DNA of 64,000 nucleotides from Candidatus Lindowbacteria bacterium RIFCSPLOWO2_12_FULL_62_27. GTDB lineage: Bacteria > Lindowbacteria > 2-12-FULL-62-27. The notes below the pieces were generated by a model, which saw only the letters and a program-made list of their open reading frames with translations, was not told the origin of the DNA and did no database searches. The stretch covers positions 1 through 64,000 of the forward strand of contig MFPR01000020.1 of the NCBI GenBank assembly GCA_001784175.1, read 5' to 3'. This document shows positions 1-64,000 of the stretch, piece by piece. The translations under genes were made by a program, and so were the position numbers. Within the stretch, counting starts at the first letter, position 1, and each line of letters begins with the position of its first letter.

Positions 1-3
1 TCG

Positions 4-1164
4 ATGGCGCTGGCCACCCGTTTGGCGATCGGGTTCGATCCGGAGACCCGAAAACAGACCCTGCAGGACATCCGCCGCCGGGCCGAATCCGTTTCTCCGG
101 CCGGTGGCCGGGCCGTCCGGCACTTTGTAATCCTGCCGGCCGCCCTGGCCGCGTTCACATTCATGGCCTACTGCCAGTTTCGCGTGTTCCAGGGCAACCG
201 GTCGCTCAAAAAAGCCTCGCCCGACGGGGGCCGATCCATTTCGTCCATTCCCCTCGGAAAGACGGTCCTGCAATCGAATCCTTACAACCCCGCGGCGGCC
301 TACGCACTGGCCTGCGCCTACCTCGAAAAAAACGAGCCGGGGAATGCGCTGGAGGCCTTTCGAGCGGTCATGCAACTGGCGCCGAATTACGCCTATACGC
401 ACCGGCTCATTGCTGCGAACTTAATGCGCCTGTATCTCACGACGAATCAGTTGAAGTATCTCTACGCGGCGTATCTTGAATTCGAGGGATTCACCGTCAT
501 GAACAACGACCATGAGCCGCACATGATGATCATTGAGGGGTATCGCATGTACATGAAGAATGGAGCGCGCGCGCACCATCATAACCAGTTCATCTTCTGG
601 TTGGCTCAGGAAGACTTGTTCTTCAACCTCCTGCGCTACTGGAACGGCTGGGCATGGGGATTCGGCCTGTATCCTGAAGATCTCCACGTGCAGACGTTAT
701 ACGACACTTACCTTCGAGACGGCGAAGCGGCCATGCACGATCACTGGAAGCTCCGGGTCGAGTTTGTACGGCTCAGCGGCCGGCCGTGGCAGGAGGTGCA
801 GTATGCGATCAAAATGGCATCGGCGTTGGCGCCCCGGAGGGCGCATGTCCTCCAGTATGTCCTGGGGGGCATCGTGAGGCTGAAGGATCCGGAGACCGAT
901 CTCCTCTATTTAATCAACATCCTCGAAGGCCTGCGCCCCGAACATCTGCCCGCCGACCTCTGCCACATCATGCGGGAACAACTGATCGGGGCCGCCGCCG
1001 GCCGGATCGATTCGCCCCTCCTCTATTACGCGCTGGGCGTCCTGTCCCACCGCGCGGGCGACCGGGACCATGCCGCCGGCTTTTTCGCCACGGCGCGCAA
1101 TCGTGCCGCCGGCGACGATTCCCATGTCCGGATCCTCCGGCGGATCAGCCGGTACGGATATTGA
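4..1164 (+). CDS. TPR-containing membrane-associated protein, probably 5'-truncated by the window edge
   Basis: One hydrophobic helix (FVILPAALAAFTFMAYC) followed by TPR-like motifs (NPYNPAAAYALACAYLEKNEPGNALEAFRAVMQLAPNY; SPLLYYALGVLSHRAGDRDHAAGFFATA). Confidence 0.55.
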   Translation: MALATRLAIGFDPETRKQTLQDIRRRAESVSPAGGRAVRHFVILPAALAAFTFMAYCQFRVFQGNRSLKKASPDGGRSISSIPLGKTVLQSNPYNPAAAYALACAYLEKNEPGNALEAFRAVMQLAPNYAYTHRLIAANLMRLYLTTNQLKYLYAAYLEFEGFTVMNNDHEPHMMIIEGYRMYMKNGARAHHHNQFIFWLAQEDLFFNLLRYWNGWAWGFGLYPEDLHVQTLYDTYLRDGEAAMHDHWKLRVEFVRLSGRPWQEVQYAIKMASALAPRRAHVLQYVLGGIVRLKDPETDLLYLINILEGLRPEHLPADLCHIMREQLIGAAAGRIDSPLLYYALGVLSHRAGDRDHAAGFFATARNRAAGDDSHVRILRRISRYGY

Positions 1165-1177
1165 GTTCATCTTTCCT

Positions 1178-3313
<2,136 letters not shown>

Positions 3314-3324
3314 GTCCCGTTAGA

Positions 3325-5796
3325 ATGCCCGCCGAAATTCAGCAGCGCGTCGAGGAGGCGTATCTAGAGGATCAGCTCAAGGTTTCCTACATCAACTATG
3401 CGATGAGCGTCATCGTCGGGCGCGCCCTGCCCGACGTCCGGGACGGCTTCAAGCCCGTCCACCGCCGGATCCTCTACGCCATGTACCACGATCTCAGCCT
3501 GCACCACAACAAGCGGTACTCGAAATGCGCCGGTGTGGTGGGCGAAGTTCTCAAGCGCTATCATCCGCATGGAGACTCGGCGGTGTACGACACGCTGGTC
3601 CGGCTGGCCCAGGAGTGGGTCATGCGGTATCCGCTGGTCGACGGTCAGGGAAATTTCGGGTCCATCGACGGAGATCCGCCGGCCGCCTACCGCTACACCG
3701 AGTGCCGGCTGGAGCAGATCGCGGACTATTATCTCAACGACATCGACAAGGAGACGGTCAATTTCGGCCCCAATTTCGACGACACGCTCCAGGAGCCCCT
3801 GATTCTCCCGACGCGCCTGCCCAACCTGCTCATCAACGGCTCCGCCGGCATCGCCGTCGGCATGGCCACCAACATTCCGCCGCACAACATGCGCGAGGTC
3901 ATCGACGCCGTCTGCGCCCAGATCGAGGCGCCGGACATCGACATGAAGGACCTCATGAAGCACGTCCGCGCGCCGGATTTTCCTACCGGCGGAATCATCT
4001 ACGGGTCGGAGGGCATTCAGGAAATGTATGAGACGGGCCGCGGCAAGATCACGGTCCGGGCCAAGGCTGTGATCGAGCGGCTCCGGAACGGCAAGGACGC
4101 CATCGTCATCACCGAAATGCCCTACCAGGTCGCGAAGACCCCCCTGATCGAAAAAATATCCGAACTCGTCCGGGAGGAGAAGTTGAAGGGCATTTCCGCA
4201 ATGCGGGACGAGTCCGACCGCGACGGGATCCGGCTGGTCATCGAGCTGAAAAAAGGCGAGCCGCCGCAGGTCGTGCTGAACAATCTATTCAAGCACACGC
4301 AGCTCCAGATCACTTACGGCGCGATCCTCCTGTGCCTCGTCCACAACCAGCCGCTCATCCTCAACCTCAAAAGGATCGTCCAGCATTTCATCGATTTCCG
4401 CAAGGACGTCGTCACCCGCCGGACGCAATTCGAGCTTCGCAAGGCCGAGGAGCGGGCGCACATCCTCGAAGGGCTGAAAATCGCGATCGCGCACATCAAC
4501 GAAGTCGTCAACATCATCAAGAAGTCAAAAGACACCGACGACGCGCGGAAGAAACTCACCCGGCGATTCAAGCTGACTGAAGTCCAGGCCCAGGCGATCC
4601 TCGACATGACCCTGAAACGCCTGACGGGCCTTGAGGTTGAAAAGATCGAGGACGAACTCAAGCAGCTCGAGGAGACCATCAAGGAACTCAAGTCGATCCT
4701 GGCGAGCGAAAAAAAGCTCATGGGAGTGATCACGGCTGAGCTGCAGGAACTGAAAAAGCTTTTCGGGGACGACCGCCGCACCGAGATCGTAAAAAAAGCC
4801 GAGGATTTTTCCGTCGAAGACCTGATCGCCGAGGAGGACGTCGTCGTGACGATTTCGCACGACAGCTACATCAAGCGTATCCCCGTTTCCAGTTACCGCC
4901 GCCAGCGCCGGGGCGGGCATGGCGTGACGGGCATGAAGACGAAGGACGAAGACGCCGTCGAGCATCTCTTCGTCGCGTCGACCCACAACTACATCCTGTT
5001 TTTCACGGACCAGGGAAAATGCCTCTGGCTGAAAGTTTACGACGTCCCCGAGGGCTCGCGGGCCAGCCGCGGCAAGGCGCTGACCAACTGCCTGGCGATC
5101 AGCGGCGACGAGCGAATCACGGCCTTTGTGCCGGTCAAGGAATTCACGGAAGGATCCTTTTTGTTCATGGTCACCCGCGACGGCACGATCAAACGGGTGG
5201 CGCTGCCGGAATTTTCGAATCCCCGGTCCGCCGGCATCCGGGCCATCACGCTGGACGAGAAGGACGCGCTGATCGGCGTCAAGATGACGTCAGGAAATTC
5301 CGAAATCATTCTTTCCACCCGAAACGGGACCGCCATCCGGTTCCATGAAAATGACGTCCGGGTCATGGGCCGGTCCGCCGGCGGTGTCCGCGGCATCCGG
5401 CTGGGCAAGGGAGACGCCGTGGTGTCCGCGTCCCTGGCCAACAAGGGCGCCGACCTTCTGACGGTGACCGAGAAGGGCTATGGAAAGCGCACGCCGCTGG
5501 AGGAATATCGGGTGCAATCCCGCGGCGGCAAGGGCATCATCAACATGAAGGCGACGGATCGGAACGGCAAAGTGATCGACGTACTCGAAGTGAGTGACAA
5601 AGACGAACTGTTGCTCATCACCAAAAAGGGCGTAGTCATGCGAATCCGCGTCAAGGAAGTCCGGGAGTGCGGCCGGAACACGCAGGGCGTCCGGCTCATC
5701 AATCTCGCCGCCGGCGATGCCCTGTCCGACGTCGCGCGGGTGGTTCAGGAGGAAGCGGGGGAATCCGAGGAAAGTCCGGAACCGGACAAGGCCTGA
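3325..5796 (+). CDS. gyrA: DNA gyrase subunit A
   Basis: [26 protein letters not shown], catalytic AAYRYTE, GyrA-box QRRGGHG and C-terminal pinwheel repeats. Confidence 0.97.
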
Positions 5797-5802
5797 CCCC
5801 TC

Positions 5803-6876
5803 TCAAGTCGCCGAGAGATCCAGCTCCAGTTGGCTTTCGTCCGTCAGATAATTCCGGTCCGGCCGGACCCAGAAAAAGGGTTTGATCAGGGGAAGGCGTT
5901 TGAATCCCTGCATGTCGTTCAGGATCGTCTGCAAATAATCCCGCATGGATTTTGTCAATTCAGGCCGGCTTGGAAACGCCCCGTCCACGGCGGAGCCGGA
6001 CCCGCGGGCCGTTTTGTCGAACCAATCCTGCAGGAAGGACCGCGCCTGCAAATCGCGCGGAAGAATATTCTGATGAAATCGCGGATGCCGCTTGAGCCAC
6101 CGGAAGGCATGCGGATAGATGGCAGGGCTGCGACGCGGAAGGATGAGATGAATATTGAGTTCTGGCCGCGTATGGCCATCAACCCATTTGAGGAAATCCA
6201 AGAGTTCCGGCGTCTGAACCTTGACGCGCTTTCGGGCCCGATGGGCGGCGCGGAGGACTTTTGAAATAATCAGCGGATCGTCCGGCCCGGGTTCCGGCGG
6301 CGGTCCTTGGATCGCCGGCTGGACGGCAAGCGCCGAGGCCGGCTCCGAGGGCGCCGCCAGCAGCGCCACGGCGAAGACATCGTTGGACTCGATGTAGAGC
6401 CCGGCCAGATCGGTGTATTTCCGGTAAAACTCCGGATCATGCCGGAACTTGAACTCGGCGTCCGCCGGCTTGAGCCCGTGCCGTTTCCAGATGCGCTGAA
6501 TGGTGCTCCGGCTGACCCCCGTGAGTTTGGCCATGTTCCGGATGGACCAGCGTTTGGCGTTGGCCGGAAACTGTTTTTCTGTCGCCTCGATGATTTTCCG
6601 TATCTCGTCCTCGCCGTGCCTCGGTTTCTTGATTTTTTTGTCGTCTGAAATCTCCGCCAACCCGCCGCTCAGAAAACGGTTTCGCCAGTACAGCACTGTC
6701 GAGGCCGACACGCCCAGCCGGGACGCGACATTGGCCGTCGAATGGCCGGAGGCCGACAGGAGGATAATCCAAGCACGAATGATGAAACGCAGCGGAACCC
6801 CGGGCCGATCGACCCAGGATTCCAGCGCCTTGCGGTCCTTCGCCGTCAAGGCGATGGTTCCCTTCCCCACTCTCAT
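5803..6876 (-). CDS. IS630-family transposase-derived protein, apparently catalytically inactive
   Basis: Two HTH regions (RAWIILLSASG...VASRLGVS; WSIRNMAKLTGVSRSTIQRIWKRHGLKP), FKFRHDPEF...GLY, WLKRHPRF and KPFFW are colinear with IS630 transposases; the DDE positions are substituted. Confidence 0.8.
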   Translation of the reverse strand: MRVGKGTIALTAKDRKALESWVDRPGVPLRFIIRAWIILLSASGHSTANVASRLGVSASTVLYWRNRFLSGGLAEISDDKKIKKPRHGEDEIRKIIEATEKQFPANAKRWSIRNMAKLTGVSRSTIQRIWKRHGLKPADAEFKFRHDPEFYRKYTDLAGLYIESNDVFAVALLAAPSEPASALAVQPAIQGPPPEPGPDDPLIISKVLRAAHRARKRVKVQTPELLDFLKWVDGHTRPELNIHLILPRRSPAIYPHAFRWLKRHPRFHQNILPRDLQARSFLQDWFDKTARGSGSAVDGAFPSRPELTKSMRDYLQTILNDMQGFKRLPLIKPFFWVRPDRNYLTDESQLELDLSAT

Positions 6877-6927
6877 GTGAATTTCAATATCTTATGGTTT
6901 AATAAAAAAAAAGAGGAATTTTGGGGT

Positions 6928-7767
6928 ATGGAAAATCTGGCCGATCAATTGAAGCCGGGCGTCTTTTTGAGCACCGGTCACCGAGGAGCGGCGAGTCTGG
7001 CTCCCGAGAACACGATGGCATCCATCCGGAAAGCGCTCGACCTCGGCGTGGACCTCGTCGAACTTGACGTCCGCGCGACCGCGGACGGGCGGATCGTCGC
7101 CCTTCACGATGAAACCGTCGACCGGACCACGGATGGAAGAGGCGACATCAGCCGCATGCCGTATGAGGCCGTCCTGGAACTGGATGCGGGGTACCGGTTC
7201 GCATCGCCGGCGTTTCCGTTCCGCGGCCGGGGCGTCCGGATCCCGCTGCTGGAAGAAATTTTCGAGGCGTTTCCGGCGGCGCGGTTCACCGTCGAAATAA
7301 AATCCCCGACCCATCCCGGGTTCCTCGAAACGCTCGCGGCGATGGTCCTCCGGCAGGCGAAAGATCGTGTGATTCTGGCCTCCGATCCCATGCGGCCTCT
7401 CGAACAGATCCGGCGACGGCTCCCGGGCGTGCCGACCAATTTATCGAGGCCGGAAGTCCGCCAGTTTTATTGCATGGAAAAAATTTTCCTGAGCCGGCTG
7501 TTTCGATCCACAGGCATCGTCTTCCAGGTTCCCGTCTATTCAGGCGGAGACAATCGCCGGGGCCTCCACGTGGTCACGCGCAGATTTGTGCGTGCCGCGC
7601 ACAATACGGGCCGGCCGGTCCAGGTCTGGACGGTCAACGACCCTGACGAAATGCGGCGGCTCCTGGCGCTCGATGTGGACGGACTTGTAACCGACCGGCC
7701 GGACCTGCTCAACGAGGTGCTGCGGGAAAGTCCGCCCCGGCGCGTTGACAGGGTTGTATGGTTTTAA
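6928..7767 (+). CDS. glycerophosphodiester phosphodiesterase (GDPD family)
   Basis: GHRGAASLAPENT, ELDVRATADG, HDETVDRTT, WTVND and DGLVTDRP motifs. Confidence 0.92.
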   Translation: MENLADQLKPGVFLSTGHRGAASLAPENTMASIRKALDLGVDLVELDVRATADGRIVALHDETVDRTTDGRGDISRMPYEAVLELDAGYRFASPAFPFRGRGVRIPLLEEIFEAFPAARFTVEIKSPTHPGFLETLAAMVLRQAKDRVILASDPMRPLEQIRRRLPGVPTNLSRPEVRQFYCMEKIFLSRLFRSTGIVFQVPVYSGGDNRRGLHVVTRRFVRAAHNTGRPVQVWTVNDPDEMRRLLALDVDGLVTDRPDLLNEVLRESPPRRVDRVVWF

Positions 7768-7789
7768 TAGAGTCCGCAATAGAAGGAGG
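7745..7789 (+). promoter_or_regulatory. sigma70-type promoter and RBS for the ferredoxin-moaDE genes
   Basis: TTGACA (7745-7750), 17 bp spacer, TAGAGT (7768-7773); AGAAGGAGG at 7781-7789. Confidence 0.6.
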
Positions 7790-7798
7790 CTGGGACGG

Positions 7799-8041
7799 GT
7801 GGCGGACAAAGGCAAAAAACACGAAGGCAACGCAGGCGGCAAATTTTATGTGGATACCGAATGCATCGACTGTGATCTGTGCCGGGAAACGGCGCCGGCG
7901 AACTTCAAGCGAAACGATGACGGGGGATATTCATTCGTATTCAAGCAGCCCGAGACGTCCGAGCAAATCGATCAGTGCCGGGAGGCCATGGAGGGCTGCC
8001 CCGTGGAGGCGATCGGGCAGGACGGAGAAGAGCAGGCCTGA
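7799..8041 (+). CDS. ferredoxin (single cluster)
   Basis: FYVDTECIDCDLC...AP...CPVEAI; GTG start after a strong SD sequence. Confidence 0.88.
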   Translation: MADKGKKHEGNAGGKFYVDTECIDCDLCRETAPANFKRNDDGGYSFVFKQPETSEQIDQCREAMEGCPVEAIGQDGEEQA

Positions 8042-8050
8042 TCGGATTTC

Positions 8051-8797
8051 ATGAAAATCAAAGTCTTGTTGTTCGCCGCCGCGCGCGATATCGCCGGCCA
8101 AACCGAAATCTGTATGGACCTGCCCATTGGATCCACCCTGACGGACGTGCAAACGCGGCTGAAAACAGAGTACCCCGCCCTCTCGCAACTTCTTGCGGTG
8201 TGCCGTTATGCCGTGAACGCCGACTATCAGCCATCAGACGTGAGACTGCCGGACGGGGCCGAGGTCGGCGTGATTCCGCCGGTGTCGGGCGGGTCGGCGC
8301 CGAGCGAGGCACCGCTGTACGCGCGTATTGTGCGACGTTCCATCGCCGTGCAGGAACTGGCCGACAAGATCGGCGGGCCTGGCTGCGGCGCCCTCCTCAC
8401 GTTCGCCGGAGCGGTGCGCGCCGACGACGACGAGCAGGGGCGCGCCCAAGTGACCCACATCACCTATGAGGGATACGAATCGATGGCGGAGCAAGTTCTC
8501 CGGCAGATCGCCGAATCCGTCGCGCGGGCGCATCAAGTGCGCGTGGCGATCGAGCATCGCCTCGGGCGGCTGGAAGTGGGGGAGGTATCGGTCGGCGTTG
8601 CCGTCGCATGTCCGCACCGTTCTCAGGGATTTTCGGCGCTGAGGGACGCGATCGAGAAAATCAAGAAAGACCTTCCGATCTGGAAAAAAGAGGAGTTCTC
8701 CGACGGCACGTCACTGTGGGTCCATGGCCAGGTCGAATCGCACCCCCAGCCCGAGCGCCCGCCCCTTGATTCCGGGGCCGAAACTGCCGATACATAG
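8051..8797 (+). CDS. fused molybdopterin synthase MoaD-MoaE (MoaX-like)
   Basis: MoaD part MKIKVLLFA...VIPPVSGG fused to MoaE part (GALLTFAGAVR, YEGY, HRLGRL, PHR, IKKDLPIWKKE). Confidence 0.9.
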   Translation: MKIKVLLFAAARDIAGQTEICMDLPIGSTLTDVQTRLKTEYPALSQLLAVCRYAVNADYQPSDVRLPDGAEVGVIPPVSGGSAPSEAPLYARIVRRSIAVQELADKIGGPGCGALLTFAGAVRADDDEQGRAQVTHITYEGYESMAEQVLRQIAESVARAHQVRVAIEHRLGRLEVGEVSVGVAVACPHRSQGFSALRDAIEKIKKDLPIWKKEEFSDGTSLWVHGQVESHPQPERPPLDSGAETADT

Positions 8798-8802
8798 GGC
8801 AG

Positions 8803-9801
8803 ATGGAAATCGTATGCAATGGCCAGTCGATCAAGGAACCGGAGCTTGAGCAGACACGCTCATTTTCGCAGCTCATGACGGAACTGCACCGCCTCCTGAG
8901 CCTTCGCGAGGAGATCATCACGGACGTGCACGCAGACGGGCGGGAGATCGCGTCGTGGGACACGGTCGATCTGGATGTAACGCGGATCGCCCGGCTGGAC
9001 ATTGCGACGCTGCCGATGAGGGACTATGCGATCTCCAGTCTGGGAGACTTGGGCGAGTACGCCAGCAGCGTTTTGTCCGTCCTCCGAAACATGGAAACGA
9101 TCTGCCGCAAGGACGGATTCGATCCTGTCCGGCGGCGGCTTGAAGAGGGCCTGGACTACATCCTGACCATCATCGAAACGTCCGGCAGCGTCCTGAAACT
9201 GAATCTGGCGCAGGCCCGGTATGACGTCCGGAGCGGCGAGCAGATGTTGAAGGAAATGCGTTCGCTCAGGACGCAGATCGCCGCCGCGCATGACCTCCAG
9301 TCCGCCCGGCATCTCATCGAAGACCTGGACTTCGCGCTGACTGACTGGCTGAAATTTCTCGAGCTGCTCCTCACGCGATACCGGGACCGGGAAGCCGAGG
9401 TCGGAACGGTGGACGCCATCCAGGTGCAGGCGAAGGCCCGCCTGGAGGGGCTGGACCGGCTCCAGGCGGACCTCCTCTCGATCGTGGATGACCTGTATGC
9501 CGGCCGGATCGCGCGGTCGCTGGAACATTTCCAGGACCGTATTTCGGCGCTGCAGGAATCGCTGGTGTTCTTACAGCGGCTGAAGGAATTCGGGAAAATC
9601 CAGTACGACCAGCTCTCGGTCAACGGCGAGAAACTGAGCGGCAAGATTTCCCAGATGGCCCGGATTCTCAGGGAACTTTCGGAAACCATCCAGGTCGGCG
9701 ACACGGTCCTCATGCGCGACCTGCTAGAATACGAGATTCAACCGTTTATCCAGTTTCTCAGACAGATCTACACGCAGATTTGTTCCTCCGAAGACTCCTG
9801 A
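8803..9801 (+). CDS. hypothetical helical protein with an apparent internal duplication
   Basis: Long ORF between moaDE and argS with host-like codon use; ends in GDTVLMRDLLEYEIQPFI. Confidence 0.7.
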   Translation: MEIVCNGQSIKEPELEQTRSFSQLMTELHRLLSLREEIITDVHADGREIASWDTVDLDVTRIARLDIATLPMRDYAISSLGDLGEYASSVLSVLRNMETICRKDGFDPVRRRLEEGLDYILTIIETSGSVLKLNLAQARYDVRSGEQMLKEMRSLRTQIAAAHDLQSARHLIEDLDFALTDWLKFLELLLTRYRDREAEVGTVDAIQVQAKARLEGLDRLQADLLSIVDDLYAGRIARSLEHFQDRISALQESLVFLQRLKEFGKIQYDQLSVNGEKLSGKISQMARILRELSETIQVGDTVLMRDLLEYEIQPFIQFLRQIYTQICSSEDS

Positions 9802-11417
9802 AATTCGAGCTGGCCCGGATTGTTCGGGACCAGTTCGGCCCGGACCAGCCCGAAGTTGAAATCACGCTGCCGCGGGACCCCGCGCATGGAGACTACGCTA
9901 CCAACTTTCCGCTGAAGGCCTCGAAGGCGCAACGGACGGCGCCGATCGCCCTCGCCGAAACAATCGCCGGGCGGCTCCAGACACACGCCTGGTTTTCGCA
10001 GGTCAGCGCCGCCAAACCGGGATTCGTCAATCTCTTTCTGTCGCAGGCATATCTTGCGGAAGGGATCGAAACCCTGGCCCGCGACGAGCCGTTCTTCTCC
10101 CATTATCAGGTCACGCCCGCCCTGAACGTCAACGTCGAGTTCGTCTCCGCCAATCCCACCGGGCCCCTCACGGTCGGCCACGGCCGCAACGCTTGCCTCG
10201 GCGACAGCCTCGCGAGACTTCTCAGAGCCGTCGGACACCGCATGACCGCCGAGTACTATTTCAACAACGCCGGCCGGCAGATGAAACTGCTCGCCAATTC
10301 GCTCCGCGCCCGGTACCTGGAGTTGATCGGCCGGCCTGTGGAGTTTCCGGAGGAAGGATATGTCGGCCAATACATCGTGGACATCGCCCGAACGATCCGT
10401 GAGCGGGAGGCGGACCGGAAGGCGGACGCCGGCCAATCGTTTTTCCAAGCGGAGGCCGAGCAGAGCATTTTCTCGATCATTCGCGGGACGCTGGACCGGC
10501 TGGACGTAACCTTTGACGTCTATTTCAACGAGGACAGCCTGTACAAAACCGGCGCGGTCCAGGCCGTGCTGAGTGAGCTGAAAACCCGCGGATGGACCTT
10601 CGAAACGGACGGCGCCGTTGCGTTTCGCGGAGAGCCGCACGGCCTGTCCAAGGATCCGGTGCTGGTGAAAAAGACCGGTGAGCCGACCTACCGCCTGCCC
10701 GATGTCGCCTATCACATCGACAAGCTGGGCCGGCGGTACGACCTCATCATCGACGTCCTCGGCGCGGACCACATCGATGAGCACCGCGAGGTCCTCGCGA
10801 TCCTCAAGGCCCTGGGGCATCCCACCGGACCCATTCGCGGCATCATCTACCAGTTCGTCACGCTCGTCCGGGAGGGCAAACCGGTCAAGATGTCGACGCG
10901 CCGGGCCGAGTACGTGACCCTGGACGAGCTTTTGGACGAAGTCGGCCCGGACGTGGCGCGGTTCTTTTTTCTATCGCGGAAGGCCGACACCCATCTGGAA
11001 TTCGATCTGGAGCTGGCCAAAAAAGAGTCGCAGGAAAATCCCGTGTACTACGTCCAGTACGCCCACGCGCGGCTGGCCGGCATTTTCCGCACCGCCACCG
11101 AAAACGGCTTGACGGCGGCCGATATTCAGCAGGCCCGTGTGGACCTCCGGCCGCCGGAAGCGGTCGTGCTCGCGAAAAAAATCCTGTCGTTCGGGGACGT
11201 ACTGGAAGGCAGCCTGAATGATCTCGAGGTGACGGCCCTTCTCTGGTATCTGAGGGACCTGGCGGAAACATTTCACAAATATTACACGGAAGTTCGTGTG
11301 GTCGACCCCGGAGACCGCCCCGGAAGCCTCGGCCGGCTCAAGCTCTGCGGCGTCGTCAAAAAAATCCTTTACAGCACCCTCACCACGCTCGGAATCGGCG
11401 CGCCCGACCGGATGTAA
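9780..11417 (+). CDS. argS: arginine--tRNA ligase
   Basis: HGDYATN, EFVSANPTGPLTVGHGR, GADH, KMSTR and NPVYYVQYAHAR motifs; start codon uncertain. Confidence 0.95.
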   Translation: MFLRRLLKFELARIVRDQFGPDQPEVEITLPRDPAHGDYATNFPLKASKAQRTAPIALAETIAGRLQTHAWFSQVSAAKPGFVNLFLSQAYLAEGIETLARDEPFFSHYQVTPALNVNVEFVSANPTGPLTVGHGRNACLGDSLARLLRAVGHRMTAEYYFNNAGRQMKLLANSLRARYLELIGRPVEFPEEGYVGQYIVDIARTIREREADRKADAGQSFFQAEAEQSIFSIIRGTLDRLDVTFDVYFNEDSLYKTGAVQAVLSELKTRGWTFETDGAVAFRGEPHGLSKDPVLVKKTGEPTYRLPDVAYHIDKLGRRYDLIIDVLGADHIDEHREVLAILKALGHPTGPIRGIIYQFVTLVREGKPVKMSTRRAEYVTLDELLDEVGPDVARFFFLSRKADTHLEFDLELAKKESQENPVYYVQYAHARLAGIFRTATENGLTAADIQQARVDLRPPEAVVLAKKILSFGDVLEGSLNDLEVTALLWYLRDLAETFHKYYTEVRVVDPGDRPGSLGRLKLCGVVKKILYSTLTTLGIGAPDRM

Positions 11418-11430
11418 GGCGGCGACGCCG

Positions 11431-12462
11431 TCAGCGTTCCATATTAATAACGCAGCGGAGCGCCGTGCCCTTCACCATGAGATCGATCGCGTCGTTGATC
11501 TCATCCAGCGAAAACTCGTGCGAGATCATCCCATCAAGGGAAAACCGGCCCGAGCGCTGGAGCCGGATCAGCCGGGGGATTTCGTAGGAGGGATTGGAAC
11601 TGCCGCCGTAGGACGGCACGAGCTTTTTGCCGAAATGCAGCGGCGTCGTATCGAGCGCCATCCGGTCACCGGCCTTCGTCACGCCGACCAGCACCGTTCG
11701 GCCGGTCGCGCTGGTCAGATCGTAGGCGAGTTCCTTGATGGGATTGGCGCCGATCGTCTCCACGACCACGTCGGCGCCGGTGGGAAAGAGGCTTTCGAGA
11801 CGCTTGCGCGCGTCCTCCTTCGAGGCGTCGATCACGTGGGTCGCGCCGTACTCCAGAGCTTTTTTCAGCTTCACTTCCTGCAGGTCGACGGCGACGATCG
11901 GATGGGCCGACACGAGAGACGCGGCGAGGATCACCGAAAGACCCACGCCGCCCGACCCGTAGACCACGATCGACTCGCCCGTCTTCATGCGCGCCTCGTT
12001 CTGGACGATTCCGAAACCCGTTGTCAGCGCGCACCCGTACAGGACCGCCGACTTCAGGTTGAGGTCGGCCGGGACCGGCGTCACGCGGTTTTCGGAAACG
12101 ATGGCCATTTCGTTGAAGGTCGTGACCCACCCGGCGTTCAGCCGGTTTCCCTTCCACTGATACCGCGGCGTGTCCGACTGGATCCCCTCTCCTTTGCGCC
12201 AGTGCAGCACGACGCGGTCACCCGCTTTGACGGCCTTCACACCCGGCCCGCAGGCTTGCACGACGCCACCGCCTTCGTGACCCAACAGGTGCGGCAAAAA
12301 CTTGTCGGGTCCCTTGAGCCCGCGCATCTCGTTGACCTGCGATCCACAGATTCCCGTATAATGAATCTTGACCAGAACCTGCCCGTGGAGGAGGTCGGCC
12401 GGCATCTGAACTTCGTCCACCACCAGCGGCTTTCTTTGCTCGACCATGATCGCCGCCTTCAT
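11431..12462 (-). CDS. zinc-binding alcohol dehydrogenase (MDR family)
   Basis: GICGSQ, LLGHEGGG, YGCALTTG and GSGGVG motifs. Confidence 0.9.
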   Translation of the reverse strand: MKAAIMVEQRKPLVVDEVQMPADLLHGQVLVKIHYTGICGSQVNEMRGLKGPDKFLPHLLGHEGGGVVQACGPGVKAVKAGDRVVLHWRKGEGIQSDTPRYQWKGNRLNAGWVTTFNEMAIVSENRVTPVPADLNLKSAVLYGCALTTGFGIVQNEARMKTGESIVVYGSGGVGLSVILAASLVSAHPIVAVDLQEVKLKKALEYGATHVIDASKEDARKRLESLFPTGADVVVETIGANPIKELAYDLTSATGRTVLVGVTKAGDRMALDTTPLHFGKKLVPSYGGSSNPSYEIPRLIRLQRSGRFSLDGMISHEFSLDEINDAIDLMVKGTALRCVINMER

Positions 12463-13145
12463 TTCGGCGTTTCCTCCACCAGATTCAACACGTCGGATGT
12501 CATGAAGAAATAATCTCCGGTATAGCCCGCCTCCTTCAACACTTCCTGCCACTCGTCCACATGAAGGATCGTGGCGCCGAGGACCGACCACATCTTGAAC
12601 AGTTTGAATCCTTGCTCGTCCCGGTAGGATCCCAGCGTGATGAAACTTTTTCCTTTTCCCACCCGCCCAATTTCCCTGAGGCAGGAGAGGGCGTCGGCGA
12701 GCGTCATCGTATAGACGACGCCGACCGCGATGACGAGATCGAATTCGTGGTCCTGGAACGGCAGTTTCTCAAACCGGCCCTGCGTGATCAGCGGCCGGAC
12801 CGACGGCATCGAATTTTCGATCGCGTAGGGGGACACTTCGTACCCCCGGAGTTTCATGCCGGGAAACCGTTCCTTGAAATCGTGCAACAGAAACCCTTTC
12901 TCGCAGCCGATCTGGAGGACGGCCGAATTTTCGTTGAGGCCGTACTCCCGCGTCATCGTATCGACGACCGCTTTCCACCGGCCGTCGTACCGGTATCCGC
13001 CGTAGCCGTTGTTCCGGTCGCCGTCGTAATACTCCCGGTCGCGGTACGAGGCCGCGATCCGGTTGCGGATGCCGCGAAGGTGCGGGCCCACATACCGGGG
13101 CTTGCCGGGCTGCGGATAAGCGCCGAGCGCGTTGAATTCTCTCAT
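12459..13145 (-). CDS. class I SAM-dependent methyltransferase
   Basis: EYYDGDRNNGYGGYRYDGRW, VLQIGCEKGFL and LPFQDHEFDLVI motifs. Confidence 0.85.
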   Translation of the reverse strand: MREFNALGAYPQPGKPRYVGPHLRGIRNRIAASYRDREYYDGDRNNGYGGYRYDGRWKAVVDTMTREYGLNENSAVLQIGCEKGFLLHDFKERFPGMKLRGYEVSPYAIENSMPSVRPLITQGRFEKLPFQDHEFDLVIAVGVVYTMTLADALSCLREIGRVGKGKSFITLGSYRDEQGFKLFKMWSVLGATILHVDEWQEVLKEAGYTGDYFFMTSDVLNLVEETPK

Positions 13146-13915
13146 GGCGTCACATACCCCTTCCCCTCGCCGGCGTCGATCGGAACCAGGCATCCGCCCA
13201 TCATGGAGGCGGCGTCGGAACAGAGAAGCATGACGAGCGGGATCAGTTCCTCGGCCTTTCCCAAAAATCCCCGCGGCAGCCGCTCCGCGACAAACCGGCT
13301 GACCACCTCCGGGCTCTTCGACTCCAGGCGCATCCACGAATTACCGGGCGCATAAAACCCGCCCGGCAAAATTCCGGTCACCACAATCCCGCTCGGCGCC
13401 AGCTCCCGGCCCAGGGACCGCACATAGGCGGCGAGCGCCGACTTGACGGTGTTGTATCCCACCGACGCGGTCGCTTCGCTGGAGGCGATGGAGCCTACGT
13501 GGACCAGGTTACCGGATTTTTTCTCGACCATGCCCGGCGCCACCCGGCGGTTGATTTCCGTCGCGACGAGGACGTTCAGCGTAAACAGTTTTAAAAAATC
13601 AGAGGAAGACAGAAGCGGTTCCCGCAGCCCCAGACCGCCGCCCGCCACGTGCAGCACCACGTCGATGCCGCCCAAAAACGATTTCGCCTGATCGACCGCC
13701 GCCCCAAGCCGGTCGAAATCGGTCAAATCGACGGGCAAGCACGCGTGCCGCTCGGGGCGCGCGCACGAATCCCGCACCTTTGCGAGATCCGCTTCCGTCC
13801 TCGCCATGAGCGCCAGCGAGGCGCCGGCGCCTGCCAGGGCGCGTGCGCACACGGAGCCGAGCCCCCGGGACGCGCCGGTCACGAGGATGCGCTTGTCCTG
13901 CACGCCGGTCGACAT
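13142..13915 (-). CDS. SDR family oxidoreductase
   Basis: LVTGASRGLG, GSIAS and YNTVK motifs. Confidence 0.9.
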   Translation of the reverse strand: MSTGVQDKRILVTGASRGLGSVCARALAGAGASLALMARTEADLAKVRDSCARPERHACLPVDLTDFDRLGAAVDQAKSFLGGIDVVLHVAGGGLGLREPLLSSSDFLKLFTLNVLVATEINRRVAPGMVEKKSGNLVHVGSIASSEATASVGYNTVKSALAAYVRSLGRELAPSGIVVTGILPGGFYAPGNSWMRLESKSPEVVSRFVAERLPRGFLGKAEELIPLVMLLCSDAASMMGGCLVPIDAGEGKGYVTP

Positions 13916-13917
13916 GC

Positions 13918-14433
13918 CTATCCGCGCGCCTTCAGGACCTGCAGGGTTGCTTTCATGAAATCGCCGTTGTTGCGGTAGTGCGGCGCCGTCACGAGATTGC
14001 CGTCGACGACCACGTTCTGATCCAAGTAGGTGGCGCCGGCGTTGCGAATATCGTCGGCGATTGACTGATACCCCGTCGCCCGCCGGCCTTTGAGAATGCC
14101 CGCCGAAACGCAAATCCAAGGCCCGTGACAGATGGCCGCCACGACTTTGCCGCTGTCGTACATCTCCTTCACGAATTGGAGGACTTCCTTCCGGAGCCTC
14201 AACCGGTCCGGCGCCTCAAAGCCGCCGGGCAAAATCACGAGATCGTAGTCGGCCGCCTTGAGGTCCCGAGTATCGACCGTGGGCCGGGCGGGCACGCCAT
14301 ACTTGCCGAACACAGCCGCCTTGTCGGGCGTCGCCACCTCCACCGCGATGCCCTCTTCGAGCAGGCGGTAATAGGGGTAGGTGAATTCCTCGTCCTGAAA
14401 ATTCTGCGCGGTAATGATCACGGCTTTTTTCAT
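13918..14433 (-). CDS. PfpI/DJ-1 family protein (type 1 glutamine amidotransferase-like)
   Basis: FQDEEF, LVILPGG, AAICHGPW and VVVDGNLVT motifs. Confidence 0.9.
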   Translation of the reverse strand: MKKAVIITAQNFQDEEFTYPYYRLLEEGIAVEVATPDKAAVFGKYGVPARPTVDTRDLKAADYDLVILPGGFEAPDRLRLRKEVLQFVKEMYDSGKVVAAICHGPWICVSAGILKGRRATGYQSIADDIRNAGATYLDQNVVVDGNLVTAPHYRNNGDFMKATLQVLKARG

Positions 14434-14446
14434 CGGAAAATGACTA

Positions 14447-15106
14447 TCACAAGGCCGGCGGCGGCGTCAAATCCGTGAAATCGTCAAACCACGGAACGCC
14501 TCCGATGATTCGCCAATCGACCATGCCGGAATTGCGCCCGACGAAATCGATGCCGACCGCGCGCGCGGCGGTGAGGTCGTTGAGCGTGTCGCCAATAAAC
14601 ACGCATTCACGGGCCTGCCACTTCTGTGTCCCCAGGAGCCGCTGCAGATTTTCCTCCTTGCGCGCCGGCGAGCCGAGGATTTCGGCGAAATAACCGCGGA
14701 GGCCTCTGGCTTGGCACACCGATCGCAGTTCCTCCTGGTCCGACCCCGAGACGATAGCGAATCGGCCCGGGCGGTGGAACCGCGCCAAAAACTCGATTGA
14801 TCCTTTCACCGCTTCAGCTTCGATGACGCGGCGCTTCACCAGATCCGAATAACGCGCAGACCACTCCACCACCTTTTCTTCCGACACCGGCTCGCCTATG
14901 AGTTCCTTGAAAAAATACCGGATCTTTTCATACCGCGACATTCCCCCATTCGCCTCCGCGTATCGCACCATCGCATCGACTTTGGATTCCGGGAACCCCT
15001 GAAACAGCAATCGGAACCCGTCGACACGAATCGGGTTCGTGTCGGCGAGGACGCCGTCGAAATCGAAAATCAGGCGCGGATACCGCAGGATGTCAGGCGG
15101 CGGCAT
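14447..15106 (-). CDS. HAD-family hydrolase/phosphatase
   Basis: IFDFDGVLADT, IVSGS, GSP..K and FIGDTLND motifs. Confidence 0.88.
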   Translation of the reverse strand: MPPPDILRYPRLIFDFDGVLADTNPIRVDGFRLLFQGFPESKVDAMVRYAEANGGMSRYEKIRYFFKELIGEPVSEEKVVEWSARYSDLVKRRVIEAEAVKGSIEFLARFHRPGRFAIVSGSDQEELRSVCQARGLRGYFAEILGSPARKEENLQRLLGTQKWQARECVFIGDTLNDLTAARAVGIDFVGRNSGMVDWRIIGGVPWFDDFTDLTPPPAL

Positions 15107-16214
15107 GCGCGAACTTGCGGAGAACGTCGGCCGGCAGATGAACGCCAAGTCCCGGCCGGGTCGGCACGCGGACAAATCCGCGCTCCATCTTCAAGGGCTC
15201 TTCCAAAAGCTCGTGATAAACGGCGTTTTCGGAACAGTCGAACTCGAGCCACGAGGTGTTCGGCGTGGCGGCCATGAGGTGGAGCGTGGCGGCGAGGAGG
15301 ATACCGGAAGAGAAATTGTGCGGCGACACGCGGACGCCATACTCTTCCGCGAGGCCGCAAATCTTTTTCGTTTCGAGAATCCCACCCGCGCGCCCGATGT
15401 CCGGCATGGCCACGTCCACGGCGCGCAAATCGAAAAGCTGTTTGAATCCGTGGACGCAGAATTCGTTTTCGCCGGCCGCAAGCGCCATGCGCGTCCCGCG
15501 CCGCACCTCGACCAGGGCCTCCGCGGGGTCGGGCCGCACGGGTTCTTCCAGCCAGTAAATATCGAACGGCTCCCAGAGCTGCGCGGCGCGAATGGCATCC
15601 TGAGCAGAGTAGCCAGCGTTGAGATCGATCATGAGTTTCACGCCGACCCCGACCGCCTCCCGGAGGCTCCGCACCCGTATCGTCTCCTCCTCTGGCGGCC
15701 GGCATCCGATGTGCGCCTTGACGGCGCCGAATCCCCTGCGAACGATCTGTTCCGCGCGATCCGCCATCCTCGCCGGGTCCTCTTCCCAGTAGACGTCACT
15801 CGCGTACGCCTCGATCCGGTCCCGGGCCGGGGCCGAATCTTCGGCGGCAAGAAGCCGATGAACCGGCGCGCCGAGGGCCTTGCCTTTGATGTCCCAGCAG
15901 GCCATCTCGATGGCGCTGAACGCGCAGATCGCCGATCCCTTTCGTTCAAAGTAAACGTACGGCTCCATCAGCCTCTGCCGGATTCCCTCGATGTCGGTGG
16001 GATCCAAACCGACCGCGCGGGCCGCAAGATCGGCCTCGAGAATCGCCCGAATCACCGCGGCCTGGCCAACGCCCTCTCCCAAGCCGATCAGTCCCTCATC
16101 CGTGTGAACCTGCACGATCGCGTGCCGCCGAACATCAAATCCCCCGCGGGAAATCCGCATGGAGGAGGTCAGCCGGTTCTCGAGCAGGAATGTCCGGACT
16201 TCCGTGATTTTCAC
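15093..16214 (-). CDS. mandelate racemase/muconate lactonizing enzyme family (enolase superfamily)
   Basis: SAIEMACWDIKGKALG, LMIDLN, WLEEP, AAGEN, PDIGRAGGI and SPH motifs. Confidence 0.9.
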   Translation of the reverse strand: MKITEVRTFLLENRLTSSMRISRGGFDVRRHAIVQVHTDEGLIGLGEGVGQAAVIRAILEADLAARAVGLDPTDIEGIRQRLMEPYVYFERKGSAICAFSAIEMACWDIKGKALGAPVHRLLAAEDSAPARDRIEAYASDVYWEEDPARMADRAEQIVRRGFGAVKAHIGCRPPEEETIRVRSLREAVGVGVKLMIDLNAGYSAQDAIRAAQLWEPFDIYWLEEPVRPDPAEALVEVRRGTRMALAAGENEFCVHGFKQLFDLRAVDVAMPDIGRAGGILETKKICGLAEEYGVRVSPHNFSSGILLAATLHLMAATPNTSWLEFDCSENAVYHELLEEPLKMERGFVRVPTRPGLGVHLPADVLRKFAHAAA

Positions 16215-16287
16215 GCCGGCAGTTTACCACGCCCGACGCCACTCCGGTACTCTTGATTCGCCCCGCTTGTTTTGGTCAAATGGTTTC

Positions 16288-18864
16288 ATGCAGGAAAAGA
16301 TCAAAAAAATAACGGTCAGTTTGGCGGATAGGACCGAGGTGCAGAAGGTCCCGGTGGATCCTTCCACGCAGACAGACAACTCCTTTGACTATTCGAAGGT
16401 CGTGGTGAAGAAGCCGTGGGGGTACGAGTACCTGATGTACCAGAACGCACACATGGCCGTATGGATACTCTACATCAAAAAGGGGAACCGGACCTCCATG
16501 CACTGCCACCCGAAGAAGAAGACGTCGCTGGTGGTGCTGTCCGGCGAAGCCATCTGTTCCACGCTGGGCGAGAGAATGAAGCGGACGACCAGCGAGGGGC
16601 TCCTGATGGACAAAGGCGTGTTTCACAGCACGGAGTCGGTGTCCGACAGCGGCACGTTCGTCATGGAGATCGAGACCCCGAACCACAAGCGGGACCTGGT
16701 CCGGCTCGAGGACAAATACGGCCGGGTCGGCAAGGGCTACGAATCGGTCAGCGAGATGTCATTCAATCTCGACAATTACAACTACATCACGTTCATCGAA
16801 TCGAAGATCTATTACAACGTCCGGAAAAAATTCGGCACCTGCAGCCTGTCTCTGGCGAAATTCAGGACCTACGAGGAGTTCAAAAACAATTTCGAGCTCA
16901 AGGGCTGGGACGCCGTGAGCATCGTCAAGGGCAAGATCCTGGACGGCCGCGGCGCCGTCATCCTCGACGTCGGCGACACCGTGGATCTCGAAACCATCAA
17001 GTCCTTCCAGAACATTCAGATCGACGGCGAGATCGAAGTCATCGTGATCAAGCGGCGGGACACCATGGTGAAACTGTCGGATTATGTCGTAACGTTTATT
17101 GAAAAGGAAAAAGTGCGGGACGTGTTTCTCGTTCCCGGCCGGCCCAACGCCCACATCATCGACTCGATCGGGCGCAACACCAACATGCGGTACGTGTGTT
17201 TCAAGTCCGAGGAGGCCGCGACCATGGCGGCGGAAGGGGCATCCAAGCTGTCGAACCGCCCGGCCGTCGTGGTTCTTTCATCGGGAGCGTCCGGCACGAA
17301 CGCCCTGACCGGCGTGGCCGACGCCTGGGTCGACTCCACCCCGCTTCTTGTGATTTCCGGCCAGACGCGGACGGATGAGATCACCAGCGGCGCCGTCCGG
17401 CAGCTCGGCATCCAGGAGCTGGACATCGTGCAGATTGTCCGGCCCATCACCAAGTACGCCGTGCGAATCGAGGACGCGAACAGCATCCGCTACCATCTCG
17501 AGAAGGCGGTCCATCTGGCCAGAACCGGCCGGCCCGGGCCCGTGTGGATTGATCTGCCGTCGGACCTGCAGGGAATGGATATCGACGAGGATGAGCTGAA
17601 GCCGTTTCAACCGCCGGGCTCACCCGGCAGCGGCGGGGACGGGGAAACGGATGAGAAAATCGAAGAGGCGATCCGGCTGGTGCGCGAAGCCGAACGGCCG
17701 GTGCTGCTGGCCGGCAACGGCATTCGCCTTGCCGGCGCCCAGCAGAGCTTTCTTGAACTCGTGGACCGGCTGGCCCTCCCGGTGCTGACCTCCCGGCGCG
17801 GCGCGGACCTCATGCCCGACGATCATCCGCTGTTTTTCGGCCGGCCGGGCACGTACGGCCAGCGGAGCGCGAATTTCGTCATCCAGAACGCCGACGTCAT
17901 CCTGAGCATCGGCTCGAGACTGTCCCTCCCGCAAATCGGCCGGAACCCCAAGGCGTTTGCGCGGGCGGCCAGATTGATCGTGGTCGACATCGACAAACAC
18001 GAGCTGGGGAAACCGACCATCCGGCCGTATCAGGCCATCTGCTGTTCGGCCGGCGAGATGATCCGAAGGATGCAGGAAAAACTCAGCGAGGGCCAGCGGC
18101 GGGACATTTCCGCCTGGATTCAGAGATGCCGCGAGTGGCGTTCGAAATACACCGAGCCCCGCCCGAACGGACATCCGCCGGAGGACCGGCTCGACGCCTA
18201 CGCGTTTATCCGGATCCTGTCGCAATCGCTGAAACCCGGCGAGATCGTCTGCGTGGACGGCAAGGCGCCCCTGACGTTCGTCATGCACAGTTTCCGTTTC
18301 AAGGAGGGCCAGCGGCTTATTTCGGCCTCCGGCCTCGAAAACACCAGCTTTGCGCTGCCGGCGGCGATGGGCTCCTGCATCAACTCCAACGGCCGGGAGA
18401 TTGTCTGTCTCTGCGAATACCGCGGATTTCAGAAGAACGCGCAGGAACTGGAAACCGTCAACAAATACCGGCTTCCCATCAAGATTTTCATTCTCGACAC
18501 CGGCGGCTATTACATCAAGGACACCCAGCAGGACTATTTCGGCGGCCGATACGTGGCGTCGGAAAGCGAGGAAGGGATCACCGCGCCGGACATCCGCCAG
18601 ATCGGCGCCGCCTACAATCTTCCCGCCTTCCAGCTCAGCACGCGCCGCGACCTCGAGTCGAATCTTCCGGAGATCGTCCAAAAGCCGGGGCCGTTCATCT
18701 GCGACGTGCGGATCGACAAGAGCCAGAAGTTCGAGCCGAAAATCGTCTATACCGTGAAGCCGGACGGAAAATGGATCGCCAAACCGCTTGAAGACATGTA
18801 TCCTTTTCTGGATCGCGAGGAATTAAAGGCCAACATGATTGTCGATTTGCTCGAAGAGGAATAG
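16288..18864 (+). CDS. cupin domain fused to an acetolactate-synthase-like TPP protein with a degenerate TPP motif
   Basis: KPWGYEY...TSMHCHPKK cupin, followed by SGASGTN, RQLGIQE, GRPGPVWIDLP, QRSANF and PLEDMYPFL. Confidence 0.85.
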   Translation: MQEKIKKITVSLADRTEVQKVPVDPSTQTDNSFDYSKVVVKKPWGYEYLMYQNAHMAVWILYIKKGNRTSMHCHPKKKTSLVVLSGEAICSTLGERMKRTTSEGLLMDKGVFHSTESVSDSGTFVMEIETPNHKRDLVRLEDKYGRVGKGYESVSEMSFNLDNYNYITFIESKIYYNVRKKFGTCSLSLAKFRTYEEFKNNFELKGWDAVSIVKGKILDGRGAVILDVGDTVDLETIKSFQNIQIDGEIEVIVIKRRDTMVKLSDYVVTFIEKEKVRDVFLVPGRPNAHIIDSIGRNTNMRYVCFKSEEAATMAAEGASKLSNRPAVVVLSSGASGTNALTGVADAWVDSTPLLVISGQTRTDEITSGAVRQLGIQELDIVQIVRPITKYAVRIEDANSIRYHLEKAVHLARTGRPGPVWIDLPSDLQGMDIDEDELKPFQPPGSPGSGGDGETDEKIEEAIRLVREAERPVLLAGNGIRLAGAQQSFLELVDRLALPVLTSRRGADLMPDDHPLFFGRPGTYGQRSANFVIQNADVILSIGSRLSLPQIGRNPKAFARAARLIVVDIDKHELGKPTIRPYQAICCSAGEMIRRMQEKLSEGQRRDISAWIQRCREWRSKYTEPRPNGHPPEDRLDAYAFIRILSQSLKPGEIVCVDGKAPLTFVMHSFRFKEGQRLISASGLENTSFALPAAMGSCINSNGREIVCLCEYRGFQKNAQELETVNKYRLPIKIFILDTGGYYIKDTQQDYFGGRYVASESEEGITAPDIRQIGAAYNLPAFQLSTRRDLESNLPEIVQKPGPFICDVRIDKSQKFEPKIVYTVKPDGKWIAKPLEDMYPFLDREELKANMIVDLLEEE

Positions 18865-18876
18865 AGGAGGCTGCGA

Positions 18877-20676
18877 ATGATCCGGGTGGCGGATTACATC
18901 ATCTCGTTTCTGGAGGGCGCCGGTGTCCGGGATTTTTTCACCGTGTCCGGCGGCGGATCCATCTTTCTGGACGACGCGCTGGCCGCCAATCCGAACATCC
19001 GCTACTACTGCTGTCACCACGAGCAGGCGGTGGCGATGGCCACCGAGGGCTACGCGCGGGCGCGCGGGGACCTCGGGGTCTCCGTCGTCACCACGGGACC
19101 CGGCAGCACCAACGCCATCACCGGCGTCGCCGGTTCGTGGATGGATTCGGTCCCGCACATGGTCCTGTCCGGCCAGGTGTTCTTGAACCAGACCATCCGG
19201 AAGACCGGCGCGCGGCAGATCGGGGTCCAGGAGATCAACATCATCGACATTGTCCGCCCGCTCACCAAACTCGCGGTCATGGTCGAATCGGCGGACAAGA
19301 TCAAATACTTTCTGCAAAAGGCCGTGTACGTCGCGAAAGCCGGCCGGCCCGGGCCCGTGTGGCTCGACATTCCGGCCGACGTCCAGAACGCGCGGGTCCA
19401 CCCGGACGATCTGGTGTCCTTCGACCCGTCGGAACTCAAGCCGGCCGAATTCGACGCTCATTTAAAAGAGAAGGTCCGCGAGGCCGTCAACTTCTTGCGC
19501 GCGGCGAAACGGCCCCTCGTGCATGTGGGCCAGGGCGTGAGGATCGCCGGCGCCGCACAGGAATTTCGCCGGCTGATCGAGACCCACCGGCTGCCCTTCG
19601 TGTCGGCGCGGAACGTCAACGACATGATCGAGACCGACCACGATTTGTATGTGGGCCGGCCCGGCACATTCGCCCAGCGGGGCGCAAACTTTGCCGTTCA
19701 AAATTGCGACGTGTATCTCGCCGTCGGCACGCGGCTGTCCCTCCCGCAGACAGGCTATCGTTCGAAGGACTACGCGCGTCACGCGCGGCGGATCATGGTG
19801 GACATCGACCGGGCGGAACTGGAAAAGGACACGCTCGACATCCATTTGAAAATCCACGCCGACGCCGGCCGATTCCTCAGAGAACTCATCGACCAGCTCC
19901 AATCCGTCCAACTGAACACCACCTCGTGGGTCGAACAGTGCCGGCACTGGAAAAAGAAGTATCCGGTCGTGTTGCCTGAATACAAGGACCAGAAAGGCTC
20001 GGTCAATTCCTATTACTTCACCGACGTCCTGTCGGACCTCCTGGGGCCCGGGGACCTGATCGTGACGGACATGGGCATCGCCTTTCAGGGAACGCACCAA
20101 GCCTTTCGCGTGAAGAAGGGCCAGAGACTCTTCACCAATTGCGGCTACGCCGCGATGGGCTGGGGCTTGCCGGCCGCGGTGGGCGCTTGCATCGGCATCG
20201 GCAAAAAGCGGACGATCTGCATCGCCGGCGAAGGCGGTCTGCAGATGAACCTGCAAGAACTTGCCACCGTCATGCACAATAAACTTCCCATCAAATTATT
20301 CGTCCTCAACAACGGCGGGTATCTCACCATCAAACAGACGCAGGAATACGGATTCGGCGGCCGGCTCATGGGCTGCAACCAGGACAGCGGACTGAGCTTC
20401 CCGGACATGAAGTCGATCAGCGCCGCCTACGGGTTCGACTTTCTGAGGGTGAGTGACCAGAAAAATCTGAAATCGGCGGTCGAAAAGGCGATTTCGGGTC
20501 CCGGCCCGTTTGTCTGCGAAATCATGATGGACCCCAACCAGGCGCAAATCCCGAAATTCCTGGCCCGGAAAAATCCCGACGGATCAACCCTTCCCACGCC
20601 GCTCGAAGATCTCTATCCCTACCTGGACGAGGCGGAATTCAAGGAGAACATGGTAGCGCAACGGCCCAACGAATAG
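18877..20676 (+). CDS. thiamine pyrophosphate-binding protein (acetolactate synthase large subunit-like)
   Basis: HHEQA, TTGPGSTN, GRPGPVWLDIP, MGWGLPAAVG and AGEGGLQMN...LNNGGY motifs. Confidence 0.92.
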   Translation: MIRVADYIISFLEGAGVRDFFTVSGGGSIFLDDALAANPNIRYYCCHHEQAVAMATEGYARARGDLGVSVVTTGPGSTNAITGVAGSWMDSVPHMVLSGQVFLNQTIRKTGARQIGVQEINIIDIVRPLTKLAVMVESADKIKYFLQKAVYVAKAGRPGPVWLDIPADVQNARVHPDDLVSFDPSELKPAEFDAHLKEKVREAVNFLRAAKRPLVHVGQGVRIAGAAQEFRRLIETHRLPFVSARNVNDMIETDHDLYVGRPGTFAQRGANFAVQNCDVYLAVGTRLSLPQTGYRSKDYARHARRIMVDIDRAELEKDTLDIHLKIHADAGRFLRELIDQLQSVQLNTTSWVEQCRHWKKKYPVVLPEYKDQKGSVNSYYFTDVLSDLLGPGDLIVTDMGIAFQGTHQAFRVKKGQRLFTNCGYAAMGWGLPAAVGACIGIGKKRTICIAGEGGLQMNLQELATVMHNKLPIKLFVLNNGGYLTIKQTQEYGFGGRLMGCNQDSGLSFPDMKSISAAYGFDFLRVSDQKNLKSAVEKAISGPGPFVCEIMMDPNQAQIPKFLARKNPDGSTLPTPLEDLYPYLDEAEFKENMVAQRPNE

Positions 20677-20700
20677 TAGATTGCTTCGTTTCGCCATAGA

Positions 20701-20773
20701 GTCCTCGTCGTCTAGGGGCCCAGGACACCGCCCTTTCACGGCGGTAACACGGGTTCAAATCCCGTCGAGGACG
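20701..20773 (+). tRNA. tRNA-Glu (TTC)
   Basis: Acceptor stem GTCCTCG/CGAGGAC, anticodon arm CCGCC-CTTTCAC-GGCGG, T arm GGTTCAAATCC; CCA not encoded. Confidence 0.95.
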
Positions 20774-21852
20774 CTGTTCTTCAGATCGATCCGCTGACGG
20801 ACCGCCGCGAGCAAATCCATCGGCGGCGGAAGACACGTCGTCACGAGGGCCTGGCCGGCGTACGGAGTCAGAAAGGCCGTCACCGCCGCGCGGCGTTCCT
20901 CGTCCAGCTCGGAAAACAAATCATCAAACAGCAGGATGGGAAGCGACACACGGGAGAGACGTGCGGCCTCGATGCACTTGAGGGCCAGCGAGAGAATTCG
21001 GATCTCACCCTGGGAAAGCGTTTCCTGCGCCGGCAGATTCACATCCATCATGAGCACGTCGTCGCGGTGCGGTCCCACCGTCGTGTGGCCCGCCGCCCGG
21101 TCCTGCGCCCGATGGGAGATCAGCGCGCCGAGCAAGTCCTCCGCGGCCGTCTCCTGGATGCGGAGCCGGGTCCGCCCGGCCAGATGGGCGGCGCCGAGAG
21201 AGGCAAGCCTATCGGGCAGCGCGGCTTGGACTTCCTCGATCAATTTCCTGCGCCCAGACATGATTTCACCGCCGTCGCCGGCAAGCGTTTCGTCATACGC
21301 CAGTAGGGCGTGTTCGTCGAGTACCGATGAACCCGCTGCGCGCAGGAACGCGTTTCGATCCTCGAGCGCGCGTGTGTAGCGCCGGAGCCTGGAAAGGTAC
21401 TCCGGATTTTCCTGGGCCAGAATCCTGTCCATCCATTTCCTCCGCCGGGCCGGCTCGCCTGTGACCATCCGCATTTCCTCGGCCGAAAACAGGACGACCG
21501 GCGGCCGGCCGATCAGATCGCTTCTTCGAACAGGCCGGCCGTCCTCGTGAAACACGAGGGCCGACCCTGCCAAAAACGCAACGGACCGGACTTTGGGTTC
21601 GCCGGCGGCTCGCTCGACCTCAACGCGGAAATAAGGCGATCCACCGGTTCGGCACAGGAGAGACAACACTCGAATATCCCGCGCCGGCCGGCCGAGACAC
21701 AGGAGATACACCGACTCCAGGAGTGTGGACTTGCCGGAACCGTTGGGCCCCGAAATCAGCGTGAGGCCGGACTCGGCCAGCGTTACTTCGGCCTTTGCGA
21801 ATCTCCTGAAATTTTCGAGCGTGAGGCGGACAAAACTGTTGGCGGGTGTCAA
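20755..21852 (-). CDS. recF: DNA replication/repair protein RecF
   Basis: LENFR, GPNGSGKST, GEPARRRKWMD, GPHRDD, SQGE and LLFDDLFSELD motifs; TTG start overlapping the dnaN stop is inferred. Confidence 0.92.
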   Translation of the reverse strand: MTPANSFVRLTLENFRRFAKAEVTLAESGLTLISGPNGSGKSTLLESVYLLCLGRPARDIRVLSLLCRTGGSPYFRVEVERAAGEPKVRSVAFLAGSALVFHEDGRPVRRSDLIGRPPVVLFSAEEMRMVTGEPARRRKWMDRILAQENPEYLSRLRRYTRALEDRNAFLRAAGSSVLDEHALLAYDETLAGDGGEIMSGRRKLIEEVQAALPDRLASLGAAHLAGRTRLRIQETAAEDLLGALISHRAQDRAAGHTTVGPHRDDVLMMDVNLPAQETLSQGEIRILSLALKCIEAARLSRVSLPILLFDDLFSELDEERRAAVTAFLTPYAGQALVTTCLPPPMDLLAAVRQRIDLKNSVLDGI

Positions 21853-22967
21853 GCGATGCGCATGGGCATGATGACGTGGAGATGCGAGTTGTCGTCCGGC
21901 GTGCGGAACACGCACGGATTTTTGGGCGTGATAACCCTGACCTGTACCTCCGGAGTCTCGATCTGGGAGATGGCATCCAGGCAGTAATTGACGTTGAAAG
22001 CCAGCTCCATGGGGCTGCCGGAGTATTTCAAGCCGAGGGTCGCGTCGCCGCTGCCGCGGTCCTGGGAGGCCGCGGATATTTTCAGGGAGTTCGGCTCCAG
22101 CTTGAAGAGCACCCGGGGATTCTGGACGTCGGTGAAAACCGACACCAGCCGGAGGGCTTGCGTCAGTTCCGTCACGTCGACCAGGAAATTGGTTTCGAAT
22201 TCCTTCGGGATCACCTGCGCATAATTCGGAAATTTTTCCGCAATGAGCTGGGTCTGCAGCGTCAACCCGTCCATGGAAAACAGGGCCACGCGCTCGGTGA
22301 ACGTCAGAGACACGGACGAGTCGTCGTCCGGGAGGCACCGGATCAGTTCCTGGCAGCTCCGGATCGGCACAAGAAACTCGCGCTTCTGGAATTTGCCGTC
22401 GACGCCGATCCGCACAAACGCCAGGCGGTGACTGTCGGTCGAAACCAGTTTGAGGTCCGCGCCCTCGAGATCAAAGAGAACCCCCGTCAAATACCGCCGG
22501 CTGTCCTCCACCGCCGCGGCCACCACGGTGCGTTTGAGACCTCCCAGAAGCTCTTTGGCGGACACGGAGAGCTTGACCTCGCCCTCGAGTTTCGCGGCTT
22601 TGGGGAAATCATCCTTCGACAGCACCGGAATACTGCCGGAAAATTTCTGTTTTCCCACCGCCGTCACATGGATCTGTCCCTTTTGAATGTCGCCGGACAG
22701 CACGAGCGACGCCTCGGGATCGGCGAGACGACTGACGAGATCGCCGAGCGTTTTGGCAGGAATGGCCACATCGGCCTTGTCGGCCACCGCGGAATTCAAA
22801 GCGACCGTGATGCGAAGATCCAGGTTGGTCCCGGTCAGGCGGCTCTTGCCGTCCCGGGCCTCCAAGAGAAGGTTCGTGAGAATCGGCAGAGGTGTCTGTT
22901 CGTCGACCGCACCACGAACTTTTTGCAGGGCATGCGCAAGGGACTCTTTGGTAAACTGGGCTTTCAT
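21849..22967 (-). CDS. dnaN: DNA polymerase III beta sliding clamp
   Basis: LPILTNLLL, STDSHRLA, FPNYAQVIP and VIMPMR motifs; located downstream of dnaA. Confidence 0.95.
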   Translation of the reverse strand: MKAQFTKESLAHALQKVRGAVDEQTPLPILTNLLLEARDGKSRLTGTNLDLRITVALNSAVADKADVAIPAKTLGDLVSRLADPEASLVLSGDIQKGQIHVTAVGKQKFSGSIPVLSKDDFPKAAKLEGEVKLSVSAKELLGGLKRTVVAAAVEDSRRYLTGVLFDLEGADLKLVSTDSHRLAFVRIGVDGKFQKREFLVPIRSCQELIRCLPDDDSSVSLTFTERVALFSMDGLTLQTQLIAEKFPNYAQVIPKEFETNFLVDVTELTQALRLVSVFTDVQNPRVLFKLEPNSLKISAASQDRGSGDATLGLKYSGSPMELAFNVNYCLDAISQIETPEVQVRVITPKNPCVFRTPDDNSHLHVIMPMRIA

Positions 22968-22978
22968 CGGTTATCTCC

Positions 22979-23053
22979 TTTTATATATATAATAATAGTG
23001 TTTTTAATAATTATAAACACTATTATTATTATGTCCCGTGGATATGTGGGAAA
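22979..23053. other. oriC unwinding region between dnaA and dnaN
   Basis: Almost pure A/T tract with TAT trinucleotide repeats next to two degenerate DnaA boxes (CGTGGATAT 23037-23045, TGTGGGAAA 23045-23053). Confidence 0.8.
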
Positions 23054-23177
23054 CCGTAAAACCTTCTGAACGCCAGCGCAAAGCCGAAATCAGTTCCTGT
23101 GGGCCGTTGCGCACAGAATCCTCAATTCACACGACGTGTGCAAAACGGGCCACCGTGCGTCGACACCCTCTGCACCA

Positions 23178-24524
23178 TCAGTGCACACCCAGTTCTTTCA
23201 TGAGATTGTCCAGCGTTCTCATCGTCTGCGGATTCTGGGCCGCTTCCGCTTCGATCTTCTCCACCGCGTGGATCACCGTGGTGTGGTCGCGGTCACCGAA
23301 GGCGTCTCCGATCGACTGGAGTGAGTAGTCGGTGAGCTTGCGGATCAGATACATGGCCATCATGCGGGGATAGGCGATGTTGTGCGTGCGGCGCTTGGAT
23401 TTCAGCTCGTCCACCGAGACCTTGAAATATCCCGAGATGCAGCCGGTGATGCCGTCCGGCGTGAGGATGTTTCTGCGCCGGACCACAATGTCCCGCAGCA
23501 TTTCGCGGGCGAGATCCAGCGTCATCTCCTGTTTCATGATCCTGCTGCGCGCGGCCACGCGCGTGAGAGACCCTTCGAGTTCCCGGATATTGGTGCGGAC
23601 ATTTTCCGCGATGAATTCGAGGACATCCTTTCGAACCGGCAGATTCTCCCGCTGGGCCTTGTCCATGAGAATGGCGACGCGCGTTTCATAATCGGGCGGC
23701 TGAATGTCGGCCGTGAGGCCCCACTCAAACCGGCTCCGTAGCCGCTCCTCGATGTCGAGAATGTCCTTCGGCGGCCGGTCGGAGGAGAGGACGATGTGTT
23801 TGCGCGCGCTGTGAAGTTCATTAAAGGTATGGAAAATTTCTTCCTGGATGGCGTCCTTGCCTGAGATGAAATGGACATCGTCCAGTAGAAGGATGTCCAT
23901 GTTCCGGTACTTGTATCGAAAGGCCGTGGTGCTCCTGCCGCGGACCGCCGCGACGTATTCGTTCGTGAATTGCTCCGACGTGATGTAGCACACCACGGCC
24001 TGGGGCGACCGGCGCTTGATGAAATGCCCGATGGCGTGCATCAGGTGCGTCTTGCCCAGACCCACGCCGCCATAGAGGAAAAGCGGATTGTAAATTTCGC
24101 CGGGCGATTCGGAAACCGCGAGGGCGGCGGCGTGCGCGAAATTGTTGCTCTTGCCGACGACAAACCGGTCGAAGGTGTATTTGTGATTGAGGTTGCTGCC
24201 GGTGAAACTGAACTCGAGGTTGGCCGGCGTTTCCTCCTGCGGTCCGGTTTCCTCCTCCGCCACAGGTCCTGCGGACATGGACCGGTTCACGCGGATGTCG
24301 ACTTTCACGGCGGCCCCGGCCAGTTCGCTCAGCGTATCGGAAATTTTCGGAATGAATTCCGCCAGCCGTTTCCGGTAGATCGCGCTGGGAACCTCCAGCA
24401 CGTAGTGGGAATCAGAATCGGATTTGAACTCTGTGTTCTTGACCCAGATGTCAAACAGATGCTCCGGGATGTGAGTGCGCAGTACGCCCAAAAGCTTATC
24501 CTGCTCAATTAGATGCGTCGGCAT
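23178..24524 (-). CDS. dnaA: chromosomal replication initiator DnaA
   Basis: [41 protein letters not shown] and [10 protein letters not shown] motifs. Confidence 0.98.
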
Positions 24525-24557
24525 TATTTCCCCTCTTTCCTTGCAGATAAACCCCGT

Positions 24558-24712
24558 TTATCCACACTTTCAACGATAATTTCCACAATCTATCCCAACC
24601 CTTTTTCCAGCGGTTATCCACAGTTTATACACCCAATGATGCACATATTCTACACACTGAAACATAAGCACTTATGATATTGGGTTCTTATACCAGCGCG
24701 AGGTTTTCCACG
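24558..24712. promoter_or_regulatory. DnaA-box cluster upstream of dnaA (second part of oriC and autoregulation site)
   Basis: Perfect TTATCCACA at 24558-24566 and 24614-24622; near matches ATTTCCACA 24579, TTATACACC 24625 and TTTTCCACG 24704, all in an AT-rich intergenic region. Confidence 0.85.
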
Positions 24713-24769
24713 CAAGTGTTTTTTTGAAATTCTCGGCATTTTCTCAACAACAAATTAGATTTCACTTGT

Positions 24770-25969
24770 TTATGTCGCGCCCAGCGCTTCCATCGGCTCC
24801 GTCAGAAGCGTGAGGACCGCCGTGTGATTCAGAATGGCCGAACGAACTTTTCGTCCGTCCCAGTGAATCGGGCCGATTTCGGCGAACCCGAAAAGGCCGG
24901 CGACGGGAAGTTCCGGGAAGAACTCGCGATAGGCGTCGAGATCGACATGAGGCCGGCCGTAAAGGGACAGTCCGCGCGCGCAGCAGTTGAAGATCACCGT
25001 CGCTCGTGGCGCCCGGCCGCTGAGGCCGCCGCTCAATCGTTCCAGCATCTGCCGGAACGTGCGCCTCGACCCTCTGGCGCTCCGGACGCCGAAACAGATG
25101 AATTGTCCTGCGCGGACCGGTTCCGCGACGGAGACATGCTGGGTGGCCAGCTCGACAGCGAGAATGCTTCGCACGATATATCGGCCTGCGATGTAATCCT
25201 TGAGGGAATCCGCGAGCGCGCAGAAGATGTCGATGCGGTCCTGCTGTGGGTGGGCTTTCCGCTGTTCCTGGACGAACGCCGCGAGGACGTCGGCGGCCGG
25301 TTCGTGGTCGATCTGCGCGATCCGGTTGTCCGATGCGCTCGTGATCGGCCGCGGCTCGGATTCTGGAAGGACGGCGTGGGCGACCCCGATGGAAGCCTCG
25401 ACGCAGCCGGCGAGGTGCAGTGCGGCGCAACCGTGGTGGGAGGATTCGCCGTCGGCCGCGATCGTGGCCACCTGGCTTTCGGCGGACCACCCGGCGGCGG
25501 CGCCGACGACGGGTGTTTCGGGAAAGGCGTGGGCCATGCGGGAAAGAAACCCGGGATGCAGGCTTCGCGGGTCCGCCGTCAGGAACAGGACGCCGCGTTC
25601 CCGATAGAGACTCGGCAGTTCCCCCCGCAGGTGCTGGACGGCGTCGGACCGCAGATCGGGCGCCATGGCGGCCCCCGCGGTGACGCGGTCGGAGGACATC
25701 AGGAGGATCGACAGGCCCGGCTCGCTTTCGACCTCGCCCCGCGGACCGATGATGCCGGCGCCGGTCGCGCCGAAGAGCGCCCGGATATGAATCTTGCTTC
25801 GAAGAAAATCCAGGATTTCCTGAAAGGATTTCGAATGATGGCTTGTGCCGAAGACCCACGCGGCGGTCGCCGCCGGTTCAGGCAAGGGCTGGACCGCCTC
25901 GCCGAGGGCCTCGGCCGCCGCCGCCTTCGAATCCGGGTTCAAACTCATGCCTGCGCCGGTGTGGATCAT
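24770..25969 (-). CDS. FIST domain (N and C) signal-transduction protein
   Basis: LFGATGAGII, ITSASDNRIAQID, YIVRSIL, FNCCARG, GLFGFAEIGP and NHTAV motifs. Confidence 0.88.
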   Translation of the reverse strand: MIHTGAGMSLNPDSKAAAAEALGEAVQPLPEPAATAAWVFGTSHHSKSFQEILDFLRSKIHIRALFGATGAGIIGPRGEVESEPGLSILLMSSDRVTAGAAMAPDLRSDAVQHLRGELPSLYRERGVLFLTADPRSLHPGFLSRMAHAFPETPVVGAAAGWSAESQVATIAADGESSHHGCAALHLAGCVEASIGVAHAVLPESEPRPITSASDNRIAQIDHEPAADVLAAFVQEQRKAHPQQDRIDIFCALADSLKDYIAGRYIVRSILAVELATQHVSVAEPVRAGQFICFGVRSARGSRRTFRQMLERLSGGLSGRAPRATVIFNCCARGLSLYGRPHVDLDAYREFFPELPVAGLFGFAEIGPIHWDGRKVRSAILNHTAVLTLLTEPMEALGAT

Positions 25970-26023
25970 GCGAGGATTATAGCAGAAATAAAGACGGCGC
26001 CGGCGGTAGATGAGGCGTTGCTG

Positions 26024-27598
26024 TCACTTTGGGACATTTCCCTTGAGCGCCATCAAAATGGATGTGCGCAGGCGCCCGAATTCGTCGTCCGACATGACCG
26101 GCGCCGCGCCGTCAAGGGAGATTTCCTCCTGCATATGGATCCAGTTGCGCCCTCTCATCTTCGGCACGTGAATGAGGGCGGGCAGGCGATAGACGCGCAG
26201 GACGGAGGCATACATCGGATTGCGGTACTTGCGGGACTCGCTTAACGCAAAGTCCACCGTGTAGGGCATGAAGGGTCCGATTCGGACGATTTCTTCCGGA
26301 CCCACTTCGACGTTTTCAACGGAGAGCGCCACATATCGAATCGGCACCCGATCGCCGGTCCACGCCGGAACGCGCGGCGCCACCTCCGGCTTGAGCGCAT
26401 CGTCGGCCAAACCGTCCCGGTGCGGCACCAGCAGGAACGCCTTCCCGGTCTTGATGCCGCCGGCGACGGCACGCAGACTGAGCGCGGTTCGGCCCCCGCC
26501 GAACGACTCGACCATGCGGTGATCGAAGAGATGGCCGACGGAGGTTTTGTCGGGAAGAGTTTCGTCTTTCACCGTGCCATCCGGCGACGGTGCGGACGCA
26601 TCGTCGGATTCGACCTCGGTCCCGGTTCCACGCCCTACGAACCAGGCTCCGCCTGCGGCGAGGGCGAACAGAATCCCGGCGGCGATGAGGACGGCCTTAT
26701 TGGATTTGACGCCGGCCGGCGCGTTGGACGAAACATCCGAGCGAAGGATGTCCACCGGCGCGCCGGCCGCGCCCGACAAGTCCTCGATCACGTGAACGGC
26801 CGACCGGTATCGCTTGCACAAATCCCGCTGGAGACATTTTTGCAGGATGCTGTCAGACAGCGCCGAGAGTTTCGCGTTCAGGTTTCGCGCGGGCGGCGGC
26901 GCGTACGATGGATTCAGAATCCGGGCGATCACCACGGTCGCGGACTCGCCGTCGAAGGGCCGCCGGCCCGTCGCGATCTGGTAGCCGATCACGCCCAGGG
27001 ACCAGAGGTCCGCCGGCTCGCGCACGTCTTTCGACGACTGGATCTGTTCCGGCGCCGAATAGTGCGGCGTGCCGAGAACTTCGCCCGTCACCGTGAAGTG
27101 CGATTCGCTGACCATGGCCGAAAGACCGAAATCCGTGATCCGGATGCCGCCGTTTGGCATCACCACCACGTTGCCCTCCGTCAGATCCCTGTGCAGAATC
27201 CCCTGCTGATGAGCCGCCAGGAGCGCCCGGCAGATTTCGCCGAACATCGCGCGCCAGGTTTCGTCGTCCGGAAGTTCCGTGCGTTCGGCGAGCCAGGCCC
27301 GAAGGTTCTTGCCCTCCAGCCATTCCATCGCAAGATAATAGCGTCCGGCGTCGATGCCGAATTCGTAAACCTTGGGAATCGCTTCGTGCGACAGCGTCAT
27401 GCCGATCCGCGCCTCGCGCTTGAACCGCTCCACAAACGCCTCCTGCTTGCCGAAGGCCGCCGGCAGAAGTTTCACCGCCACCGGCTTGCCGTCCTCCGGG
27501 TCCTCCGCCCGGTACACCGAGCCCATCCCCCCCGCCGCCACCAGCGAGACGATCCGGTACCGGCCGATCCGGTCCGGGGTTGATGGGTGGGCCGTCAT
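26024..27598 (-). CDS. membrane Ser/Thr protein kinase with a C-terminal DUF1802-like domain
   Basis: AGGMGSVY, VAVK, HRDLTEGN, DFG and GTPHYSAPE; TM helix AVLIAAGILFALAAGGAWFV; C-terminal FLLVP...LRVYRLP...PVMSDDEF. Confidence 0.9.
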   Translation of the reverse strand: MTAHPSTPDRIGRYRIVSLVAAGGMGSVYRAEDPEDGKPVAVKLLPAAFGKQEAFVERFKREARIGMTLSHEAIPKVYEFGIDAGRYYLAMEWLEGKNLRAWLAERTELPDDETWRAMFGEICRALLAAHQQGILHRDLTEGNVVVMPNGGIRITDFGLSAMVSESHFTVTGEVLGTPHYSAPEQIQSSKDVREPADLWSLGVIGYQIATGRRPFDGESATVVIARILNPSYAPPPARNLNAKLSALSDSILQKCLQRDLCKRYRSAVHVIEDLSGAAGAPVDILRSDVSSNAPAGVKSNKAVLIAAGILFALAAGGAWFVGRGTGTEVESDDASAPSPDGTVKDETLPDKTSVGHLFDHRMVESFGGGRTALSLRAVAGGIKTGKAFLLVPHRDGLADDALKPEVAPRVPAWTGDRVPIRYVALSVENVEVGPEEIVRIGPFMPYTVDFALSESRKYRNPMYASVLRVYRLPALIHVPKMRGRNWIHMQEEISLDGAAPVMSDDEFGRLRTSILMALKGNVPK

Positions 27599-28350
27599 TT
27601 CAGCAGATGAAATGCGTTTTTGTAGGGCGTAAGATCGAGATCCCATTCTCCGCTCCGCAGGATTGGGCGATTCCCGGCCGACACGATGTTGACAGAGCGG
27701 GTGGCTCTCCCCCCCAGAGATGTAAACGTCTCAATGCGATCCGGCGAGAGAATATCTCCCGGAATCACGAAAATGTCCCGAGACTCTTCATCATCGACGA
27801 CCACAAAATAGGGTCCCAAGTCCGCAATCGCGCGGGCGACGATCGGACTTAAACTGATACGATGGCGGATCCCCAATGACCGAATCGTCGTGCGATACAG
27901 GTAACAGTTTCTGTCACGGACCTTATATGTCCTCGCCGATCCGGGTATTCCAGAGAGAATCCGGTCCATCTTGACATTGAACTTCGCCCCAAAGAGCAGA
28001 TCATCCTCCGACATTTCTCTCATCTTATATGCCGGGGTTTCCTGCCCGGCGTCGGAGACGCCGGCACTTGGGGCCGCGGAGCGGCTGACCCGTCCGGCGG
28101 CGATTCCGGATGCGAGGGGAATGACGAGAAGAACCCAGACGGCCGCGGGCAACCGGCGCCGCGCCACCGACATGCGCGCCAGGGCCGGGCGCCATTCCAC
28201 ATTTTTTAAATCTCCCGTGCGCCACGCGCCGCAAGACGGACAGGCTCGCCCGGATTCGGCCGCCATGTGTCCGCAGGCGGGGCAGGCAACGGCCACCCCG
28301 CTCTCGTCCGTCCGTGGACTTTGCGGGATTCCCTCCGTCCGTCCGGTCAT
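27595..28350 (-). CDS. zinc-ribbon/TM protein sharing its C-terminal domain with the upstream kinase
   Basis: CPACG...CPSCG, TM helix, and C-terminus SGEWDLDLTPYKNAFHLLK; ATGA coupling at both ends. Confidence 0.8.
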   Translation of the reverse strand: MTGRTEGIPQSPRTDESGVAVACPACGHMAAESGRACPSCGAWRTGDLKNVEWRPALARMSVARRRLPAAVWVLLVIPLASGIAAGRVSRSAAPSAGVSDAGQETPAYKMREMSEDDLLFGAKFNVKMDRILSGIPGSARTYKVRDRNCYLYRTTIRSLGIRHRISLSPIVARAIADLGPYFVVVDDEESRDIFVIPGDILSPDRIETFTSLGGRATRSVNIVSAGNRPILRSGEWDLDLTPYKNAFHLLK

Positions 28351-28412
28351 TTCAGGAGATGGAACGCATTTTTGTAGGGCGTAAGGTCGAGTTCCCATTC
28401 GCCGCTTTGCAA
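27595..28412 (-). repeat. imperfect ~65-bp direct repeat pair at 27595-27660 and 28347-28412 (paralogous C-termini)
   Basis: tcatttcagcagatgaaatgcgtttttgtagggcgtaagatcgagatcccattc versus tcatttcaggagatggaacgcatttttgtagggcgtaaggtcgagttcccattc. Confidence 0.85.
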
Positions 28413-30032
28413 GAGCGCACTCTTTCCACCAGAACGGACTGTCGCATACCTGGTAGAACTTGTAGTATTCGCCCGGACAAATTTTTCCATTGTTTCCGTC
28501 GACAAAATGTTCCCGGGGATCACAAAAACTTCATCGAGGTCATCCGTTTCGACAACCAGGAACCAAGGACCCAACTTGTCCATGAGCCGTGGGAGGGCTG
28601 GATTTAAATAGACCTTCATTCGCCTCACACGTTCTGCAGATGCGGCATACAGGTAATATTTGCCGCCCTGGACCTCATATGTTCTCGCGTGCGTACCTGT
28701 TCTTCCTCCCACGCGAATTCTCTCGATCTTGAGATTCAGCTTCGCCGCCCACGGCAACGCGTCGTCCGCCGCCTGCTTTGTTGATATGGCCGGCGCGTCC
28801 ACTTCATCCCGTTGGTCATCCTCATCTGCAAGCTGGGACTCCGGCGCGTATGCCCTTTGCCCGCCCCCCGTGACGGAGACCCACCCGATGGGCGCGCCGG
28901 CGGCGAAGGCGGCGAGGGAGGCGATGAGCGCGATGGCGACCCGGCGAAGGCTCACGAAACCGCCGCCGGGGTCCGGCGCGGGGCGGGAGGACGAAAGAGC
29001 GTAGGTGCGGCCGCCGATCTCGGCTTCGATCACTCCCCGGCGGCCGATCTTGCCGGACCGTACGACCTGGCCGACCGCCCCTCGCGGAGGCGGGTGTCCG
29101 CCCGCCGCATGATGATGGCAGGCGATCTGCGCGTGATAAAAGACTTCGCCCGGAATGTAGGCGCGGTCTGACCGGTAGGCGAACGCCTGCGGAATCGGGT
29201 CGTCAGAGTCCAGGTCTCGCAAGAGATCCGCACATGATCCGTATCGGCCGGCCGGCTCGCGGCAGAGGCACCGCATGACGATCAGATCCAGTTTCTGGGA
29301 TACGCCGTCTTTGACCTCCGACGGAAATTTGATGTGGTAGCTGGGATTGAGCAGCGTCGCGGTAATGGATGCGATGTTCCGTGCCTCATAGGGCGTCCGG
29401 CCGGCCAGGATTTCGTAGGCGATGACGCCGATCGACCAGAGGTCCGACCGGGCGTCGATGGCGGCGCGGGACTCGAACTGCTCGGGGGCCATGTAGGCGG
29501 GCGTGCCGAAGTGTTGGCCGGTCATGGTGAGGGTCGCCTCGTCGACGAGTTTGGAGATGCCGAAATCGACGAGCTTGATGCCGGTTGCGCCGTTGACGAT
29601 GACGTTTTTCGGTGAAATATCCCGGTGGATGATTCCAACGCCGTGCGCGTACGACAGAATTCCCGCAAGATCCCGGATAACCCTCACCGCCAGGTCAGGC
29701 CCGCCGGAGGGAGGGTGAGCCAGGACCCATTCGAGTGACCGGCCCTCGAGAAATTCCATGACGACGTATCGGCGGCCGTCCACCTCTCCGTCGTCGATGT
29801 GCCGGGGGATGCCGGGATGATTCAGTTTTCGCAGCGACGCGCATTCCCGCTTGAACCGCTCCCGGAACCTCTCGTTCTTCGACAGATGCTGCGGCAGAAC
29901 TTTGAGCGCCACGGGCGGGCCGCCCTGCGGGGATTCGGCCAGATATACGTTGCCCATGCCCCCGTGGCCGACCTCCCGGATGATCCTGAAAGGCCCGAAA
30001 AATTCGACGCTTGGCGCGGGAGGCGGCGTCAT
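28347..30032 (-). CDS. membrane Ser/Thr protein kinase with an uncharacterised, possibly PD-(D/E)XK-like, C-terminal domain
   Basis: GHGGMGNVY, VALK, HRDISPKN, DFG and GTPAYMAPE; TM helix VAIALIASLAAFAAGAPIGWV. Confidence 0.9.
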   Translation of the reverse strand: MTPPPAPSVEFFGPFRIIREVGHGGMGNVYLAESPQGGPPVALKVLPQHLSKNERFRERFKRECASLRKLNHPGIPRHIDDGEVDGRRYVVMEFLEGRSLEWVLAHPPSGGPDLAVRVIRDLAGILSYAHGVGIIHRDISPKNVIVNGATGIKLVDFGISKLVDEATLTMTGQHFGTPAYMAPEQFESRAAIDARSDLWSIGVIAYEILAGRTPYEARNIASITATLLNPSYHIKFPSEVKDGVSQKLDLIVMRCLCREPAGRYGSCADLLRDLDSDDPIPQAFAYRSDRAYIPGEVFYHAQIACHHHAAGGHPPPRGAVGQVVRSGKIGRRGVIEAEIGGRTYALSSSRPAPDPGGGFVSLRRVAIALIASLAAFAAGAPIGWVSVTGGGQRAYAPESQLADEDDQRDEVDAPAISTKQAADDALPWAAKLNLKIERIRVGGRTGTHARTYEVQGGKYYLYAASAERVRRMKVYLNPALPRLMDKLGPWFLVVETDDLDEVFVIPGNILSTETMEKFVRANTTSSTRYATVRSGGKSALLQSGEWELDLTPYKNAFHLLK

Positions 30033-32854
30033 CGGACGGTCAGGAAATCCTTCAGGATCTTCATGCGCATTTCGACGCCGGCGCCGGCATCCAGAAACGG
30101 GCGAAGTTCGTCGACCGATCGAAATTTGCGGGACTTGCGTGCCTTCAGAATACCGGATATCTCTCCGCGTCCGATATAGGGAATTCCCTTGAACCGGGCC
30201 TCCGGCAGAGTGTGGACGTCCTGCGGCTCGCCCCACAGGCTCAGGAATTCCAAGTCAACCGTCACGGTCCGATCGCCCGGTTTGACGTAGAGCGCCTTCC
30301 GATATCGGGCAAGGCGTTCCCCCGCCGGTTCTGATTTGGGATTGTACTGCAATGGCTCAATCACCCCGCGAATAAACTCCTCCACATCCCCAAACGCCCC
30401 CCGGCGGTGGCGGTGCATCATGATCAGGAGCGGATCCCGCCACGTTCGGAGCAGGCCTGTCAAATCCGAGAGTGAGGCATGATTCAGATCCAGCCGTTCC
30501 GCAACCGACGTGACGACGATGAAATCTTTCAACAGATTCAGCCGGATTTTGGGATCCCAGGATGCGTCCAGCAGCGGCAGAAGGTCTTGAAATGATCGGA
30601 ACGCCCGCCTCTCACGGACGCGCCAGACAGCCGTTTTTTCGTGCCCTTTCAAAAGAGGCAGGTTGTGGATCTGATCAAAGGACGCGGTGTTCAGATTGAC
30701 GGGTTCATTCCACATCCGCAGAAACTCCGGATCAACGGTCACCGTCGCGTCTCCCGGGGCAACCATAAGGATGTCCCGGTATCGTTTGACCTGTTCTTGA
30801 ACCGTTTCCCTATGGGGCTTGTAGCCGACCGGCAAAAGAATGCCGTTGATATATTCATCGACGCTCCGGAACGCTCCGTGACGGTGGCGGTGCATCATGA
30901 TGAGCATCGCGTCCCGGTCGCGGCCTTTGCCGAAGGCGCCAATCAGCTCTTCGAGCGAGGCGTGATTCAAGTCGACCCGGGCGCGCCTGGAAAGTCGGGA
31001 GGAAGCCAGTTGTTCGGCATAAAATTTGTCGACGGCCTGCTTGTAGGTGCGGTCGAGCGTTTCGTTGCCGAGAGTTATAAAATCCAGCCACACCACTTCC
31101 TTGCGCCTCTCATATCCCGCCGAGGGTCCGCTTGCGGCTTTCAGCACGTCGTCCAGGCTGCGAAGCGTTCCTCCATGGGCGCGGTACTGCACGATATCTC
31201 CGGCAGTGCTTGATCCAATAAAGGGCACGGTCGCGAGTTCTTCCGACGATGCGCGGTTGATGTCGATCCGCCGGTATCGTTTGAGAAATTCGTCGTCGGC
31301 CGGCGCGGCCGCATGGGACTCAACTTTCAACTGGTGACGGTAGTTCTGGATGGCATAGTATCTCATCCCGGCGAGGATCGCCCCCGCGTCATCCATATTC
31401 TTGAAAGCCCCATGATTGTGACGGTAGGCCAGCAGAGACATGGCGCAGTTGTCGCTCAGGCCTTTGATCCTGACCAGGTCTGAAAATTTCGCCGTGTTGA
31501 GGTCGACGACGAGGTCGGCGTCTTTTATGTGTTGAGTTGTCGGGGTCGACGATTTTTGAATCGCCCCGATGCGGGAAGGCGCCGGCGTGACATGAGGTGA
31601 CCGGCTCCAGAAGATCGCCCCCGCGATCAACGCGACGGGGAGGGCCGACCATGCGACGGCTTTGAGCAGGCGCCGCCGTCGCGCGTGCCGGCCGGACTGC
31701 GATCGGGAGCGCGTCACGCGGCAGAGGGATTCGGCTCCGGCCGCGATCAGGCCGCATGCCGGACAGGCCTGGCCGCCGGCCAGTCCGTGCCCGCATTCGG
31801 CGCATGGGGTGTTGTTGTCCGTTTCGGTCTCCGCTGGCGCCGCGGTCAGGCGGCGGCTGTGGCTGGCGCCGTGGTGGATCAGTCCCACGAACCTCCGCCT
31901 TCCCAGCTTTCCCGCCTCATCCACGACCGCCCAACGACGGGCATGGGGCAGGTAAACCAGGTCGTCCAGTTGATAGATCCGCCGAGGATCGTACGTTTCA
32001 TCCGGCGCCGGCCGGCTGAGGGCCTCGATGACGGCGGTTGCGGAGGGGAATCGGTATCGGGGATTTTTTTGGAGCAAACGATCGACGACGGCCGCCAAGG
32101 CCGGGGGAATGTCCGGATTCAGGTCGAGTACGGCGGGCGGCGACAGGTTGGGATTCCCTAATTTCTGAATGACGACGATATTATCCCCTTCGAATGGGGT
32201 CCGGCCGGTCAGCGCATGAAAGGCCACCGCGCCCATCGACCAGAGGTCCGACAGCTCCGGATGGACGCCGGCGGTCCCAAACTGTTCCGGGGCCATGAAG
32301 GAGGGCGTGCCGAAGTGCTGGCCGGTCATGGTGAGCGTGGCTTCGTCGACGAGTTTGGAGATGCCGAAATCGACGAGCCTGATTTGGGATGCGTCGTCCA
32401 CAATGACGTTCCTCGGGGAAATGTCGCGGTGGATGACGCCCATGCCGTGCGCATAAGAAAGAATCCCCGCAAGCTCCCGGATGAGTCGCGCGGCCAGGTC
32501 AGGCCCGCCGGAGGGGTGCGCCAGAACCCATTCGAGGGACCGGCCCTCGAAAAATTCCATGACGACGTATCTGCGGCCGTCCACCTCTCCGTCGTCGATG
32601 TGCCGTGGGATTCCGGGATGGTTCAGCTTCCGAAGCGACGCGCACTCCCGGTTAAAGCGCTCCCGGAATTGATCGTTCTTCGACAGATGCTGCGGCATGA
32701 CCTTGACCGCCACGGGCGCCCCGCCCATCGGGGATTCAGCCAGATAGACATTCCCCATGCCCCCGTGACCGATCTCCCGGATGATCCTGAAATCTCCGAA
32801 AAATTCGGCGCCTTCCAGCATGGAAGGCCAGTGAAACAGATCAGCCGGGGGCAT
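30029..32854 (-). CDS. membrane Ser/Thr protein kinase with a zinc ribbon and six ComEA-like helix-hairpin-helix units
   Basis: Intact kinase motifs, CAECG...CPACG, TM helix, then DLNTA/DINRAS/DLNHAS/NLNTAS/DLNHAS-type HhH units; alternative start at 32821. Confidence 0.9.
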   Translation of the reverse strand: MPPADLFHWPSMLEGAEFFGDFRIIREIGHGGMGNVYLAESPMGGAPVAVKVMPQHLSKNDQFRERFNRECASLRKLNHPGIPRHIDDGEVDGRRYVVMEFFEGRSLEWVLAHPSGGPDLAARLIRELAGILSYAHGMGVIHRDISPRNVIVDDASQIRLVDFGISKLVDEATLTMTGQHFGTPSFMAPEQFGTAGVHPELSDLWSMGAVAFHALTGRTPFEGDNIVVIQKLGNPNLSPPAVLDLNPDIPPALAAVVDRLLQKNPRYRFPSATAVIEALSRPAPDETYDPRRIYQLDDLVYLPHARRWAVVDEAGKLGRRRFVGLIHHGASHSRRLTAAPAETETDNNTPCAECGHGLAGGQACPACGLIAAGAESLCRVTRSRSQSGRHARRRRLLKAVAWSALPVALIAGAIFWSRSPHVTPAPSRIGAIQKSSTPTTQHIKDADLVVDLNTAKFSDLVRIKGLSDNCAMSLLAYRHNHGAFKNMDDAGAILAGMRYYAIQNYRHQLKVESHAAAPADDEFLKRYRRIDINRASSEELATVPFIGSSTAGDIVQYRAHGGTLRSLDDVLKAASGPSAGYERRKEVVWLDFITLGNETLDRTYKQAVDKFYAEQLASSRLSRRARVDLNHASLEELIGAFGKGRDRDAMLIMMHRHRHGAFRSVDEYINGILLPVGYKPHRETVQEQVKRYRDILMVAPGDATVTVDPEFLRMWNEPVNLNTASFDQIHNLPLLKGHEKTAVWRVRERRAFRSFQDLLPLLDASWDPKIRLNLLKDFIVVTSVAERLDLNHASLSDLTGLLRTWRDPLLIMMHRHRRGAFGDVEEFIRGVIEPLQYNPKSEPAGERLARYRKALYVKPGDRTVTVDLEFLSLWGEPQDVHTLPEARFKGIPYIGRGEISGILKARKSRKFRSVDELRPFLDAGAGVEMRMKILKDFLTVR

Positions 32855-32909
32855 TCAAGCGCCGTACGCACGGCTTCCTCAAACCGGCGGCATTAGTTAA
32901 CGTGACTTC

Positions 32910-33689
32910 ATGCTGCACCGCCTGGTTGTGTGGATCGTTGCCTGTGGATTCTGTCTCCTTTCATCCGCCGCCGCGTCGGATGTCCGGCAAAGCCTGGAAC
33001 GGATCCGGCGGGCGCAGTCGACGGCGGAGGTGGGGGAGATCGTGAAGATCGCGAGGGAAATTGCCGATGAGATATTCATGGCGCCCGCGCCGACCCCCCG
33101 GCTGACCGCGACCGTGGTGGGATTGTTCCGGAAAGCCGAGGCGCTGAATGGCGGCGCGCTGTCGGCGGAGGACGCGGGCCGGGTCGGGCGTTTGTATCTG
33201 ATGCTGTCGGAGTCCTACGCCGACGTGGCGAAACGATATCTGGACCGGTCGGTGCGGGAGACGGGGGATCCGGAGGAGCGGGTGGCGCTGGGGAACGCCG
33301 AATTGTATTTGGGCAACCCGGGCGCGGCGCGGCGGGAGTATCTGAAGGTGAGCGAGCGTCGGCCGGAGGATCAGGTGGTGCTGGTGAATCTGGCGATGGC
33401 CGAGCGGGCCCTGGGCGACACGGCCTCCGCGTACGGGCGCCTGCGGCAGGTCCAGTCGCGCCCGAGAAACGTGGCGGTCGAGCGGATCGCGACGCTGGCG
33501 ATGGCGGACATACAACTTGCGTCGAGAGATTATTCGGGCGCGCGTCTGGAAGTGCAGAAACTATTGAGAAAGTGGCCGTCGGACCGGGAGGGGTTGATGA
33601 TGCTGAAACAGATATTCGAGAAGGAAGGCAAGGCCAGGGAGTCACGGGAAGTGGAAACGCGTCTGAAGGGACGCCCGGGAAGACCTTAG
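32910..33689 (+). CDS. exported TPR protein
   Basis: Signal peptide-like N-terminus followed by TPR motifs ([34 protein letters not shown]). Confidence 0.8.
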
Positions 33690-33702
33690 GGAGGATTTCG
33701 GG

Positions 33703-34725
33703 ATGAAACTGCTGAACACGATACTCGGGTATGTTTCGAGCGATATGGGAATCGATCTTGGAACCGCGAACACGCTGGTGTACGTGAAGGGCCAGGGCAT
33801 TGTCCTGCGCGAGCCGAGCGTAGTGGCGATCGACACCGACACGGGGGATGTCAAGGCCGTGGGCGACGAGGCGAAGCGGATGGTCGGGCGAACGCCCGCG
33901 CACATCCAGGCGATCCGGCCGCTGAAGGACGGCGTGATCGCGAACTTTGACGTCGCGGAAAAGATGATCCGGCATTTCATCGAGAAGGTCCACAACCGGC
34001 GCAGCACCTGGGTGTCGCCCCGGATCGTGATCGGCGTTCCGTCGGGAATCACCGAAGTGGAGAAACGGGCCGTGACCGAATCGGCGCTCGCCGCGGGCGC
34101 GCGGGAGGCGCTGACGATCGAGGAGCCGCTGGCGGCGGCCATCGGCGCGAACATGCCCGTCCAGGAGCCGTCGGGCAACATGGTGGTCGACATCGGCGGC
34201 GGGACGACCGAGGTTGCCGTCATATCGCTCGGCGGGATGGTGCGGTCGGCCAGCGTGCGGGTGGCGGGCGATGAGCTGGACGACGCGGTGACGCAGCACA
34301 TCAAGAAGGTCTACAACCTGATGATCGGCGAGCGGACGGCGGAGGACATCAAGATCCAGATCGGCTCGGCGTTTCCGCTGGATGAGGAGAAGACGTTGGA
34401 GATCCGCGGCCGGGATCTCATCAGCGGCCTGCCGAAGACGATCACGATCAGTTCGGAAGAAATCCGGGAGGCGTTGTCCGAGCCGCTGACGACCATTCTG
34501 AGCGCGGTGAAGGAGACGCTGGAGCAGACGCCGCCGGAACTGGCGTCGGACATCATGGAACGCGGGATCCTCATGGCCGGCGGCGGCGCGCTTCTCAGGG
34601 GCATCGACAAGCTGTTGAGCAAGGAGACCGGCCTGCCGGTGCACGTGGCGGAGGATCCGCTGACCTGCGTGGTGCTGGGCGCGGGGAAATATCTCGAAGA
34701 AATGAAAAATTTCCATCCGCTCTGA
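33703..34725 (+). CDS. mreB: rod shape-determining protein MreB
   Basis: [24 protein letters not shown] and GGGALL motifs; AGGGAGG RBS. Confidence 0.98.
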
Positions 34726-34736
34726 GCTGATGTGAT

Positions 34737-35633
34737 GTGGGGAGGGAGCATTCACACCGTCATCCGGACCTGACCGGTCCGGCGCCCTCCTTCCGGCCTT
34801 CCCGTTCGGAATTCGTCCTGCTTCTTGTGGCGGCGCTCCTTTACTGGTTTCAGCCCGTGTGGCCGGCGCTCCGGTTTGCGCCGGCGTTTCTCGAAGGCGG
34901 CGTCCGGGACTGGGTGGGCGAGCGTGGGGCGCGCATGGCCGACTGGAAGGGCGCGCGCCGGAAACTGGAAGCGTCCCGCCGGGAGAACGAACAACTCCGG
35001 GCGGAACTTTTGGTCAAAGACGCCGAGGTTCGGATGCTGTCCTTGCAGGTCCTTGAAAACGACGCGCTCCGGTCTCTGTTCTCGCTTTCCAAACGTCCCG
35101 ACTATCGTTACCTGTACGGCGAGGTCCGGTCCCGCAAGGTCCGGAGCACGGACGCGCGGCTCTTTGTCCGCGTGGCCGGCATGGACCCGGCGATCCGGGA
35201 GACGCTCCCGGGCGCGCCCGTGGTCGCGGCGGTTCCGCCCCAGTGGATCGCGGTGGGGCAGGTGGTTCAGGCGAAGGAGAGTCTGGTCGAAGTGATGCTC
35301 TTGTCTGATCCGCGTTCTCGAATCGGCGTGACGGCGGTCGACACGCCGTCGCTCGGCAGCGCTCTGATGATCGGCGCCGGCGCCGACCGGATGGTCCTGG
35401 ATTTTGTGGCGCATCCGACGTTCGTCAAGAAACTGTATCCGGACCTGATTCTGGTGACGGGTCCGGAGAGCCGGTTCCCGCAGGGACTGGCGGCGGCGCG
35501 GCTCGCGGCCGATCAGGGCCACGCGGAATCGGGATGGACGCCGGATGCCCTGCGACCGCGGCCGGTGGTTCCGTACGAGGAGTTGCCGTTCGTGGTGATT
35601 CTGGCGCCGCTTCGCGAGGACCAGCGATGGTGA
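34737..35633 (+). CDS. mreC: rod shape-determining protein MreC
   Basis: TM helix, coiled coil (ENEQLR...ENDALRSL) and VGQV...V.LLSDP; located between mreB and mreD. Confidence 0.75.
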   Translation: MGREHSHRHPDLTGPAPSFRPSRSEFVLLLVAALLYWFQPVWPALRFAPAFLEGGVRDWVGERGARMADWKGARRKLEASRRENEQLRAELLVKDAEVRMLSLQVLENDALRSLFSLSKRPDYRYLYGEVRSRKVRSTDARLFVRVAGMDPAIRETLPGAPVVAAVPPQWIAVGQVVQAKESLVEVMLLSDPRSRIGVTAVDTPSLGSALMIGAGADRMVLDFVAHPTFVKKLYPDLILVTGPESRFPQGLAAARLAADQGHAESGWTPDALRPRPVVPYEELPFVVILAPLREDQRW

Positions 35634-36085
35634 TTCTCAAGTTTCTGATTCTGTCGCTGGCCGGCGTCTTTTTCTGCGTGGCGAGCGTGCCCACGCCGAT
35701 CGGCGCGATCCGGTTCGAGTTCCCGTTTTTTCTGGTCTACCTGAGTGCGGTCCGGGACCGGCGGCCGTGGCAGTCCGGCCTGACATTTTTTGTGCCGTCG
35801 GTCGTGTTTGATTTCATCGACCAGCAATTTGCGTCGACGTTCGCCCATCTACTCGTGTTCATGGCCCTCCGGCGGATGAATGGCCTTGTGCATTTCGACC
35901 GGGTCCCCAACGCATTGTTTCTCGGCTTCATCGCCGCCGTGGTCGACCGGGCCTTCTTTGGATTTTTTGCGGGCGTGAAGGCGGGCCTTGGGGCGGACCT
36001 CGTGTGGAACGCGATGCTGGATCCGGCCTATGCGCTGACGGTGGCGGCGCTCTACGCCTGGCTCGCGTATTTCCGGCCCAGGTGA
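35627..36085 (+). CDS. mreD: probable MreD (multi-TM membrane protein)
   Basis: Hydrophobic ~152-aa protein; assigned by position between mreC and mrdA. Confidence 0.6.
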   Translation: MVILKFLILSLAGVFFCVASVPTPIGAIRFEFPFFLVYLSAVRDRRPWQSGLTFFVPSVVFDFIDQQFASTFAHLLVFMALRRMNGLVHFDRVPNALFLGFIAAVVDRAFFGFFAGVKAGLGADLVWNAMLDPAYALTVAALYAWLAYFRPR

Positions 36086-37914
36086 GTTCCTCCGTCTTTC
36101 GGCGTCCCCAGACACTCCCCACGTTTCAGGCCACCCTCCCCGCCCTGGCGGTGCTGGCGCTGGTGTGGCTCCTGTTCATGATTCGGCTGTACGAGCTTCA
36201 GGTGCGGGACCGCGGCCTCTATGAGGTCAAGTCCGAAGACAACCGGATCGTCCGCCTGACCCGGCTGGCGTCCCGGGGGGAAATCCTGGACCGGAAAGGA
36301 GAACTTCTGGTGGCGTCGCGGTTCGCGGTCGATCTTGTGGCCCCGAACCGCCATCTGAAGCCGCGCGACCTCGAAGATGTATGCCTGCGATTGTCTCCGG
36401 CGCTTGGCGTTCCGCCCAAACGCCTGCGCGCCGCCTATCACGCCGAACTTCGGAAAACATACGCCTATCAGGCGGTTCCCATCCAGCAGAACCTTACCGA
36501 AACGCAAACGGTGCGTGCGGGAGAAATTCTCTGGCGCGTGCCGGAGGCGCGCCTGCAGAAGCGCCTGACACGATGGTACGCGGAGAGGGACCTTGAGGCG
36601 CATGCGCTGGGATACGTGAACGAAGTGTCGAAGGAGGACATGGAGCGGGACGCGACCTACCCGCTGGGAAGCGTCATCGGCCGTGCGGGGATCGAGGAGA
36701 TACTGGAGCCGTATCTGCGCGGCGCGGACGGCTGGAAGTGGGCGGAAGTCGACGCGCACGGGCGGATTCGCCGGGACCTCATGGACCTGCCGCAGACCGA
36801 CCCGGTCCCCGGCGCGACGGCGCACCTGACGCTGGACCGGCGGATGGCGCGCGCGTTCGAGGAGGAGTTCGGGGACTCGAGCGGATTCGGGATTCTGATG
36901 GACGCGCAGACCGGCGCGATCCGCGCGATTTTTTCCAAGCCGGCCTTCGACCCGAACCGGCTGGTGACCACCGACATTCAATACATCCGGCATCTCCGGC
37001 TGGACGCGAATCATCCCTTCTTCAACCGCGCCGTCCAGTCGGCGTTTCCGCCGGGCTCGACGTTCAAGACCGTGAATTTTGTGGCGGCTGTAGAATCGGG
37101 CCTGGCCGATGAGGGGACGCGGTTTTATTGCTCGGGAAAATTCCGCATGGGCCGCCGGATCGCCGAGTGCTGGAAGGAAAAGGGCCACGGCCGGATGAGC
37201 CTGGTGCCCGCGCTCATCCATTCATGCAACGTCTACTTCTACAACCTGGGCTTGGTCCTCCGGGTCGACCGCATGCACGAAGCGGGCCGGATGTTTCGAT
37301 TGGGCGAAAAGACCGGATTCATTCTTTCGGGAGAGCCTTCGGGGATTTTACCGAACGCGGAATGGAAGGAGCGGCGGATGGGCGAGAAGTGGACAGGGGG
37401 CGACGACGTCAACATGAGCATCGGCCAAGGGTTTCTCTTGGTGACGCCGCTTCAGCAGGTGGTCCTGATGGCAAGCCTTTTCAACGGAGGCGCGATTGTG
37501 CGACCCTATCTGATCGAAAAGGCCGTGTCGCCGTCCGGCGACATCGTTTACGCGGAAGGGATGAACGTCCGCAGTTACATTCCTGTTTCCGACAGCACGC
37601 TGGCCCTGGTCCGGACGGCACTTCGCGGTGTGGTCGTGCAGGGCACCGGCACGCGCGCCGGCCGCGACGCGTTTGGCCGGCCGCATGGCGTGGCGGTGTA
37701 CGGCAAGACCGGCACGGTGCAGCGCGCGGGTCGGGAGGCGGTGGAGCGCGCGGGTGTGGATCCGGAGGATCACGGCTGGTTTTTGTGTTACTTTGAACTG
37801 GGCGACGAAAAGTTCACAGCGGTGGTCATGAAAGAGGCGGCGGGCCACGGCGGCGCCGTCGCCGCTCCCGTCATCGGCCGGTTTATCAGCCGGTTGCTAC
37901 AATCTCCGATATAG
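36082..37914 (+). CDS. mrdA: penicillin-binding protein 2
   Basis: RGEILDRKG, PPGSTFK (SxxK), SCN and KTGT motifs. Confidence 0.93.
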   Translation: MSSSVFRRPQTLPTFQATLPALAVLALVWLLFMIRLYELQVRDRGLYEVKSEDNRIVRLTRLASRGEILDRKGELLVASRFAVDLVAPNRHLKPRDLEDVCLRLSPALGVPPKRLRAAYHAELRKTYAYQAVPIQQNLTETQTVRAGEILWRVPEARLQKRLTRWYAERDLEAHALGYVNEVSKEDMERDATYPLGSVIGRAGIEEILEPYLRGADGWKWAEVDAHGRIRRDLMDLPQTDPVPGATAHLTLDRRMARAFEEEFGDSSGFGILMDAQTGAIRAIFSKPAFDPNRLVTTDIQYIRHLRLDANHPFFNRAVQSAFPPGSTFKTVNFVAAVESGLADEGTRFYCSGKFRMGRRIAECWKEKGHGRMSLVPALIHSCNVYFYNLGLVLRVDRMHEAGRMFRLGEKTGFILSGEPSGILPNAEWKERRMGEKWTGGDDVNMSIGQGFLLVTPLQQVVLMASLFNGGAIVRPYLIEKAVSPSGDIVYAEGMNVRSYIPVSDSTLALVRTALRGVVVQGTGTRAGRDAFGRPHGVAVYGKTGTVQRAGREAVERAGVDPEDHGWFLCYFELGDEKFTAVVMKEAAGHGGAVAAPVIGRFISRLLQSPI

Positions 37915-38499
37915 GCCGATCACTTTTCCGACAATTTCGGCCTCGTCGGCCGGGATGGGAGTATAGGCGGGGTTTTCAGGTTTGAGGACATAGCGCTCGC
38001 GCTGTTTGACGAGCCGTTTGACGGTGGCGTCCTCGCCGATTCGCGCCACCACGATGTCGTTCTCCTCGGCGGCCGGCTGCACTCGGACAATCACAATATC
38101 GTCTTCATGAATGCCGGCGTCGATCATTGAGTCACCGCGGATCTCCAGGCCGAACACCTGGCCTTTGGGCAGAAGCGCCGGATCGAGGGTGATCGAGTCA
38201 TCCGAAAGTTCAAACGCCTGGGCGAGCGGCCCGGCCGGAACCCGGCCGAGCACCGGGATCCGCCGGCCGACCGCGTGGTCCCGCAGGATGAATTGGCGCG
38301 CGCGGCGCCGAAGCGTTTGGGCCGGCTGGCCGGACAGAAACCCTTTTCGTTTGAGGCCCTCCACATGCGTCTGGGCGCTTCCGACCGACACGCCGAGATG
38401 CGCGGCGATTTCCCTGAACGTGGGCGGCACGCCGTTTTTCTCGACGTGGGATTCGATGAATCGCAGGGCCCGGTGCTGCTTGGGGGTCAGCGTTTCCAT
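37897..38499 (-). CDS. lexA: SOS repressor LexA
   Basis: LTPKQ, PPTFREIA, LGRVPAG (Ala-Gly cleavage site), GDSMIDAGI and ATVKR motifs. Confidence 0.95.
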   Translation of the reverse strand: METLTPKQHRALRFIESHVEKNGVPPTFREIAAHLGVSVGSAQTHVEGLKRKGFLSGQPAQTLRRRARQFILRDHAVGRRIPVLGRVPAGPLAQAFELSDDSITLDPALLPKGQVFGLEIRGDSMIDAGIHEDDIVIVRVQPAAEENDIVVARIGEDATVKRLVKQRERYVLKPENPAYTPIPADEAEIVGKVIGLYRRL

Positions 38500-38505
38500 G
38501 GGGGT

Positions 38506-38533
38506 ACTATACCTACGGGTGTATGTTTGTCAA
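38506..38533 (-). promoter_or_regulatory. lexA promoter with an overlapping palindrome (candidate SOS box)
   Basis: Minus strand TTGACA-N16-TATAGT, 6 nt before the ATG; ATAC-N8-GTAT at 38509-38524. Confidence 0.65.
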
Positions 38534-38815
38534 TTATTTTTTCAAATATTTATCGAACAACTTCGTGCTTGCCTTGAAGCGGACCGTGCGGCGGGCGGGG
38601 ATGCGCGCGCGGGGGCGGCCGGGGAATTGGACGTTGCGGGCGGCGTGGGCGCGGACGATGAAGCGGCCGAATCCGCTCATCATGACTTTGCCGTCCTGTT
38701 CCAGGCCTTCGCAGATTCCGTCGAGAATGGCGTTGATGGCGTCTTCGGATTCGCGTTCCGTCAGGCCCAGCGCTTTCAAGTGGCGGATCAGTCCCTGACG
38801 GCCGTGTTCGGACAT
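38534..38815 (-). CDS. HU/IHF family DNA-binding protein
   Basis: GKVMMSGFGRF...ARN...IPARRTVRFKAS. Confidence 0.88.
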   Translation of the reverse strand: MSEHGRQGLIRHLKALGLTERESEDAINAILDGICEGLEQDGKVMMSGFGRFIVRAHAARNVQFPGRPRARIPARRTVRFKASTKLFDKYLKK

Positions 38816-38825
38816 GGCGGTCCGT

Positions 38826-39833
38826 CTAGGCGCGTTCGGGGACGAAGGGCCGCGCGAGGAGGGATTCGACGGCGCGCCGGACGCTTTTTCGATTGTAGAT
38901 GATGTTGTGCACCTCGCGGATGATCGGAATCTCCACATGGGCCTTCCGGGCCAGACCGACGGCGGCTCTTGCGGTCGCGACGCCTTCGGCCACGAACCGG
39001 TGCTTGCGCGCGATGTCGGCGGGCGAATGGCCTTGGGCGAGGAGTTCGCCGAACCTGCGGTTGCGGCTGTGGCGGCTTCCACAGGTGACGACGAGGTCGC
39101 CGAGACCCGCGAGGCCCGCGAAGGTATCACGGCGCGCGCTGAGGGCGACGCCGAGCCGCGATATTTCAGCGAGGCCGCGGGTCATCATGGCGGCGAGCGT
39201 ATTGTCGCCGAATCCGAGCCCCACGCAAATGCCGGCGGCGATGGCGACACAATTTTTGAGCGCGGCGGCAAGTTCGACGCCGATCACGTCATTGTTTGTG
39301 TAAAGCCTGAATCGGCTGTCAGAAACCAGTTTCTGGACGCGGGCCGCGAGCGCCGCCGGCCCCGCCACCACCGCGGCCGTCGGGATGTTCAGGATGACTT
39401 CTTCGGCGTGCGACGGGCCCGACAGCACGGCGTACTGGCTGCGGCTGAGGGAAGGAAACATTTCGAAGAAGACGCCGGAGATTGTTTGACCCGTTTTGAT
39501 TTCGATTCCCTTGGAGAGATTCACCAGCGCCTTTCCGCGCCAAAGGGGGGATGACTGGAAAACATTGCGGATGAATTGCGTCGGCACTGCGTTAAACACC
39601 AAGTCGGCCGAGCGCACGCACGCGTCGAGGTCGTTCGAAATGACCAGGGACCGCGGCAGTCGGACACCCGGCAGGAAGAGCCGGTTCTCCCGGCGTTTCT
39701 GGATGTCCTGGGCCACGCGCGGGAAAAATTCGTAGAGCGTGACCGGTTGGCCGGTGAGGCCCGCTTCGAAGCGCCGGGCCATGCGCACGGCGAAGGTCGT
39801 TCCCCAGCTTCCGGCGCCGACGACGGTGATCAT
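38826..39833 (-). CDS. gpsA: NAD(P)H-dependent glycerol-3-phosphate dehydrogenase
   Basis: GAGSWGT, SKGIE, LSGPSHA, ALKN and GLGDLVVTC.S.HSRN motifs. Confidence 0.95.
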   Translation of the reverse strand: MITVVGAGSWGTTFAVRMARRFEAGLTGQPVTLYEFFPRVAQDIQKRRENRLFLPGVRLPRSLVISNDLDACVRSADLVFNAVPTQFIRNVFQSSPLWRGKALVNLSKGIEIKTGQTISGVFFEMFPSLSRSQYAVLSGPSHAEEVILNIPTAAVVAGPAALAARVQKLVSDSRFRLYTNNDVIGVELAAALKNCVAIAAGICVGLGFGDNTLAAMMTRGLAEISRLGVALSARRDTFAGLAGLGDLVVTCGSRHSRNRRFGELLAQGHSPADIARKHRFVAEGVATARAAVGLARKAHVEIPIIREVHNIIYNRKSVRRAVESLLARPFVPERA

Positions 39834-39835
39834 GG

Positions 39836-40420
39836 TCAGAAGAGCGGTGGCTCTTCGCCGTGGATCAGGCGCCGGAGGTTGGACCGGTGCCGGACGAGGA
39901 CGAGGGCCATGGCGGCAACAACAATGGCGATGAGAAGCGTGTCGCGGGACACGAGCGGAACGCCGACGCCGAGGGTAATCGCCCCGAGGCACGACGCGGG
40001 CGACATGCGGTGACTGATGAGGAGCGTCACGGCAAAGACGGCGACCGCCGCGAGCGTGGGGTTCAGGGCGAGGCAGAGAAACACGCCGAGACCCGTCGCC
40101 ACGCCTTTGCCGCCGCGAAATCTCAAAAACGGCGAGAAGGTGTGTCCCAGGATGGCGGCGAGTCCCGCCAGCGCATCGGCGCCGCCGATCGATCTTGAAA
40201 TCCACACGGCGCCCGCGCCCTTGAGCACGTCGAGGATCAGAACCAGGGATCCGACCGCCGGGCCGAGGACGCGATAGGCGTTGGTCGCGCCGATGTTGCC
40301 GCTGCCCTCTGACTTCAGGTCCTTTCCGAAAACAAACCGGCCGATCCAATACCCGGGCGGCAGGCTCCCGAGGAGAAATCCGGCGACGACGCTCGAGACC
40401 GCGGCGGTGGTCAAGGTCAT
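39836..40420 (-). CDS. plsY: glycerol-3-phosphate acyltransferase PlsY
   Basis: GSGNIGATN, DVLKG, GH...F.GGKGVAT and RHRSNL motifs. Confidence 0.95.
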   Translation of the reverse strand: MTLTTAAVSSVVAGFLLGSLPPGYWIGRFVFGKDLKSEGSGNIGATNAYRVLGPAVGSLVLILDVLKGAGAVWISRSIGGADALAGLAAILGHTFSPFLRFRGGKGVATGLGVFLCLALNPTLAAVAVFAVTLLISHRMSPASCLGAITLGVGVPLVSRDTLLIAIVVAAMALVLVRHRSNLRRLIHGEEPPLF

Positions 40421-41775
40421 CGGTCGGTCACCAGATGGATGAGGATCGGGATGCCGCGCAGTCCAAACGCCTCCCGGAACCGTTTTTCGAGGTATCGGAT
40501 GGACTCGCCTCGGAAGATTTTGGGATCGTTGACGAATATTTTGAACGCCACGGGACTTTTGCCGGTCTGGACACCGTATTTGAGTTTGCCGGGCCCGCGC
40601 CTGAAGAGGCTGGTGGGCATTTCCGTGTTCCATTCCTGGAGGCGCCGGTTCAGTTCCGGTGTCCGAATGTCCCGGCGGGATGTTTCGTGAACGGCGAGGA
40701 CCGTGTCGAGGAGCGTGGACACGCCATGCCCGGTCTTCGCGGAAATACGGACGAACGGCGCCTCCCGCGCGTCGTGCGCGCGCTCGCGAAATTCGACCTC
40801 CAGATCCCGCGCCGGGCCCGACGCGCGGTCAGGCACGAGATCCCATTTGTTTGCCGCCGCCACGGCGCTGACGCCGCGCCGCCAGAGATGGGAAAGGAGC
40901 CTGAGGTCCTGCTCGGCGAGGCCTTGCGAGATGTCCATGACGAGGAGCACGACGTCGGCGGCTTCGCCGACCCGCAGCGCGATCCTGGAAATGGTGCGCT
41001 CAAGGCCGTCGGTGATCCGGTCGATCCGCCGGACGCCGGCCGTGTCGACCAGCATGATCGGCCGGTCGCGATGGGTGAACGCCGCCTCGACCGCATCCCG
41101 CGTGGTGCCCGGGCGGTCCGAAACGACGACGCGATCCGCTCCGAGGATGCGGTTCACCAGCGTCGACTTGCCGACGTTGGGCCTGCCGAGAATCGAGAGC
41201 CGGAGCGGGCCAAGAGCGTCATCCTGCGGGCCGGCCGGCGGTTCGTTTTCAGAGGGCCCGGATTTCTTCAGATGCGCTTCGACGACGGATATGAGATCGG
41301 CGATGCCGCGGCCGTGTTTGGACGAAATCGGCACGGCCTCCTCCCACGGGAGGCCCGCGAACTCCGTGTCGGCCCATTGAACGGCCGGCCGGTCGAGCTC
41401 GTCGAGTTTGTTCACCACGAGAATCGTCTTGTTCCGGTACGGCAAAATTCTCTGGGCAAACGCGTCCTCGGCGCCGGTGCGCCCCTCGCGGCCATCCACC
41501 ACCCACAGAATGATCCCGGACGATTTGAGCGCGCTTTCGACCTTCCGGTTGATCGCAGCGCTCAACTCGGGATCCTCCGCCGCCGGATAGGGCCAGCCCG
41601 CCGTGTCGATCAGGCGCACCGGCCGGTCGCCGACGTCCAGCGGCGCCTCCAGGAGATCCCGCGTCACGCCGGGCCTGTCAAACACCACGGCGGCCGCGCG
41701 GCCGACCAGTCTGTTATACAGCGTGGATTTGCCGACATTCGGCCGGCCGATGATCAGGACGATGGGTGGATTCAT
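40417..41775 (-). CDS. der: ribosome biogenesis GTPase Der (EngA)
   Basis: Two GRPNVGKS/DTAG/NKxD GTPase domains plus a KH-like tail. Confidence 0.95.
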   Translation of the reverse strand: MNPPIVLIIGRPNVGKSTLYNRLVGRAAAVVFDRPGVTRDLLEAPLDVGDRPVRLIDTAGWPYPAAEDPELSAAINRKVESALKSSGIILWVVDGREGRTGAEDAFAQRILPYRNKTILVVNKLDELDRPAVQWADTEFAGLPWEEAVPISSKHGRGIADLISVVEAHLKKSGPSENEPPAGPQDDALGPLRLSILGRPNVGKSTLVNRILGADRVVVSDRPGTTRDAVEAAFTHRDRPIMLVDTAGVRRIDRITDGLERTISRIALRVGEAADVVLLVMDISQGLAEQDLRLLSHLWRRGVSAVAAANKWDLVPDRASGPARDLEVEFRERAHDAREAPFVRISAKTGHGVSTLLDTVLAVHETSRRDIRTPELNRRLQEWNTEMPTSLFRRGPGKLKYGVQTGKSPVAFKIFVNDPKIFRGESIRYLEKRFREAFGLRGIPILIHLVTDR

Positions 41776-41790
41776 ATAGAAACAAGCGTC

Positions 41791-42846
41791 TCAAGCCTGT
41801 GCGAAGTGTCCGAGCAGCCGGCGAAACGCCGCGAGGAGGATGGCCGCGAGCGGGATGGCGAGCATGAGCCCGAAAAATCCAAACAGTTGCGAAAAGGCCA
41901 GGAGGGCGATCACGGCCAGGAGTGGGTGAATGCCGACCGACCCGCCAAGGAGTTTCGGCGTGAGGAGCACCGCATCCACGGCCTGGACGAGCGCGAAGAC
42001 GGCGGCCGTCAGCGCGAGGTGGAGGAGCGTGCCCTGGGAATAAAACGACACGCCGAGGGCCGCGATGAGTCCAAGCGTGATGCCGACGTAGGGGACGAGC
42101 GAAAGGAGGCCGATGGTGAGGCCGATGGTAAGGCCATACGGGAGGCCGATGGCGACGAGACCTGCGGCTGAAAGTCCGCCGATCGCGGCGGCGTAGAGGA
42201 GCTGGCCGCGGAAGAATGAACGAAGGATGTCATTCGATTCGGACAGAAACCGGTCCATGAGCGCCGTGCGTTCCGGCGGCCAGCCGATGTCGGAGAGAAT
42301 TTTGAGAAGGCCGGGTTTGATCAGCGGGAAATCCAGCATCAGGAAAACGAAGGCGACCACGAACAGGAGCAGCTTGGCCACCGCGTCGGCGATGTTGCCA
42401 AGGATGCCGAAACTTTTCAGGACGGCCTGCGTTGCGACGGCGATGATCTTACCGCTGAAGGCGGACAGGTGTTCCGCCACTTTTGTTTTGACGTCTTCCG
42501 GAAGTGTGGCCAGCCGGCGCTGGATGGACGCGTTGAGTTCGGTGATATTGAGTTCGATGGATTCCGCGGCCATTTTCGCCTCCCGAACCGCTTTGGGCGC
42601 GAGAAACATCAGAACCGCCGCGAGGCCGATGGCGAGGAGGGCCAGGGTCAGCGCGGCGGCGGCGGTCCGGCCGGTTTTCCGCGCGATCGCGGCGACCACA
42701 GGCTCGATCAGAAACGCCGCGATGAACGCGGCGAGGAGCGGCGTGACGACCGCCCGGGCGGCGTAGAGCACGACCAGGAGAACGCCGGCCGCGAGCGCCT
42801 GGATCAGGAGCCTGTTGGATTTTTCCGAGCGGATTCCGTCATACAC
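41791..42846 (-). CDS. AI-2E family transporter
   Basis: FFRGQL, LVPYVG and PKLLGGSVGIHP...GFFGLMLAIP motifs; GTG start inferred. Confidence 0.88.
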   Translation of the reverse strand: MYDGIRSEKSNRLLIQALAAGVLLVVLYAARAVVTPLLAAFIAAFLIEPVVAAIARKTGRTAAAALTLALLAIGLAAVLMFLAPKAVREAKMAAESIELNITELNASIQRRLATLPEDVKTKVAEHLSAFSGKIIAVATQAVLKSFGILGNIADAVAKLLLFVVAFVFLMLDFPLIKPGLLKILSDIGWPPERTALMDRFLSESNDILRSFFRGQLLYAAAIGGLSAAGLVAIGLPYGLTIGLTIGLLSLVPYVGITLGLIAALGVSFYSQGTLLHLALTAAVFALVQAVDAVLLTPKLLGGSVGIHPLLAVIALLAFSQLFGFFGLMLAIPLAAILLAAFRRLLGHFAQA

Positions 42847-43405
42847 GGGTGAACCCTCCCATCCGTTTGTACCATTCGACAAAGCATGCGGCGCCGGACA
42901 CGACGGTGGTGACGAGTGTTGTGAGGAACGCAACGCGCAAGATCACATCCGGAACGCTCACGACGTAGTAAAGGGCGATGTCCAGCAAGAAGAGTCCCGC
43001 GGTGATGAACTGGCAGGCCGTATTGACCTTGCTGATCCACAGCGGCCGGATGCCGGCATCCCGGCCGAAATAGTGGAGCAGGGCCCAGCCCAGCACGATG
43101 AGGACGTCCCGGCTGATGACGGCCACCGTCACGTAGAGCGGAATGCCGTAGGGAACGCCCAGGAGGTAGACCATCGTCACCAGAAGTTTGTCGGCCAGAG
43201 GATCGAGAAACGCGCCGACCGCGCTTTTTTGCCGGAAGGCCCGCGCCACGAATCCGTCGACCGCGTCCAGGACGGCCGCGAGGGTGAAGAGACAGAACAC
43301 GACCCAGCGAAGAATGGGATTTTCGGCCATGTAGAGGAACGCCGCCGAAAACGCCGGCACGAGCGCAATGCGAAAAACCGTGATCAGATTGGCCGTCGTC
43401 AGCAT
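42839..43405 (-). CDS. pgsA: CDP-alcohol phosphatidyltransferase (PgsA-like)
   Basis: ANLITVFR and DAVDGFVAR...GAFLDPLADK motifs. Confidence 0.85.
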   Translation of the reverse strand: MLTTANLITVFRIALVPAFSAAFLYMAENPILRWVVFCLFTLAAVLDAVDGFVARAFRQKSAVGAFLDPLADKLLVTMVYLLGVPYGIPLYVTVAVISRDVLIVLGWALLHYFGRDAGIRPLWISKVNTACQFITAGLFLLDIALYYVVSVPDVILRVAFLTTLVTTVVSGAACFVEWYKRMGGFTRV

Positions 43406-44661
43406 GCGGCATTTCTATCATATTCCCTCGATTCTTTCACAAAAGCGAGCAGCGCCATTCCCGCGATGAGCAGGACCAGCAGGGAAAGGATGGCCCGGCG
43501 GATTTGCCCGGTCCATTCGTGAACGATCCCAAAGATGAGCGGCCCGGTGGCGGCCGAGATTTTACCGGAGAGTCCCCAGAATCCGAAAAACTGCGCCTCC
43601 TGTCCCGCCGGCACGAGCCTGCCGAACAAGCTGCGCGAGACGGCCTGGCTGCCGCCGAGGACGATCGAGATGAGAAATCCCGCGATCCAGAATTCCGCCC
43701 GGGTGGTCATGGTCGTCGTCCAGAGAAGAATCCCGGCCCAAAGCGCCAGACTTGCCAATAGCGCCTTTCGCTGGGTCCATCGGTCGGCGAGGCGCCCGAA
43801 TGCGACGGCGCCGAAGAAGGCGACGAACTGGATCATCAGGAAACAGGCGATGCGTTCGCTTTCCGGCATGCCGAGTTCCGCGGCGGCGAAGATGCCGGCG
43901 ACGACGATCACCGTTTCAATGACGTCGTTGTACAGGAAATAGGCGGCGAGAAAAACGAAGATGTTCTTGTTGTACTTCCGGGCCGCCCGGATGCTGTCCA
44001 TCACGCGCCGCAGAGCCTCCCGGCCGGCGCGCGGCGGTCCCGCCGCATCGCGTTGTTCCTTGATCCAAAAAATAAAGGGAAGCGTGAAGACCAGCCACCA
44101 GAGGCCGACGACGAGGAACGTGGCGCGCACGGCGCTGTCGCCCTCCGGCAGGCCGAACCAGACCGGCTTCTGGATCATCGCGAGGTTCAGCGCGAGGCAC
44201 AGCCCGCCGCCCACATATCCGATCGCCCAGCCGAAGCCGGACACGGACCCGATCGTGCGGTCGGTGGAAAGATCGTTCAGGAACGAATGATAGAACGTGA
44301 GCGAGACCGTGAAGCACACGCTGGCGATCACGAAGAACGCGGATGTCAGAACCAGCGTTTGCGGCCCGGAGAAGAAAAGCGCGGCGGTCGAAACCGCGCC
44401 CGCGCCTGCGCAGCCCGCCAGCCAGCGCTTTCTGGTTTTCCGGATGTCGGCCAGCGCGCCCAAATACGGCGAGAGGATGCCGGAGAGGAGGGTGGATCCG
44501 GAAATGAGAAACGTCCAGAGCGTCAGGCCCCGGATCGGCGCGTCCCGGGCGACGACCGTGGCGAAGTAGACGTTGAAGATCACGGCCATGACGGACGTGG
44601 CGAAGGGGCTGTTGGCGAAATCGTAGAGCGCCCAGGCCCAGACTTGCCGGTTCTTTAAAAT
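43399..44661 (-). CDS. MFS transporter (UMF1/ATG22-like)
   Basis: WALYDFANS, GSVSGFGWAIGYVGG and GGSQAVSRS motifs; start uncertain because there is no nearby ATG/GTG/TTG. Confidence 0.85.
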   Translation of the reverse strand: MLKNRQVWAWALYDFANSPFATSVMAVIFNVYFATVVARDAPIRGLTLWTFLISGSTLLSGILSPYLGALADIRKTRKRWLAGCAGAGAVSTAALFFSGPQTLVLTSAFFVIASVCFTVSLTFYHSFLNDLSTDRTIGSVSGFGWAIGYVGGGLCLALNLAMIQKPVWFGLPEGDSAVRATFLVVGLWWLVFTLPFIFWIKEQRDAAGPPRAGREALRRVMDSIRAARKYNKNIFVFLAAYFLYNDVIETVIVVAGIFAAAELGMPESERIACFLMIQFVAFFGAVAFGRLADRWTQRKALLASLALWAGILLWTTTMTTRAEFWIAGFLISIVLGGSQAVSRSLFGRLVPAGQEAQFFGFWGLSGKISAATGPLIFGIVHEWTGQIRRAILSLLVLLIAGMALLAFVKESREYDRNAAC

Positions 44662-46157
44662 CGAAGCGCGACCCCGCCCAACCCGCCTTCGCCGAAATAG
44701 GCGTCCTGTGTCCAGCGGGCGAACAGCGCGTTCTGGTTGAACCGGACGCCGGCCTCCGCGGTCACTTCGGCCCTTCGGCCGGCGTCCGTGGCATTTCGCA
44801 CGGTGGTTTTCAGGTAGGGCGCCAGCGTCCAGGTTCCCCACGGCCGGCCGGCCGCGTCGATGCGGATGCCGGCGCGCCCGTCCACGTCCCGGGATTTTTT
44901 AAAGGAGTTTTCGGCGTACCGCCCGATCGAAAAGTGTGCGGCGACGCGCCCGCGCGTTTCGTTTTCCCTGCCGGGATCCCAGCCTTGAGTTTTGAAGGCG
45001 AGCCGCACCAGGTTGTAGTTTTTTTCGGGAAGCGCCCGGTCGAGTCCATGGGTGGATCGATGATCCAGATACAGTCCCATGATCCACTCCGGCAGGTGTC
45101 GGCCGACGAAGGGCGCGTCCGGATCGATCCGGGTTTCCGCGCCGCCCTGCAGGTTGTACTCGATCTTGTTGATCCGTCCCCACGTCGCGCGCTGGAGCGT
45201 GTCCAGAACGATCACCCAGTCCTTGCCGCGCCCGTTCAGCCGCACGAGGTCGAAGTCCGCGGCCAGCTCGGATGCGATGTCCTCGCCGCGCGCGCCCATC
45301 ACCACCTCGCCGGCGGTGTTGCCGAGGAAGGATTTGAACAGCTCTCCCGCGTGTCCGCCTTCCAGATCGACTTCAATCCGGACGCCGTCGTCGCCGTGGC
45401 CGAACGGATTTTTCGAATCGTAGAATTTCGCGGCGACGGAGATGGAATTGTCGGCTTCCGGGTAAAACAGGAACCGCACGCCCGCCTCCACGTCCGCCAT
45501 GAGACCTCCCGGCGCGTCGATCGCGTCGGCGTCCGCCTCGATGAACACCTGGCCTTTCGGCAATGCCATCCTCCCCTGCCGGCCCGTGAGTTCCTCGAAA
45601 TCGTACCGCAGGGACGCGATATATCGCCCCTCGCCGCTGAATCCGTTCTCGTTGACGATCGCCCCCGCTGCGATCCGGCCGTGGAGCCGCCGGGCGGCGC
45701 CGAACCGGAGCGTTTTGAATTCGGGGTCGGCGAAGGCGGCGCCGAAGAAATTGGCGTTTCGCCGGCCCACGCGGTCGGTGTTCATGCGGCGGAAATGTTC
45801 TCCAAACAACTCGACGGTGTAGTCCCTGCGGCGATGGCGGTATCCGGCGGCGGCGGCGATCCGGGCAAAATCAGGATCGTATTCGGTGTTGCGGAGAAGC
45901 GTGGTGGTAAAGCCGACGTCAAAGAAGAGTTCCTCAGGGTTCGATTCCGATCCTCGGCGCGCTCCGATGACGCCGCGGACCCGGACCGTCCCCTGCGCGT
46001 CGTGCTGCCGTTCGCCCTTGAGCATCGCCACACCACTGCGGGCCTGAATGTCCGACATCGTCAGATGCCAGCTTCGGAACAGGGTTTGGGCGCCGGCCGG
46101 CGAGGCGGCCGGAAAAACAAACGCCGCGAGCACAAGTGCGGCCAGGGCTCTGGTCAA
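44655..46157 (-). CDS. exported protein, probable outer-membrane beta-barrel
   Basis: Signal peptide (ASPAGA-Q), alternating amphipathic strands and a C-terminal Phe (GGVALRF). Confidence 0.6.
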   Translation of the reverse strand: MTRALAALVLAAFVFPAASPAGAQTLFRSWHLTMSDIQARSGVAMLKGERQHDAQGTVRVRGVIGARRGSESNPEELFFDVGFTTTLLRNTEYDPDFARIAAAAGYRHRRRDYTVELFGEHFRRMNTDRVGRRNANFFGAAFADPEFKTLRFGAARRLHGRIAAGAIVNENGFSGEGRYIASLRYDFEELTGRQGRMALPKGQVFIEADADAIDAPGGLMADVEAGVRFLFYPEADNSISVAAKFYDSKNPFGHGDDGVRIEVDLEGGHAGELFKSFLGNTAGEVVMGARGEDIASELAADFDLVRLNGRGKDWVIVLDTLQRATWGRINKIEYNLQGGAETRIDPDAPFVGRHLPEWIMGLYLDHRSTHGLDRALPEKNYNLVRLAFKTQGWDPGRENETRGRVAAHFSIGRYAENSFKKSRDVDGRAGIRIDAAGRPWGTWTLAPYLKTTVRNATDAGRRAEVTAEAGVRFNQNALFARWTQDAYFGEGGLGGVALRF

Positions 46158-47494
46158 GGCTTCTGTCTCAAATACTCACCCGCCTCCCGGATCGCGGGTT
46201 TGGGTCCGACCAGACAATACGTCAGTCCGTCGGCGGTGAGAAATTCCCGGGCGGCGGCGTGTGCCGATGCGCGGGTGACGGCATCGATTTTCCCCGGATA
46301 CTTGTCCATTTCCTCGAGGCCGAGTCCATAAAACAGAAAGACAAGCATTTTGGCCGCCCGCTGGCCGGGGGTCTCCGTTTGAAGGAAAAAATATCCTTTG
46401 TAAAATTCCTTTGCCTCGGCGACTTCGGTGTCGGTCGGTCCCTCATTCGCATATGCCTTCATCACCTCCATCGTCAATTTGAGGCTGGGAATGAGTTCTT
46501 CGTTGCGGGTCGAGAATTTGATATCGAAGAGATCGGGCGTGGCGGAGGAGGCGATCGCGCTGCGGATGCCGTAGGTCTTCCCCTCCTTCGCGCGGACGGC
46601 CGCCATGAGGCGGGAGACAAAACCGCCGGCGCCCAGAACGTAATTGGCGACCATGGTTGAATAATACTGTGCCGACAGCCGTCCCAGCCCGGGTTTTCCG
46701 ATCAAGACCGTCGTCTGGCTCAGGCCCTCCTTCTCCACTTCGATGACCTGTCCGGGCGCCCGATTCTTCGGGATATCGGCCGGCAGGGTCGGGGGCGTTC
46801 CGGGCGGGATATCCCGAAATGCGTGTTCCAACTGTTCGGCCGCGGCCGGCGCGTCGATGTCGCCGATGCAGAGCGCGATCGCGCCGGCGCCCTGGACACA
46901 CTGCTGATGGAATTTCCGGATGTCCTCGACCTGAATCGCCTGCACGCTCTTTTCCGTCTTGACCCGCCCTTGCGGCAGGTCAAGTCCGAACACGGCCGGC
47001 GGAAGGCTGATGGCCGCGAGATACGAGGGACTCGAACGCTGGGCCTTGATGCCGGCGACCGCCTGGTCTTTGAGAAGGTCGAATTCTTTTTTGTGGAGGA
47101 GGGGCGCCCGAACGACGTCCCGAAGGATGGAGATCGCCGTATCGAAATGGGCGGACAGGGCATTGCATCCGAGAATGGTGTATTCGGCGTAACTTTCCCC
47201 GACGAGTTCCATCCCGTGTTCATCCACGAGTTCCGCCAGCGCGTCGGCGTCGCGGTCTCCCGCGCCCTTCAGGGCGAGTTCGGCGGCCAGGTCGGAGACC
47301 CCGGCCAGCCCGGCCGGATCGTCGTTCTCCCCGCGCGGCAGCAGCACCCGCAGAATCACGGCCGGCTGGGCGTGGTCTTCGACCGCGAGGATTCGCATGC
47401 CGTTTGGCATCGTTTTTTGCGTCATGCTCGCGCTCACCGGCATCACGATCACGCAGCCAAGGATGAATACGGCTGTGAGGAACGCGCGGGCCAT
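46154..47494 (-). CDS. M16 peptidase family protein, non-catalytic subunit
   Basis: MPNGMRIL, GFVSRLMAAVRAKEGKTYGI; HxxEH is absent; signal peptide present. Confidence 0.85.
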   Translation of the reverse strand: MARAFLTAVFILGCVIVMPVSASMTQKTMPNGMRILAVEDHAQPAVILRVLLPRGENDDPAGLAGVSDLAAELALKGAGDRDADALAELVDEHGMELVGESYAEYTILGCNALSAHFDTAISILRDVVRAPLLHKKEFDLLKDQAVAGIKAQRSSPSYLAAISLPPAVFGLDLPQGRVKTEKSVQAIQVEDIRKFHQQCVQGAGAIALCIGDIDAPAAAEQLEHAFRDIPPGTPPTLPADIPKNRAPGQVIEVEKEGLSQTTVLIGKPGLGRLSAQYYSTMVANYVLGAGGFVSRLMAAVRAKEGKTYGIRSAIASSATPDLFDIKFSTRNEELIPSLKLTMEVMKAYANEGPTDTEVAEAKEFYKGYFFLQTETPGQRAAKMLVFLFYGLGLEEMDKYPGKIDAVTRASAHAAAREFLTADGLTYCLVGPKPAIREAGEYLRQKP

Positions 47495-47501
47495 CGCACG
47501 G

Positions 47502-48950
47502 TTACGATTTGAACCATCCGGCGAGCCGGTCCCATGCTTCCACGAACCAGTCGGCGATGGATTTGAAGAAGCCGAGGACATAATACAGCCAGTTGGTTTT
47601 CTCCGGCTCCGCAATCAGGACGATTTCGCGGTCGGGGGACAGATACCGGGCCGCCGCGGCCTGGACGTCTTTTGGTTTCAGCGCGCGGTAACGGTCCAGC
47701 ACGGTTTCCCACCGCCGAAAGTCCCCCTCCAGAAGTTCTGTTTCGCCGTATCCGTGCGCCAGGTGGTCAGCGGAATAGGCTTCGAAGACCATGTCCGCCA
47801 GCGTCTGGTTGACCGCCTTCTGAAGTTCGCGCTCCGTCACGCCGTCCCGGATGACGCGGGCGATCTCGTCGCGAAGTTTCGACTCGACCTGCGAGGTGCG
47901 GCGGTTGGGCAGGAAAGCGGCGCCGACGCCATAGAGTCCGGGATCGCGCTGCAAAAGCGTGTACCCCATCGCGTGCACGGCCAGCTTGCTTTCGCGCACC
48001 AGTTTCCGGTACAGCCGGGAACTCTCGCCCCCGGACAGGATCGCCGTGAGGACCTCGAGCGCGGGGATGTCCTCATGGGCCGCGGGCGGGATATGGTAGG
48101 CGAGGGTGACGACGGGCAGTTCAAGATCAAGTTTCAGCGCGATCCGCCGGTCGGCCGGTTTTTGGAGTTTGGACATTTCGATCGGCGCCGGATTGGCGCC
48201 CCGGCCGGCCGGGCGGAGCGGCCCAAAATGGGTTTCGGCGAGGCGCCGGACATCGGCGACGGACACGTCTCCGGCCACGATCAGGACGGCGTTGTCGGGC
48301 GCGTAGTGCCTCCTGTAAAAATCGAGGCAGTCCTGCACCGTGATCTTGTCGAGGTCCTCCATGTCGCCCAGCGGCGTCCAGGCGTAGGGGTGGCCGGGAA
48401 AGAGGCGTTTGCGGAATTCCAGATAGGCCTTGCTGAACGGATTGTTGAGCGACTGGCGGAACTCCTCCTTGACCACCTCCCGTTCCGTGTTCAGCACCTG
48501 CGAGTCCAGGACCAGCGTCTGCATCCGGTCCGCCTCCAGGCGAAACGCAAGTTCCAAATGCGGCGCGGGCAGGGTCTGGTGGTAGACGGTCATGTCCTCG
48601 GCCGTGAAGGCGTTGTCGTACCCGCCGATTTTCTGAATCAGCCGGCTGTGTTCTTCCGGACCGTACTTTTCGCTCCCGCGGAACATCATGTGCTCGAAGA
48701 GATGCGCGATGCCGCGGATCCCGACGCGCTCGTTCCAGCTCCCGACCCGGTACCACACCTGCATCGTGGCGACGGGCGCGCCGGTCTTGGGCCGGACGAT
48801 GACTTTGAGGCCGTTCTTGAGCGTGAAAGATTCCGCGCGCGCGGCCGGGGCGGATGGCGCCGGCGCTGCGGCTGTGACGGGCGACGGTCCAAGGCGGGTT
48901 AGACAGATCAACAGCATTCCTCCTTTGGTCAGCGTGCGAAAATCGAGCAT
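47502..48950 (-). CDS. M16 zinc peptidase, catalytic subunit
   Basis: LKNGLKV, WYRVGS, GIAHLFEHMMF (HxxEH), NAFT and EREVVKEE motifs. Confidence 0.92.
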   Translation of the reverse strand: MLDFRTLTKGGMLLICLTRLGPSPVTAAAPAPSAPAARAESFTLKNGLKVIVRPKTGAPVATMQVWYRVGSWNERVGIRGIAHLFEHMMFRGSEKYGPEEHSRLIQKIGGYDNAFTAEDMTVYHQTLPAPHLELAFRLEADRMQTLVLDSQVLNTEREVVKEEFRQSLNNPFSKAYLEFRKRLFPGHPYAWTPLGDMEDLDKITVQDCLDFYRRHYAPDNAVLIVAGDVSVADVRRLAETHFGPLRPAGRGANPAPIEMSKLQKPADRRIALKLDLELPVVTLAYHIPPAAHEDIPALEVLTAILSGGESSRLYRKLVRESKLAVHAMGYTLLQRDPGLYGVGAAFLPNRRTSQVESKLRDEIARVIRDGVTERELQKAVNQTLADMVFEAYSADHLAHGYGETELLEGDFRRWETVLDRYRALKPKDVQAAAARYLSPDREIVLIAEPEKTNWLYYVLGFFKSIADWFVEAWDRLAGWFKS

Positions 48951-48957
48951 GCGGCGC

Positions 48958-49004
48958 AGACTACGCAAAGGGTTTCTGACTGTCAAGGAGCGCTGTGCTA
49001 TAAT
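48958..49004. promoter_or_regulatory. back-to-back sigma70-type promoters
   Basis: Plus strand: CTGACT-N17-TATAAT with TG extension (48976-49004). Minus strand: TTGACA (48986-48981)-N17-TAGTCT (48963-48958). Confidence 0.65.
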
Positions 49005-49013
49005 GAAAGGGTC

Positions 49014-52000
49014 ATGAACCGGTGGACGGTATGGACAGGGGCGGTTCTGGCCGGCGCCGGTCTCTCCATGGGGTGGGGCGGCCGGCCGGAACCCGCATAC
49101 AGCCAATCCTCGTACTACACGAATTTTTCGTCGACGTACCCGAGCTCGTCGCTGGCGAACAGCAGTCAGTGCAATGTCTGTCATGTCAACGCGGGCGGCG
49201 GCGGCCCTCGAAACTCGTACGGCAGCCAGTGGGAGGCGAGCGACCGCACATTCACCAGCATCAACAGCTCGGACGCGGACGGAGACGCATTCAGCAACCT
49301 GACCGAGATCAACGCCGGGACGTTTCCTGGAAACTCGTCGAGCAAGCCGAACACGACGCCGGTCGCGAACGCCGGGTCGGATCAGTACAAGAAGCCGGGA
49401 CAGGTCGTGACGCTGGACGGCACCGGCTCGTCCGACGCCGACGCCAATCCGCTGACATACAGTTGGAGCCAGACGGGCGGCACGACCGTGTCGCTGTCGA
49501 GCACGACGGCCGGCCAACCGACATTCACGCCGTCGGTGGCGGACACCTACACGTTCTCGCTGACGGTGAACGACGGCACGGTCAACAGCTCCGCCGATGC
49601 GGTCGTCATCACCGTCACGTACGTGGGCCCCCAATGGTACGTGAACGACACCTACGTGTCGTCGACCGACTCCTTCACGTATGTGGGCGGCAGCGACACG
49701 TCGTACGGTCTCGGCTCGCCCGAAAACCCGCTGCGGTCGGCCGCGAAGGCTCTGATCTTCGCCAAGTCGGGCGACACGATTTACATCGACGCCGGGCTGT
49801 ATGCCGACACCTATGTGCTCGTTTCGTCCACGGAAACCGCCGCGTTCAAGATCGACACCGACAACCTCACGATCATCGGGAAGGACTCCAACGCGACGGT
49901 GATCGATCCGCCAGGGGACAATTCGACGCCGGGTCTTTACGGCATCTATGCCGACACGCAGGCGAATCTCACCGTCAAAAATATCGGCGTCACCGGCGCC
50001 TATTATGGAATCTATTTTCAAAATGTCGACGGGTCGGCCTTGACGGCCGACAGCGCCGGCGCCAACGGATACGCCGGCATTCATCTCGCGGGCGGTTCGG
50101 ACACCAACACGATATCCGCGTGCAGAGCGGATTTGAATCAACATGGAATTGTCCTCTCGGCGAGTTCGAATATTGGCGTGATCCAGAATACGCTGTCCAA
50201 CATCGGATACCAGATTTACGTGTCAGGAGGCTCCACTTCCGACACGATCAACAAGAACAATATTTATGTCTCGTCGGCCAACCCGGACAGCGGCGTTTTC
50301 AACAGCTCCGGCGCCGCCTTTGATTTTTCGCGCAACTGGTGGGATACGACGGATGAGGCGAGGATCGACCGGATGATGTACGACACCGCGTCGGCGAAGT
50401 CGATTATTTTCCGGCCGTATCGACTGGGCGTCGTCGACCCAAGCGCCGGCGGCGACACGACGGCGCCCCTGCGGCCGGCATCGATCGGGATCGACACCGG
50501 CACGGCTGGGCAGATCAAACTGACGTGGACGATCCCGACCGTGAACGAGGAGACGAATGGCGGGTCGGTGGGCTACGCGGGCGCGCGGATCTACCGGCTG
50601 GCAAACACGCCGGACACGAACCACTGGGCCAATCCGCTCAATCTGGTCCGGATCGCGTCGTCCACGGAAACGTCCTGGGCGGACACGACGGTGACCGGGG
50701 GGAACGTTTATTATTACCGGCTGACGTCGATCGACGCCGCGGCGTTCGTCAATCAGTCGTTTTTTTCAGATACGGTCGCCGGCCTGGTGGATACGACGGC
50801 AGGGCAGGTGAGCCTTTCGGCGCCGGCGTCCGGCCACGAAACGACGCAGACCTCGATCGTGGTCCAATTCTCCGCGCTGGTCGACAGCGCCGGCATCGAC
50901 AGTTATGTGGTCGAAGTCTCGAAGACGGTGGCGTTCGGGTCTCTGTTTTTTTCCGACACGATCGACGGCGCGATCACGGCGGACACGATCACGGGGTTGT
51001 ACAACGACACGCACTACTGGCGCGTCCGGGCCATCGATCTGGCCGGCAATGCCGGCGCCTATTCGGACACGCGTGGTTTCGTGGTGGACACGGCGTCGGC
51101 GCAGGTGTCGGCGTCCGCGCCGGCGGACGCGCATGAGACGACGAACACGTCGGTGGGGGTGAGCTGGTCGGCGGTTGGCGACAGCGTGGGGATCGATTCA
51201 TACGCGCTCGAGGCCGCCAAGACAAGCGCCTTCGCGTCTCTCGTGTTCGCGGACACGATCGACGGCGCGATCACGATGGATACGGTCACGGGGTTGTACA
51301 ACGACACGTACGTCTGGCACGTCCGCGCGGTGGACGATCTTGGAAACGTCGGGGCCAATTCGTCGGCGCGCGGGTTTGTGGTGGACACGGCGGCGGCGCA
51401 GGTGTCGGCGTCCGCGCCGGCGGACGGCCATGAGACGACGAACGCGCCATTGGCGGTGATCTGGTCGGCGGCCGGCGACAGCGTCGGCGTCGATTCGTAC
51501 GCGATCGAGGCCGCCAAAACAAGCGCTTTTGTGTCCCTCGTGTTCGCCGACACGATCGACGGCGCGATCACAGCGGATACGATCACGGGAGTGTACAACG
51601 ACACCTATTATTGGCGCGTGCGCGCGATCGACGATCTCGGAAATGTCGGTACAAATTCGACGACGCGCGGTTTTGTGACGGACACGCGGGTCGATACCGT
51701 CCAACTCGCGACGCCCGCCGACGGTTCGGTGACGGCGGACACGACGCCCACGTTTTCTTGGACGCAGATCGCCGACAGCGTGGGGATCGATTCGTACGCC
51801 ATCGAAGCCTCCGCGTCCCCCGCGTTCGCGACGGTCGCGTATGCCGACACGGTGGACGGGTCGCAGTCGAGCGTGACGGTCGGCGCGACGGCGTGGATCA
51901 AGAGCGACACGTACTACTGGCGCGTCCGGGCCATCGACGATCTGGCGAACGTCGGACCGCACGAGGACAGCAATGTCCTGCGGATTGACACGCTCGTGAT

Positions 52001-55000
52001 CACCGTGTCGCTCGCGGCGCCGCCGGACGGCCACGAGACAAACGCGGCGGCGTTCTGGTTCCGGTGGGATGGCGTGAACGCGGAGACGTATGCGTGGCAG
52101 TTGTCCAAGTCGGCGGGGTTCACAGCGATTTCGGACAGTGTGACAGACACGACGACCTCCACCCTTTACCGCGCGTTCACGCAGCAGGACTCATTCTTCT
52201 GGCGGGTGATCGGGAGGAATTCGAAAGGCGAGATGGATACGACCCCAGCGCGCGGATTTGTCATGGACACCCTCGCCGCACAGGTCGCGCTGTCAGCCCC
52301 GGCGGATGGATACGAAACCTCCGCCTCAGCGCCGGCCGTTTTCTGGTCGGCCGTGACCGACAGCGTGGGGATCGACAGCTATGTGGTGGAGGCCTCCAAA
52401 AGCGCTGCGTTCACGACGACGGTGTTTGTGGATACGACGGACGGGACGAATACGACCGATACGATCACGGGACTGTACAACGACACGTATTTTTGGCGCG
52501 TCCGTGCGGTCGACGAACTCGGAAACGCAGGCGCCAGTTCTTCGGCCCGCGGGTTTTTACTGGACACCGGTGTTGCGCAGGTATCGGCGTCGGCGCCTGC
52601 GGACGCGCACGAGACGACGAACACGTCGGTGGCGGTGAGCTGGTCGGCGGTCGGCGACAGCGTTGGCATCGATTCGTACGTGGTCGAGGCCGCCAAAACA
52701 GGCGGCTTCGCGGTCCTCGTGTTCACCGACACGACCGACGGCGCGGTCGCGTCCGACACAATCACCGGCCTGTACAACGACACTCATTTTTGGCGCGTGC
52801 GCGCGATCGACGATCTGGGCAACGCCGGCGCCAACTCCACGGCGCGTGGATTTCTGGTGGACACGGCCGTCGGTCAGGTCGGCGCGCTGGCCCCGGCGGA
52901 TGGACACGAGACGACGAACACGTCCGTGCTGGTTTCCGTGTCGTCCCTCAGCGACAGCGTGGGCATCGATTCATACGTGTTTGAAGTGTCGAAAGTATCC
53001 GCATTCACGGCGATTCTGTGGACCGACACTATCGACGGAGCGTTGACCGGCGATACGCTCACGGGGCTATATAACGACACATACTTCTGGCGCGCCCGCG
53101 CGATCGACGATCTGGGCAACGTCGGCGCAAACTCCACGGCGCGTGGATTTGTCGTCGACACGGCGGTCGCTGCGGTCGTGCTCTCGTCTCCCTCCAGCGG
53201 CGTCCGAACAGCGGACACGACGCCGGCGCTCTCCTGGTCGGCGGTCTCGGACAGCACCGGCATAGATTCGTATGCAGTCGAAGTTTCGGGAAGCCCGCTG
53301 TTCGCGTCGATCTCGTACGCGGCCACCGTCGACGGATCGCAGACGAGCGCAACGACGGACGCGCTGGCCGATTCGATCTATTACTGGCGCGTCCGCGCGA
53401 TCGACGATCTTGGCAACGCGGGCGCGCATTCTGATTCCCTGTCGTTCGTGATCGATTCCGGAGTGAAAGTGACGCTCGCGAATCCCGCGGCCGGCCATGA
53501 GACCACGGCGGTGTCCGTCCGGTTCGAGTGGTCGTCCCCGGACGCGGAGACCTACACGCTGCACCTGTCCCGCTCGAGCGCGTTTTCCTCCATCAGCGAC
53601 AGCGTCACGGACACGTCGGCCACGGCGGTCGTGCGGACGCTCGCCGCAAACGACAGCTATTATTGGCGGGTGGTTGGCCGGGACCGGACGGGCAACACTG
53701 ATACGGCGTCCGCCGGATTCGTGATCGACACGACGGCGGGTCAGGTATCGCTGGTGTCTCCGGCGGACGGCCACGAGACGTCGAATACAGCTATAAGCTT
53801 TAAACTTGAAGCTTTAAGCGACAGCGTGGGGATAGATTCATACGTGATTGAGTTATCGAAGTCCTCGGCGTTCGACACGATCGTATTTGCGGACACGATG
53901 GACGGCGCGCAGACGGAAGACACGATCACCGGCCTGTACAACGATACGTACTATTGGCGCGCCCGCGCCATCGACGATCTCGGCAACCTCGGCGCCAATT
54001 CCACAAGCCGGAAATTCCGCGTTGACACCAGCGCCCCCGCCGCCGGGCCCGTGTCGAAAATGGCGCTGTCCAACAACCACCAGATCGGAGACCGGAGTAC
54101 CGCGCTGTCCAAATGCTTCTCCGTGACGCTGACGGATGACACGGGAAACGCCGTCAAGGGCGAAACGGTTACCTTTTCCGTTCTTTATCCTTCCGCCGGC
54201 GGCGCGGCTCTGGCGCGCGGGACGGTTGTCTCCGACGACAGCGGTCAGGCCTGCGACACGCTGACGCTGGGAACGGTCCGGGGCCCGTACCACGTGAAGG
54301 CCGCGTCGGCGAGCAATTCGAAGCTGGCGGCGGTATTCGTCTCCTACGTCGACGGCCTGGATATTTCGCCGTCGACGTTCAAGATGATCGCGCCGGACAA
54401 AAGCCTCTCCGCGAGCGGCGTTGCCGCTCTCATTCAAGACGATCTGCCGAAATCAACGGTGGTTGAATGGAACCAGGACGCCGGCGCGAGCGCCGGCCTG
54501 AACGACTACGTGACACCGTCTTCCGTCGTTCGCGGGCGCAGCTACTGGATATACGACGCGTCCGGCGGCGCGCTGGGATTTCAGGGCACGGCCGGATTCG
54601 ACACCGTGTCGGTTTTCTTGAAAGCCGGCTGGCACCAGATCGGGTCAGGCCAGTATTTTTACGTGAGCTGGGATTCGGATGTCCGCTTCGACAGCGGCGG
54701 GACAAAGTACACGCCGGCGCAGGCCGACTCGGCCGGCCTGATTCAGAACGCGGTCTACTGGTACACGGGCGGCGGATATGCGTGGGGTCCGGACCGCGCC
54801 ACGCCGGCGATCTCGGCCGTTCAACTCAAACCCGCGATTGGCTTTTTCATTTACGCGAAACAGTCCTGCACGATGACGGTATATCCGAACCCGGCCGTTC
54901 CGGCCGAGACATCGACGCAGATCATGTCGCAGGCGCCTGTGTACCCGCCGGGCATCTGGGCGGTTCGGCTGTCTGCCTCGGCCGGGCCGTACAGCGACGC

Positions 55001-55652
55001 GCAGAACTACGTGGGCGTGAAATCGACAGGCGACGAGTCGTTGCGGTCCTCGATTTTTGATCCGCCCCCCGCGGCCGGGCCGTCGCTAAGCCTGGGAATC
55101 ATCGACGACGCGAGTGGAGATGGCGCCCGCCGAGCGGCCAGTTTTGCGGCGCCGATCACGTCCATCAAGACGTGGACGATCGTGGTCACCACGAATCTCG
55201 ATTCGCCGGTGACGGTCACATGGGAGGGTGTATCGAGCATTCCTCCGCGCTATGACGCGTATCTCATCGGCGCTCCGGCCGGTCCGGTGAATCTGCGCGA
55301 AGCGTCATCTGTGGTTTCGCAATCCAAAATGACCCTGGCGGTTGGACTGCCCGCATCGGTGTCTCCCTATCTTGCCCCTGCGCTCGATCCGGCGCAGACG
55401 TACGCGTATCCGAACCCGGGCCCGGACGCGAACCACGTGATTTATTTCAAGCACAACATCCTGACTGCGTCCGTTCGGATCAAAATCTTCGATCTCGGCG
55501 GCCGGCTGATCCGGGAACTGACCGGAACGGGCTCGCCCATCCCGTGGGACGGGACCAATCGCGCGGGTCAGCGTATCGGGTCGGGCGTCTACGTGTATGT
55601 CATCGAATCCAGCGGCGCGCGGCTCGTCGACAAGGTGGGGATCGTGCGATGA
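49014..55652 (+). CDS. giant secreted surface protein: heme-c motif, PKD-like domain, beta-helix, 11 FN3/Ig-like repeats and a FlgD/T9SS-like C-terminal domain
   Basis: Signal peptide; CNVCH at 49170-49184; PVANAGSDQ; parallel beta-helix-like GI.L repeats; YYWRVRAIDDLGN repeats; YAYPNP...IFDLGGRLIREL...WDG.N..G..IGSGVYVY. Confidence 0.85.
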   Translation: MNRWTVWTGAVLAGAGLSMGWGGRPEPAYSQSSYYTNFSSTYPSSSLANSSQCNVCHVNAGGGGPRNSYGSQWEASDRTFTSINSSDADGDAFSNLTEINAGTFPGNSSSKPNTTPVANAGSDQYKKPGQVVTLDGTGSSDADANPLTYSWSQTGGTTVSLSSTTAGQPTFTPSVADTYTFSLTVNDGTVNSSADAVVITVTYVGPQWYVNDTYVSSTDSFTYVGGSDTSYGLGSPENPLRSAAKALIFAKSGDTIYIDAGLYADTYVLVSSTETAAFKIDTDNLTIIGKDSNATVIDPPGDNSTPGLYGIYADTQANLTVKNIGVTGAYYGIYFQNVDGSALTADSAGANGYAGIHLAGGSDTNTISACRADLNQHGIVLSASSNIGVIQNTLSNIGYQIYVSGGSTSDTINKNNIYVSSANPDSGVFNSSGAAFDFSRNWWDTTDEARIDRMMYDTASAKSIIFRPYRLGVVDPSAGGDTTAPLRPASIGIDTGTAGQIKLTWTIPTVNEETNGGSVGYAGARIYRLANTPDTNHWANPLNLVRIASSTETSWADTTVTGGNVYYYRLTSIDAAAFVNQSFFSDTVAGLVDTTAGQVSLSAPASGHETTQTSIVVQFSALVDSAGIDSYVVEVSKTVAFGSLFFSDTIDGAITADTITGLYNDTHYWRVRAIDLAGNAGAYSDTRGFVVDTASAQVSASAPADAHETTNTSVGVSWSAVGDSVGIDSYALEAAKTSAFASLVFADTIDGAITMDTVTGLYNDTYVWHVRAVDDLGNVGANSSARGFVVDTAAAQVSASAPADGHETTNAPLAVIWSAAGDSVGVDSYAIEAAKTSAFVSLVFADTIDGAITADTITGVYNDTYYWRVRAIDDLGNVGTNSTTRGFVTDTRVDTVQLATPADGSVTADTTPTFSWTQIADSVGIDSYAIEASASPAFATVAYADTVDGSQSSVTVGATAWIKSDTYYWRVRAIDDLANVGPHEDSNVLRIDTLVITVSLAAPPDGHETNAAAFWFRWDGVNAETYAWQLSKSAGFTAISDSVTDTTTSTLYRAFTQQDSFFWRVIGRNSKGEMDTTPARGFVMDTLAAQVALSAPADGYETSASAPAVFWSAVTDSVGIDSYVVEASKSAAFTTTVFVDTTDGTNTTDTITGLYNDTYFWRVRAVDELGNAGASSSARGFLLDTGVAQVSASAPADAHETTNTSVAVSWSAVGDSVGIDSYVVEAAKTGGFAVLVFTDTTDGAVASDTITGLYNDTHFWRVRAIDDLGNAGANSTARGFLVDTAVGQVGALAPADGHETTNTSVLVSVSSLSDSVGIDSYVFEVSKVSAFTAILWTDTIDGALTGDTLTGLYNDTYFWRARAIDDLGNVGANSTARGFVVDTAVAAVVLSSPSSGVRTADTTPALSWSAVSDSTGIDSYAVEVSGSPLFASISYAATVDGSQTSATTDALADSIYYWRVRAIDDLGNAGAHSDSLSFVIDSGVKVTLANPAAGHETTAVSVRFEWSSPDAETYTLHLSRSSAFSSISDSVTDTSATAVVRTLAANDSYYWRVVGRDRTGNTDTASAGFVIDTTAGQVSLVSPADGHETSNTAISFKLEALSDSVGIDSYVIELSKSSAFDTIVFADTMDGAQTEDTITGLYNDTYYWRARAIDDLGNLGANSTSRKFRVDTSAPAAGPVSKMALSNNHQIGDRSTALSKCFSVTLTDDTGNAVKGETVTFSVLYPSAGGAALARGTVVSDDSGQACDTLTLGTVRGPYHVKAASASNSKLAAVFVSYVDGLDISPSTFKMIAPDKSLSASGVAALIQDDLPKSTVVEWNQDAGASAGLNDYVTPSSVVRGRSYWIYDASGGALGFQGTAGFDTVSVFLKAGWHQIGSGQYFYVSWDSDVRFDSGGTKYTPAQADSAGLIQNAVYWYTGGGYAWGPDRATPAISAVQLKPAIGFFIYAKQSCTMTVYPNPAVPAETSTQIMSQAPVYPPGIWAVRLSASAGPYSDAQNYVGVKSTGDESLRSSIFDPPPAAGPSLSLGIIDDASGDGARRAASFAAPITSIKTWTIVVTTNLDSPVTVTWEGVSSIPPRYDAYLIGAPAGPVNLREASSVVSQSKMTLAVGLPASVSPYLAPALDPAQTYAYPNPGPDANHVIYFKHNILTASVRIKIFDLGGRLIRELTGTGSPIPWDGTNRAGQRIGSGVYVYVIESSGARLVDKVGIVR
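50802..54030 (+). repeat. 11 tandem ~290-bp coding repeats with higher-order AAABC-AAABC-A periodicity
   Basis: Recurrent APADGHET...DSVGIDSY...GLYNDTYYWRVRAIDDLGN units; the B type (TADTTP) and short C type (WRVIGR/WRVVGR) recur about 1.47 kb apart. Confidence 0.9.
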
Positions 55653-57070
55653 AATCTGTGGTTGGCGTCTGCCTTTGTTTGCTCATCTTGCTTGTTTCTC
55701 CGGCCGTCGCCCAGATGTCCGCGGAGGACCTGCGGCGGGAGCGGCAGGAGACGCTGGAGGCGCTTCGCCGCACGGAGGATTTCTCCGGGAAATCTTCGTG
55801 GGTGTCCCGCGGGCTGAGCCGGGCGTCCGGCTGGCGGATGAAATTCGGCGGGGTCTATTCGCCGTCGTACACGTCGGGCGGCAACAACGATCGGGATGGG
55901 TCGATGCAGGATGCGCTCGATCACACATGGGACCAGGATGTCCGGATGTTCTTCCATCTGACCAGCCGGAGCGGGAAAACGAAGGTATACGCGCGTGTCA
56001 AGTCCACGTACGCCCGAAACGCGCGGACGGCGCCGGCGATCCGCGGCTCGGACCTCGTTGCGCCGACCTTTGACATGCTGTATCTTCAGCGCCTGTTCCA
56101 GGCCGGGGGCTGGCGGCACACCCTCACGGCGGGCCGGCAGTACGTTTCGGTTGAACGCGGGATATCGTTCGGTCTCGTGTCGGACGGCCTGCAGGTCGAG
56201 TCGAAATCGAGGGTGAACGAACTCCAGGCGTTTTTCGTCCGGCAAAATCCCGGGGACGACAACGTCGACATCCTGTCGGCCGGGGCCGGCCGGACGAAGC
56301 GGTGGTTTTATGGCGCCGAGTGGAAATTCCGGTTTTTGTCCAACCACAAGGCCGGCGTCTTCGCCGTGGGCAACGTCGACCGGAACGACGAAGCCCCGGA
56401 CGCGTCCGGCCAGCGTCATCAGCTTGATTCGTTCTACTACGGTCTTGGACTGGACGGCCGGGTCTTCGGCAACCTCAGCTACTGGGTTCTGTCGATTCAG
56501 GAGTCCGGGAGGACCTATCCGAACGGCGGGGCATCGAAGGTCAGCATTGCGGCGAGCGCGCTCGACGCGGGTGTCCGGTACTTTTTCCGCACTGCCACCG
56601 CCCCCAGCTTATATGCCGAATATGCGTCCGCCTCCGGTGACGGCGACGCGACCGGAAGCAGCAGCTCCACGCTCGGAGGAAGCGCGTCCGGAAATGACCG
56701 GCGCTTTATCGGATTTGGCGGGCTCAGCCTCGGATATGCGCTCGCGCCGCAGCTCACCAACATCGACGTCCTCAAACTCGGCATGAGCGTCAAACCGTTC
56801 GGCTGGACTGCGTCGCAGTCCTGGTCGGAGTTTTCCGTCCAGCCGACGTATTACATTTACCGGAAGGACCAGGCGTCGGGGGCGACGTCCGATCCCTACA
56901 GCACCGTCGTGTCCCGCGACTTGGGCGCCGAGTTTGACCTGACGATGGCGTGGAAAGCCGCCGTCGATATTTCGTATCAGCTCAAGTTCGGCCGGTTCAA
57001 CCCGGCGGCGGCCTATCCGAACCGCGGCACGGAAAATTACCTGCGTCTGAAGCTGACGCTGGACCTGTGA
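55649..57070 (+). CDS. outer-membrane beta-barrel, alginate-export (AlgE)-like
   Basis: Signal peptide; LTAGRQ, DGL, YASASGD and DLGAEFD motifs; terminal strand YLRLKLTLDL. Confidence 0.65.
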   Translation: MKSVVGVCLCLLILLVSPAVAQMSAEDLRRERQETLEALRRTEDFSGKSSWVSRGLSRASGWRMKFGGVYSPSYTSGGNNDRDGSMQDALDHTWDQDVRMFFHLTSRSGKTKVYARVKSTYARNARTAPAIRGSDLVAPTFDMLYLQRLFQAGGWRHTLTAGRQYVSVERGISFGLVSDGLQVESKSRVNELQAFFVRQNPGDDNVDILSAGAGRTKRWFYGAEWKFRFLSNHKAGVFAVGNVDRNDEAPDASGQRHQLDSFYYGLGLDGRVFGNLSYWVLSIQESGRTYPNGGASKVSIAASALDAGVRYFFRTATAPSLYAEYASASGDGDATGSSSSTLGGSASGNDRRFIGFGGLSLGYALAPQLTNIDVLKLGMSVKPFGWTASQSWSEFSVQPTYYIYRKDQASGATSDPYSTVVSRDLGAEFDLTMAWKAAVDISYQLKFGRFNPAAAYPNRGTENYLRLKLTLDL

Positions 57071-57555
57071 TGAAACCCGCCGGTCGTTCGCTCCTTGGGA
57101 TTCTGCTCGTTGCGTTTGCCGTCTTTCCGGTGCGGCCGGCGCAGGCCGAACCCGAATCGGCGTATTACGCGGCGCTCATGCGGAAGGAGTCGGCGACGGT
57201 GGAGGACGCCGTCCGGCTCCTTGCGCGGATGCGGGGCTACGCGGGCGAATCCGACATGCGCAGCGAGATGCGCCATCTGGATGAGAGCGGCGTTCAGTTC
57301 AAGCGTGATATCGAGGGCATACGAAATTCCGCCCTGACCGCCGGCAACGCCGCCCACCTCTTGCTTCAGGCGACCGGACTCAAGGGCGGCGTCATGTCGT
57401 GGGTGTTTCCGTCCAGCCAGCGGTACGCGCTGCGGCAGGCGATCCATCTGGGCCTTCTGCCGGAGACAACGGCCGTGGAGGACAGGCTGTCCGGCAAGGA
57501 CCTGATGGGCATGGTGAGCAAGCTGGCGCAACGGGCGCGTGGACGGTTGAAATGA
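57070..57555 (+). CDS. small exported hypothetical protein
   Basis: Signal peptide (PAQA-E); translationally coupled to both neighbours. Confidence 0.65.
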   Translation: MKPAGRSLLGILLVAFAVFPVRPAQAEPESAYYAALMRKESATVEDAVRLLARMRGYAGESDMRSEMRHLDESGVQFKRDIEGIRNSALTAGNAAHLLLQATGLKGGVMSWVFPSSQRYALRQAIHLGLLPETTAVEDRLSGKDLMGMVSKLAQRARGRLK

Positions 57556-58466
57556 GCCCTCGATTGACGGCCGCCGGTTGCGTGGTGCTGGCCGGGTTTC
57601 TGTTTGTCCATATTCCCGTGTCCTTCGCGGCGGACGTGATGGTCGGCGTATTGAAAGAGGTGCGCGGAAACGTCGAGATTCTGAAGCGCGGCGAGACCGA
57701 ATGGCGGAAGGCCCGGTCGGGCGCGGAGGTCATGCCTGGAGACAAACTTTCGACCGGGATGCAGGGCACGGCGCGGCTCGAGTATCGCAACAGCGCGATT
57801 GATATCGAGCCTCTGACGCAGTTCGTGGTCGGGCGGACGCTGGAGGACAGCGAGAAATTCTATACGGAGATGTTCCTTCAGGTGGGCAAGATCATATCGG
57901 AGGTGAATCCCAGGAGCGGGAAACAGAACAAATTCACGGTGACGACGCCGGCCGGCGTCTGCGGGATTCGCGGAAGCAAACAGGAGGTCGGCCATTTCCC
58001 GCAGACCGGGACGGAAATGCGGATGCTGGAGGGCCACGGGTTTATGGGCGCGGTCAAGCCGGAGAATCTCCCGGCGCCGGTCCAGGCGGTTCTCGGCATC
58101 GCGCCGGCGGCCGGTGGCGGGGAGGCCCCCGCGGAAAACGCGGGCCTCCTCAGCGAACAGGCGTTCGATTTCGTCTATACCGCCGGCGCCGGCCAGTCGA
58201 TCGAAGTCCGCGATATGATCGATCCGGGCGCGGTGGTGGACGCCGCTCAGGGCCTGGCGCGGGACGCCGTCGCGGATGTGACGCCGGCGGCACTGTCGGA
58301 CAAGGAGCGCGAAGCGACCCAAATCACGGCGGAACCGGTCGATGCGCCGGTCGCCGTGACAACGCGGGCTGAGCTGGCCGCGCAAGCGGACGAAGTGCGG
58401 ACGGCCACGACCACCGCCGTGACGACCTCGACGACGATCCGGTTTCCGGACCGCCCCGGTCAGTAA
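57552..58466 (+). CDS. FecR-domain exported protein
   Basis: EVRGNVEI, GDKLSTG and FTVTTPAGVCGIRGS motifs. Confidence 0.8.
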   Translation: MSPRLTAAGCVVLAGFLFVHIPVSFAADVMVGVLKEVRGNVEILKRGETEWRKARSGAEVMPGDKLSTGMQGTARLEYRNSAIDIEPLTQFVVGRTLEDSEKFYTEMFLQVGKIISEVNPRSGKQNKFTVTTPAGVCGIRGSKQEVGHFPQTGTEMRMLEGHGFMGAVKPENLPAPVQAVLGIAPAAGGGEAPAENAGLLSEQAFDFVYTAGAGQSIEVRDMIDPGAVVDAAQGLARDAVADVTPAALSDKEREATQITAEPVDAPVAVTTRAELAAQADEVRTATTTAVTTSTTIRFPDRPGQ

Positions 58467-59884
58467 AACAAATGCAGTTGCGTCTGGAACCGTCTTTCCT
58501 TTGATCGGGCGCCTCCCGCCGTCCTGCTGGACAGCGTATTCATCAGTGTTTCGAGCTGGACGCCCGGCAGGAGATAATTCTTGAACCCATAGGCGAATTC
58601 GTACGCCGACCCCGGCGCGGACGTGACGGAGACGTTGGACTTGGCGAAATTCACCTCGGCGTAATTTTGCCGCCACAGGCGTGTCTTGGTTTCCAGCGTA
58701 TAGACGCGTGATCGCGCGCTGCCGGCCGCGAGATGCCGCCGGACTTTGAGGAGTTCGAAATTGGCTGTGAGACGCTTGTGAGACATGCCGCCGGTCAGGG
58801 AATAGAGGTCCTTTTTCAGTTGCGTCACGGCGCTTTTCGATTTCCATCCCGAAATCATGAAATAGGCGCCGAAGGTGACGAACCGTCCGCCCAGATTATA
58901 TGCGAATCCCCGCGCCTGATCGCGCCCGTCGCCTTTCTGGGGGCCGAAAAAATGCAGGTTGAGGAACGGAACATTGGGCGCGGTTCCCACAGAAAAGGCG
59001 CGATATCCCGATCGCAGCGTGAACCCGGCCAGCGACTGCGCCAGGGAGCTTCGGTCCGGCGTGTAATGGCCGAAGAGCGGGAAATAGACGCCGTACATCG
59101 CGAACGTGTTGAACGGCATCTGATCGACGAGAACGTAGGCGGACCTCAGGACGGAGTTCGGTCCGGAATTGAACAACTCGGCGATGCGGGCCTTCGGCGG
59201 GTCCTTTTCGACAAACCGGTTTTCGACCACGAGGTTCAGATATCGCCGAAACGGTTTCACCCGAACGCCGACATCCGCAAAGGAAACGTAGCTCAATTTT
59301 TTTTCGGCGTACGGCGTTCCCTCCTTGTAATCGACGTACTGATACCGGGCTTCCCCTCCGACGTTCACCCACCGCCGTTCCTTCCGCCAGGGATCTTCGC
59401 GCGTCAGGCGCTCCATGAACTCGCGCCGGTTCGACACGACGATTTTTTCCTGGCCGTCCGAGCGGTCGTAGTCTTTTTCGTCATAATCGAGATCGTCGAT
59501 GGTGACCAGCGGATGGCCTTCGGGCGGCGCATTTGTTCCACCCCCCGCCGGCTGGTCGGCGTAAGCTTGATCCTTGAGGGGCGCCGGCGTTTTTTCGTTT
59601 CCAAGAAATTCCGAGATGAACGACCGAAGCCAGCGCTTCTCCTGCCAGAGCCCGTACATCGTGCGCATGCCGCCTCCGTTCGGATTGACGTGGCAGGCTT
59701 GGCAGGAGAGCGTGCAGCGGCGCTGAATGAGCGGGACATTTCGCCTCGATGGCGAATGGCATGCGGCGCAATTTTGCGAAACACGATTCGCAAGCCATGG
59801 CTCGGCGGAAACGGAAACGGAAGAGGAAAGAAAGGCCCAAAACAGGGCTATGGTAAAAATATTTTTACCCGAGTGCCTCTCCAT
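58460..59884 (-). CDS. c-type cytochrome (two CxxCH) fused to a probable beta-barrel porin
   Basis: Signal peptide; CAACH (59756-59770) and CQACH (59690-59704); amphipathic strands ending FQTQLHLFY. Confidence 0.75.
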   Translation of the reverse strand: MERHSGKNIFTIALFWAFLSSSVSVSAEPWLANRVSQNCAACHSPSRRNVPLIQRRCTLSCQACHVNPNGGGMRTMYGLWQEKRWLRSFISEFLGNEKTPAPLKDQAYADQPAGGGTNAPPEGHPLVTIDDLDYDEKDYDRSDGQEKIVVSNRREFMERLTREDPWRKERRWVNVGGEARYQYVDYKEGTPYAEKKLSYVSFADVGVRVKPFRRYLNLVVENRFVEKDPPKARIAELFNSGPNSVLRSAYVLVDQMPFNTFAMYGVYFPLFGHYTPDRSSLAQSLAGFTLRSGYRAFSVGTAPNVPFLNLHFFGPQKGDGRDQARGFAYNLGGRFVTFGAYFMISGWKSKSAVTQLKKDLYSLTGGMSHKRLTANFELLKVRRHLAAGSARSRVYTLETKTRLWRQNYAEVNFAKSNVSVTSAPGSAYEFAYGFKNYLLPGVQLETLMNTLSSRTAGGARSKERRFQTQLHLFY

Positions 59885-59921
59885 ATATATATAGCCCGTC
59901 CCAACCCCCGTCTGTATGGTC

Positions 59922-60290
59922 TTACTTGCCGATCAGGTCACGCACGATGCCGATGAGTTGTGAATTGGTGAATGGTTTGCTGAGATACTCGTCCGCGCCG
60001 CACTCGCGACCCTTCCGGATGTCCTCCGGCGTGGTCTTTGCGCTGACGAAACAGACCTTGAGTTCCTGCATGTGCGGATTGGCCTTGAGCATCCGGCAGA
60101 CCTTGTAACCGTCCATGCCGGGGAGTCTGACATCGAGGAGGATGAGATCGGGGGCCCCTTTGGAAAGCCCTTTGATCATGCTTTCACCGTCGAGGAATCC
60201 TTCCACCGAATAACCGGCGCCGGCCAGAACTTCCTTGACCAGGTCCAGCACGGGCTGTTCGTCGTCGACGATGAAGACGCGCTTGGCCAT
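59922..60290 (-). CDS. single-domain response regulator (receiver)
   Basis: VFIVDDE, PDLILLDVRLPGMDG, SA and YLSKPF motifs. Confidence 0.92.
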   Translation of the reverse strand: MAKRVFIVDDEQPVLDLVKEVLAGAGYSVEGFLDGESMIKGLSKGAPDLILLDVRLPGMDGYKVCRMLKANPHMQELKVCFVSAKTTPEDIRKGRECGADEYLSKPFTNSQLIGIVRDLIGK

Positions 60291-60360
60291 GAGGGAATCA
60301 CTTTGACAAACTTTGAGGCGACTCGCAAGTCTTGACGACCTGAGATACCATACGGCGCGT

Positions 60361-60783
60361 ATGGACGGATCATCTTCACAATCGGCTCGAATGTGGATCT
60401 GGGTGGCGCTGTCCGGCGCCGCCGTCGTGTATCTGGTGGTGACCTCCATCCGCGGCACCGAGCTTCCGTACGTGAACGCCGCGGACCTGCCCGCGTCCGG
60501 CCCCCGCGCCGTTCGGGTGGCGGGAAAGGTGGCGGTGGGCGGGATCGAATCGGAGGGCCCCGGGGACGTGTCGATCGCGTTTTTGTTGATTGACGAGCGT
60601 GGCGACACGGTGCGGGTCGAGTATTCGGGTGTGCGCCCGGACGCCTTCCGGGAAGGCGCGCAGGCGGTGGCGGAGGGCACGTACGACGCGCCGAAGGCCG
60701 TGTTTCACGCGGAACTCTTGCAGGCGAAGTGCCCGTCGAAGTATGAGGTCAGCCCGCCGGCTGGTGTCCGGCCGGGAACCTGA
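60361..60783 (+). CDS. ccmE: heme chaperone CcmE, CxxxY type
   Basis: TM helix, VRVAG, YSGVRPDAFREG and LQAKCPSKY motifs. Confidence 0.9.
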   Translation: MDGSSSQSARMWIWVALSGAAVVYLVVTSIRGTELPYVNAADLPASGPRAVRVAGKVAVGGIESEGPGDVSIAFLLIDERGDTVRVEYSGVRPDAFREGAQAVAEGTYDAPKAVFHAELLQAKCPSKYEVSPPAGVRPGT

Positions 60784-60795
60784 TCGCCCCGCTCG

Positions 60796-62736
60796 ATGAA
60801 ATTCACGTATCTGGGCGAATGGGCCATGCGATTCGATCTCGTCATCGCGACGCTCGGGTTGCTGGGCGGCGTGTGGGGGCTGTGGAAGAAGGACGGGCGG
60901 TTTTTGGAATTTCAGCGCCGGAGCCTCATGCTCTCGTGCGGATTGGTTCTGGCGGCGACGGTGACACTGGTCGGCGCTTTTTTTCTCCATGATTTTTCCA
61001 TCCGTTATGTCGCCAACTATTCGTCGTTGAATCTTCCGATGGGCTACTGCCTGACGGCGCTCTGGGCGGGCCAGGAAGGCTCGCAACTGTTCTGGCTGTT
61101 TGTCCTGGCGGCCTTTTCGGCGGCCTACCTGTGGGTCCACCGGCGCGACCGGTCGGACATTCATTTTCACGCGACGGCGACGGTGCTGCTCCTGATCCAG
61201 CACTTTTTTCTCGCGATCGTCAACTTCGCCTCCGACCCTTACGTGCGGCTTGACCCTCCGCCGGCGGACGGGAACGGCTTGAACCCGCTCCTGCAGCATC
61301 CCGCGATGGCGATCCATCCGCCGATGCTGTACGTCGGGTTTGTCGGGATGGCGGTGCCGTTCGCCTGCGCGATGGGGGCGCTTCTCACGGGGCGGCTGGA
61401 CGAGGGCTGGATCAAGAAATGCCGGTCGTGGACGATCTTTGCCTGGACCGTGCTCGGCGTCGGAATTCTTCTGGGCGGGCGCTGGGCCTATGACGAGCTT
61501 GGCTGGGGCGGCTACTGGGGCTGGGACCCGGTCGAAAACTCCTCGTTCATTCCGTGGCTGACGGCGACGGCGTTTTTGCATTCGGTCATGATTCAGGAAC
61601 GGCGCGGGATGCTCAAGATCTGGAATATGTCCCTCATCACGATCACGTTTCTCCTCACGATCTTCGGCACCTACATGACCCGCAGCGGCGTTGTCGCGTC
61701 GGTCCACTCCTTCGCGCGCCAGCCGATGCTGGGCGGGATGTTCCTGGTCTTTCTGGGCTCCTGCGCGGCCTTCGCGACCGGCCTGATCGTGTGGCGGTAC
61801 GGGGCGTTGAGATCGGAGCGGAGGATCGAGTCGTTTCTATCGCGGGAGGCGGTGTTTCTGTTCAACAACGTGATTCTGCTGGGCCTGGCGTTCGCGATTC
61901 TGTTCGGGACCTGTTTTCCGACGATGTACGAAATGGTGAAAGGCACGCGGATCAGCGTGGGCCCGCAGTTTTTCAACCGCGTGACCATTCCGCTCTTTCT
62001 CATTCTTCTCGTGCTGACCGGCGTCGGCCCGGCCATCTCGTGGCGGAAGGCGACCGGATCGAACTTGGCGAGGAATTTTCTCACGCCGGCGGCCGGGGCC
62101 GCGCTGTCGGTGGGGATTCTGTGGGCCGGGGGCGTGCGGCATCCAAAGGCGGCGATGGGGATCGGCTGCATCGTGTTTGTTCTGTCGTGTCTCATTCTCG
62201 AATTCTACCGGGACACCGCCGCGCGGCGCCGGTCGACCGGCGAGGCATTTTTCCCCGCGATGGGGCGGCTGATCGGCAAGAACCGCCGGCGGTACGGCGG
62301 ATACATCGTGCATGTGGGCGTTGCGGTTACGGCGCTCGGCATCGTCGCCTCGTCGGCCTATCAGGTTGAAAAACAACTGGAGCTTCAGCCGGGCCAGTCC
62401 GCGCGCGTGGAGCGGTTTCGGCTGGAGATGGTGGACCTCACGGACGGCGTGCTGCCCAACGCGAAGACCGTCCGGCTGCGCCTGAACGTTTTCAACGAGA
62501 ACCGTCCGATGGGCGAGCTTGTGGCTGAGAAGCGCTTGTACGAGAAAACGGAACAGCCGCACACGGAGACCGGCGTGATGGCCCGATTTTTTTATGACCT
62601 CTATGTGGTCCTCGCCGGCTGGTCGGGCGACGGGACGGCGATGATCCATGTGTATGTGAATCCGCTCGTGAGCTGGGTGTGGCTGGGCGGCGGGATTTTG
62701 CTGATGGGCGCCGTCGTGTGTTTGTGGCCGAAGTGA
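60796..62736 (+). CDS. ccmF: cytochrome c heme lyase CcmF
   Basis: WAGQEGS, GLNPLLQ, IHPP, WGGYWGWDPVEN and SVHSF motifs. Confidence 0.96.
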   Translation: MKFTYLGEWAMRFDLVIATLGLLGGVWGLWKKDGRFLEFQRRSLMLSCGLVLAATVTLVGAFFLHDFSIRYVANYSSLNLPMGYCLTALWAGQEGSQLFWLFVLAAFSAAYLWVHRRDRSDIHFHATATVLLLIQHFFLAIVNFASDPYVRLDPPPADGNGLNPLLQHPAMAIHPPMLYVGFVGMAVPFACAMGALLTGRLDEGWIKKCRSWTIFAWTVLGVGILLGGRWAYDELGWGGYWGWDPVENSSFIPWLTATAFLHSVMIQERRGMLKIWNMSLITITFLLTIFGTYMTRSGVVASVHSFARQPMLGGMFLVFLGSCAAFATGLIVWRYGALRSERRIESFLSREAVFLFNNVILLGLAFAILFGTCFPTMYEMVKGTRISVGPQFFNRVTIPLFLILLVLTGVGPAISWRKATGSNLARNFLTPAAGAALSVGILWAGGVRHPKAAMGIGCIVFVLSCLILEFYRDTAARRRSTGEAFFPAMGRLIGKNRRRYGGYIVHVGVAVTALGIVASSAYQVEKQLELQPGQSARVERFRLEMVDLTDGVLPNAKTVRLRLNVFNENRPMGELVAEKRLYEKTEQPHTETGVMARFFYDLYVVLAGWSGDGTAMIHVYVNPLVSWVWLGGGILLMGAVVCLWPK

Positions 62737-63161
62737 GCGCGTCGCTTGTGTTATTGCATCTGGCCCTCTTTTTCCCGGCTGCGACTCCCCAGCCCTCTGA
62801 CTTGGTCTCGGAGTTCATGTGTCCGTGCCCCGACCGGTGCGGCAAGGCGCTCGAGGTGTGCGAGTGCTCGGACGCGGCCGGATACATCCAGGAACTCATG
62901 GATCTGCGGAGCCGCGGCCTGAGCCGGGAGGCGGTGCGGGAGAAGTTCGTCGAGAAGTACGGCCCCTCGGTTCTGGCGTCCCCGCCCGCGAAAGGATTCG
63001 GCCTCGTCGTGTATCTGCTCCCGCCCCTGGCGGTACTCGGCGGCGCCGTTCTGGCGGTCGGGGTCGCGCGGCGGTGGAAGCGCCGGCCTGTTGGCGCGCC
63101 CAAGGTGACGGATGCGGATTTAAAACGGGCCGAGGAGGCGATGAAGAAATGGCGATCGTAG
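62733..63161 (+). CDS. ccmH: cytochrome c biogenesis protein CcmH/NrfF-like
   Basis: FMCPCPDRCG...CEC, FVEKYGPSVLASPP and a C-terminal TM helix. Confidence 0.8.
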   Translation: MSASLVLLHLALFFPAATPQPSDLVSEFMCPCPDRCGKALEVCECSDAAGYIQELMDLRSRGLSREAVREKFVEKYGPSVLASPPAKGFGLVVYLLPPLAVLGGAVLAVGVARRWKRRPVGAPKVTDADLKRAEEAMKKWRS

Positions 63162-63424
63162 GCGCGGTCATGATGCTCCTGTCCGCCGCCGCGCTCTTGT
63201 ATGTCTTCTCGGCGTTTTTGAGCGATCCGGCCGGCGTCGGAGACGCCGGCACTTGGGGCGCCGGAGGCGCTGATCCGCCGTCACCGGCCGCCCGCGCGGC
63301 CGAAGCGATCGCCGAGATGGAAATGGATCTTGCCGCCGGAAAGATTTCCAGGGAGGATTTCGAGACGATCCGCAGTCAGGCCGTCGCGGAGTTGGCGGCG
63401 GAATTAAAGAAAGGACGCGCATGA
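63149..63424 (+). CDS. small membrane protein resembling the CcmI N-terminus
   Basis: TM helix followed by AIAEMEMDLAAGKISREDF; position within the ccm operon. Confidence 0.6.
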   Translation: MAIVGAVMMLLSAAALLYVFSAFLSDPAGVGDAGTWGAGGADPPSPAARAAEAIAEMEMDLAAGKISREDFETIRSQAVAELAAELKKGRA

Positions 63425-64000
63425 ATCGGTTGTGGGGTCATTCTGTTAGTTTGTTAGTCAGCCATTGGTTCATTGTTGCATTCTCAATGTTGAATGTATC
63501 CGCCGTCCCCGCCGCCGGCGCCGAGCCGGGCCTGGCGATCCGGCAGAATCACCTGTTCTTTGAATTCGCCGGGGAGAGCGGCCGGGTGGTGTGCGGGATA
63601 CAGGAAATCGTGGTGATCGAAAACGCCGGCTCGGCGATTCCTGAAAATCCGGCCGGAACGGTCCGGTTGTCGGTTCCGGTGGCCGCCCTCTCGGTCCGCC
63701 CGATGCCGGTGCCGCCGGTCATGCCGGGCGCCGAATCTGTCCGGCCGCTTGAGGCATCGGAGGTGGACATCCAGCCGGGCGAATTGCGGATCAAACGACA
63801 TCTTCATGCGGGCAAGAACACGTTTTCGTACGCGTATATCCTCCCGGTTTCCGGCGACGCCGTCCGGTTTGAGAAGAAGGTGATCATGCCCACCCGCCTC
63901 CTCGTTTCCTTCGCGCCTGATGTCGGCGGGCTGACGTCGAAGACGCTGACGGTCGAACGCGCCGAGGGCGGATACAAGATCATCGGTCAGAGTCTGGCTG
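63421..64000 (+). CDS. exported hypothetical protein, truncated at the window end
   Basis: ATGA coupling at 63421; MNRLWGHSVSLL...AAGA signal-like N-terminus; appears open to the edge. Confidence 0.6.
   Translation, partial: MNRLWGHSVSLLVSHWFIVAFSMLNVSAVPAAGAEPGLAIRQNHLFFEFAGESGRVVCGIQEIVVIENAGSAIPENPAGTVRLSVPVAALSVRPMPVPPVMPGAESVRPLEASEVDIQPGELRIKRHLHAGKNTFSYAYILPVSGDAVRFEKKVIMPTRLLVSFAPDVGGLTSKTLTVERAEGGYKIIGQSLA

Follow-up and report, generated by a model that had tools for sequence, protein, structure and literature searches.

What do bacterial receptor kinases perceive when the domains that they appear to present outside the cell resemble nucleic-acid-binding folds? The question is raised by an operon of four genes (K1, K2, Z and K3) in a 64,000-nucleotide stretch of DNA, here called the window, from Candidatus Lindowbacteria bacterium RIFCSPLOWO2_12_FULL_62_27 (GCA_001784175.1, MFPR01000020.1, positions 1-64,000, forward strand), an uncultured organism from groundwater. 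Bacterial perception of extracellular DNA is largely unexplained, DNA uptake being usually triggered by indirect cues, and no receptor is known to us that would bind extracellular DNA and relay the signal through the membrane. Our search of the literature found no published description of receptor kinases of this kind. We tentatively read the operon as three single-pass Hanks-type receptor kinases and the kinase-less Z, whose periplasmic domains of nucleic-acid-associated folds would sense nucleic acid, and regard this reading as little short of an even call.

Features of the operon and its surroundings (positions in the window; TM helices and the domains that follow them are predictions)
Feature	Position	Strand	Description
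K1	30029..32854	-	941 aa; kinase, zinc ribbon, TM helix, six ComEA-like HhH modules
K1 parts	kinase 32045-32788; CxxC-x10-CxxC ~31745-31804; TM ~31610-31669; HhH ectodomain 30032-31567
K2	28347..30032	-	561 aa; kinase, TM helix, domain X
K2 parts	kinase 29238-29987; TM ~28881-28940; domain X 28350-28799		domain X lineage-specific, PD-(D/E)XK-like
Z	27595..28350	-	251 aa; zinc ribbon, TM helix, domain X; without kinase domain
Z parts	zinc ribbon ~28225-28290; TM ~28093-28152; domain X 27598-28053
K3	26024..27598	-	524 aa; kinase, TM helix, DUF1802/ASCH-like ectodomain
K3 parts	kinase 26807-27553; TM ~26636-26695; DUF1802/ASCH-like ectodomain 26066-26509
FIST	24770..25969	-	FIST_N+FIST_C protein (Pfam); outside the kinase module
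FIST-dnaA intergenic region	24525..24769		two perfect DnaA boxes: 24558-24566, 24614-24622
Dispersed palindromic repeat, one copy	28046..28099		~47-54 nt; in frame, post-TM linker of Z

Organization of the kinase operon

An earlier note on this DNA had described four translationally coupled minus-strand genes, and both their coordinates and the ATGA start/stop overlaps at all three junctions (K1/K2, K2/Z and Z/K3) are borne out. In three runs that carry no flag as a possible source, contigs span the outer, K3/Z and K2/Z junctions, and in one of these runs they also span K1/K2; bridged in this way, the arrangement is no assembly chimera. The palindromic repeat found in Z gives 63 blastn-short rows in the genome, that copy included; at this copy depth spikes tenfold and contigs break.

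The same note had treated the FIST gene and the origin-side position as parts of the system. The FIST protein exceeds the cut-offs of both its Pfam domains (PF08495, 83.6 bits; PF10442, 63.3 bits), and 54 nt separate its gene from K3. In three related genera (G001, G002 and G003), however, the order is dnaN-dnaA-FIST-TPR-mreB, and FIST and the TPR gene have no kinases between them. The kinases are thus only incidentally next to FIST and the origin: FIST is an ancestral neighbour of dnaA outside the kinase module, and the operon was inserted between FIST and the TPR gene in this genus only. The promoter proposed for FIST was not recovered either, a sigma-70 scan yielding nothing on the minus strand; a TTTCTGCTATA(A/G/T) motif conserved in three genera lies just upstream of the gene. 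The cumulative GC-skew minimum falls at ~20-30 kb of the window.

The genome also holds a larger kinase/PP2C island, of which the operon is an old paralogue. The islands carry PP2C phosphatases and an FHA-GAF-cyclase, the latter at the edge of the sister island. A second genus keeps the K2-Z-K3 order with ATGA overlaps, this core being ~50% identical across genera. Among the 20 kinases of the genome, 12 Pkinase genes carry such ectodomains (eight HHH_3, three DUF1802 and one domain X), and kinase-less forms share a plan of ribbon, TM helix and domain.

Intact Hanks motifs had been claimed for all three kinases. Their membership of the family is clear, since Pkinase (PF00069, curated cut-off 31.7 bits) is matched at 139.2, 147.7 and 147.5 bits by K1, K2 and K3 (E 2.1e-40, 5.6e-43 and 6.5e-43), with the kinase domains of K1 and K2 60% identical. 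The VAxK lysine, HRD aspartate, catalytic-loop asparagine, DFG aspartate and APE are found in each, but the Gly loop of K3 reads AAGGMG, its first glycine gone, and the lysine of HRDxKxxN, two residues past the catalytic aspartate, is absent from all three, replaced by S or T (K1 HRDISPRN, K2 HRDISPKN, K3 HRDLTEGN). This sequence is the consensus of the canonical Ser/Thr branch and no condition of Pfam membership; among the 19 kinases of the genome whose loop was read, 13 have S or T there, the 20th kinase falling outside the script's pattern. With the lysine replaced, it is not certain that the three kinases are active, and for K3 it is least certain. In Z, as noted before, a zinc ribbon stands instead of a kinase: it is readable as CxxC-x10-CxxC, and the Pfam Zn_ribbon_3 match (E 3e-4, 20.5 bits) lies under the cut-off of 27. 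K1 too has CxxC-x10-CxxC, between kinase and TM helix.

A single hydrophobic segment is found in each of the four proteins, in agreement with the plan first proposed for them, in which a cytoplasmic module is followed by a single TM helix and a C-terminal domain. Lysine and arginine are richer on the N-side than on the C-side flank of this segment in all four, and on the N (kinase) side in 15 of the 17 members of the family that the genome holds, with two ties and no reversals. This charge bias is consistent with an N-in/C-out topology, and the C-terminal domains of K1, K2, Z and K3, as judged solely from hydropathy and charge bias, are predicted probably to face the periplasm.

Domains beyond the membrane helix

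Every post-TM domain had been likened by motif to a nucleic-acid-binding fold, and each indeed resembles a nucleic-acid-associated one: ComEA-type HhH, a PD-(D/E)XK-like fold twice, and DUF1802 as a predicted ASCH/PUA-like barrel. The six ComEA-like HhH modules of K1, laid out as three super-repeats, are confirmed by profile matches, with 110.3 bits for HHH_3 (PF12836; cut-off 27; E 4.7e-32) and 64.7 bits for the ComEA HhH model TIGR00426 (cut-off 53.1). The full-length comE model TIGR01259 gives 99.5 bits, under its cut-off of 152.35; by its sequence, K1 holds ComEA-like modules yet is no ComEA orthologue. In a phmmer search of PDB, K1 matches the HhH region of EEPD1 (7.5e-10) and ComEA chains (8dss, 3e-3; another, 8e-3). 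The modules are mostly half-length, the best HHH_3 stretch covering profile positions 4-48 of 65, and the G-x-G hairpin, read by eye from the translation, is kept in just two of the six. The T2SSK and PsbU models match the same stretches, with whole-protein scores near or under their cut-offs. A small paralogue retains a canonical two-HhH ComEA domain with both motifs intact, 45-63% identical to proteins named ComEA by their sources. Folds like HhH_3 are found, too, in extracytoplasmic proteins for which no DNA binding is known.

For K3, the DUF1802-like domain is upheld by a profile match (PF08819) of 39.3 bits against a cut-off of 25 (E 7.9e-10; positions 10-172 of the 174 in the profile); the genome search gave 42.2 bits. 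Its AF2 model (pLDDT 89) predicts an ASCH/PUA-like beta-barrel, matched by VIA to 6kir (Z 9.9), 5guq (Z 9.4), 9kyk (Z 8.1) and 9kyf (Z 8.0), and by Foldseek to 2dp9 and ZmASCH with prob 1.0; the ASCH entries matched include the dsDNA-bound TRIP4 ASCH and the Zymomonas mobilis ASCH protein. DUF1802 thus gains a predicted ASCH-like fold and a context. The family motifs RKGG and GGCxSW, conserved in the standalone family, are lost from the kinase-fused copies. A standalone DUF1802, encoded in a short frame and presumably cytoplasmic, is found in all four genomes of the phylum in the searched set, and in another phylum the domain is N-terminal in a protein whose C-terminal half resembles, by eye, a restriction endonuclease. 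A K3-like protein of G001 carries an extra BRCT domain after DUF1802 (5.1e-8).

Domain X, 38% identical between K2 and Z, is a near-orphan: Z has just three real relatives among 1.84 billion representatives. The AF2 model of the Z copy (pLDDT 67, pTM 0.67) suggests, with medium confidence, an alpha-beta-beta-beta-alpha-beta core of PD-(D/E)XK-like fold. I-Ssp6803I comes first in both Foldseek (E 7.6e-4) and VIA (117 aligned residues, rmsd 4.0; Z 7.9, within the range that the tool calls common), followed in VIA by RecU/PrfA, Hjc, D212 and PvuII. For the best structural matches, to nucleases of the I-Ssp6803I, Hjc and RecU type, Foldseek TM values are 0.52-0.57 and VIA Z scores 7.9, 7.4 and 7.1, and each of the best 10 VIA rows is a nuclease or resolvase of PD-(D/E)XK fold. 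The invariant columns of a five-sequence alignment are mostly hydrophobic and lack a conserved D...(D/E)xK, and profile and sequence searches gave no sequence-level membership of PD-(D/E)XK families. With no catalytic triad among those columns, domain X is filed as PD-(D/E)XK-like rather than as a nuclease, and it is probably non-catalytic. Support for the earlier PD-(D/E)XK-like assignment comes from this model.

The ectodomains vary in pI (6.2-9.5): the HhH ectodomains of the family are basic (pI 8.6-9.9), whereas those of K2 (6.2) and K3 (6.6) are not.

Proposed nucleic-acid sensing and its alternatives

What could such receptors do? Since their outward domains have nucleic-acid-binding folds, the kinases are candidate direct sensors of extracellular DNA, and DNA sensing by the ectodomains of the operon is a plausible proposal. 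Nucleic acid in the periplasm or outside the cell, DNA most likely, would bind several ectodomains together and thereby gather the receptors, allowing the kinase domains to trans-phosphorylate their Thr-rich activation loops. The signal would pass to cytoplasmic targets, with the FHA-GAF-cyclase at the edge of the sister island as a candidate output, and would be reset by the PP2C phosphatases of that island; Z, which has the ectodomain of K2 and no kinase, may be a co-receptor or a decoy. The likely physiological setting would be the regulation of DNA uptake or foraging, given the four ComEC-like genes and 32 HHH_3 matches of the genome, in which DNA-uptake genes are expanded. A bolder and more doubtful extension, which we consider possible, is that the phylum, small and from groundwater, turned most of its receptor kinases to direct transmembrane nucleic-acid sensing, with phosphorylation steering uptake or foraging via the four ComEC paralogues; ComEA-type, nuclease-like, ASCH-like and BRCT ectodomains would then read the presence, ends or modification of periplasmic DNA.

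The folds might instead have been re-used for other ligands or protein-protein contacts, making the kinases ordinary envelope or nutrient sensors in which DNA is uninvolved. We consider this unlikely, though a serious contender. It accords with the degenerate HhH hairpins of K1 (a by-eye reading, with partial profile coverage), the missing catalytic triad of domain X, the motifs gone from the fused DUF1802 copies, the near-neutral ectodomains of K2 and K3, and the T2SSK and PsbU matches with their scores near or under cut-offs. It leaves less room for the recurrence of four nucleic-acid-associated folds (HhH, PD-(D/E)XK-like, ASCH-like and BRCT) at one position in one family, for the paralogues that keep a canonical ComEA domain, and for the basic character of the HhH ectodomains.

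Improbable in our view is a membrane-tethered machine for DNA uptake or foraging, whose ComEA-like and nuclease-like domains hold or process incoming DNA while the kinase acts as a local regulator without reporting to gene expression. In competence systems ComEA serves as the DNA receptor in the periplasm, and HHH_3 is expanded in all four phylum genomes, which, like the ComEC-like genes and HHH_3 matches of this genome, would suit such a machine; but neither kinase cluster showed a ComEC, pilus or DprA gene next to it, the PP2C phosphatases and FHA-GAF-cyclase of the islands are typical of signalling, and domain X seems non-catalytic.

It is quite improbable that the hydrophobic segment does not span the membrane and that cytoplasmic C-terminal domains tether the kinases to chromosomal DNA. 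The segments are Ala/Gly-rich, with mean hydropathy of 1.1-2.6, BRCT, ASCH-like and PD-(D/E)XK domains are usually cytoplasmic, and so, presumably, is the standalone DUF1802 found throughout the four genomes. Yet a ~20-residue hydrophobic segment is present in every member, the basic cluster is never reversed from the kinase side (15 of 17, two ties), ComEA-type domains are natively extracytoplasmic, and even the kinase-less forms keep the ribbon-TM-domain plan.

The defence role that had also been suggested finds least favour and is very improbable. On this view the kinases would recognise phage DNA injected into the periplasm, much as in Stk2, PD-T4-6, PglW or Mad6. The clusters are paralogous and variable, this copy is a one-genus insertion, and the PADLOC models PD-T4-6, mad6, PglW and Stk2 do match the kinases, but they match essentially only the generic kinase domain (mostly residues ~10-300, one PD-T4-6 model reaching ~420 in K1 and K2) and score about as PknB-type models do, neither Z nor FIST is matched, the neighbourhood showed no methylase, nuclease effector or other defence partner, and the K2-Z-K3 core is conserved across genera, unlike typical defence islands.

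Comparison with known systems

The defence kinases share with K1, K2 and K3 the Hanks kinase domain, to which both PADLOC and NCBIfam models match, all NCBIfam scores being under cut-offs, and differ in their partner genes, which were not seen here. The ASCH/PUA-like proteins (TRIP4 ASCH, ZmASCH, YqfB, EOLA1) have the barrel of the K3 model (Z 8.0-9.9); known members are soluble and cytoplasmic or nuclear, whereas that of K3 is placed behind a kinase and its TM helix and, compared with standalone DUF1802, has lost the conserved motifs. The nucleases I-Ssp6803I, Hjc and RecU are the first matches of the predicted fold of domain X in two independent searches, but domain X lacks their conserved D...(D/E)xK and their sequence-level membership and, sitting after a TM helix, is probably outside the cytoplasm, unlike them.

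ComEA, which in natural competence serves as a periplasmic or membrane-anchored receptor for DNA, is like K1 in its membrane anchor and outward HhH (predicted for K1), and K1 exceeds the HHH_3 and TIGR00426 cut-offs; ComEA has no kinase, and the six mostly half-length modules of K1, two with G-x-G, fall short of the comE model (99.5 against 152 bits). The PknB/Stk1 PASTA kinases share the N-terminal Hanks kinase and one TM helix and, with K1, a repeated extracytoplasmic domain; NCBIfam PknB_PASTA matches the kinase part at 217-248 bits, far under its 450-bit equivalog cut-off. Ligand-driven clustering is the accepted activation mechanism of PknB, and activation in the operon is proposed along the same lines. 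The differences lie in the catalytic-loop lysine of PknB, which is S or T in K1, K2 and K3, and in the ectodomains, which are HhH, PD-(D/E)XK-like or ASCH-like in place of PASTA repeats. The known range of sensor domains of bacterial Hanks-type kinases would accordingly widen, and the pairing of well-understood signalling domains with DNA-binding-type ectodomains opens DNA perception to tests with recombinant ectodomains and kinase assays. Should the proposed sensing prove true, bacteria would have a counterpart of TLR9 and other nucleic-acid receptors, and these proteins would be their first receptor kinases that perceive extracellular DNA directly.

The operon and its surroundings

Five minus-strand genes occupy positions 24770-32854 of the window. 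K1, K2 and K3 encode Hanks-type kinases with a single transmembrane (TM) helix and a post-TM domain, and Z, a kinase-less zinc-ribbon/TM protein, belongs to the same 6.8-kb operon; the fifth gene, FIST (FIST_N+FIST_C), follows K3 after a gap of 54 nt and is itself followed on the same strand by dnaA, dnaN and a recF-like frame. The ATGA coupling described in an earlier note is present at each of the three junctions (K1/K2, K2/Z and Z/K3), the stop overlapping the next start. Contigs of three metagenome runs, none flagged as a possible source, span the FIST/K3, K3/Z, K2/Z and K1/TPR junctions, and one of these runs spans K1/K2 as well. These contigs rule out that the operon arrangement arose in assembly.

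Coordinates of the operon and of related features (C, contigs of the genome that holds the window; L, loci)
Feature	Location	Strand	Description
K1	window 30029-32854	minus	941 aa
K2	window 28347-30032	minus	561 aa
Z	window 27595-28350	minus	251 aa
K3	window 26024-27598	minus	524 aa
FIST gene	window 24770-25969	minus	399 aa
DnaA box, one mismatch	window 25960-25968	minus	TGATCCACA
Dispersed repeat, copy in Z	window 28046-28099		
Dispersed repeat, further copies	C33:70022-70068, C33:71425-71503, C33:63051-63104		
C33 island	C33 63.5-89 kb		at least ten further kinases of the same plan
FHA-GAF-adenylate/guanylate cyclase	L009:1430-3136 = C33:61430-63136	plus	at edge of C33 island
K3-like C33 paralogue	C33:72493-74352	minus	
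ComEC-like genes	C2:40213-41013, C33:5529-6524, C26:72044-73000, C28:20369-21460		Competence domain
PLD-like gene of G001	L024:3665-4732	plus	PLDc_2
K3-like protein of G001	L024:7597-9414	plus	DUF1802, BRCT
DUF1802 protein of G054 and gene upstream	L020:577-2028, L020:2034-3467	minus	

How are these genes related to FIST and the origin? The placement of the locus beside oriC is reasonable, since the 245-bp FIST-dnaA spacer holds two perfect DnaA boxes and cumulative GC skew is lowest nearby, at ~20-30 kb. Three related genera of the phylum (G001, G002 and G003) have dnaN-dnaA-FIST, a divergent TPR gene and mreB in that order, FIST and TPR being direct neighbours; it follows that the kinase operon was inserted in the present genus. 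FIST and the origin, which the same note had linked to the kinases, are thus bystanders, and FIST as a sensor partner of the kinase module was rejected on this synteny. The promoter attributed to FIST is at most putative: a conserved TTTCTGCTATA(A/G/T) motif lies directly upstream of its start, is kept in three genera and fits an expression signal of its own, while a scan for sigma-70 promoters came up empty on the minus strand. A one-mismatch DnaA box overlapping the FIST start codon may be due to chance, as the window holds seven matches against 4.1 expected.

A dispersed repeat, ~47-54 nt long and bearing an 8-bp palindrome (CCGGCGTC...GACGCCGG), has one copy inside Z and yields 63 blastn-short rows in the genome, the Z copy included. 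This copy is read in frame as ...SAAPSAGVSDAGQ..., part of the post-TM linker, and two C33 kinases contain similar peptides. At the Z repeat metagenome contigs break and depth rises about tenfold.

Kinase domains and post-TM domains

The kinase domains of K1, K2 and K3 score 139-148 bits with Pfam Pkinase. Their motifs had been called intact, which holds for VAxK, HRD, DFG and APE in all three; it does not hold for the Gly loop of K3 (AAGGMG) or for the lysine that normally stands two residues past the catalytic aspartate (consensus HRDxKxxN). The catalytic loops read HRDISPRN in K1, HRDISPKN in K2 and HRDLTEGN in K3, with S or T at D+2, and these residues occupy D+2 in 13 of the 19 genome kinases whose loop was read by script. 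At D+4, where tyrosine kinases carry R or K, one of the two is found in K1 and K2 and neither in K3. Kinase activity is therefore predicted as likely, not assured.

The ectodomain of K1 reaches 110 bits with Pfam HHH_3, the best stretch covering profile positions 4-48 of 65, and 64.7 bits (cut-off 53.1) with TIGR00426, the model of ComEA HhH repeats. Among PDB sequences, phmmer matched it to the HhH region of EEPD1 (7.5e-10) and to two ComEA chains (3e-3 and 8e-3). Read by eye, the translation forms three super-repeats of two modules, five of the six opening with a (V/I/L)(D/N)(L/I)N-x-A cap and the sixth degenerate; the G-x-G hairpin is kept in only two on this reading.

K3 carries DUF1802 (39.3 bits in Pfam, over the cut-off of 25). 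A model of its ectodomain from 14 sequences (pLDDT 89, pTM 0.86) matches ASCH-family structures, namely mouse CXorf40A (Z 9.9), Zymomonas ASCH (9.4), human TRIP4 ASCH (8.1) and E. coli YqfB (8.0), and more weakly the YTH, EVE-like and McrB-N readers of modified bases; thus, as modelled, DUF1802 is an ASCH/PUA-like barrel. The LRKGG and GGCxSW motifs of standalone DUF1802 are lost in the kinase-fused copies. In the K3-like protein of G001 a BRCT domain follows DUF1802 (Pfam, 5.1e-8); in the K3-like C33 paralogue BRCT is seen by eye only, with no Pfam BRCT at E <= 0.001, and the window K3 has none. In G054, a genome of another phylum, a 484-aa protein has DUF1802 (1.1e-36) as its N-terminal domain and a C-terminal half that resembles by eye a restriction-endonuclease (Mrr-like) domain; the gene upstream (478 aa) has no Pfam match, and the pair may be a modification-dependent restriction system with DUF1802 as reader.

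The 150-residue domain common to K2 and Z, here called X, is 38% identical between the two and has no Pfam or NCBIfam match. Against 1.84 billion representatives phmmer gave six matches: Z, K2 and one paralogue are genuine, and the other three are artefacts caused by repeats in long repetitive proteins. An AlphaFold model from five sequences (pLDDT 67, pTM 0.67) has as its top Foldseek match the PD-(D/E)XK homing endonuclease I-Ssp6803I (E 7.6e-4, TM 0.52-0.57), followed by SPARDA nuclease domains, PvuII, DpnI, Hjc and RecU. VIA, which is independent of Foldseek, likewise ranks I-Ssp6803I first (Z 7.9), then RecU/PrfA (7.4) and Hjc (7.1), and its top ten rows all have this fold; because the Z values lie within the range that the tool warns is common, we hold a PD-(D/E)XK-like fold to be probable, not certain. 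The alignment contains no conserved D...(D/E)xK triad, which argues that X is probably non-catalytic. In the ESM Atlas X matched only clusters without names, PDDEXK-type families appearing at a score of 0.80. Neither the X nor the DUF1802 profile found anything credible among PDB sequences, the Noc matches (E 0.004-0.006) covering only part of the profile.

With the K1 and K3 ectodomains as queries, word-indexed searches returned the query alone, or the query and one protein 32% identical, which is probably a paralogue on contig C6; one of these searches missed known paralogues at ~50% identity, so that their blanks are weak.

A kinase family in the genome and the phylum

The operon is one branch of an expansion across its genome. 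Besides its kinases, the C33 island holds two kinase-less zinc-ribbon/TM/HhH proteins, one Z-like protein, two PP2C phosphatases and an FHA-GAF-cyclase, and a further K1-like gene lies on C6. Among the 20 Pkinase matches over cut-off, 12 have the ectodomains discussed here (eight HHH_3, three DUF1802, one X), and the C-terminal regions of the remaining kinases are TPR or of other types. A K2-like kinase on C33 that extends only 30 residues past the TM helix adjoins the X-bearing Z-like protein, which suggests that kinase and X can act as separate chains. A small 421-aa paralogue ends in a canonical two-HhH ComEA domain, and its closest matches, in a search among proteins of 231-737 aa, are source-named ComEA proteins; only one of its 66 matches also bears Pkinase (61% identity, probably from the same lineage). 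For a small kinase-HhH paralogue the ESM Atlas gave generic kinase clusters only.

The genome has 32 HHH_3 matches, and elsewhere, in a sample of 201 genomes, mostly one to three are found per genome at E <= 1e-6. Among the 32 is a frame of 2229 aa on C26 that contains several HhH modules. Four ComEC-like genes are present in this 4.4-Mb genome, the one on C2 adjoining a small HHH_3 gene.

The phylum-level search covered four genomes, which belong to a single family. Eight genes of the window's genome, about five of G001 (by coordinates) and one of G002 combine kinase and HHH_3 in one frame; no such frame was detected in G003 (88% complete) or in five unrelated genomes in which HHH_3 is expanded (8-19 matches). 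Within the genomes searched, the fusion appears peculiar to this lineage. X occurs in two of the four genomes, the window's and G001, as does kinase-fused DUF1802, and standalone DUF1802 occurs in all four. When genome contigs were scanned with the X alignment, the only locus to emerge was the G001 cluster, where the K2-like, Z-like, K3-like order is conserved with 4-nt overlaps and the Z-like protein has a divergent X (22% identity). This trio sits in an island with more kinase-HhH genes, two PP2C genes and one PLD-like gene. The last (1.7e-45) is flanked by a PP2C phosphatase and the K2-like kinase; the PLD family comprises nucleases as well as lipid enzymes. K2 and K3 are ~50-55% identical to their C33 paralogues and equally to the G001 proteins, which argues that the window copy is old.

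Possible mode of signalling and known relatives

What could such receptors do? Starting from the observed gene structures, domains, synteny and paralogy, we infer a ligand, its clustering effect and an output, and offer the following tentatively as the leading explanation. Polymeric nucleic acid in the periplasm would bind several ectodomains and cluster them, and the cytoplasmic kinase domains would then trans-phosphorylate their Thr-rich activation loops. Phospho-binding partners would read the signal and PP2C would reset it; a candidate for a phospho-threonine-dependent output is the FHA-GAF-cyclase that borders the sister island. Z may be a kinase-less co-receptor or decoy.

Re-use of nucleic-acid folds for another ligand is unlikely, if worth keeping in mind. 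The earlier premise that all post-TM domains have folds of this type is supported (ComEA-like HhH; PD-(D/E)XK-like X in K2 and Z; DUF1802/ASCH-like), with the caveat that three of the four ectodomains look degenerate. A structural role in DNA uptake is decidedly improbable. We give still less credence to a cytoplasmic DNA tether: each of the four proteins has one hydrophobic segment of ~20 residues, and K+R, counted in the 15 residues on each side, is richer on the kinase or ribbon side in 15 of the 17 family members in the genome (two ties, none reversed), which fits an N-in/C-out orientation. Anti-phage defence, raised in the earlier note, seems the most far-fetched, PADLOC having returned generic kinase matches only.

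In the part of the literature covered, no account was found of kinases fused to ComEA or DUF1802, or of kinase ectodomains that bind DNA. ComEA, PD-(D/E)XK nucleases and ASCH domains are related to parts of the ectodomains, and no protein of the operon is an orthologue of any of them. The plan common to K1, K2 and K3 is that of PknB-type receptor kinases, but their ectodomains depart from the types usual in bacterial receptor kinases, which are PASTA, TPR, WD40, FGE-sulfatase and others.

What the first reader, a model, noticed from the sequence alone, without database searches (positions are those of the whole stretch)
30029..31810. Kinase fused to six extracytoplasmic ComEA-like helix-hairpin-helix units
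Seen: after RRRRLLK and the TM helix come units beginning VDLNTA, IDINRAS (SSEELATVPFIGSSTAGDIVQYRAHGGTLRSLDDV, close to the ComEA consensus), VDLNHAS, VNLNTAS, LDLNHAS and QDVHTL (GIPYIG...KFRSVDEL). They are arranged in pairs, and the last two pairs are an evident duplication (LIMMHRHRHGAF...TVTVDPEFLRMW versus LIMMHRHRRGAF...TVTVDLEFLSLW). Established: ComEA HhH domains are sequence-independent periplasmic dsDNA receptors. Inference: multivalent DNA binding could cluster the receptor and trans-activate the kinase.
Basis: partly seen in the sequence, partly recalled or inferred. Interest (0 to 1): 0.82.

Follow-up and report, generated by a model that had tools for sequence, protein, structure and literature searches.

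The report
Receptor kinase with ComEA-derived periplasmic array
A groundwater bacterium from a barely sampled phylum makes a membrane-spanning protein kinase whose outer part is six copies of a fold borrowed from a DNA-uptake receptor, which could mean bacteria sense DNA outside the cytoplasm, although the usual DNA-contact loops have eroded.

Summary
Window 30029-32854 (-) encodes a 941-aa protein. It has a Hanks-type Ser/Thr kinase (Pkinase 139 bits), a conserved juxta-kinase region, a CxxC..CxxC zinc ribbon and one TM helix (396-417, RRRR on the N side). After the helix come six HHH_3-derived units in three two-unit cassettes (AB, CD, C'D'). CD and C'D' are 45% identical (E 4e-47).

Alone, U1 and U2 pass Pfam's cut-off and U3 and U4 fall below it. 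U5 and U6 are recognised only through the duplication or the fold. TIGR00426 (ComEA HhH region) scores 64.7 against a cut-off of 53.1. AF2 units superpose on ComEA (Z 8.9) and Tex (Z 8.2).

No unit keeps the canonical P-G-[IV]-G hairpin, whereas a paralogous 421-aa kinase keeps both. Eight of 20 kinases in this genome carry HHH_3 ectodomains. The phylum holds four genomes, and the ABCD family was found in two of them.

The gene heads a four-gene operon joined by ATGA overlaps. Its partners carry PD-(D/E)XK-like and DUF1802 ectodomains.

Reading: a periplasm-facing receptor kinase with a new sensor type. DNA is the leading single ligand candidate (about 0.4) but is unproven. It is a new variant of a known kind.

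The parts
30029..32854 (-). Whole gene: 941-aa receptor Ser/Thr kinase (P0001); stop codon at 30029-30031
   Evidence: ORF list and translation; Pfam
32045..32788 (-). Hanks-type kinase domain, residues 23-270. Sequence shows GHGGMG, VAVK, HRDISPRN, DFG, the TLTMTG activation loop and APE
   Evidence: Pkinase 139.2 bits; the same coordinates; motifs read; TLTMTG invariant in 4 of 4 aligned family members
31820..32002 (-). Conserved juxta-kinase region (residues 285-345, VYLPHARRWAVVDE...), no Pfam family
   Evidence: Invariant columns Y294-R335 in alignment A1; no Pfam hit there
31751..31804 (-). Cytoplasmic zinc-ribbon-like CxxC...CxxC (C351, C354, C364, C367)
   Evidence: Positions; all four Cys invariant in A1; DZR only E 0.58
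31604..31669 (-). Single transmembrane helix, residues 396-417, preceded by RRRRLLK
   Evidence: Hydropathy maximum 1.88; hydrophobic stretch at the same place in 4 of 4 aligned members
31280..31513 (-). Unit 1 (A), residues 448-525, HHH_3-derived
   Evidence: HHH_3 42.0 bits alone; model 4-75 against Tex HhH 3bzc_A, Z 8.2, rmsd 1.9 over 70
30995..31279 (-). Unit 2 (B), residues 526-620, the most ComEA-like unit, plus a long helix and the conserved WLDFITLG linker
   Evidence: HHH_3 45.0 bits alone; TIGR00426 best stretch 529-587; ComEA 8dss E 0.003
30710..30982 (-). Unit 3 (C), residues 625-715, a divergent HhH unit with the LIMMHRHRHGAF and TVTVDPEFL blocks
   Evidence: HHH_3 17.4 bits, below the cut-off; only weak fold match (Z 4.8); related to U1 at E 1.2e-9
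30500..30709 (-). Unit 4 (D), residues 716-785
   Evidence: HHH_3 17.8 bits; model 278-343 against ComEA 8dss_B, Z 8.9, rmsd 1.9 over 62, 29% identity
30230..30499 (-). Unit 5 (C'), residues 786-875, a duplicate of unit 3
   Evidence: 54% identity to U3, E 1.5e-33; HHH_3 11.7 bits only
30032..30229 (-). Unit 6 (D'), residues 876-941, a duplicate of unit 4
   Evidence: 34% identity to U4, E 3.8e-17; model 431-501 against 2duy_A, Z 5.2, rmsd 1.7 over 62; no HHH_3 hit alone
28347..30032 (-). Operon gene 2: 561-aa kinase + TM + 'domain X' ectodomain; its ATG overlaps the stop of gene 1 (ATGA)
   Evidence: Pfam; junction; domain X match; its kinase domain is sister to gene 1's (96/95)
27595..28350 (-). 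Operon gene 3: zinc ribbon + TM + domain X (PD-(D/E)XK-like fold), no kinase; ATGA overlap with gene 2
   Evidence: AF2 pLDDT 74.9; top fold matches I-Ssp6803I Z 7.3, Hjc 6.9, RecU 6.5
26024..27598 (-). Operon gene 4: kinase + TM + DUF1802 ectodomain; ATGA overlap with gene 3
   Evidence: Pkinase 147.4 bits and DUF1802 39.2 bits (cut-off 25); junction

Best explanation
What it is. This is an intact gene for a single-pass receptor Ser/Thr kinase. The kinase, a conserved juxta-kinase region and a zinc ribbon lie in the cytoplasm. One helix crosses the inner membrane. About 520 residues lie in the periplasm. They form an array of six (HhH)2-type modules derived from the ComEA DNA-receptor domain and built as three two-module cassettes (AB, CD, C'D').

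Where it belongs. It is one product of a lineage-specific radiation. In that radiation, ComEA-type, PD-(D/E)XK-like and DUF1802 ectodomains were swapped among closely related kinases.

Most likely working (inferred). The array binds a long, repetitive periplasmic ligand. My first choice is nucleic acid brought in by this organism's enlarged DNA-uptake apparatus. Several receptors on one ligand molecule then come close enough to trans-phosphorylate their TLTMTG activation loops. The signal is shared with the three co-translated operon partners.

Shown and inferred. Shown: the architecture, the homology, the duplication, the operon and the family distribution. Inferred: the topology (from one TM helix and the positive-inside rule), the ligand and the activation mechanism. 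I give the architecture about 0.9 and DNA as the ligand about 0.4.
For: Architecture:
- Pkinase 139.2 bits and HHH_3 110.3 bits.
- All catalytic motifs are present.
- There is a single hydrophobic helix with RRRR on its N side.

ComEA descent:
- TIGR00426 scores 64.7 against a cut-off of 53.1.
- PDB sequence hits are EEPD1 HhH (E 7.9e-10) and ComEA 8dss (E 0.003).
- AF2 model pLDDT is 80.9.
- U4 matches ComEA at Z 8.9, U1 matches Tex at Z 8.2 and U6 matches 2duy at Z 5.2.

Canonical relative:
- Paralog P0153 (421 aa) is kinase + TM + one unit with PGVG and PGIGEKK hairpins.
- That unit is 48-63% identical to proteins named ComEA.
- Full-length matches to it occur in G002 (79% identity) and G003 (45%).

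Radiation:
- 8 of 20 Pkinase ORFs in the genome also hold HHH_3.
- HhH ectodomains sit on three separate, well-supported kinase clades. Gene 1's kinase is sister to the domain-X kinase next door.

DNA theme:
- Domain X of genes 2 and 3 models as a PD-(D/E)XK fold. The 16 best structural rows are all nucleases of that fold, Z 7.3-3.8. The Atlas structural neighbours are PDDEXK_5, MTaX1, DUF4365 and RecU clusters.
- The genome has 4 ComEC-type ORFs.
- ComEA-like genes lie beside one of the ComEC genes, and there is a 2201-aa secretin with three C-terminal HHH_3.
- The ectodomain is basic: pI 9.49, net +12.

Operon: ATGA overlaps at all 3 junctions.
Against: - No unit has P-G-[IV]-G at either aligned hairpin position. 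Isolated G-x-G strings occur twice: GKG in U3, and GAG in U6 two residues out of register. Neither is conserved in the matching units of the other members.
- In unit B the first hairpin glycine is a conserved Phe (PF[IV]S).
- PF00633 (the HhH motif) scores only 16.7 bits against a cut-off of 24. The kinase-free multi-HHH_3 proteins with a PF00633 match score about 28 to 218 bits on it.
- In V. cholerae ComEA, G60V/E and K62/K63 substitutions abolish DNA binding (passages read). No unit here has Lys-Lys at the matching +2/+3 positions.
- U1 and U3 are net neutral. The AB-AB part of relative P0006 is acidic, pI 6.0.
- The same fold is used without DNA in GspK/XcpX (Z 6.0-6.2) and PsbU (Z 6.5).
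- pTM 0.46 gives no reliable picture of how the units pack.
- I obtained no expression data, and no binding was measured.
Confidence: 0.42

Rival explanations
1. The array is a re-purposed scaffold. The ComEA fold was kept but DNA binding was lost, as in GspK and PsbU. The six modules then bind a protein partner or another envelope polymer. Candidate partners are the small zinc-ribbon + TM + HhH proteins, ComEA or secretin HhH modules, and the ectodomains of the operon partners. Alternatively the modules set the oligomeric state of the kinase.
For: - The hairpin glycines are lost across the whole family, while other positions are invariant: D-x-N-x-A, GAF, WLDF..LG and TVT.DP..L..W. That pattern fits selection on a scaffold and on inter-unit joints, not on phosphate contacts.
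- GspK/XcpX give Z 6.0-6.2 and PsbU gives Z 6.5.
- T2SSK scores 26.4 bits against a cut-off of 24.2.
- Kinase-free zinc-ribbon + TM + two-HHH_3 proteins lie directly downstream of two ABCD kinases on contig C33.
- Relative P0006 adds periplasmic TPR repeats, a protein-binding module.
- Eight diverged HhH kinases in one genome argue against all of them reading one generic ligand.
Against: - The ectodomain as a whole is basic, net +12.
- The neighbouring ectodomains have a nuclease-type fold.
- A canonical ComEA-type unit sits on a paralogous kinase.
- No partner has been identified.
Confidence: 0.35
2. The array is mainly a spacer or a decaying duplicate. The kinase signals constitutively or through its cytoplasmic zinc ribbon and juxta-kinase region. 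The periplasmic units are drifting remnants with no ligand.
For: - U5 and U6 no longer match HHH_3.
- U5 has a two-residue deletion in hairpin 1.
- The number of cassettes varies freely among members: AB-CD, AB-AB-CD, AB-CD-CD and AB-AB-TPR.
Against: - The frame is open over 941 codons with no stop.
- 73 columns are invariant across the ABCD ectodomains of four members that are only 39-45% identical.
- The two CD copies keep 45% identity with long conserved blocks.
- The AF2 model is well folded, pLDDT 80.9.
Confidence: 0.1
3. The operon is an anti-phage or anti-plasmid defence module. Kinases with nucleic-acid-type ectodomains would detect foreign DNA in the periplasm and trigger a response.
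For: - PADLOC kinase models (PD-T4-6, mad6, PglW, Stk2) match the kinase domains at E down to 5.6e-73.
- The partners' ectodomains have a nuclease fold.
Against: - The PADLOC matches cover only the kinase domain (residues about 15-290). That is expected for any Hanks kinase.
- Gene 3 matches no PADLOC family.
- The neighbours are housekeeping genes: dnaA, mreB, mreC and PBP2.
- No effector gene was seen in the operon.
Confidence: 0.05

Closest known systems
ComEA periplasmic DNA receptor (V. cholerae ComEA; G. stearothermophilus ComEA, PDB 8dss; T. thermophilus 2duy)
   Same: - The same domain family: HHH_3, and TIGR00426 above its cut-off.
- The same fold: Z 8.9 and Z 5.2.
- The same compartment, outside the inner membrane.
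   Different: - Here the domain is fused behind a kinase and a TM helix, and there are six units instead of one.
- No SLBB or oligomerisation domain is present.
- The full comEA model TIGR01259 scores 99.5 bits, below its cut-off of 152.35.
- The canonical G-h-G hairpins and the Lys pair needed for DNA binding in V. cholerae are missing.
PknB/Stk1-type PASTA receptor kinases
   Same: A Hanks kinase, a single TM helix and tandem repeated extracytoplasmic sensor modules. Activation by ligand-promoted dimerisation is the textbook model for this class (recalled, not tested here).
   Different: No PASTA domain is present. NF033483 scores 216.9 bits against a cut-off of 450, and only over the kinase. 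The sensor fold and the presumed ligand differ.
Paralogous 421-aa kinase P0153 of the same genome (full-length relatives P0158 and P0206)
   Same: A kinase + TM + HHH_3 ectodomain in the same genome. It lies next to an ORF that I read by eye as a PP2C-type phosphatase; no family scan was run on it.
   Different: - It has a single unit with both canonical hairpins (PGVG, PGIGEKK).
- It belongs to a different kinase clade (100/100).
- It has no zinc ribbon.
GspK/XcpX minor pseudopilin and PsbU of photosystem II
   Same: An HhH-type fold used outside the cytoplasm without DNA binding, as far as I recall. Z is 6.0-6.5. T2SSK scores 26.4 bits.
   Different: There is no pseudopilin body and no photosystem context. 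Sequence similarity to ComEA and EEPD1 is higher.
Kinase-free tandem HHH_3 proteins (with SLBB, metallo-beta-lactamase, GmrSD_C, PLD or giant secretin fusions)
   Same: These are the nearest sequence relatives of the AB cassette outside the kinase family. They also carry arrays of 3-8 HHH_3 units.
   Different: They have no kinase. Their units cover the whole HHH_3 profile (3-65 of 65) and score strongly on the HhH motif model.

Membership tests
Hanks-type Ser/Thr protein kinase (Pfam PF00069) | Profile match above the curated cut-off | tested here: met
   139.2 bits against 31.7, residues 23-270
Hanks-type Ser/Thr protein kinase (Pfam PF00069) | Catalytic motifs: Gly-rich loop, VAIK Lys, HRD, DFG, APE | tested here: met
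   GHGGMG, VAVK, HRDISPRN, DFG and APE read in the translation. They are invariant in 4 of 4 aligned members, except that P0005 lacks its N-terminus
Hanks-type Ser/Thr protein kinase (Pfam PF00069) | Phosphotransfer activity | not testable with these tools
   Needs an in vitro kinase assay
ComEA-type (HhH)2 DNA-binding domain (PF12836 HHH_3 / TIGR00426) | Profile match above the curated cut-off | tested here: met
   Whole protein: HHH_3 110.3 against 27 and TIGR00426 64.7 against 53.1. Per unit: 2 of 6 pass alone (42.0, 45.0), 2 fall below the cut-off (17.4, 17.8), 1 is faint (11.7) and 1 has no hit
ComEA-type (HhH)2 DNA-binding domain (PF12836 HHH_3 / TIGR00426) | (HhH)2 fold | tested here: met
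   U4 Z 8.9 (ComEA 8dss_B), U1 Z 8.2 (Tex), U2 Z 5.5 (Pol III alpha HhH), U6 Z 5.2 (2duy). U3 and U5 give only weak rows (Z 4.8 and 3.6), so they are inconclusive
ComEA-type (HhH)2 DNA-binding domain (PF12836 HHH_3 / TIGR00426) | Two G-h-G hairpins per domain | tested here: not met
   0 of 12 aligned hairpin positions have G-[IVLM]-G. The paralog P0153 has 2 of 2. The glycines are not conserved across members. PF00633 scores 16.7 against 24
ComEA-type (HhH)2 DNA-binding domain (PF12836 HHH_3 / TIGR00426) | Basic pair after the hairpin (K62/K63 in V. cholerae) | tested here: not met
   No unit has Lys-Lys at +2/+3 after hairpin 1. P0153 has it after hairpin 2. The requirement comes from passages of PMC3879209. 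The mapping goes through my unit alignment, not through a direct alignment to the V. cholerae protein
ComEA-type (HhH)2 DNA-binding domain (PF12836 HHH_3 / TIGR00426) | Sequence-independent DNA binding | not testable with these tools
   Needs gel-shift or anisotropy assays with purified ectodomain
ComEA protein proper (TIGR01259) | Full-length model above its cut-off | tested here: not met
   99.5 bits against 152.35
PASTA-type receptor kinase (NF033483) | PASTA repeats; model above its cut-off | tested here: not met
   216.9 against 450, kinase part only. No PASTA hit in Pfam
GspK / PsbU structural HhH proteins | Fold and profile similarity | tested here: inconclusive
   Z 6.0-6.5. T2SSK scores 26.4 against 24.2 with no stretch passing on its own. 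No pseudopilin domain was seen
Known anti-phage kinase systems (PADLOC) | Match beyond the kinase domain, or partner genes of a known system | tested here: not met
   All matches cover residues about 11-300, with one reaching 423. Gene 3 matches nothing

The most novel reading that the evidence does not exclude
The eight HhH-bearing kinases, together with the kinases and anchors that carry PD-(D/E)XK-like and DUF1802 ectodomains, form a periplasmic nucleic-acid surveillance system. In this reading they are receptor Ser/Thr kinases that read incoming or environmental DNA (its amount, length, strandedness or modification). They would couple DNA uptake, through four ComEC paralogs and a secretin-HhH giant, to cell physiology. 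That would be the first receptor-kinase pathway in bacteria whose ligand is DNA outside the cytoplasm.
Probability: 0.3. Interest if true: 0.85.

Novelty: new variant of a known kind. Interest (0 to 1): 0.62.

Why it matters
Bacterial receptor Ser/Thr kinases are known with only a handful of sensor types (PASTA, beta-propeller, TPR and a few others; recalled). For most of them the ligand is unknown.

Here a DNA-receptor fold is placed on the sensing side of a kinase, repeatedly and in several forms, in one organism. That organism also has an unusually large DNA-uptake gene set.

If any of these ectodomains binds nucleic acid, one question becomes directly testable: do bacteria measure DNA in the periplasm or the environment through phosphorylation signalling?

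The canonical one-unit paralog and the six-unit degenerate array form a natural series for asking how a DNA-binding module is re-purposed.

If none binds DNA, the family is still a clear case of a ComEA fold recruited as a signalling scaffold.

Tried and rejected
- Self-BLAST of the whole ectodomain returned only the identity hit. I replaced it with segment-against-segment BLAST.
- Complex prediction on two copies of the ABCD part gave no answer (score 0.00, controls not run). That says nothing either way.
- No RNA holder is listed for the operon. Seven DNA runs from groundwater and soil metagenomes in four studies hold it, and four of the runs may be the source. I did not lay reads.
- Foldseek on the whole 502-residue model gave no match at E <= 0.001. 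The top row was ComEA 8dss_B at E 0.21, prob 0.99. VIA-align was more informative.
- The Atlas look-alike search with P0153 returned only plain kinase clusters. None of the rows shown lists PF12836.
- While reading I thought I saw a BRCT-like tail on the C33 613-aa kinase. I also thought I saw Ada-like zinc motifs in a C33 369-aa protein. Pfam at E <= 0.01 supports neither; it gives only DUF1802, and DUF6233 below its cut-off.
- DUF1802 and domain X found no solved relative by sequence or profile.
- PADLOC hits cover the kinase domain only.
- Literature: four searches found no paper describing a Ser/Thr kinase with a ComEA/HHH_3 ectodomain. The term sets were ComEA/Hanks-type/helix-hairpin-helix; HHH_3 + Pkinase (0 papers); Hanks-type/extracellular DNA/sensor domain; and ComEA + threonine kinase + transmembrane. 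I saw only the listings and abstract starts. DUF1802 appears in one unrelated paper.
- Architecture census. I could not query InterPro or CDART. The searches I ran give the following:
  - 4 of 4 close hits are kinases.
  - 3 of 48 scanned top representatives carry Pkinase (48 of 150 listed).
  - 1 of 51 hits carries it.
  - 2 of the best 120 carry Pkinase with HHH_3.
  These searches are word-limited or truncated, so rarity elsewhere is not established.

Full report
**Observation.** The minus strand of window 30029-32854 holds one open frame of 941 codons.
- Pfam finds a protein kinase domain at residues 23-270 (139.2 bits against a cut-off of 31.7).
- It also finds HHH_3, the ComEA-type helix-hairpin-helix domain, at E 4.7e-32 (110.3 bits, four stretches).
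- The kinase motifs GHGGMG, VAVK, HRDISPRN, DFG and APE can all be read in the translation.
RRRRLLK is at 392-398.
- A single hydrophobic stretch stands out, at residues 396-417, with a 19-residue Kyte-Doolittle maximum of 1.88. The next separate window reaches only 1.10.
- The arginine run lies on the N-terminal side and the kinase needs cytoplasmic ATP. By the positive-inside rule (established knowledge), the last 520 or so residues lie outside the inner membrane. This is an inference, not a measurement.

**Repeat structure.**
- Segment-against-segment BLAST shows that residues 626-781 and 787-940 are 45% identical over 156 columns (E 4e-47).
- The first pair is related to the second (E 1.9e-11) and to the third (E 2.5e-7).
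- The ectodomain is therefore three two-unit cassettes, which I call AB, CD and C'D'.
- Scanned alone, U1 and U2 pass the HHH_3 cut-off of 27 bits (42.0 and 45.0). U3 and U4 fall below it (17.4 and 17.8). U5 is faint (11.7) and U6 has no hit.
- NCBIfam's model of the ComEA helix-hairpin-helix repeat region, TIGR00426, scores 64.7 bits against a cut-off of 53.1. The full comEA model stays below its cut-off (99.5 against 152.35).
- By sequence, the nearest solved proteins are the HhH region of EEPD1 (E 7.9e-10) and ComEA of Geobacillus (8dss, E 0.003).

**Fold.** I ran AlphaFold2 on residues 440-941 with an eight-row family alignment. Mean pLDDT was 80.9 and pTM 0.46, so the units are confident but their mutual arrangement is not. 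All-against-representatives structural alignment gave these matches:

| Unit | Best match | Z | rmsd / aligned |
|---|---|---|---|
| U4 | ComEA 8dss_B | 8.9 | 1.9 / 62 |
| U1 | HhH domain of Tex, 3bzc_A | 8.2 | 1.9 / 70 |
| U1 | PsbU | 6.5 | 3.4 / 75 |
| U4 | XcpX / GspK | 6.2 / 6.0 | 2.2 / 65 and 2.1 / 63 |
| U2 | HhH of Pol III alpha | 5.5 | 3.5 / 81 |
| U6 | T. thermophilus ComEA-related 2duy_A | 5.2 | 1.7 / 62 |
| U3 | 1wg8_B (weak row) | 4.8 | 2.3 / 65 |
| U5 | 3o7h_A (weak row) | 3.6 | 2.8 / 67 |

Foldseek on the whole model gave no match at E <= 0.001. ComEA 8dss_B was first at prob 0.99.

**The DNA-contact features are eroded.** I aligned the six units to the single canonical unit of a paralog, P0153, which carries PGVG and PGIGEKK.
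- None of the twelve aligned hairpin positions has G-[IVLM]-G.
- Hairpin 1 reads KGLS, PFIG, FGKG, PLLK, LRTW and PYIG in U1 to U6.
- Two stray G-x-G strings occur: GKG in U3, and GAG in U6 two residues out of register. Neither is conserved in the matching units of the other family members.
- In unit B the first glycine is a conserved phenylalanine.
- The HhH motif model PF00633 reaches only 16.7 bits against a cut-off of 24. The kinase-free multi-HHH_3 proteins with a PF00633 match score about 28 to 218 bits on it.
- In the passages I read of PMC3879209, V. cholerae ComEA loses DNA binding when G60 of the GIG hairpin becomes V or E, or when K62/K63 are replaced. No unit here has Lys-Lys at the matching positions.
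- The ectodomain as a whole is basic (pI 9.49, net +12). U1 and U3 are net neutral. The AB-AB part of relative P0006 is acidic (pI 6.0).

**Family and distribution.**
- A word-indexed search of 5.8 billion proteins with the ectodomain found 4 proteins at E <= 0.001 among 8000 scored candidates. All four carry Pkinase and HHH_3.
- An exhaustive HMMER search of 1.84 billion representatives found 1366 hits at E <= 0.001, 84 at <= 1e-10 and 6 at <= 1e-30.
- I scanned 48 of the 150 listed representatives, including all but one of those of 500 aa or more. Only 3 carry a kinase (P0003, P0005, P0006).
- The other 45 are kinase-free arrays of complete HHH_3 units. Some of them carry an extra domain: SLBB, metallo-beta-lactamase, GmrSD_C, PLD or a giant secretin.
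- Family members differ in cassette number: AB-CD (P0004, P0005 and a 774-aa ORF), AB-AB-CD (P0003), AB-CD-CD (this protein) and AB-AB-TPR (P0006).
- The held species collection has only four genomes for this phylum, all in one family. The ABCD family was found in two of them, G000 and G002. It was not found in G001 (88% complete) or G003 (81% complete).
- The scan of GTDB species genomes found it only on one contig of one MAG labelled uncultured bacterium.

**A radiation of HhH kinases.**
- The window's genome has 20 Pkinase matches and 34 HHH_3 matches. Eight open frames hold both.
- Six of the eight lie in a cluster of about ten kinase genes on contig C33.
- One of the six is P0153 (421 aa): kinase, TM helix and one canonical ComEA-type unit. 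It sits beside an ORF that I read by eye as a PP2C-type phosphatase; no family scan was run on it.
- The P0153 unit is 48-63% identical to proteins that their sources name ComEA.
- Full-length matches to P0153 occur in G002 (79% identity) and G003 (45%). A 407-aa relative, P0206, has 43% identity.
- Three further kinases (610, 619 and 522 aa) carry two units with partly preserved hairpins.
- I built a maximum-likelihood tree of the first 300 residues of 18 kinases. These were 13 of the genome's 20, the ones for which I held sequence, plus five relatives (P0003, P0005, P0006, P0158, P0206). P0003 may be identical to the genome's contig C6 kinase, which I did not confirm; if so the counts are 14 and four. 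HhH ectodomains fall on three separate supported clades (100/100, 100/99 and 90/97).
- Within those clades HhH, DUF1802 and 'domain X' ectodomains replace one another. The kinase of this gene is sister (96/95) to the pair formed by its downstream neighbour, which carries domain X, and a short C33 kinase.

**Operon and partners.**
- The stop codon of this gene overlaps the ATG of the next gene as ATGA. The same four-base overlap joins genes 2 and 3, and genes 3 and 4. The longer ORFs therefore overstate the N-termini of genes 2 to 4.
- Gene 2 is kinase + TM + domain X. Gene 3 is zinc ribbon + TM + domain X without a kinase. Gene 4 is kinase + TM + DUF1802 (39.2 bits against a cut-off of 25).
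- Domain X has only four copies, three in this genome and one in G002.
- Its AF2 model has pLDDT 74.9 and pTM 0.76. It aligns best to PD-(D/E)XK nucleases: I-Ssp6803I Z 7.3, Hjc 6.9, RecU 6.5, MepB 6.3 and PvuII 5.0. The first 16 rows are all of that fold.
- The Atlas's own model has PDDEXK_5, MTaX1, DUF4365 and RecU clusters as neighbours.
- These Z values are middling, so this is a fold assignment, not a function. I saw no ExK motif in the four-row alignment.

**Setting.**
- The genome also holds four ComEC-type open frames.
- ComEA-like proteins of 244 and 161 aa lie beside one of them. There is also a 2201-aa secretin ending in three HHH_3 units.
- A secretin implies an outer membrane, so 'extracytoplasmic' here means periplasmic.
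- The operon lies between dnaA (23181-24524, -) and mreB-mreC-PBP2, close to the minimum of cumulative GC skew.

**Mechanism.**
- The architecture is that of a single-pass receptor kinase (about 0.9).
- Such kinases are generally switched on when ectodomain-ligand contacts bring two kinase domains together. This is the textbook model for PASTA kinases and is recalled, not tested here.
- An array of six similar modules suits a long, repetitive ligand.
- Among single ligand classes I rank nucleic acid first (about 0.4), for five reasons:
  - the array descends from ComEA;
  - a canonical ComEA-type unit sits on a paralogous kinase;
  - nuclease-fold ectodomains are interchangeable with it on sister kinases;
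  - the array is basic overall;
  - the DNA-uptake gene set is enlarged.
- The systematic loss of the hairpin glycines and of the lysine pair is real counter-evidence. It makes a re-purposed scaffold that binds a protein or another polymer nearly as likely (about 0.35).
- A ligand-free spacer (about 0.1) is disfavoured by 73 invariant columns among ABCD ectodomains that are only 39-45% identical.
- A defence role (about 0.05) has nothing beyond generic kinase similarity.

**Comparison and novelty.**
- It works like a PASTA-type receptor kinase but is not one (NF033483 216.9 against 450, no PASTA).
- Its sensor is a member of the HHH_3/TIGR00426 domain family by profile and fold. It fails the motif features tied to DNA binding, so I do not file it as a DNA-binding ComEA domain.
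- Four literature searches returned no paper describing a Ser/Thr kinase with such an ectodomain. I saw only listings and abstract starts.
- My sequence searches found the fusion only in this lineage and in one further protein of unstated origin, P0206. Those searches are word-limited or truncated, and I could not run an InterPro architecture query.
- I rate it a new variant of a known kind.

**Limits.**
- No binding, topology or expression data exist. No RNA holder was listed.
- The homodimer prediction gave no answer.

Noticed in passing
window 27595-28350 (-) and 28347-28802 (-); also G000 contig C33 (L023:1501-1950) and G002 (L021:1501-1947): A roughly 150-residue 'domain X' ends in the invariant TPYKNAFHLL. 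It sits outside the membrane on a kinase and on a kinase-free zinc-ribbon anchor. It models as a PD-(D/E)XK nuclease fold (I-Ssp6803I Z 7.3, Hjc 6.9, RecU 6.5). It has no Pfam family, and only four copies were found.
   Followed up: partly
window 26024-27598 (-); L018:9994-11832 (-): DUF1802 (39.2 and 43.7 bits, cut-off 25) serves as the ectodomain of two sister kinases. No solved relative was found by sequence or profile.
   Followed up: partly
window 30029-30032, 28347-28350, 27595-27598: Three successive ATGA stop/start overlaps link four genes. The ORF finder's longer N-termini for genes 2 to 4 are probably not real.
   Followed up: yes
window about 20700-32000: dnaA (23181-24524, -) and a RecF/SMC-like gene (20758-22338, -) lie beside the kinase operon. 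Cumulative GC skew reaches its minimum near 28-30 kb and turns positive after 32 kb. This is probably the replication origin region.
   Followed up: no
G000 contig C33, 62.5-91 kb (L018, L019): A cluster of about ten Ser/Thr kinase genes is flanked by ORFs that I read by eye as adenylate/guanylate cyclase-like (no family scan). It also holds an ORF that I read by eye as a PP2C phosphatase and three kinase-free zinc-ribbon + TM proteins. Two of those carry an HHH_3 pair.
   Followed up: partly
G000 contig C26 (L029:2732-9334, -; L030): A 2201-aa protein combines Secretin_N, Secretin and three C-terminal HHH_3 units. Similar proteins of 2700-3200 aa exist elsewhere (P0100, P0123, P0142). A 983-aa ComEC lies beside two ComEA-like genes. 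The genome has four ComEC-type ORFs.
   Followed up: partly
window 49014-55652 (+): A 2212-aa ORF with PKD-like, beta-helix, fn3 and Ig-like domains. It is probably a large surface or secreted protein.
   Followed up: no
whole genome (G000) and relatives: The held species collection contains only four genomes for this phylum, all in one family. Runs that hold the operon are groundwater and soil metagenomes.
   Followed up: partly
window 16159-20673 (+): Two adjacent thiamine-pyrophosphate enzyme genes. The first has an N-terminal extension of about 300 residues with no Pfam match at E <= 1e-8.
   Followed up: no
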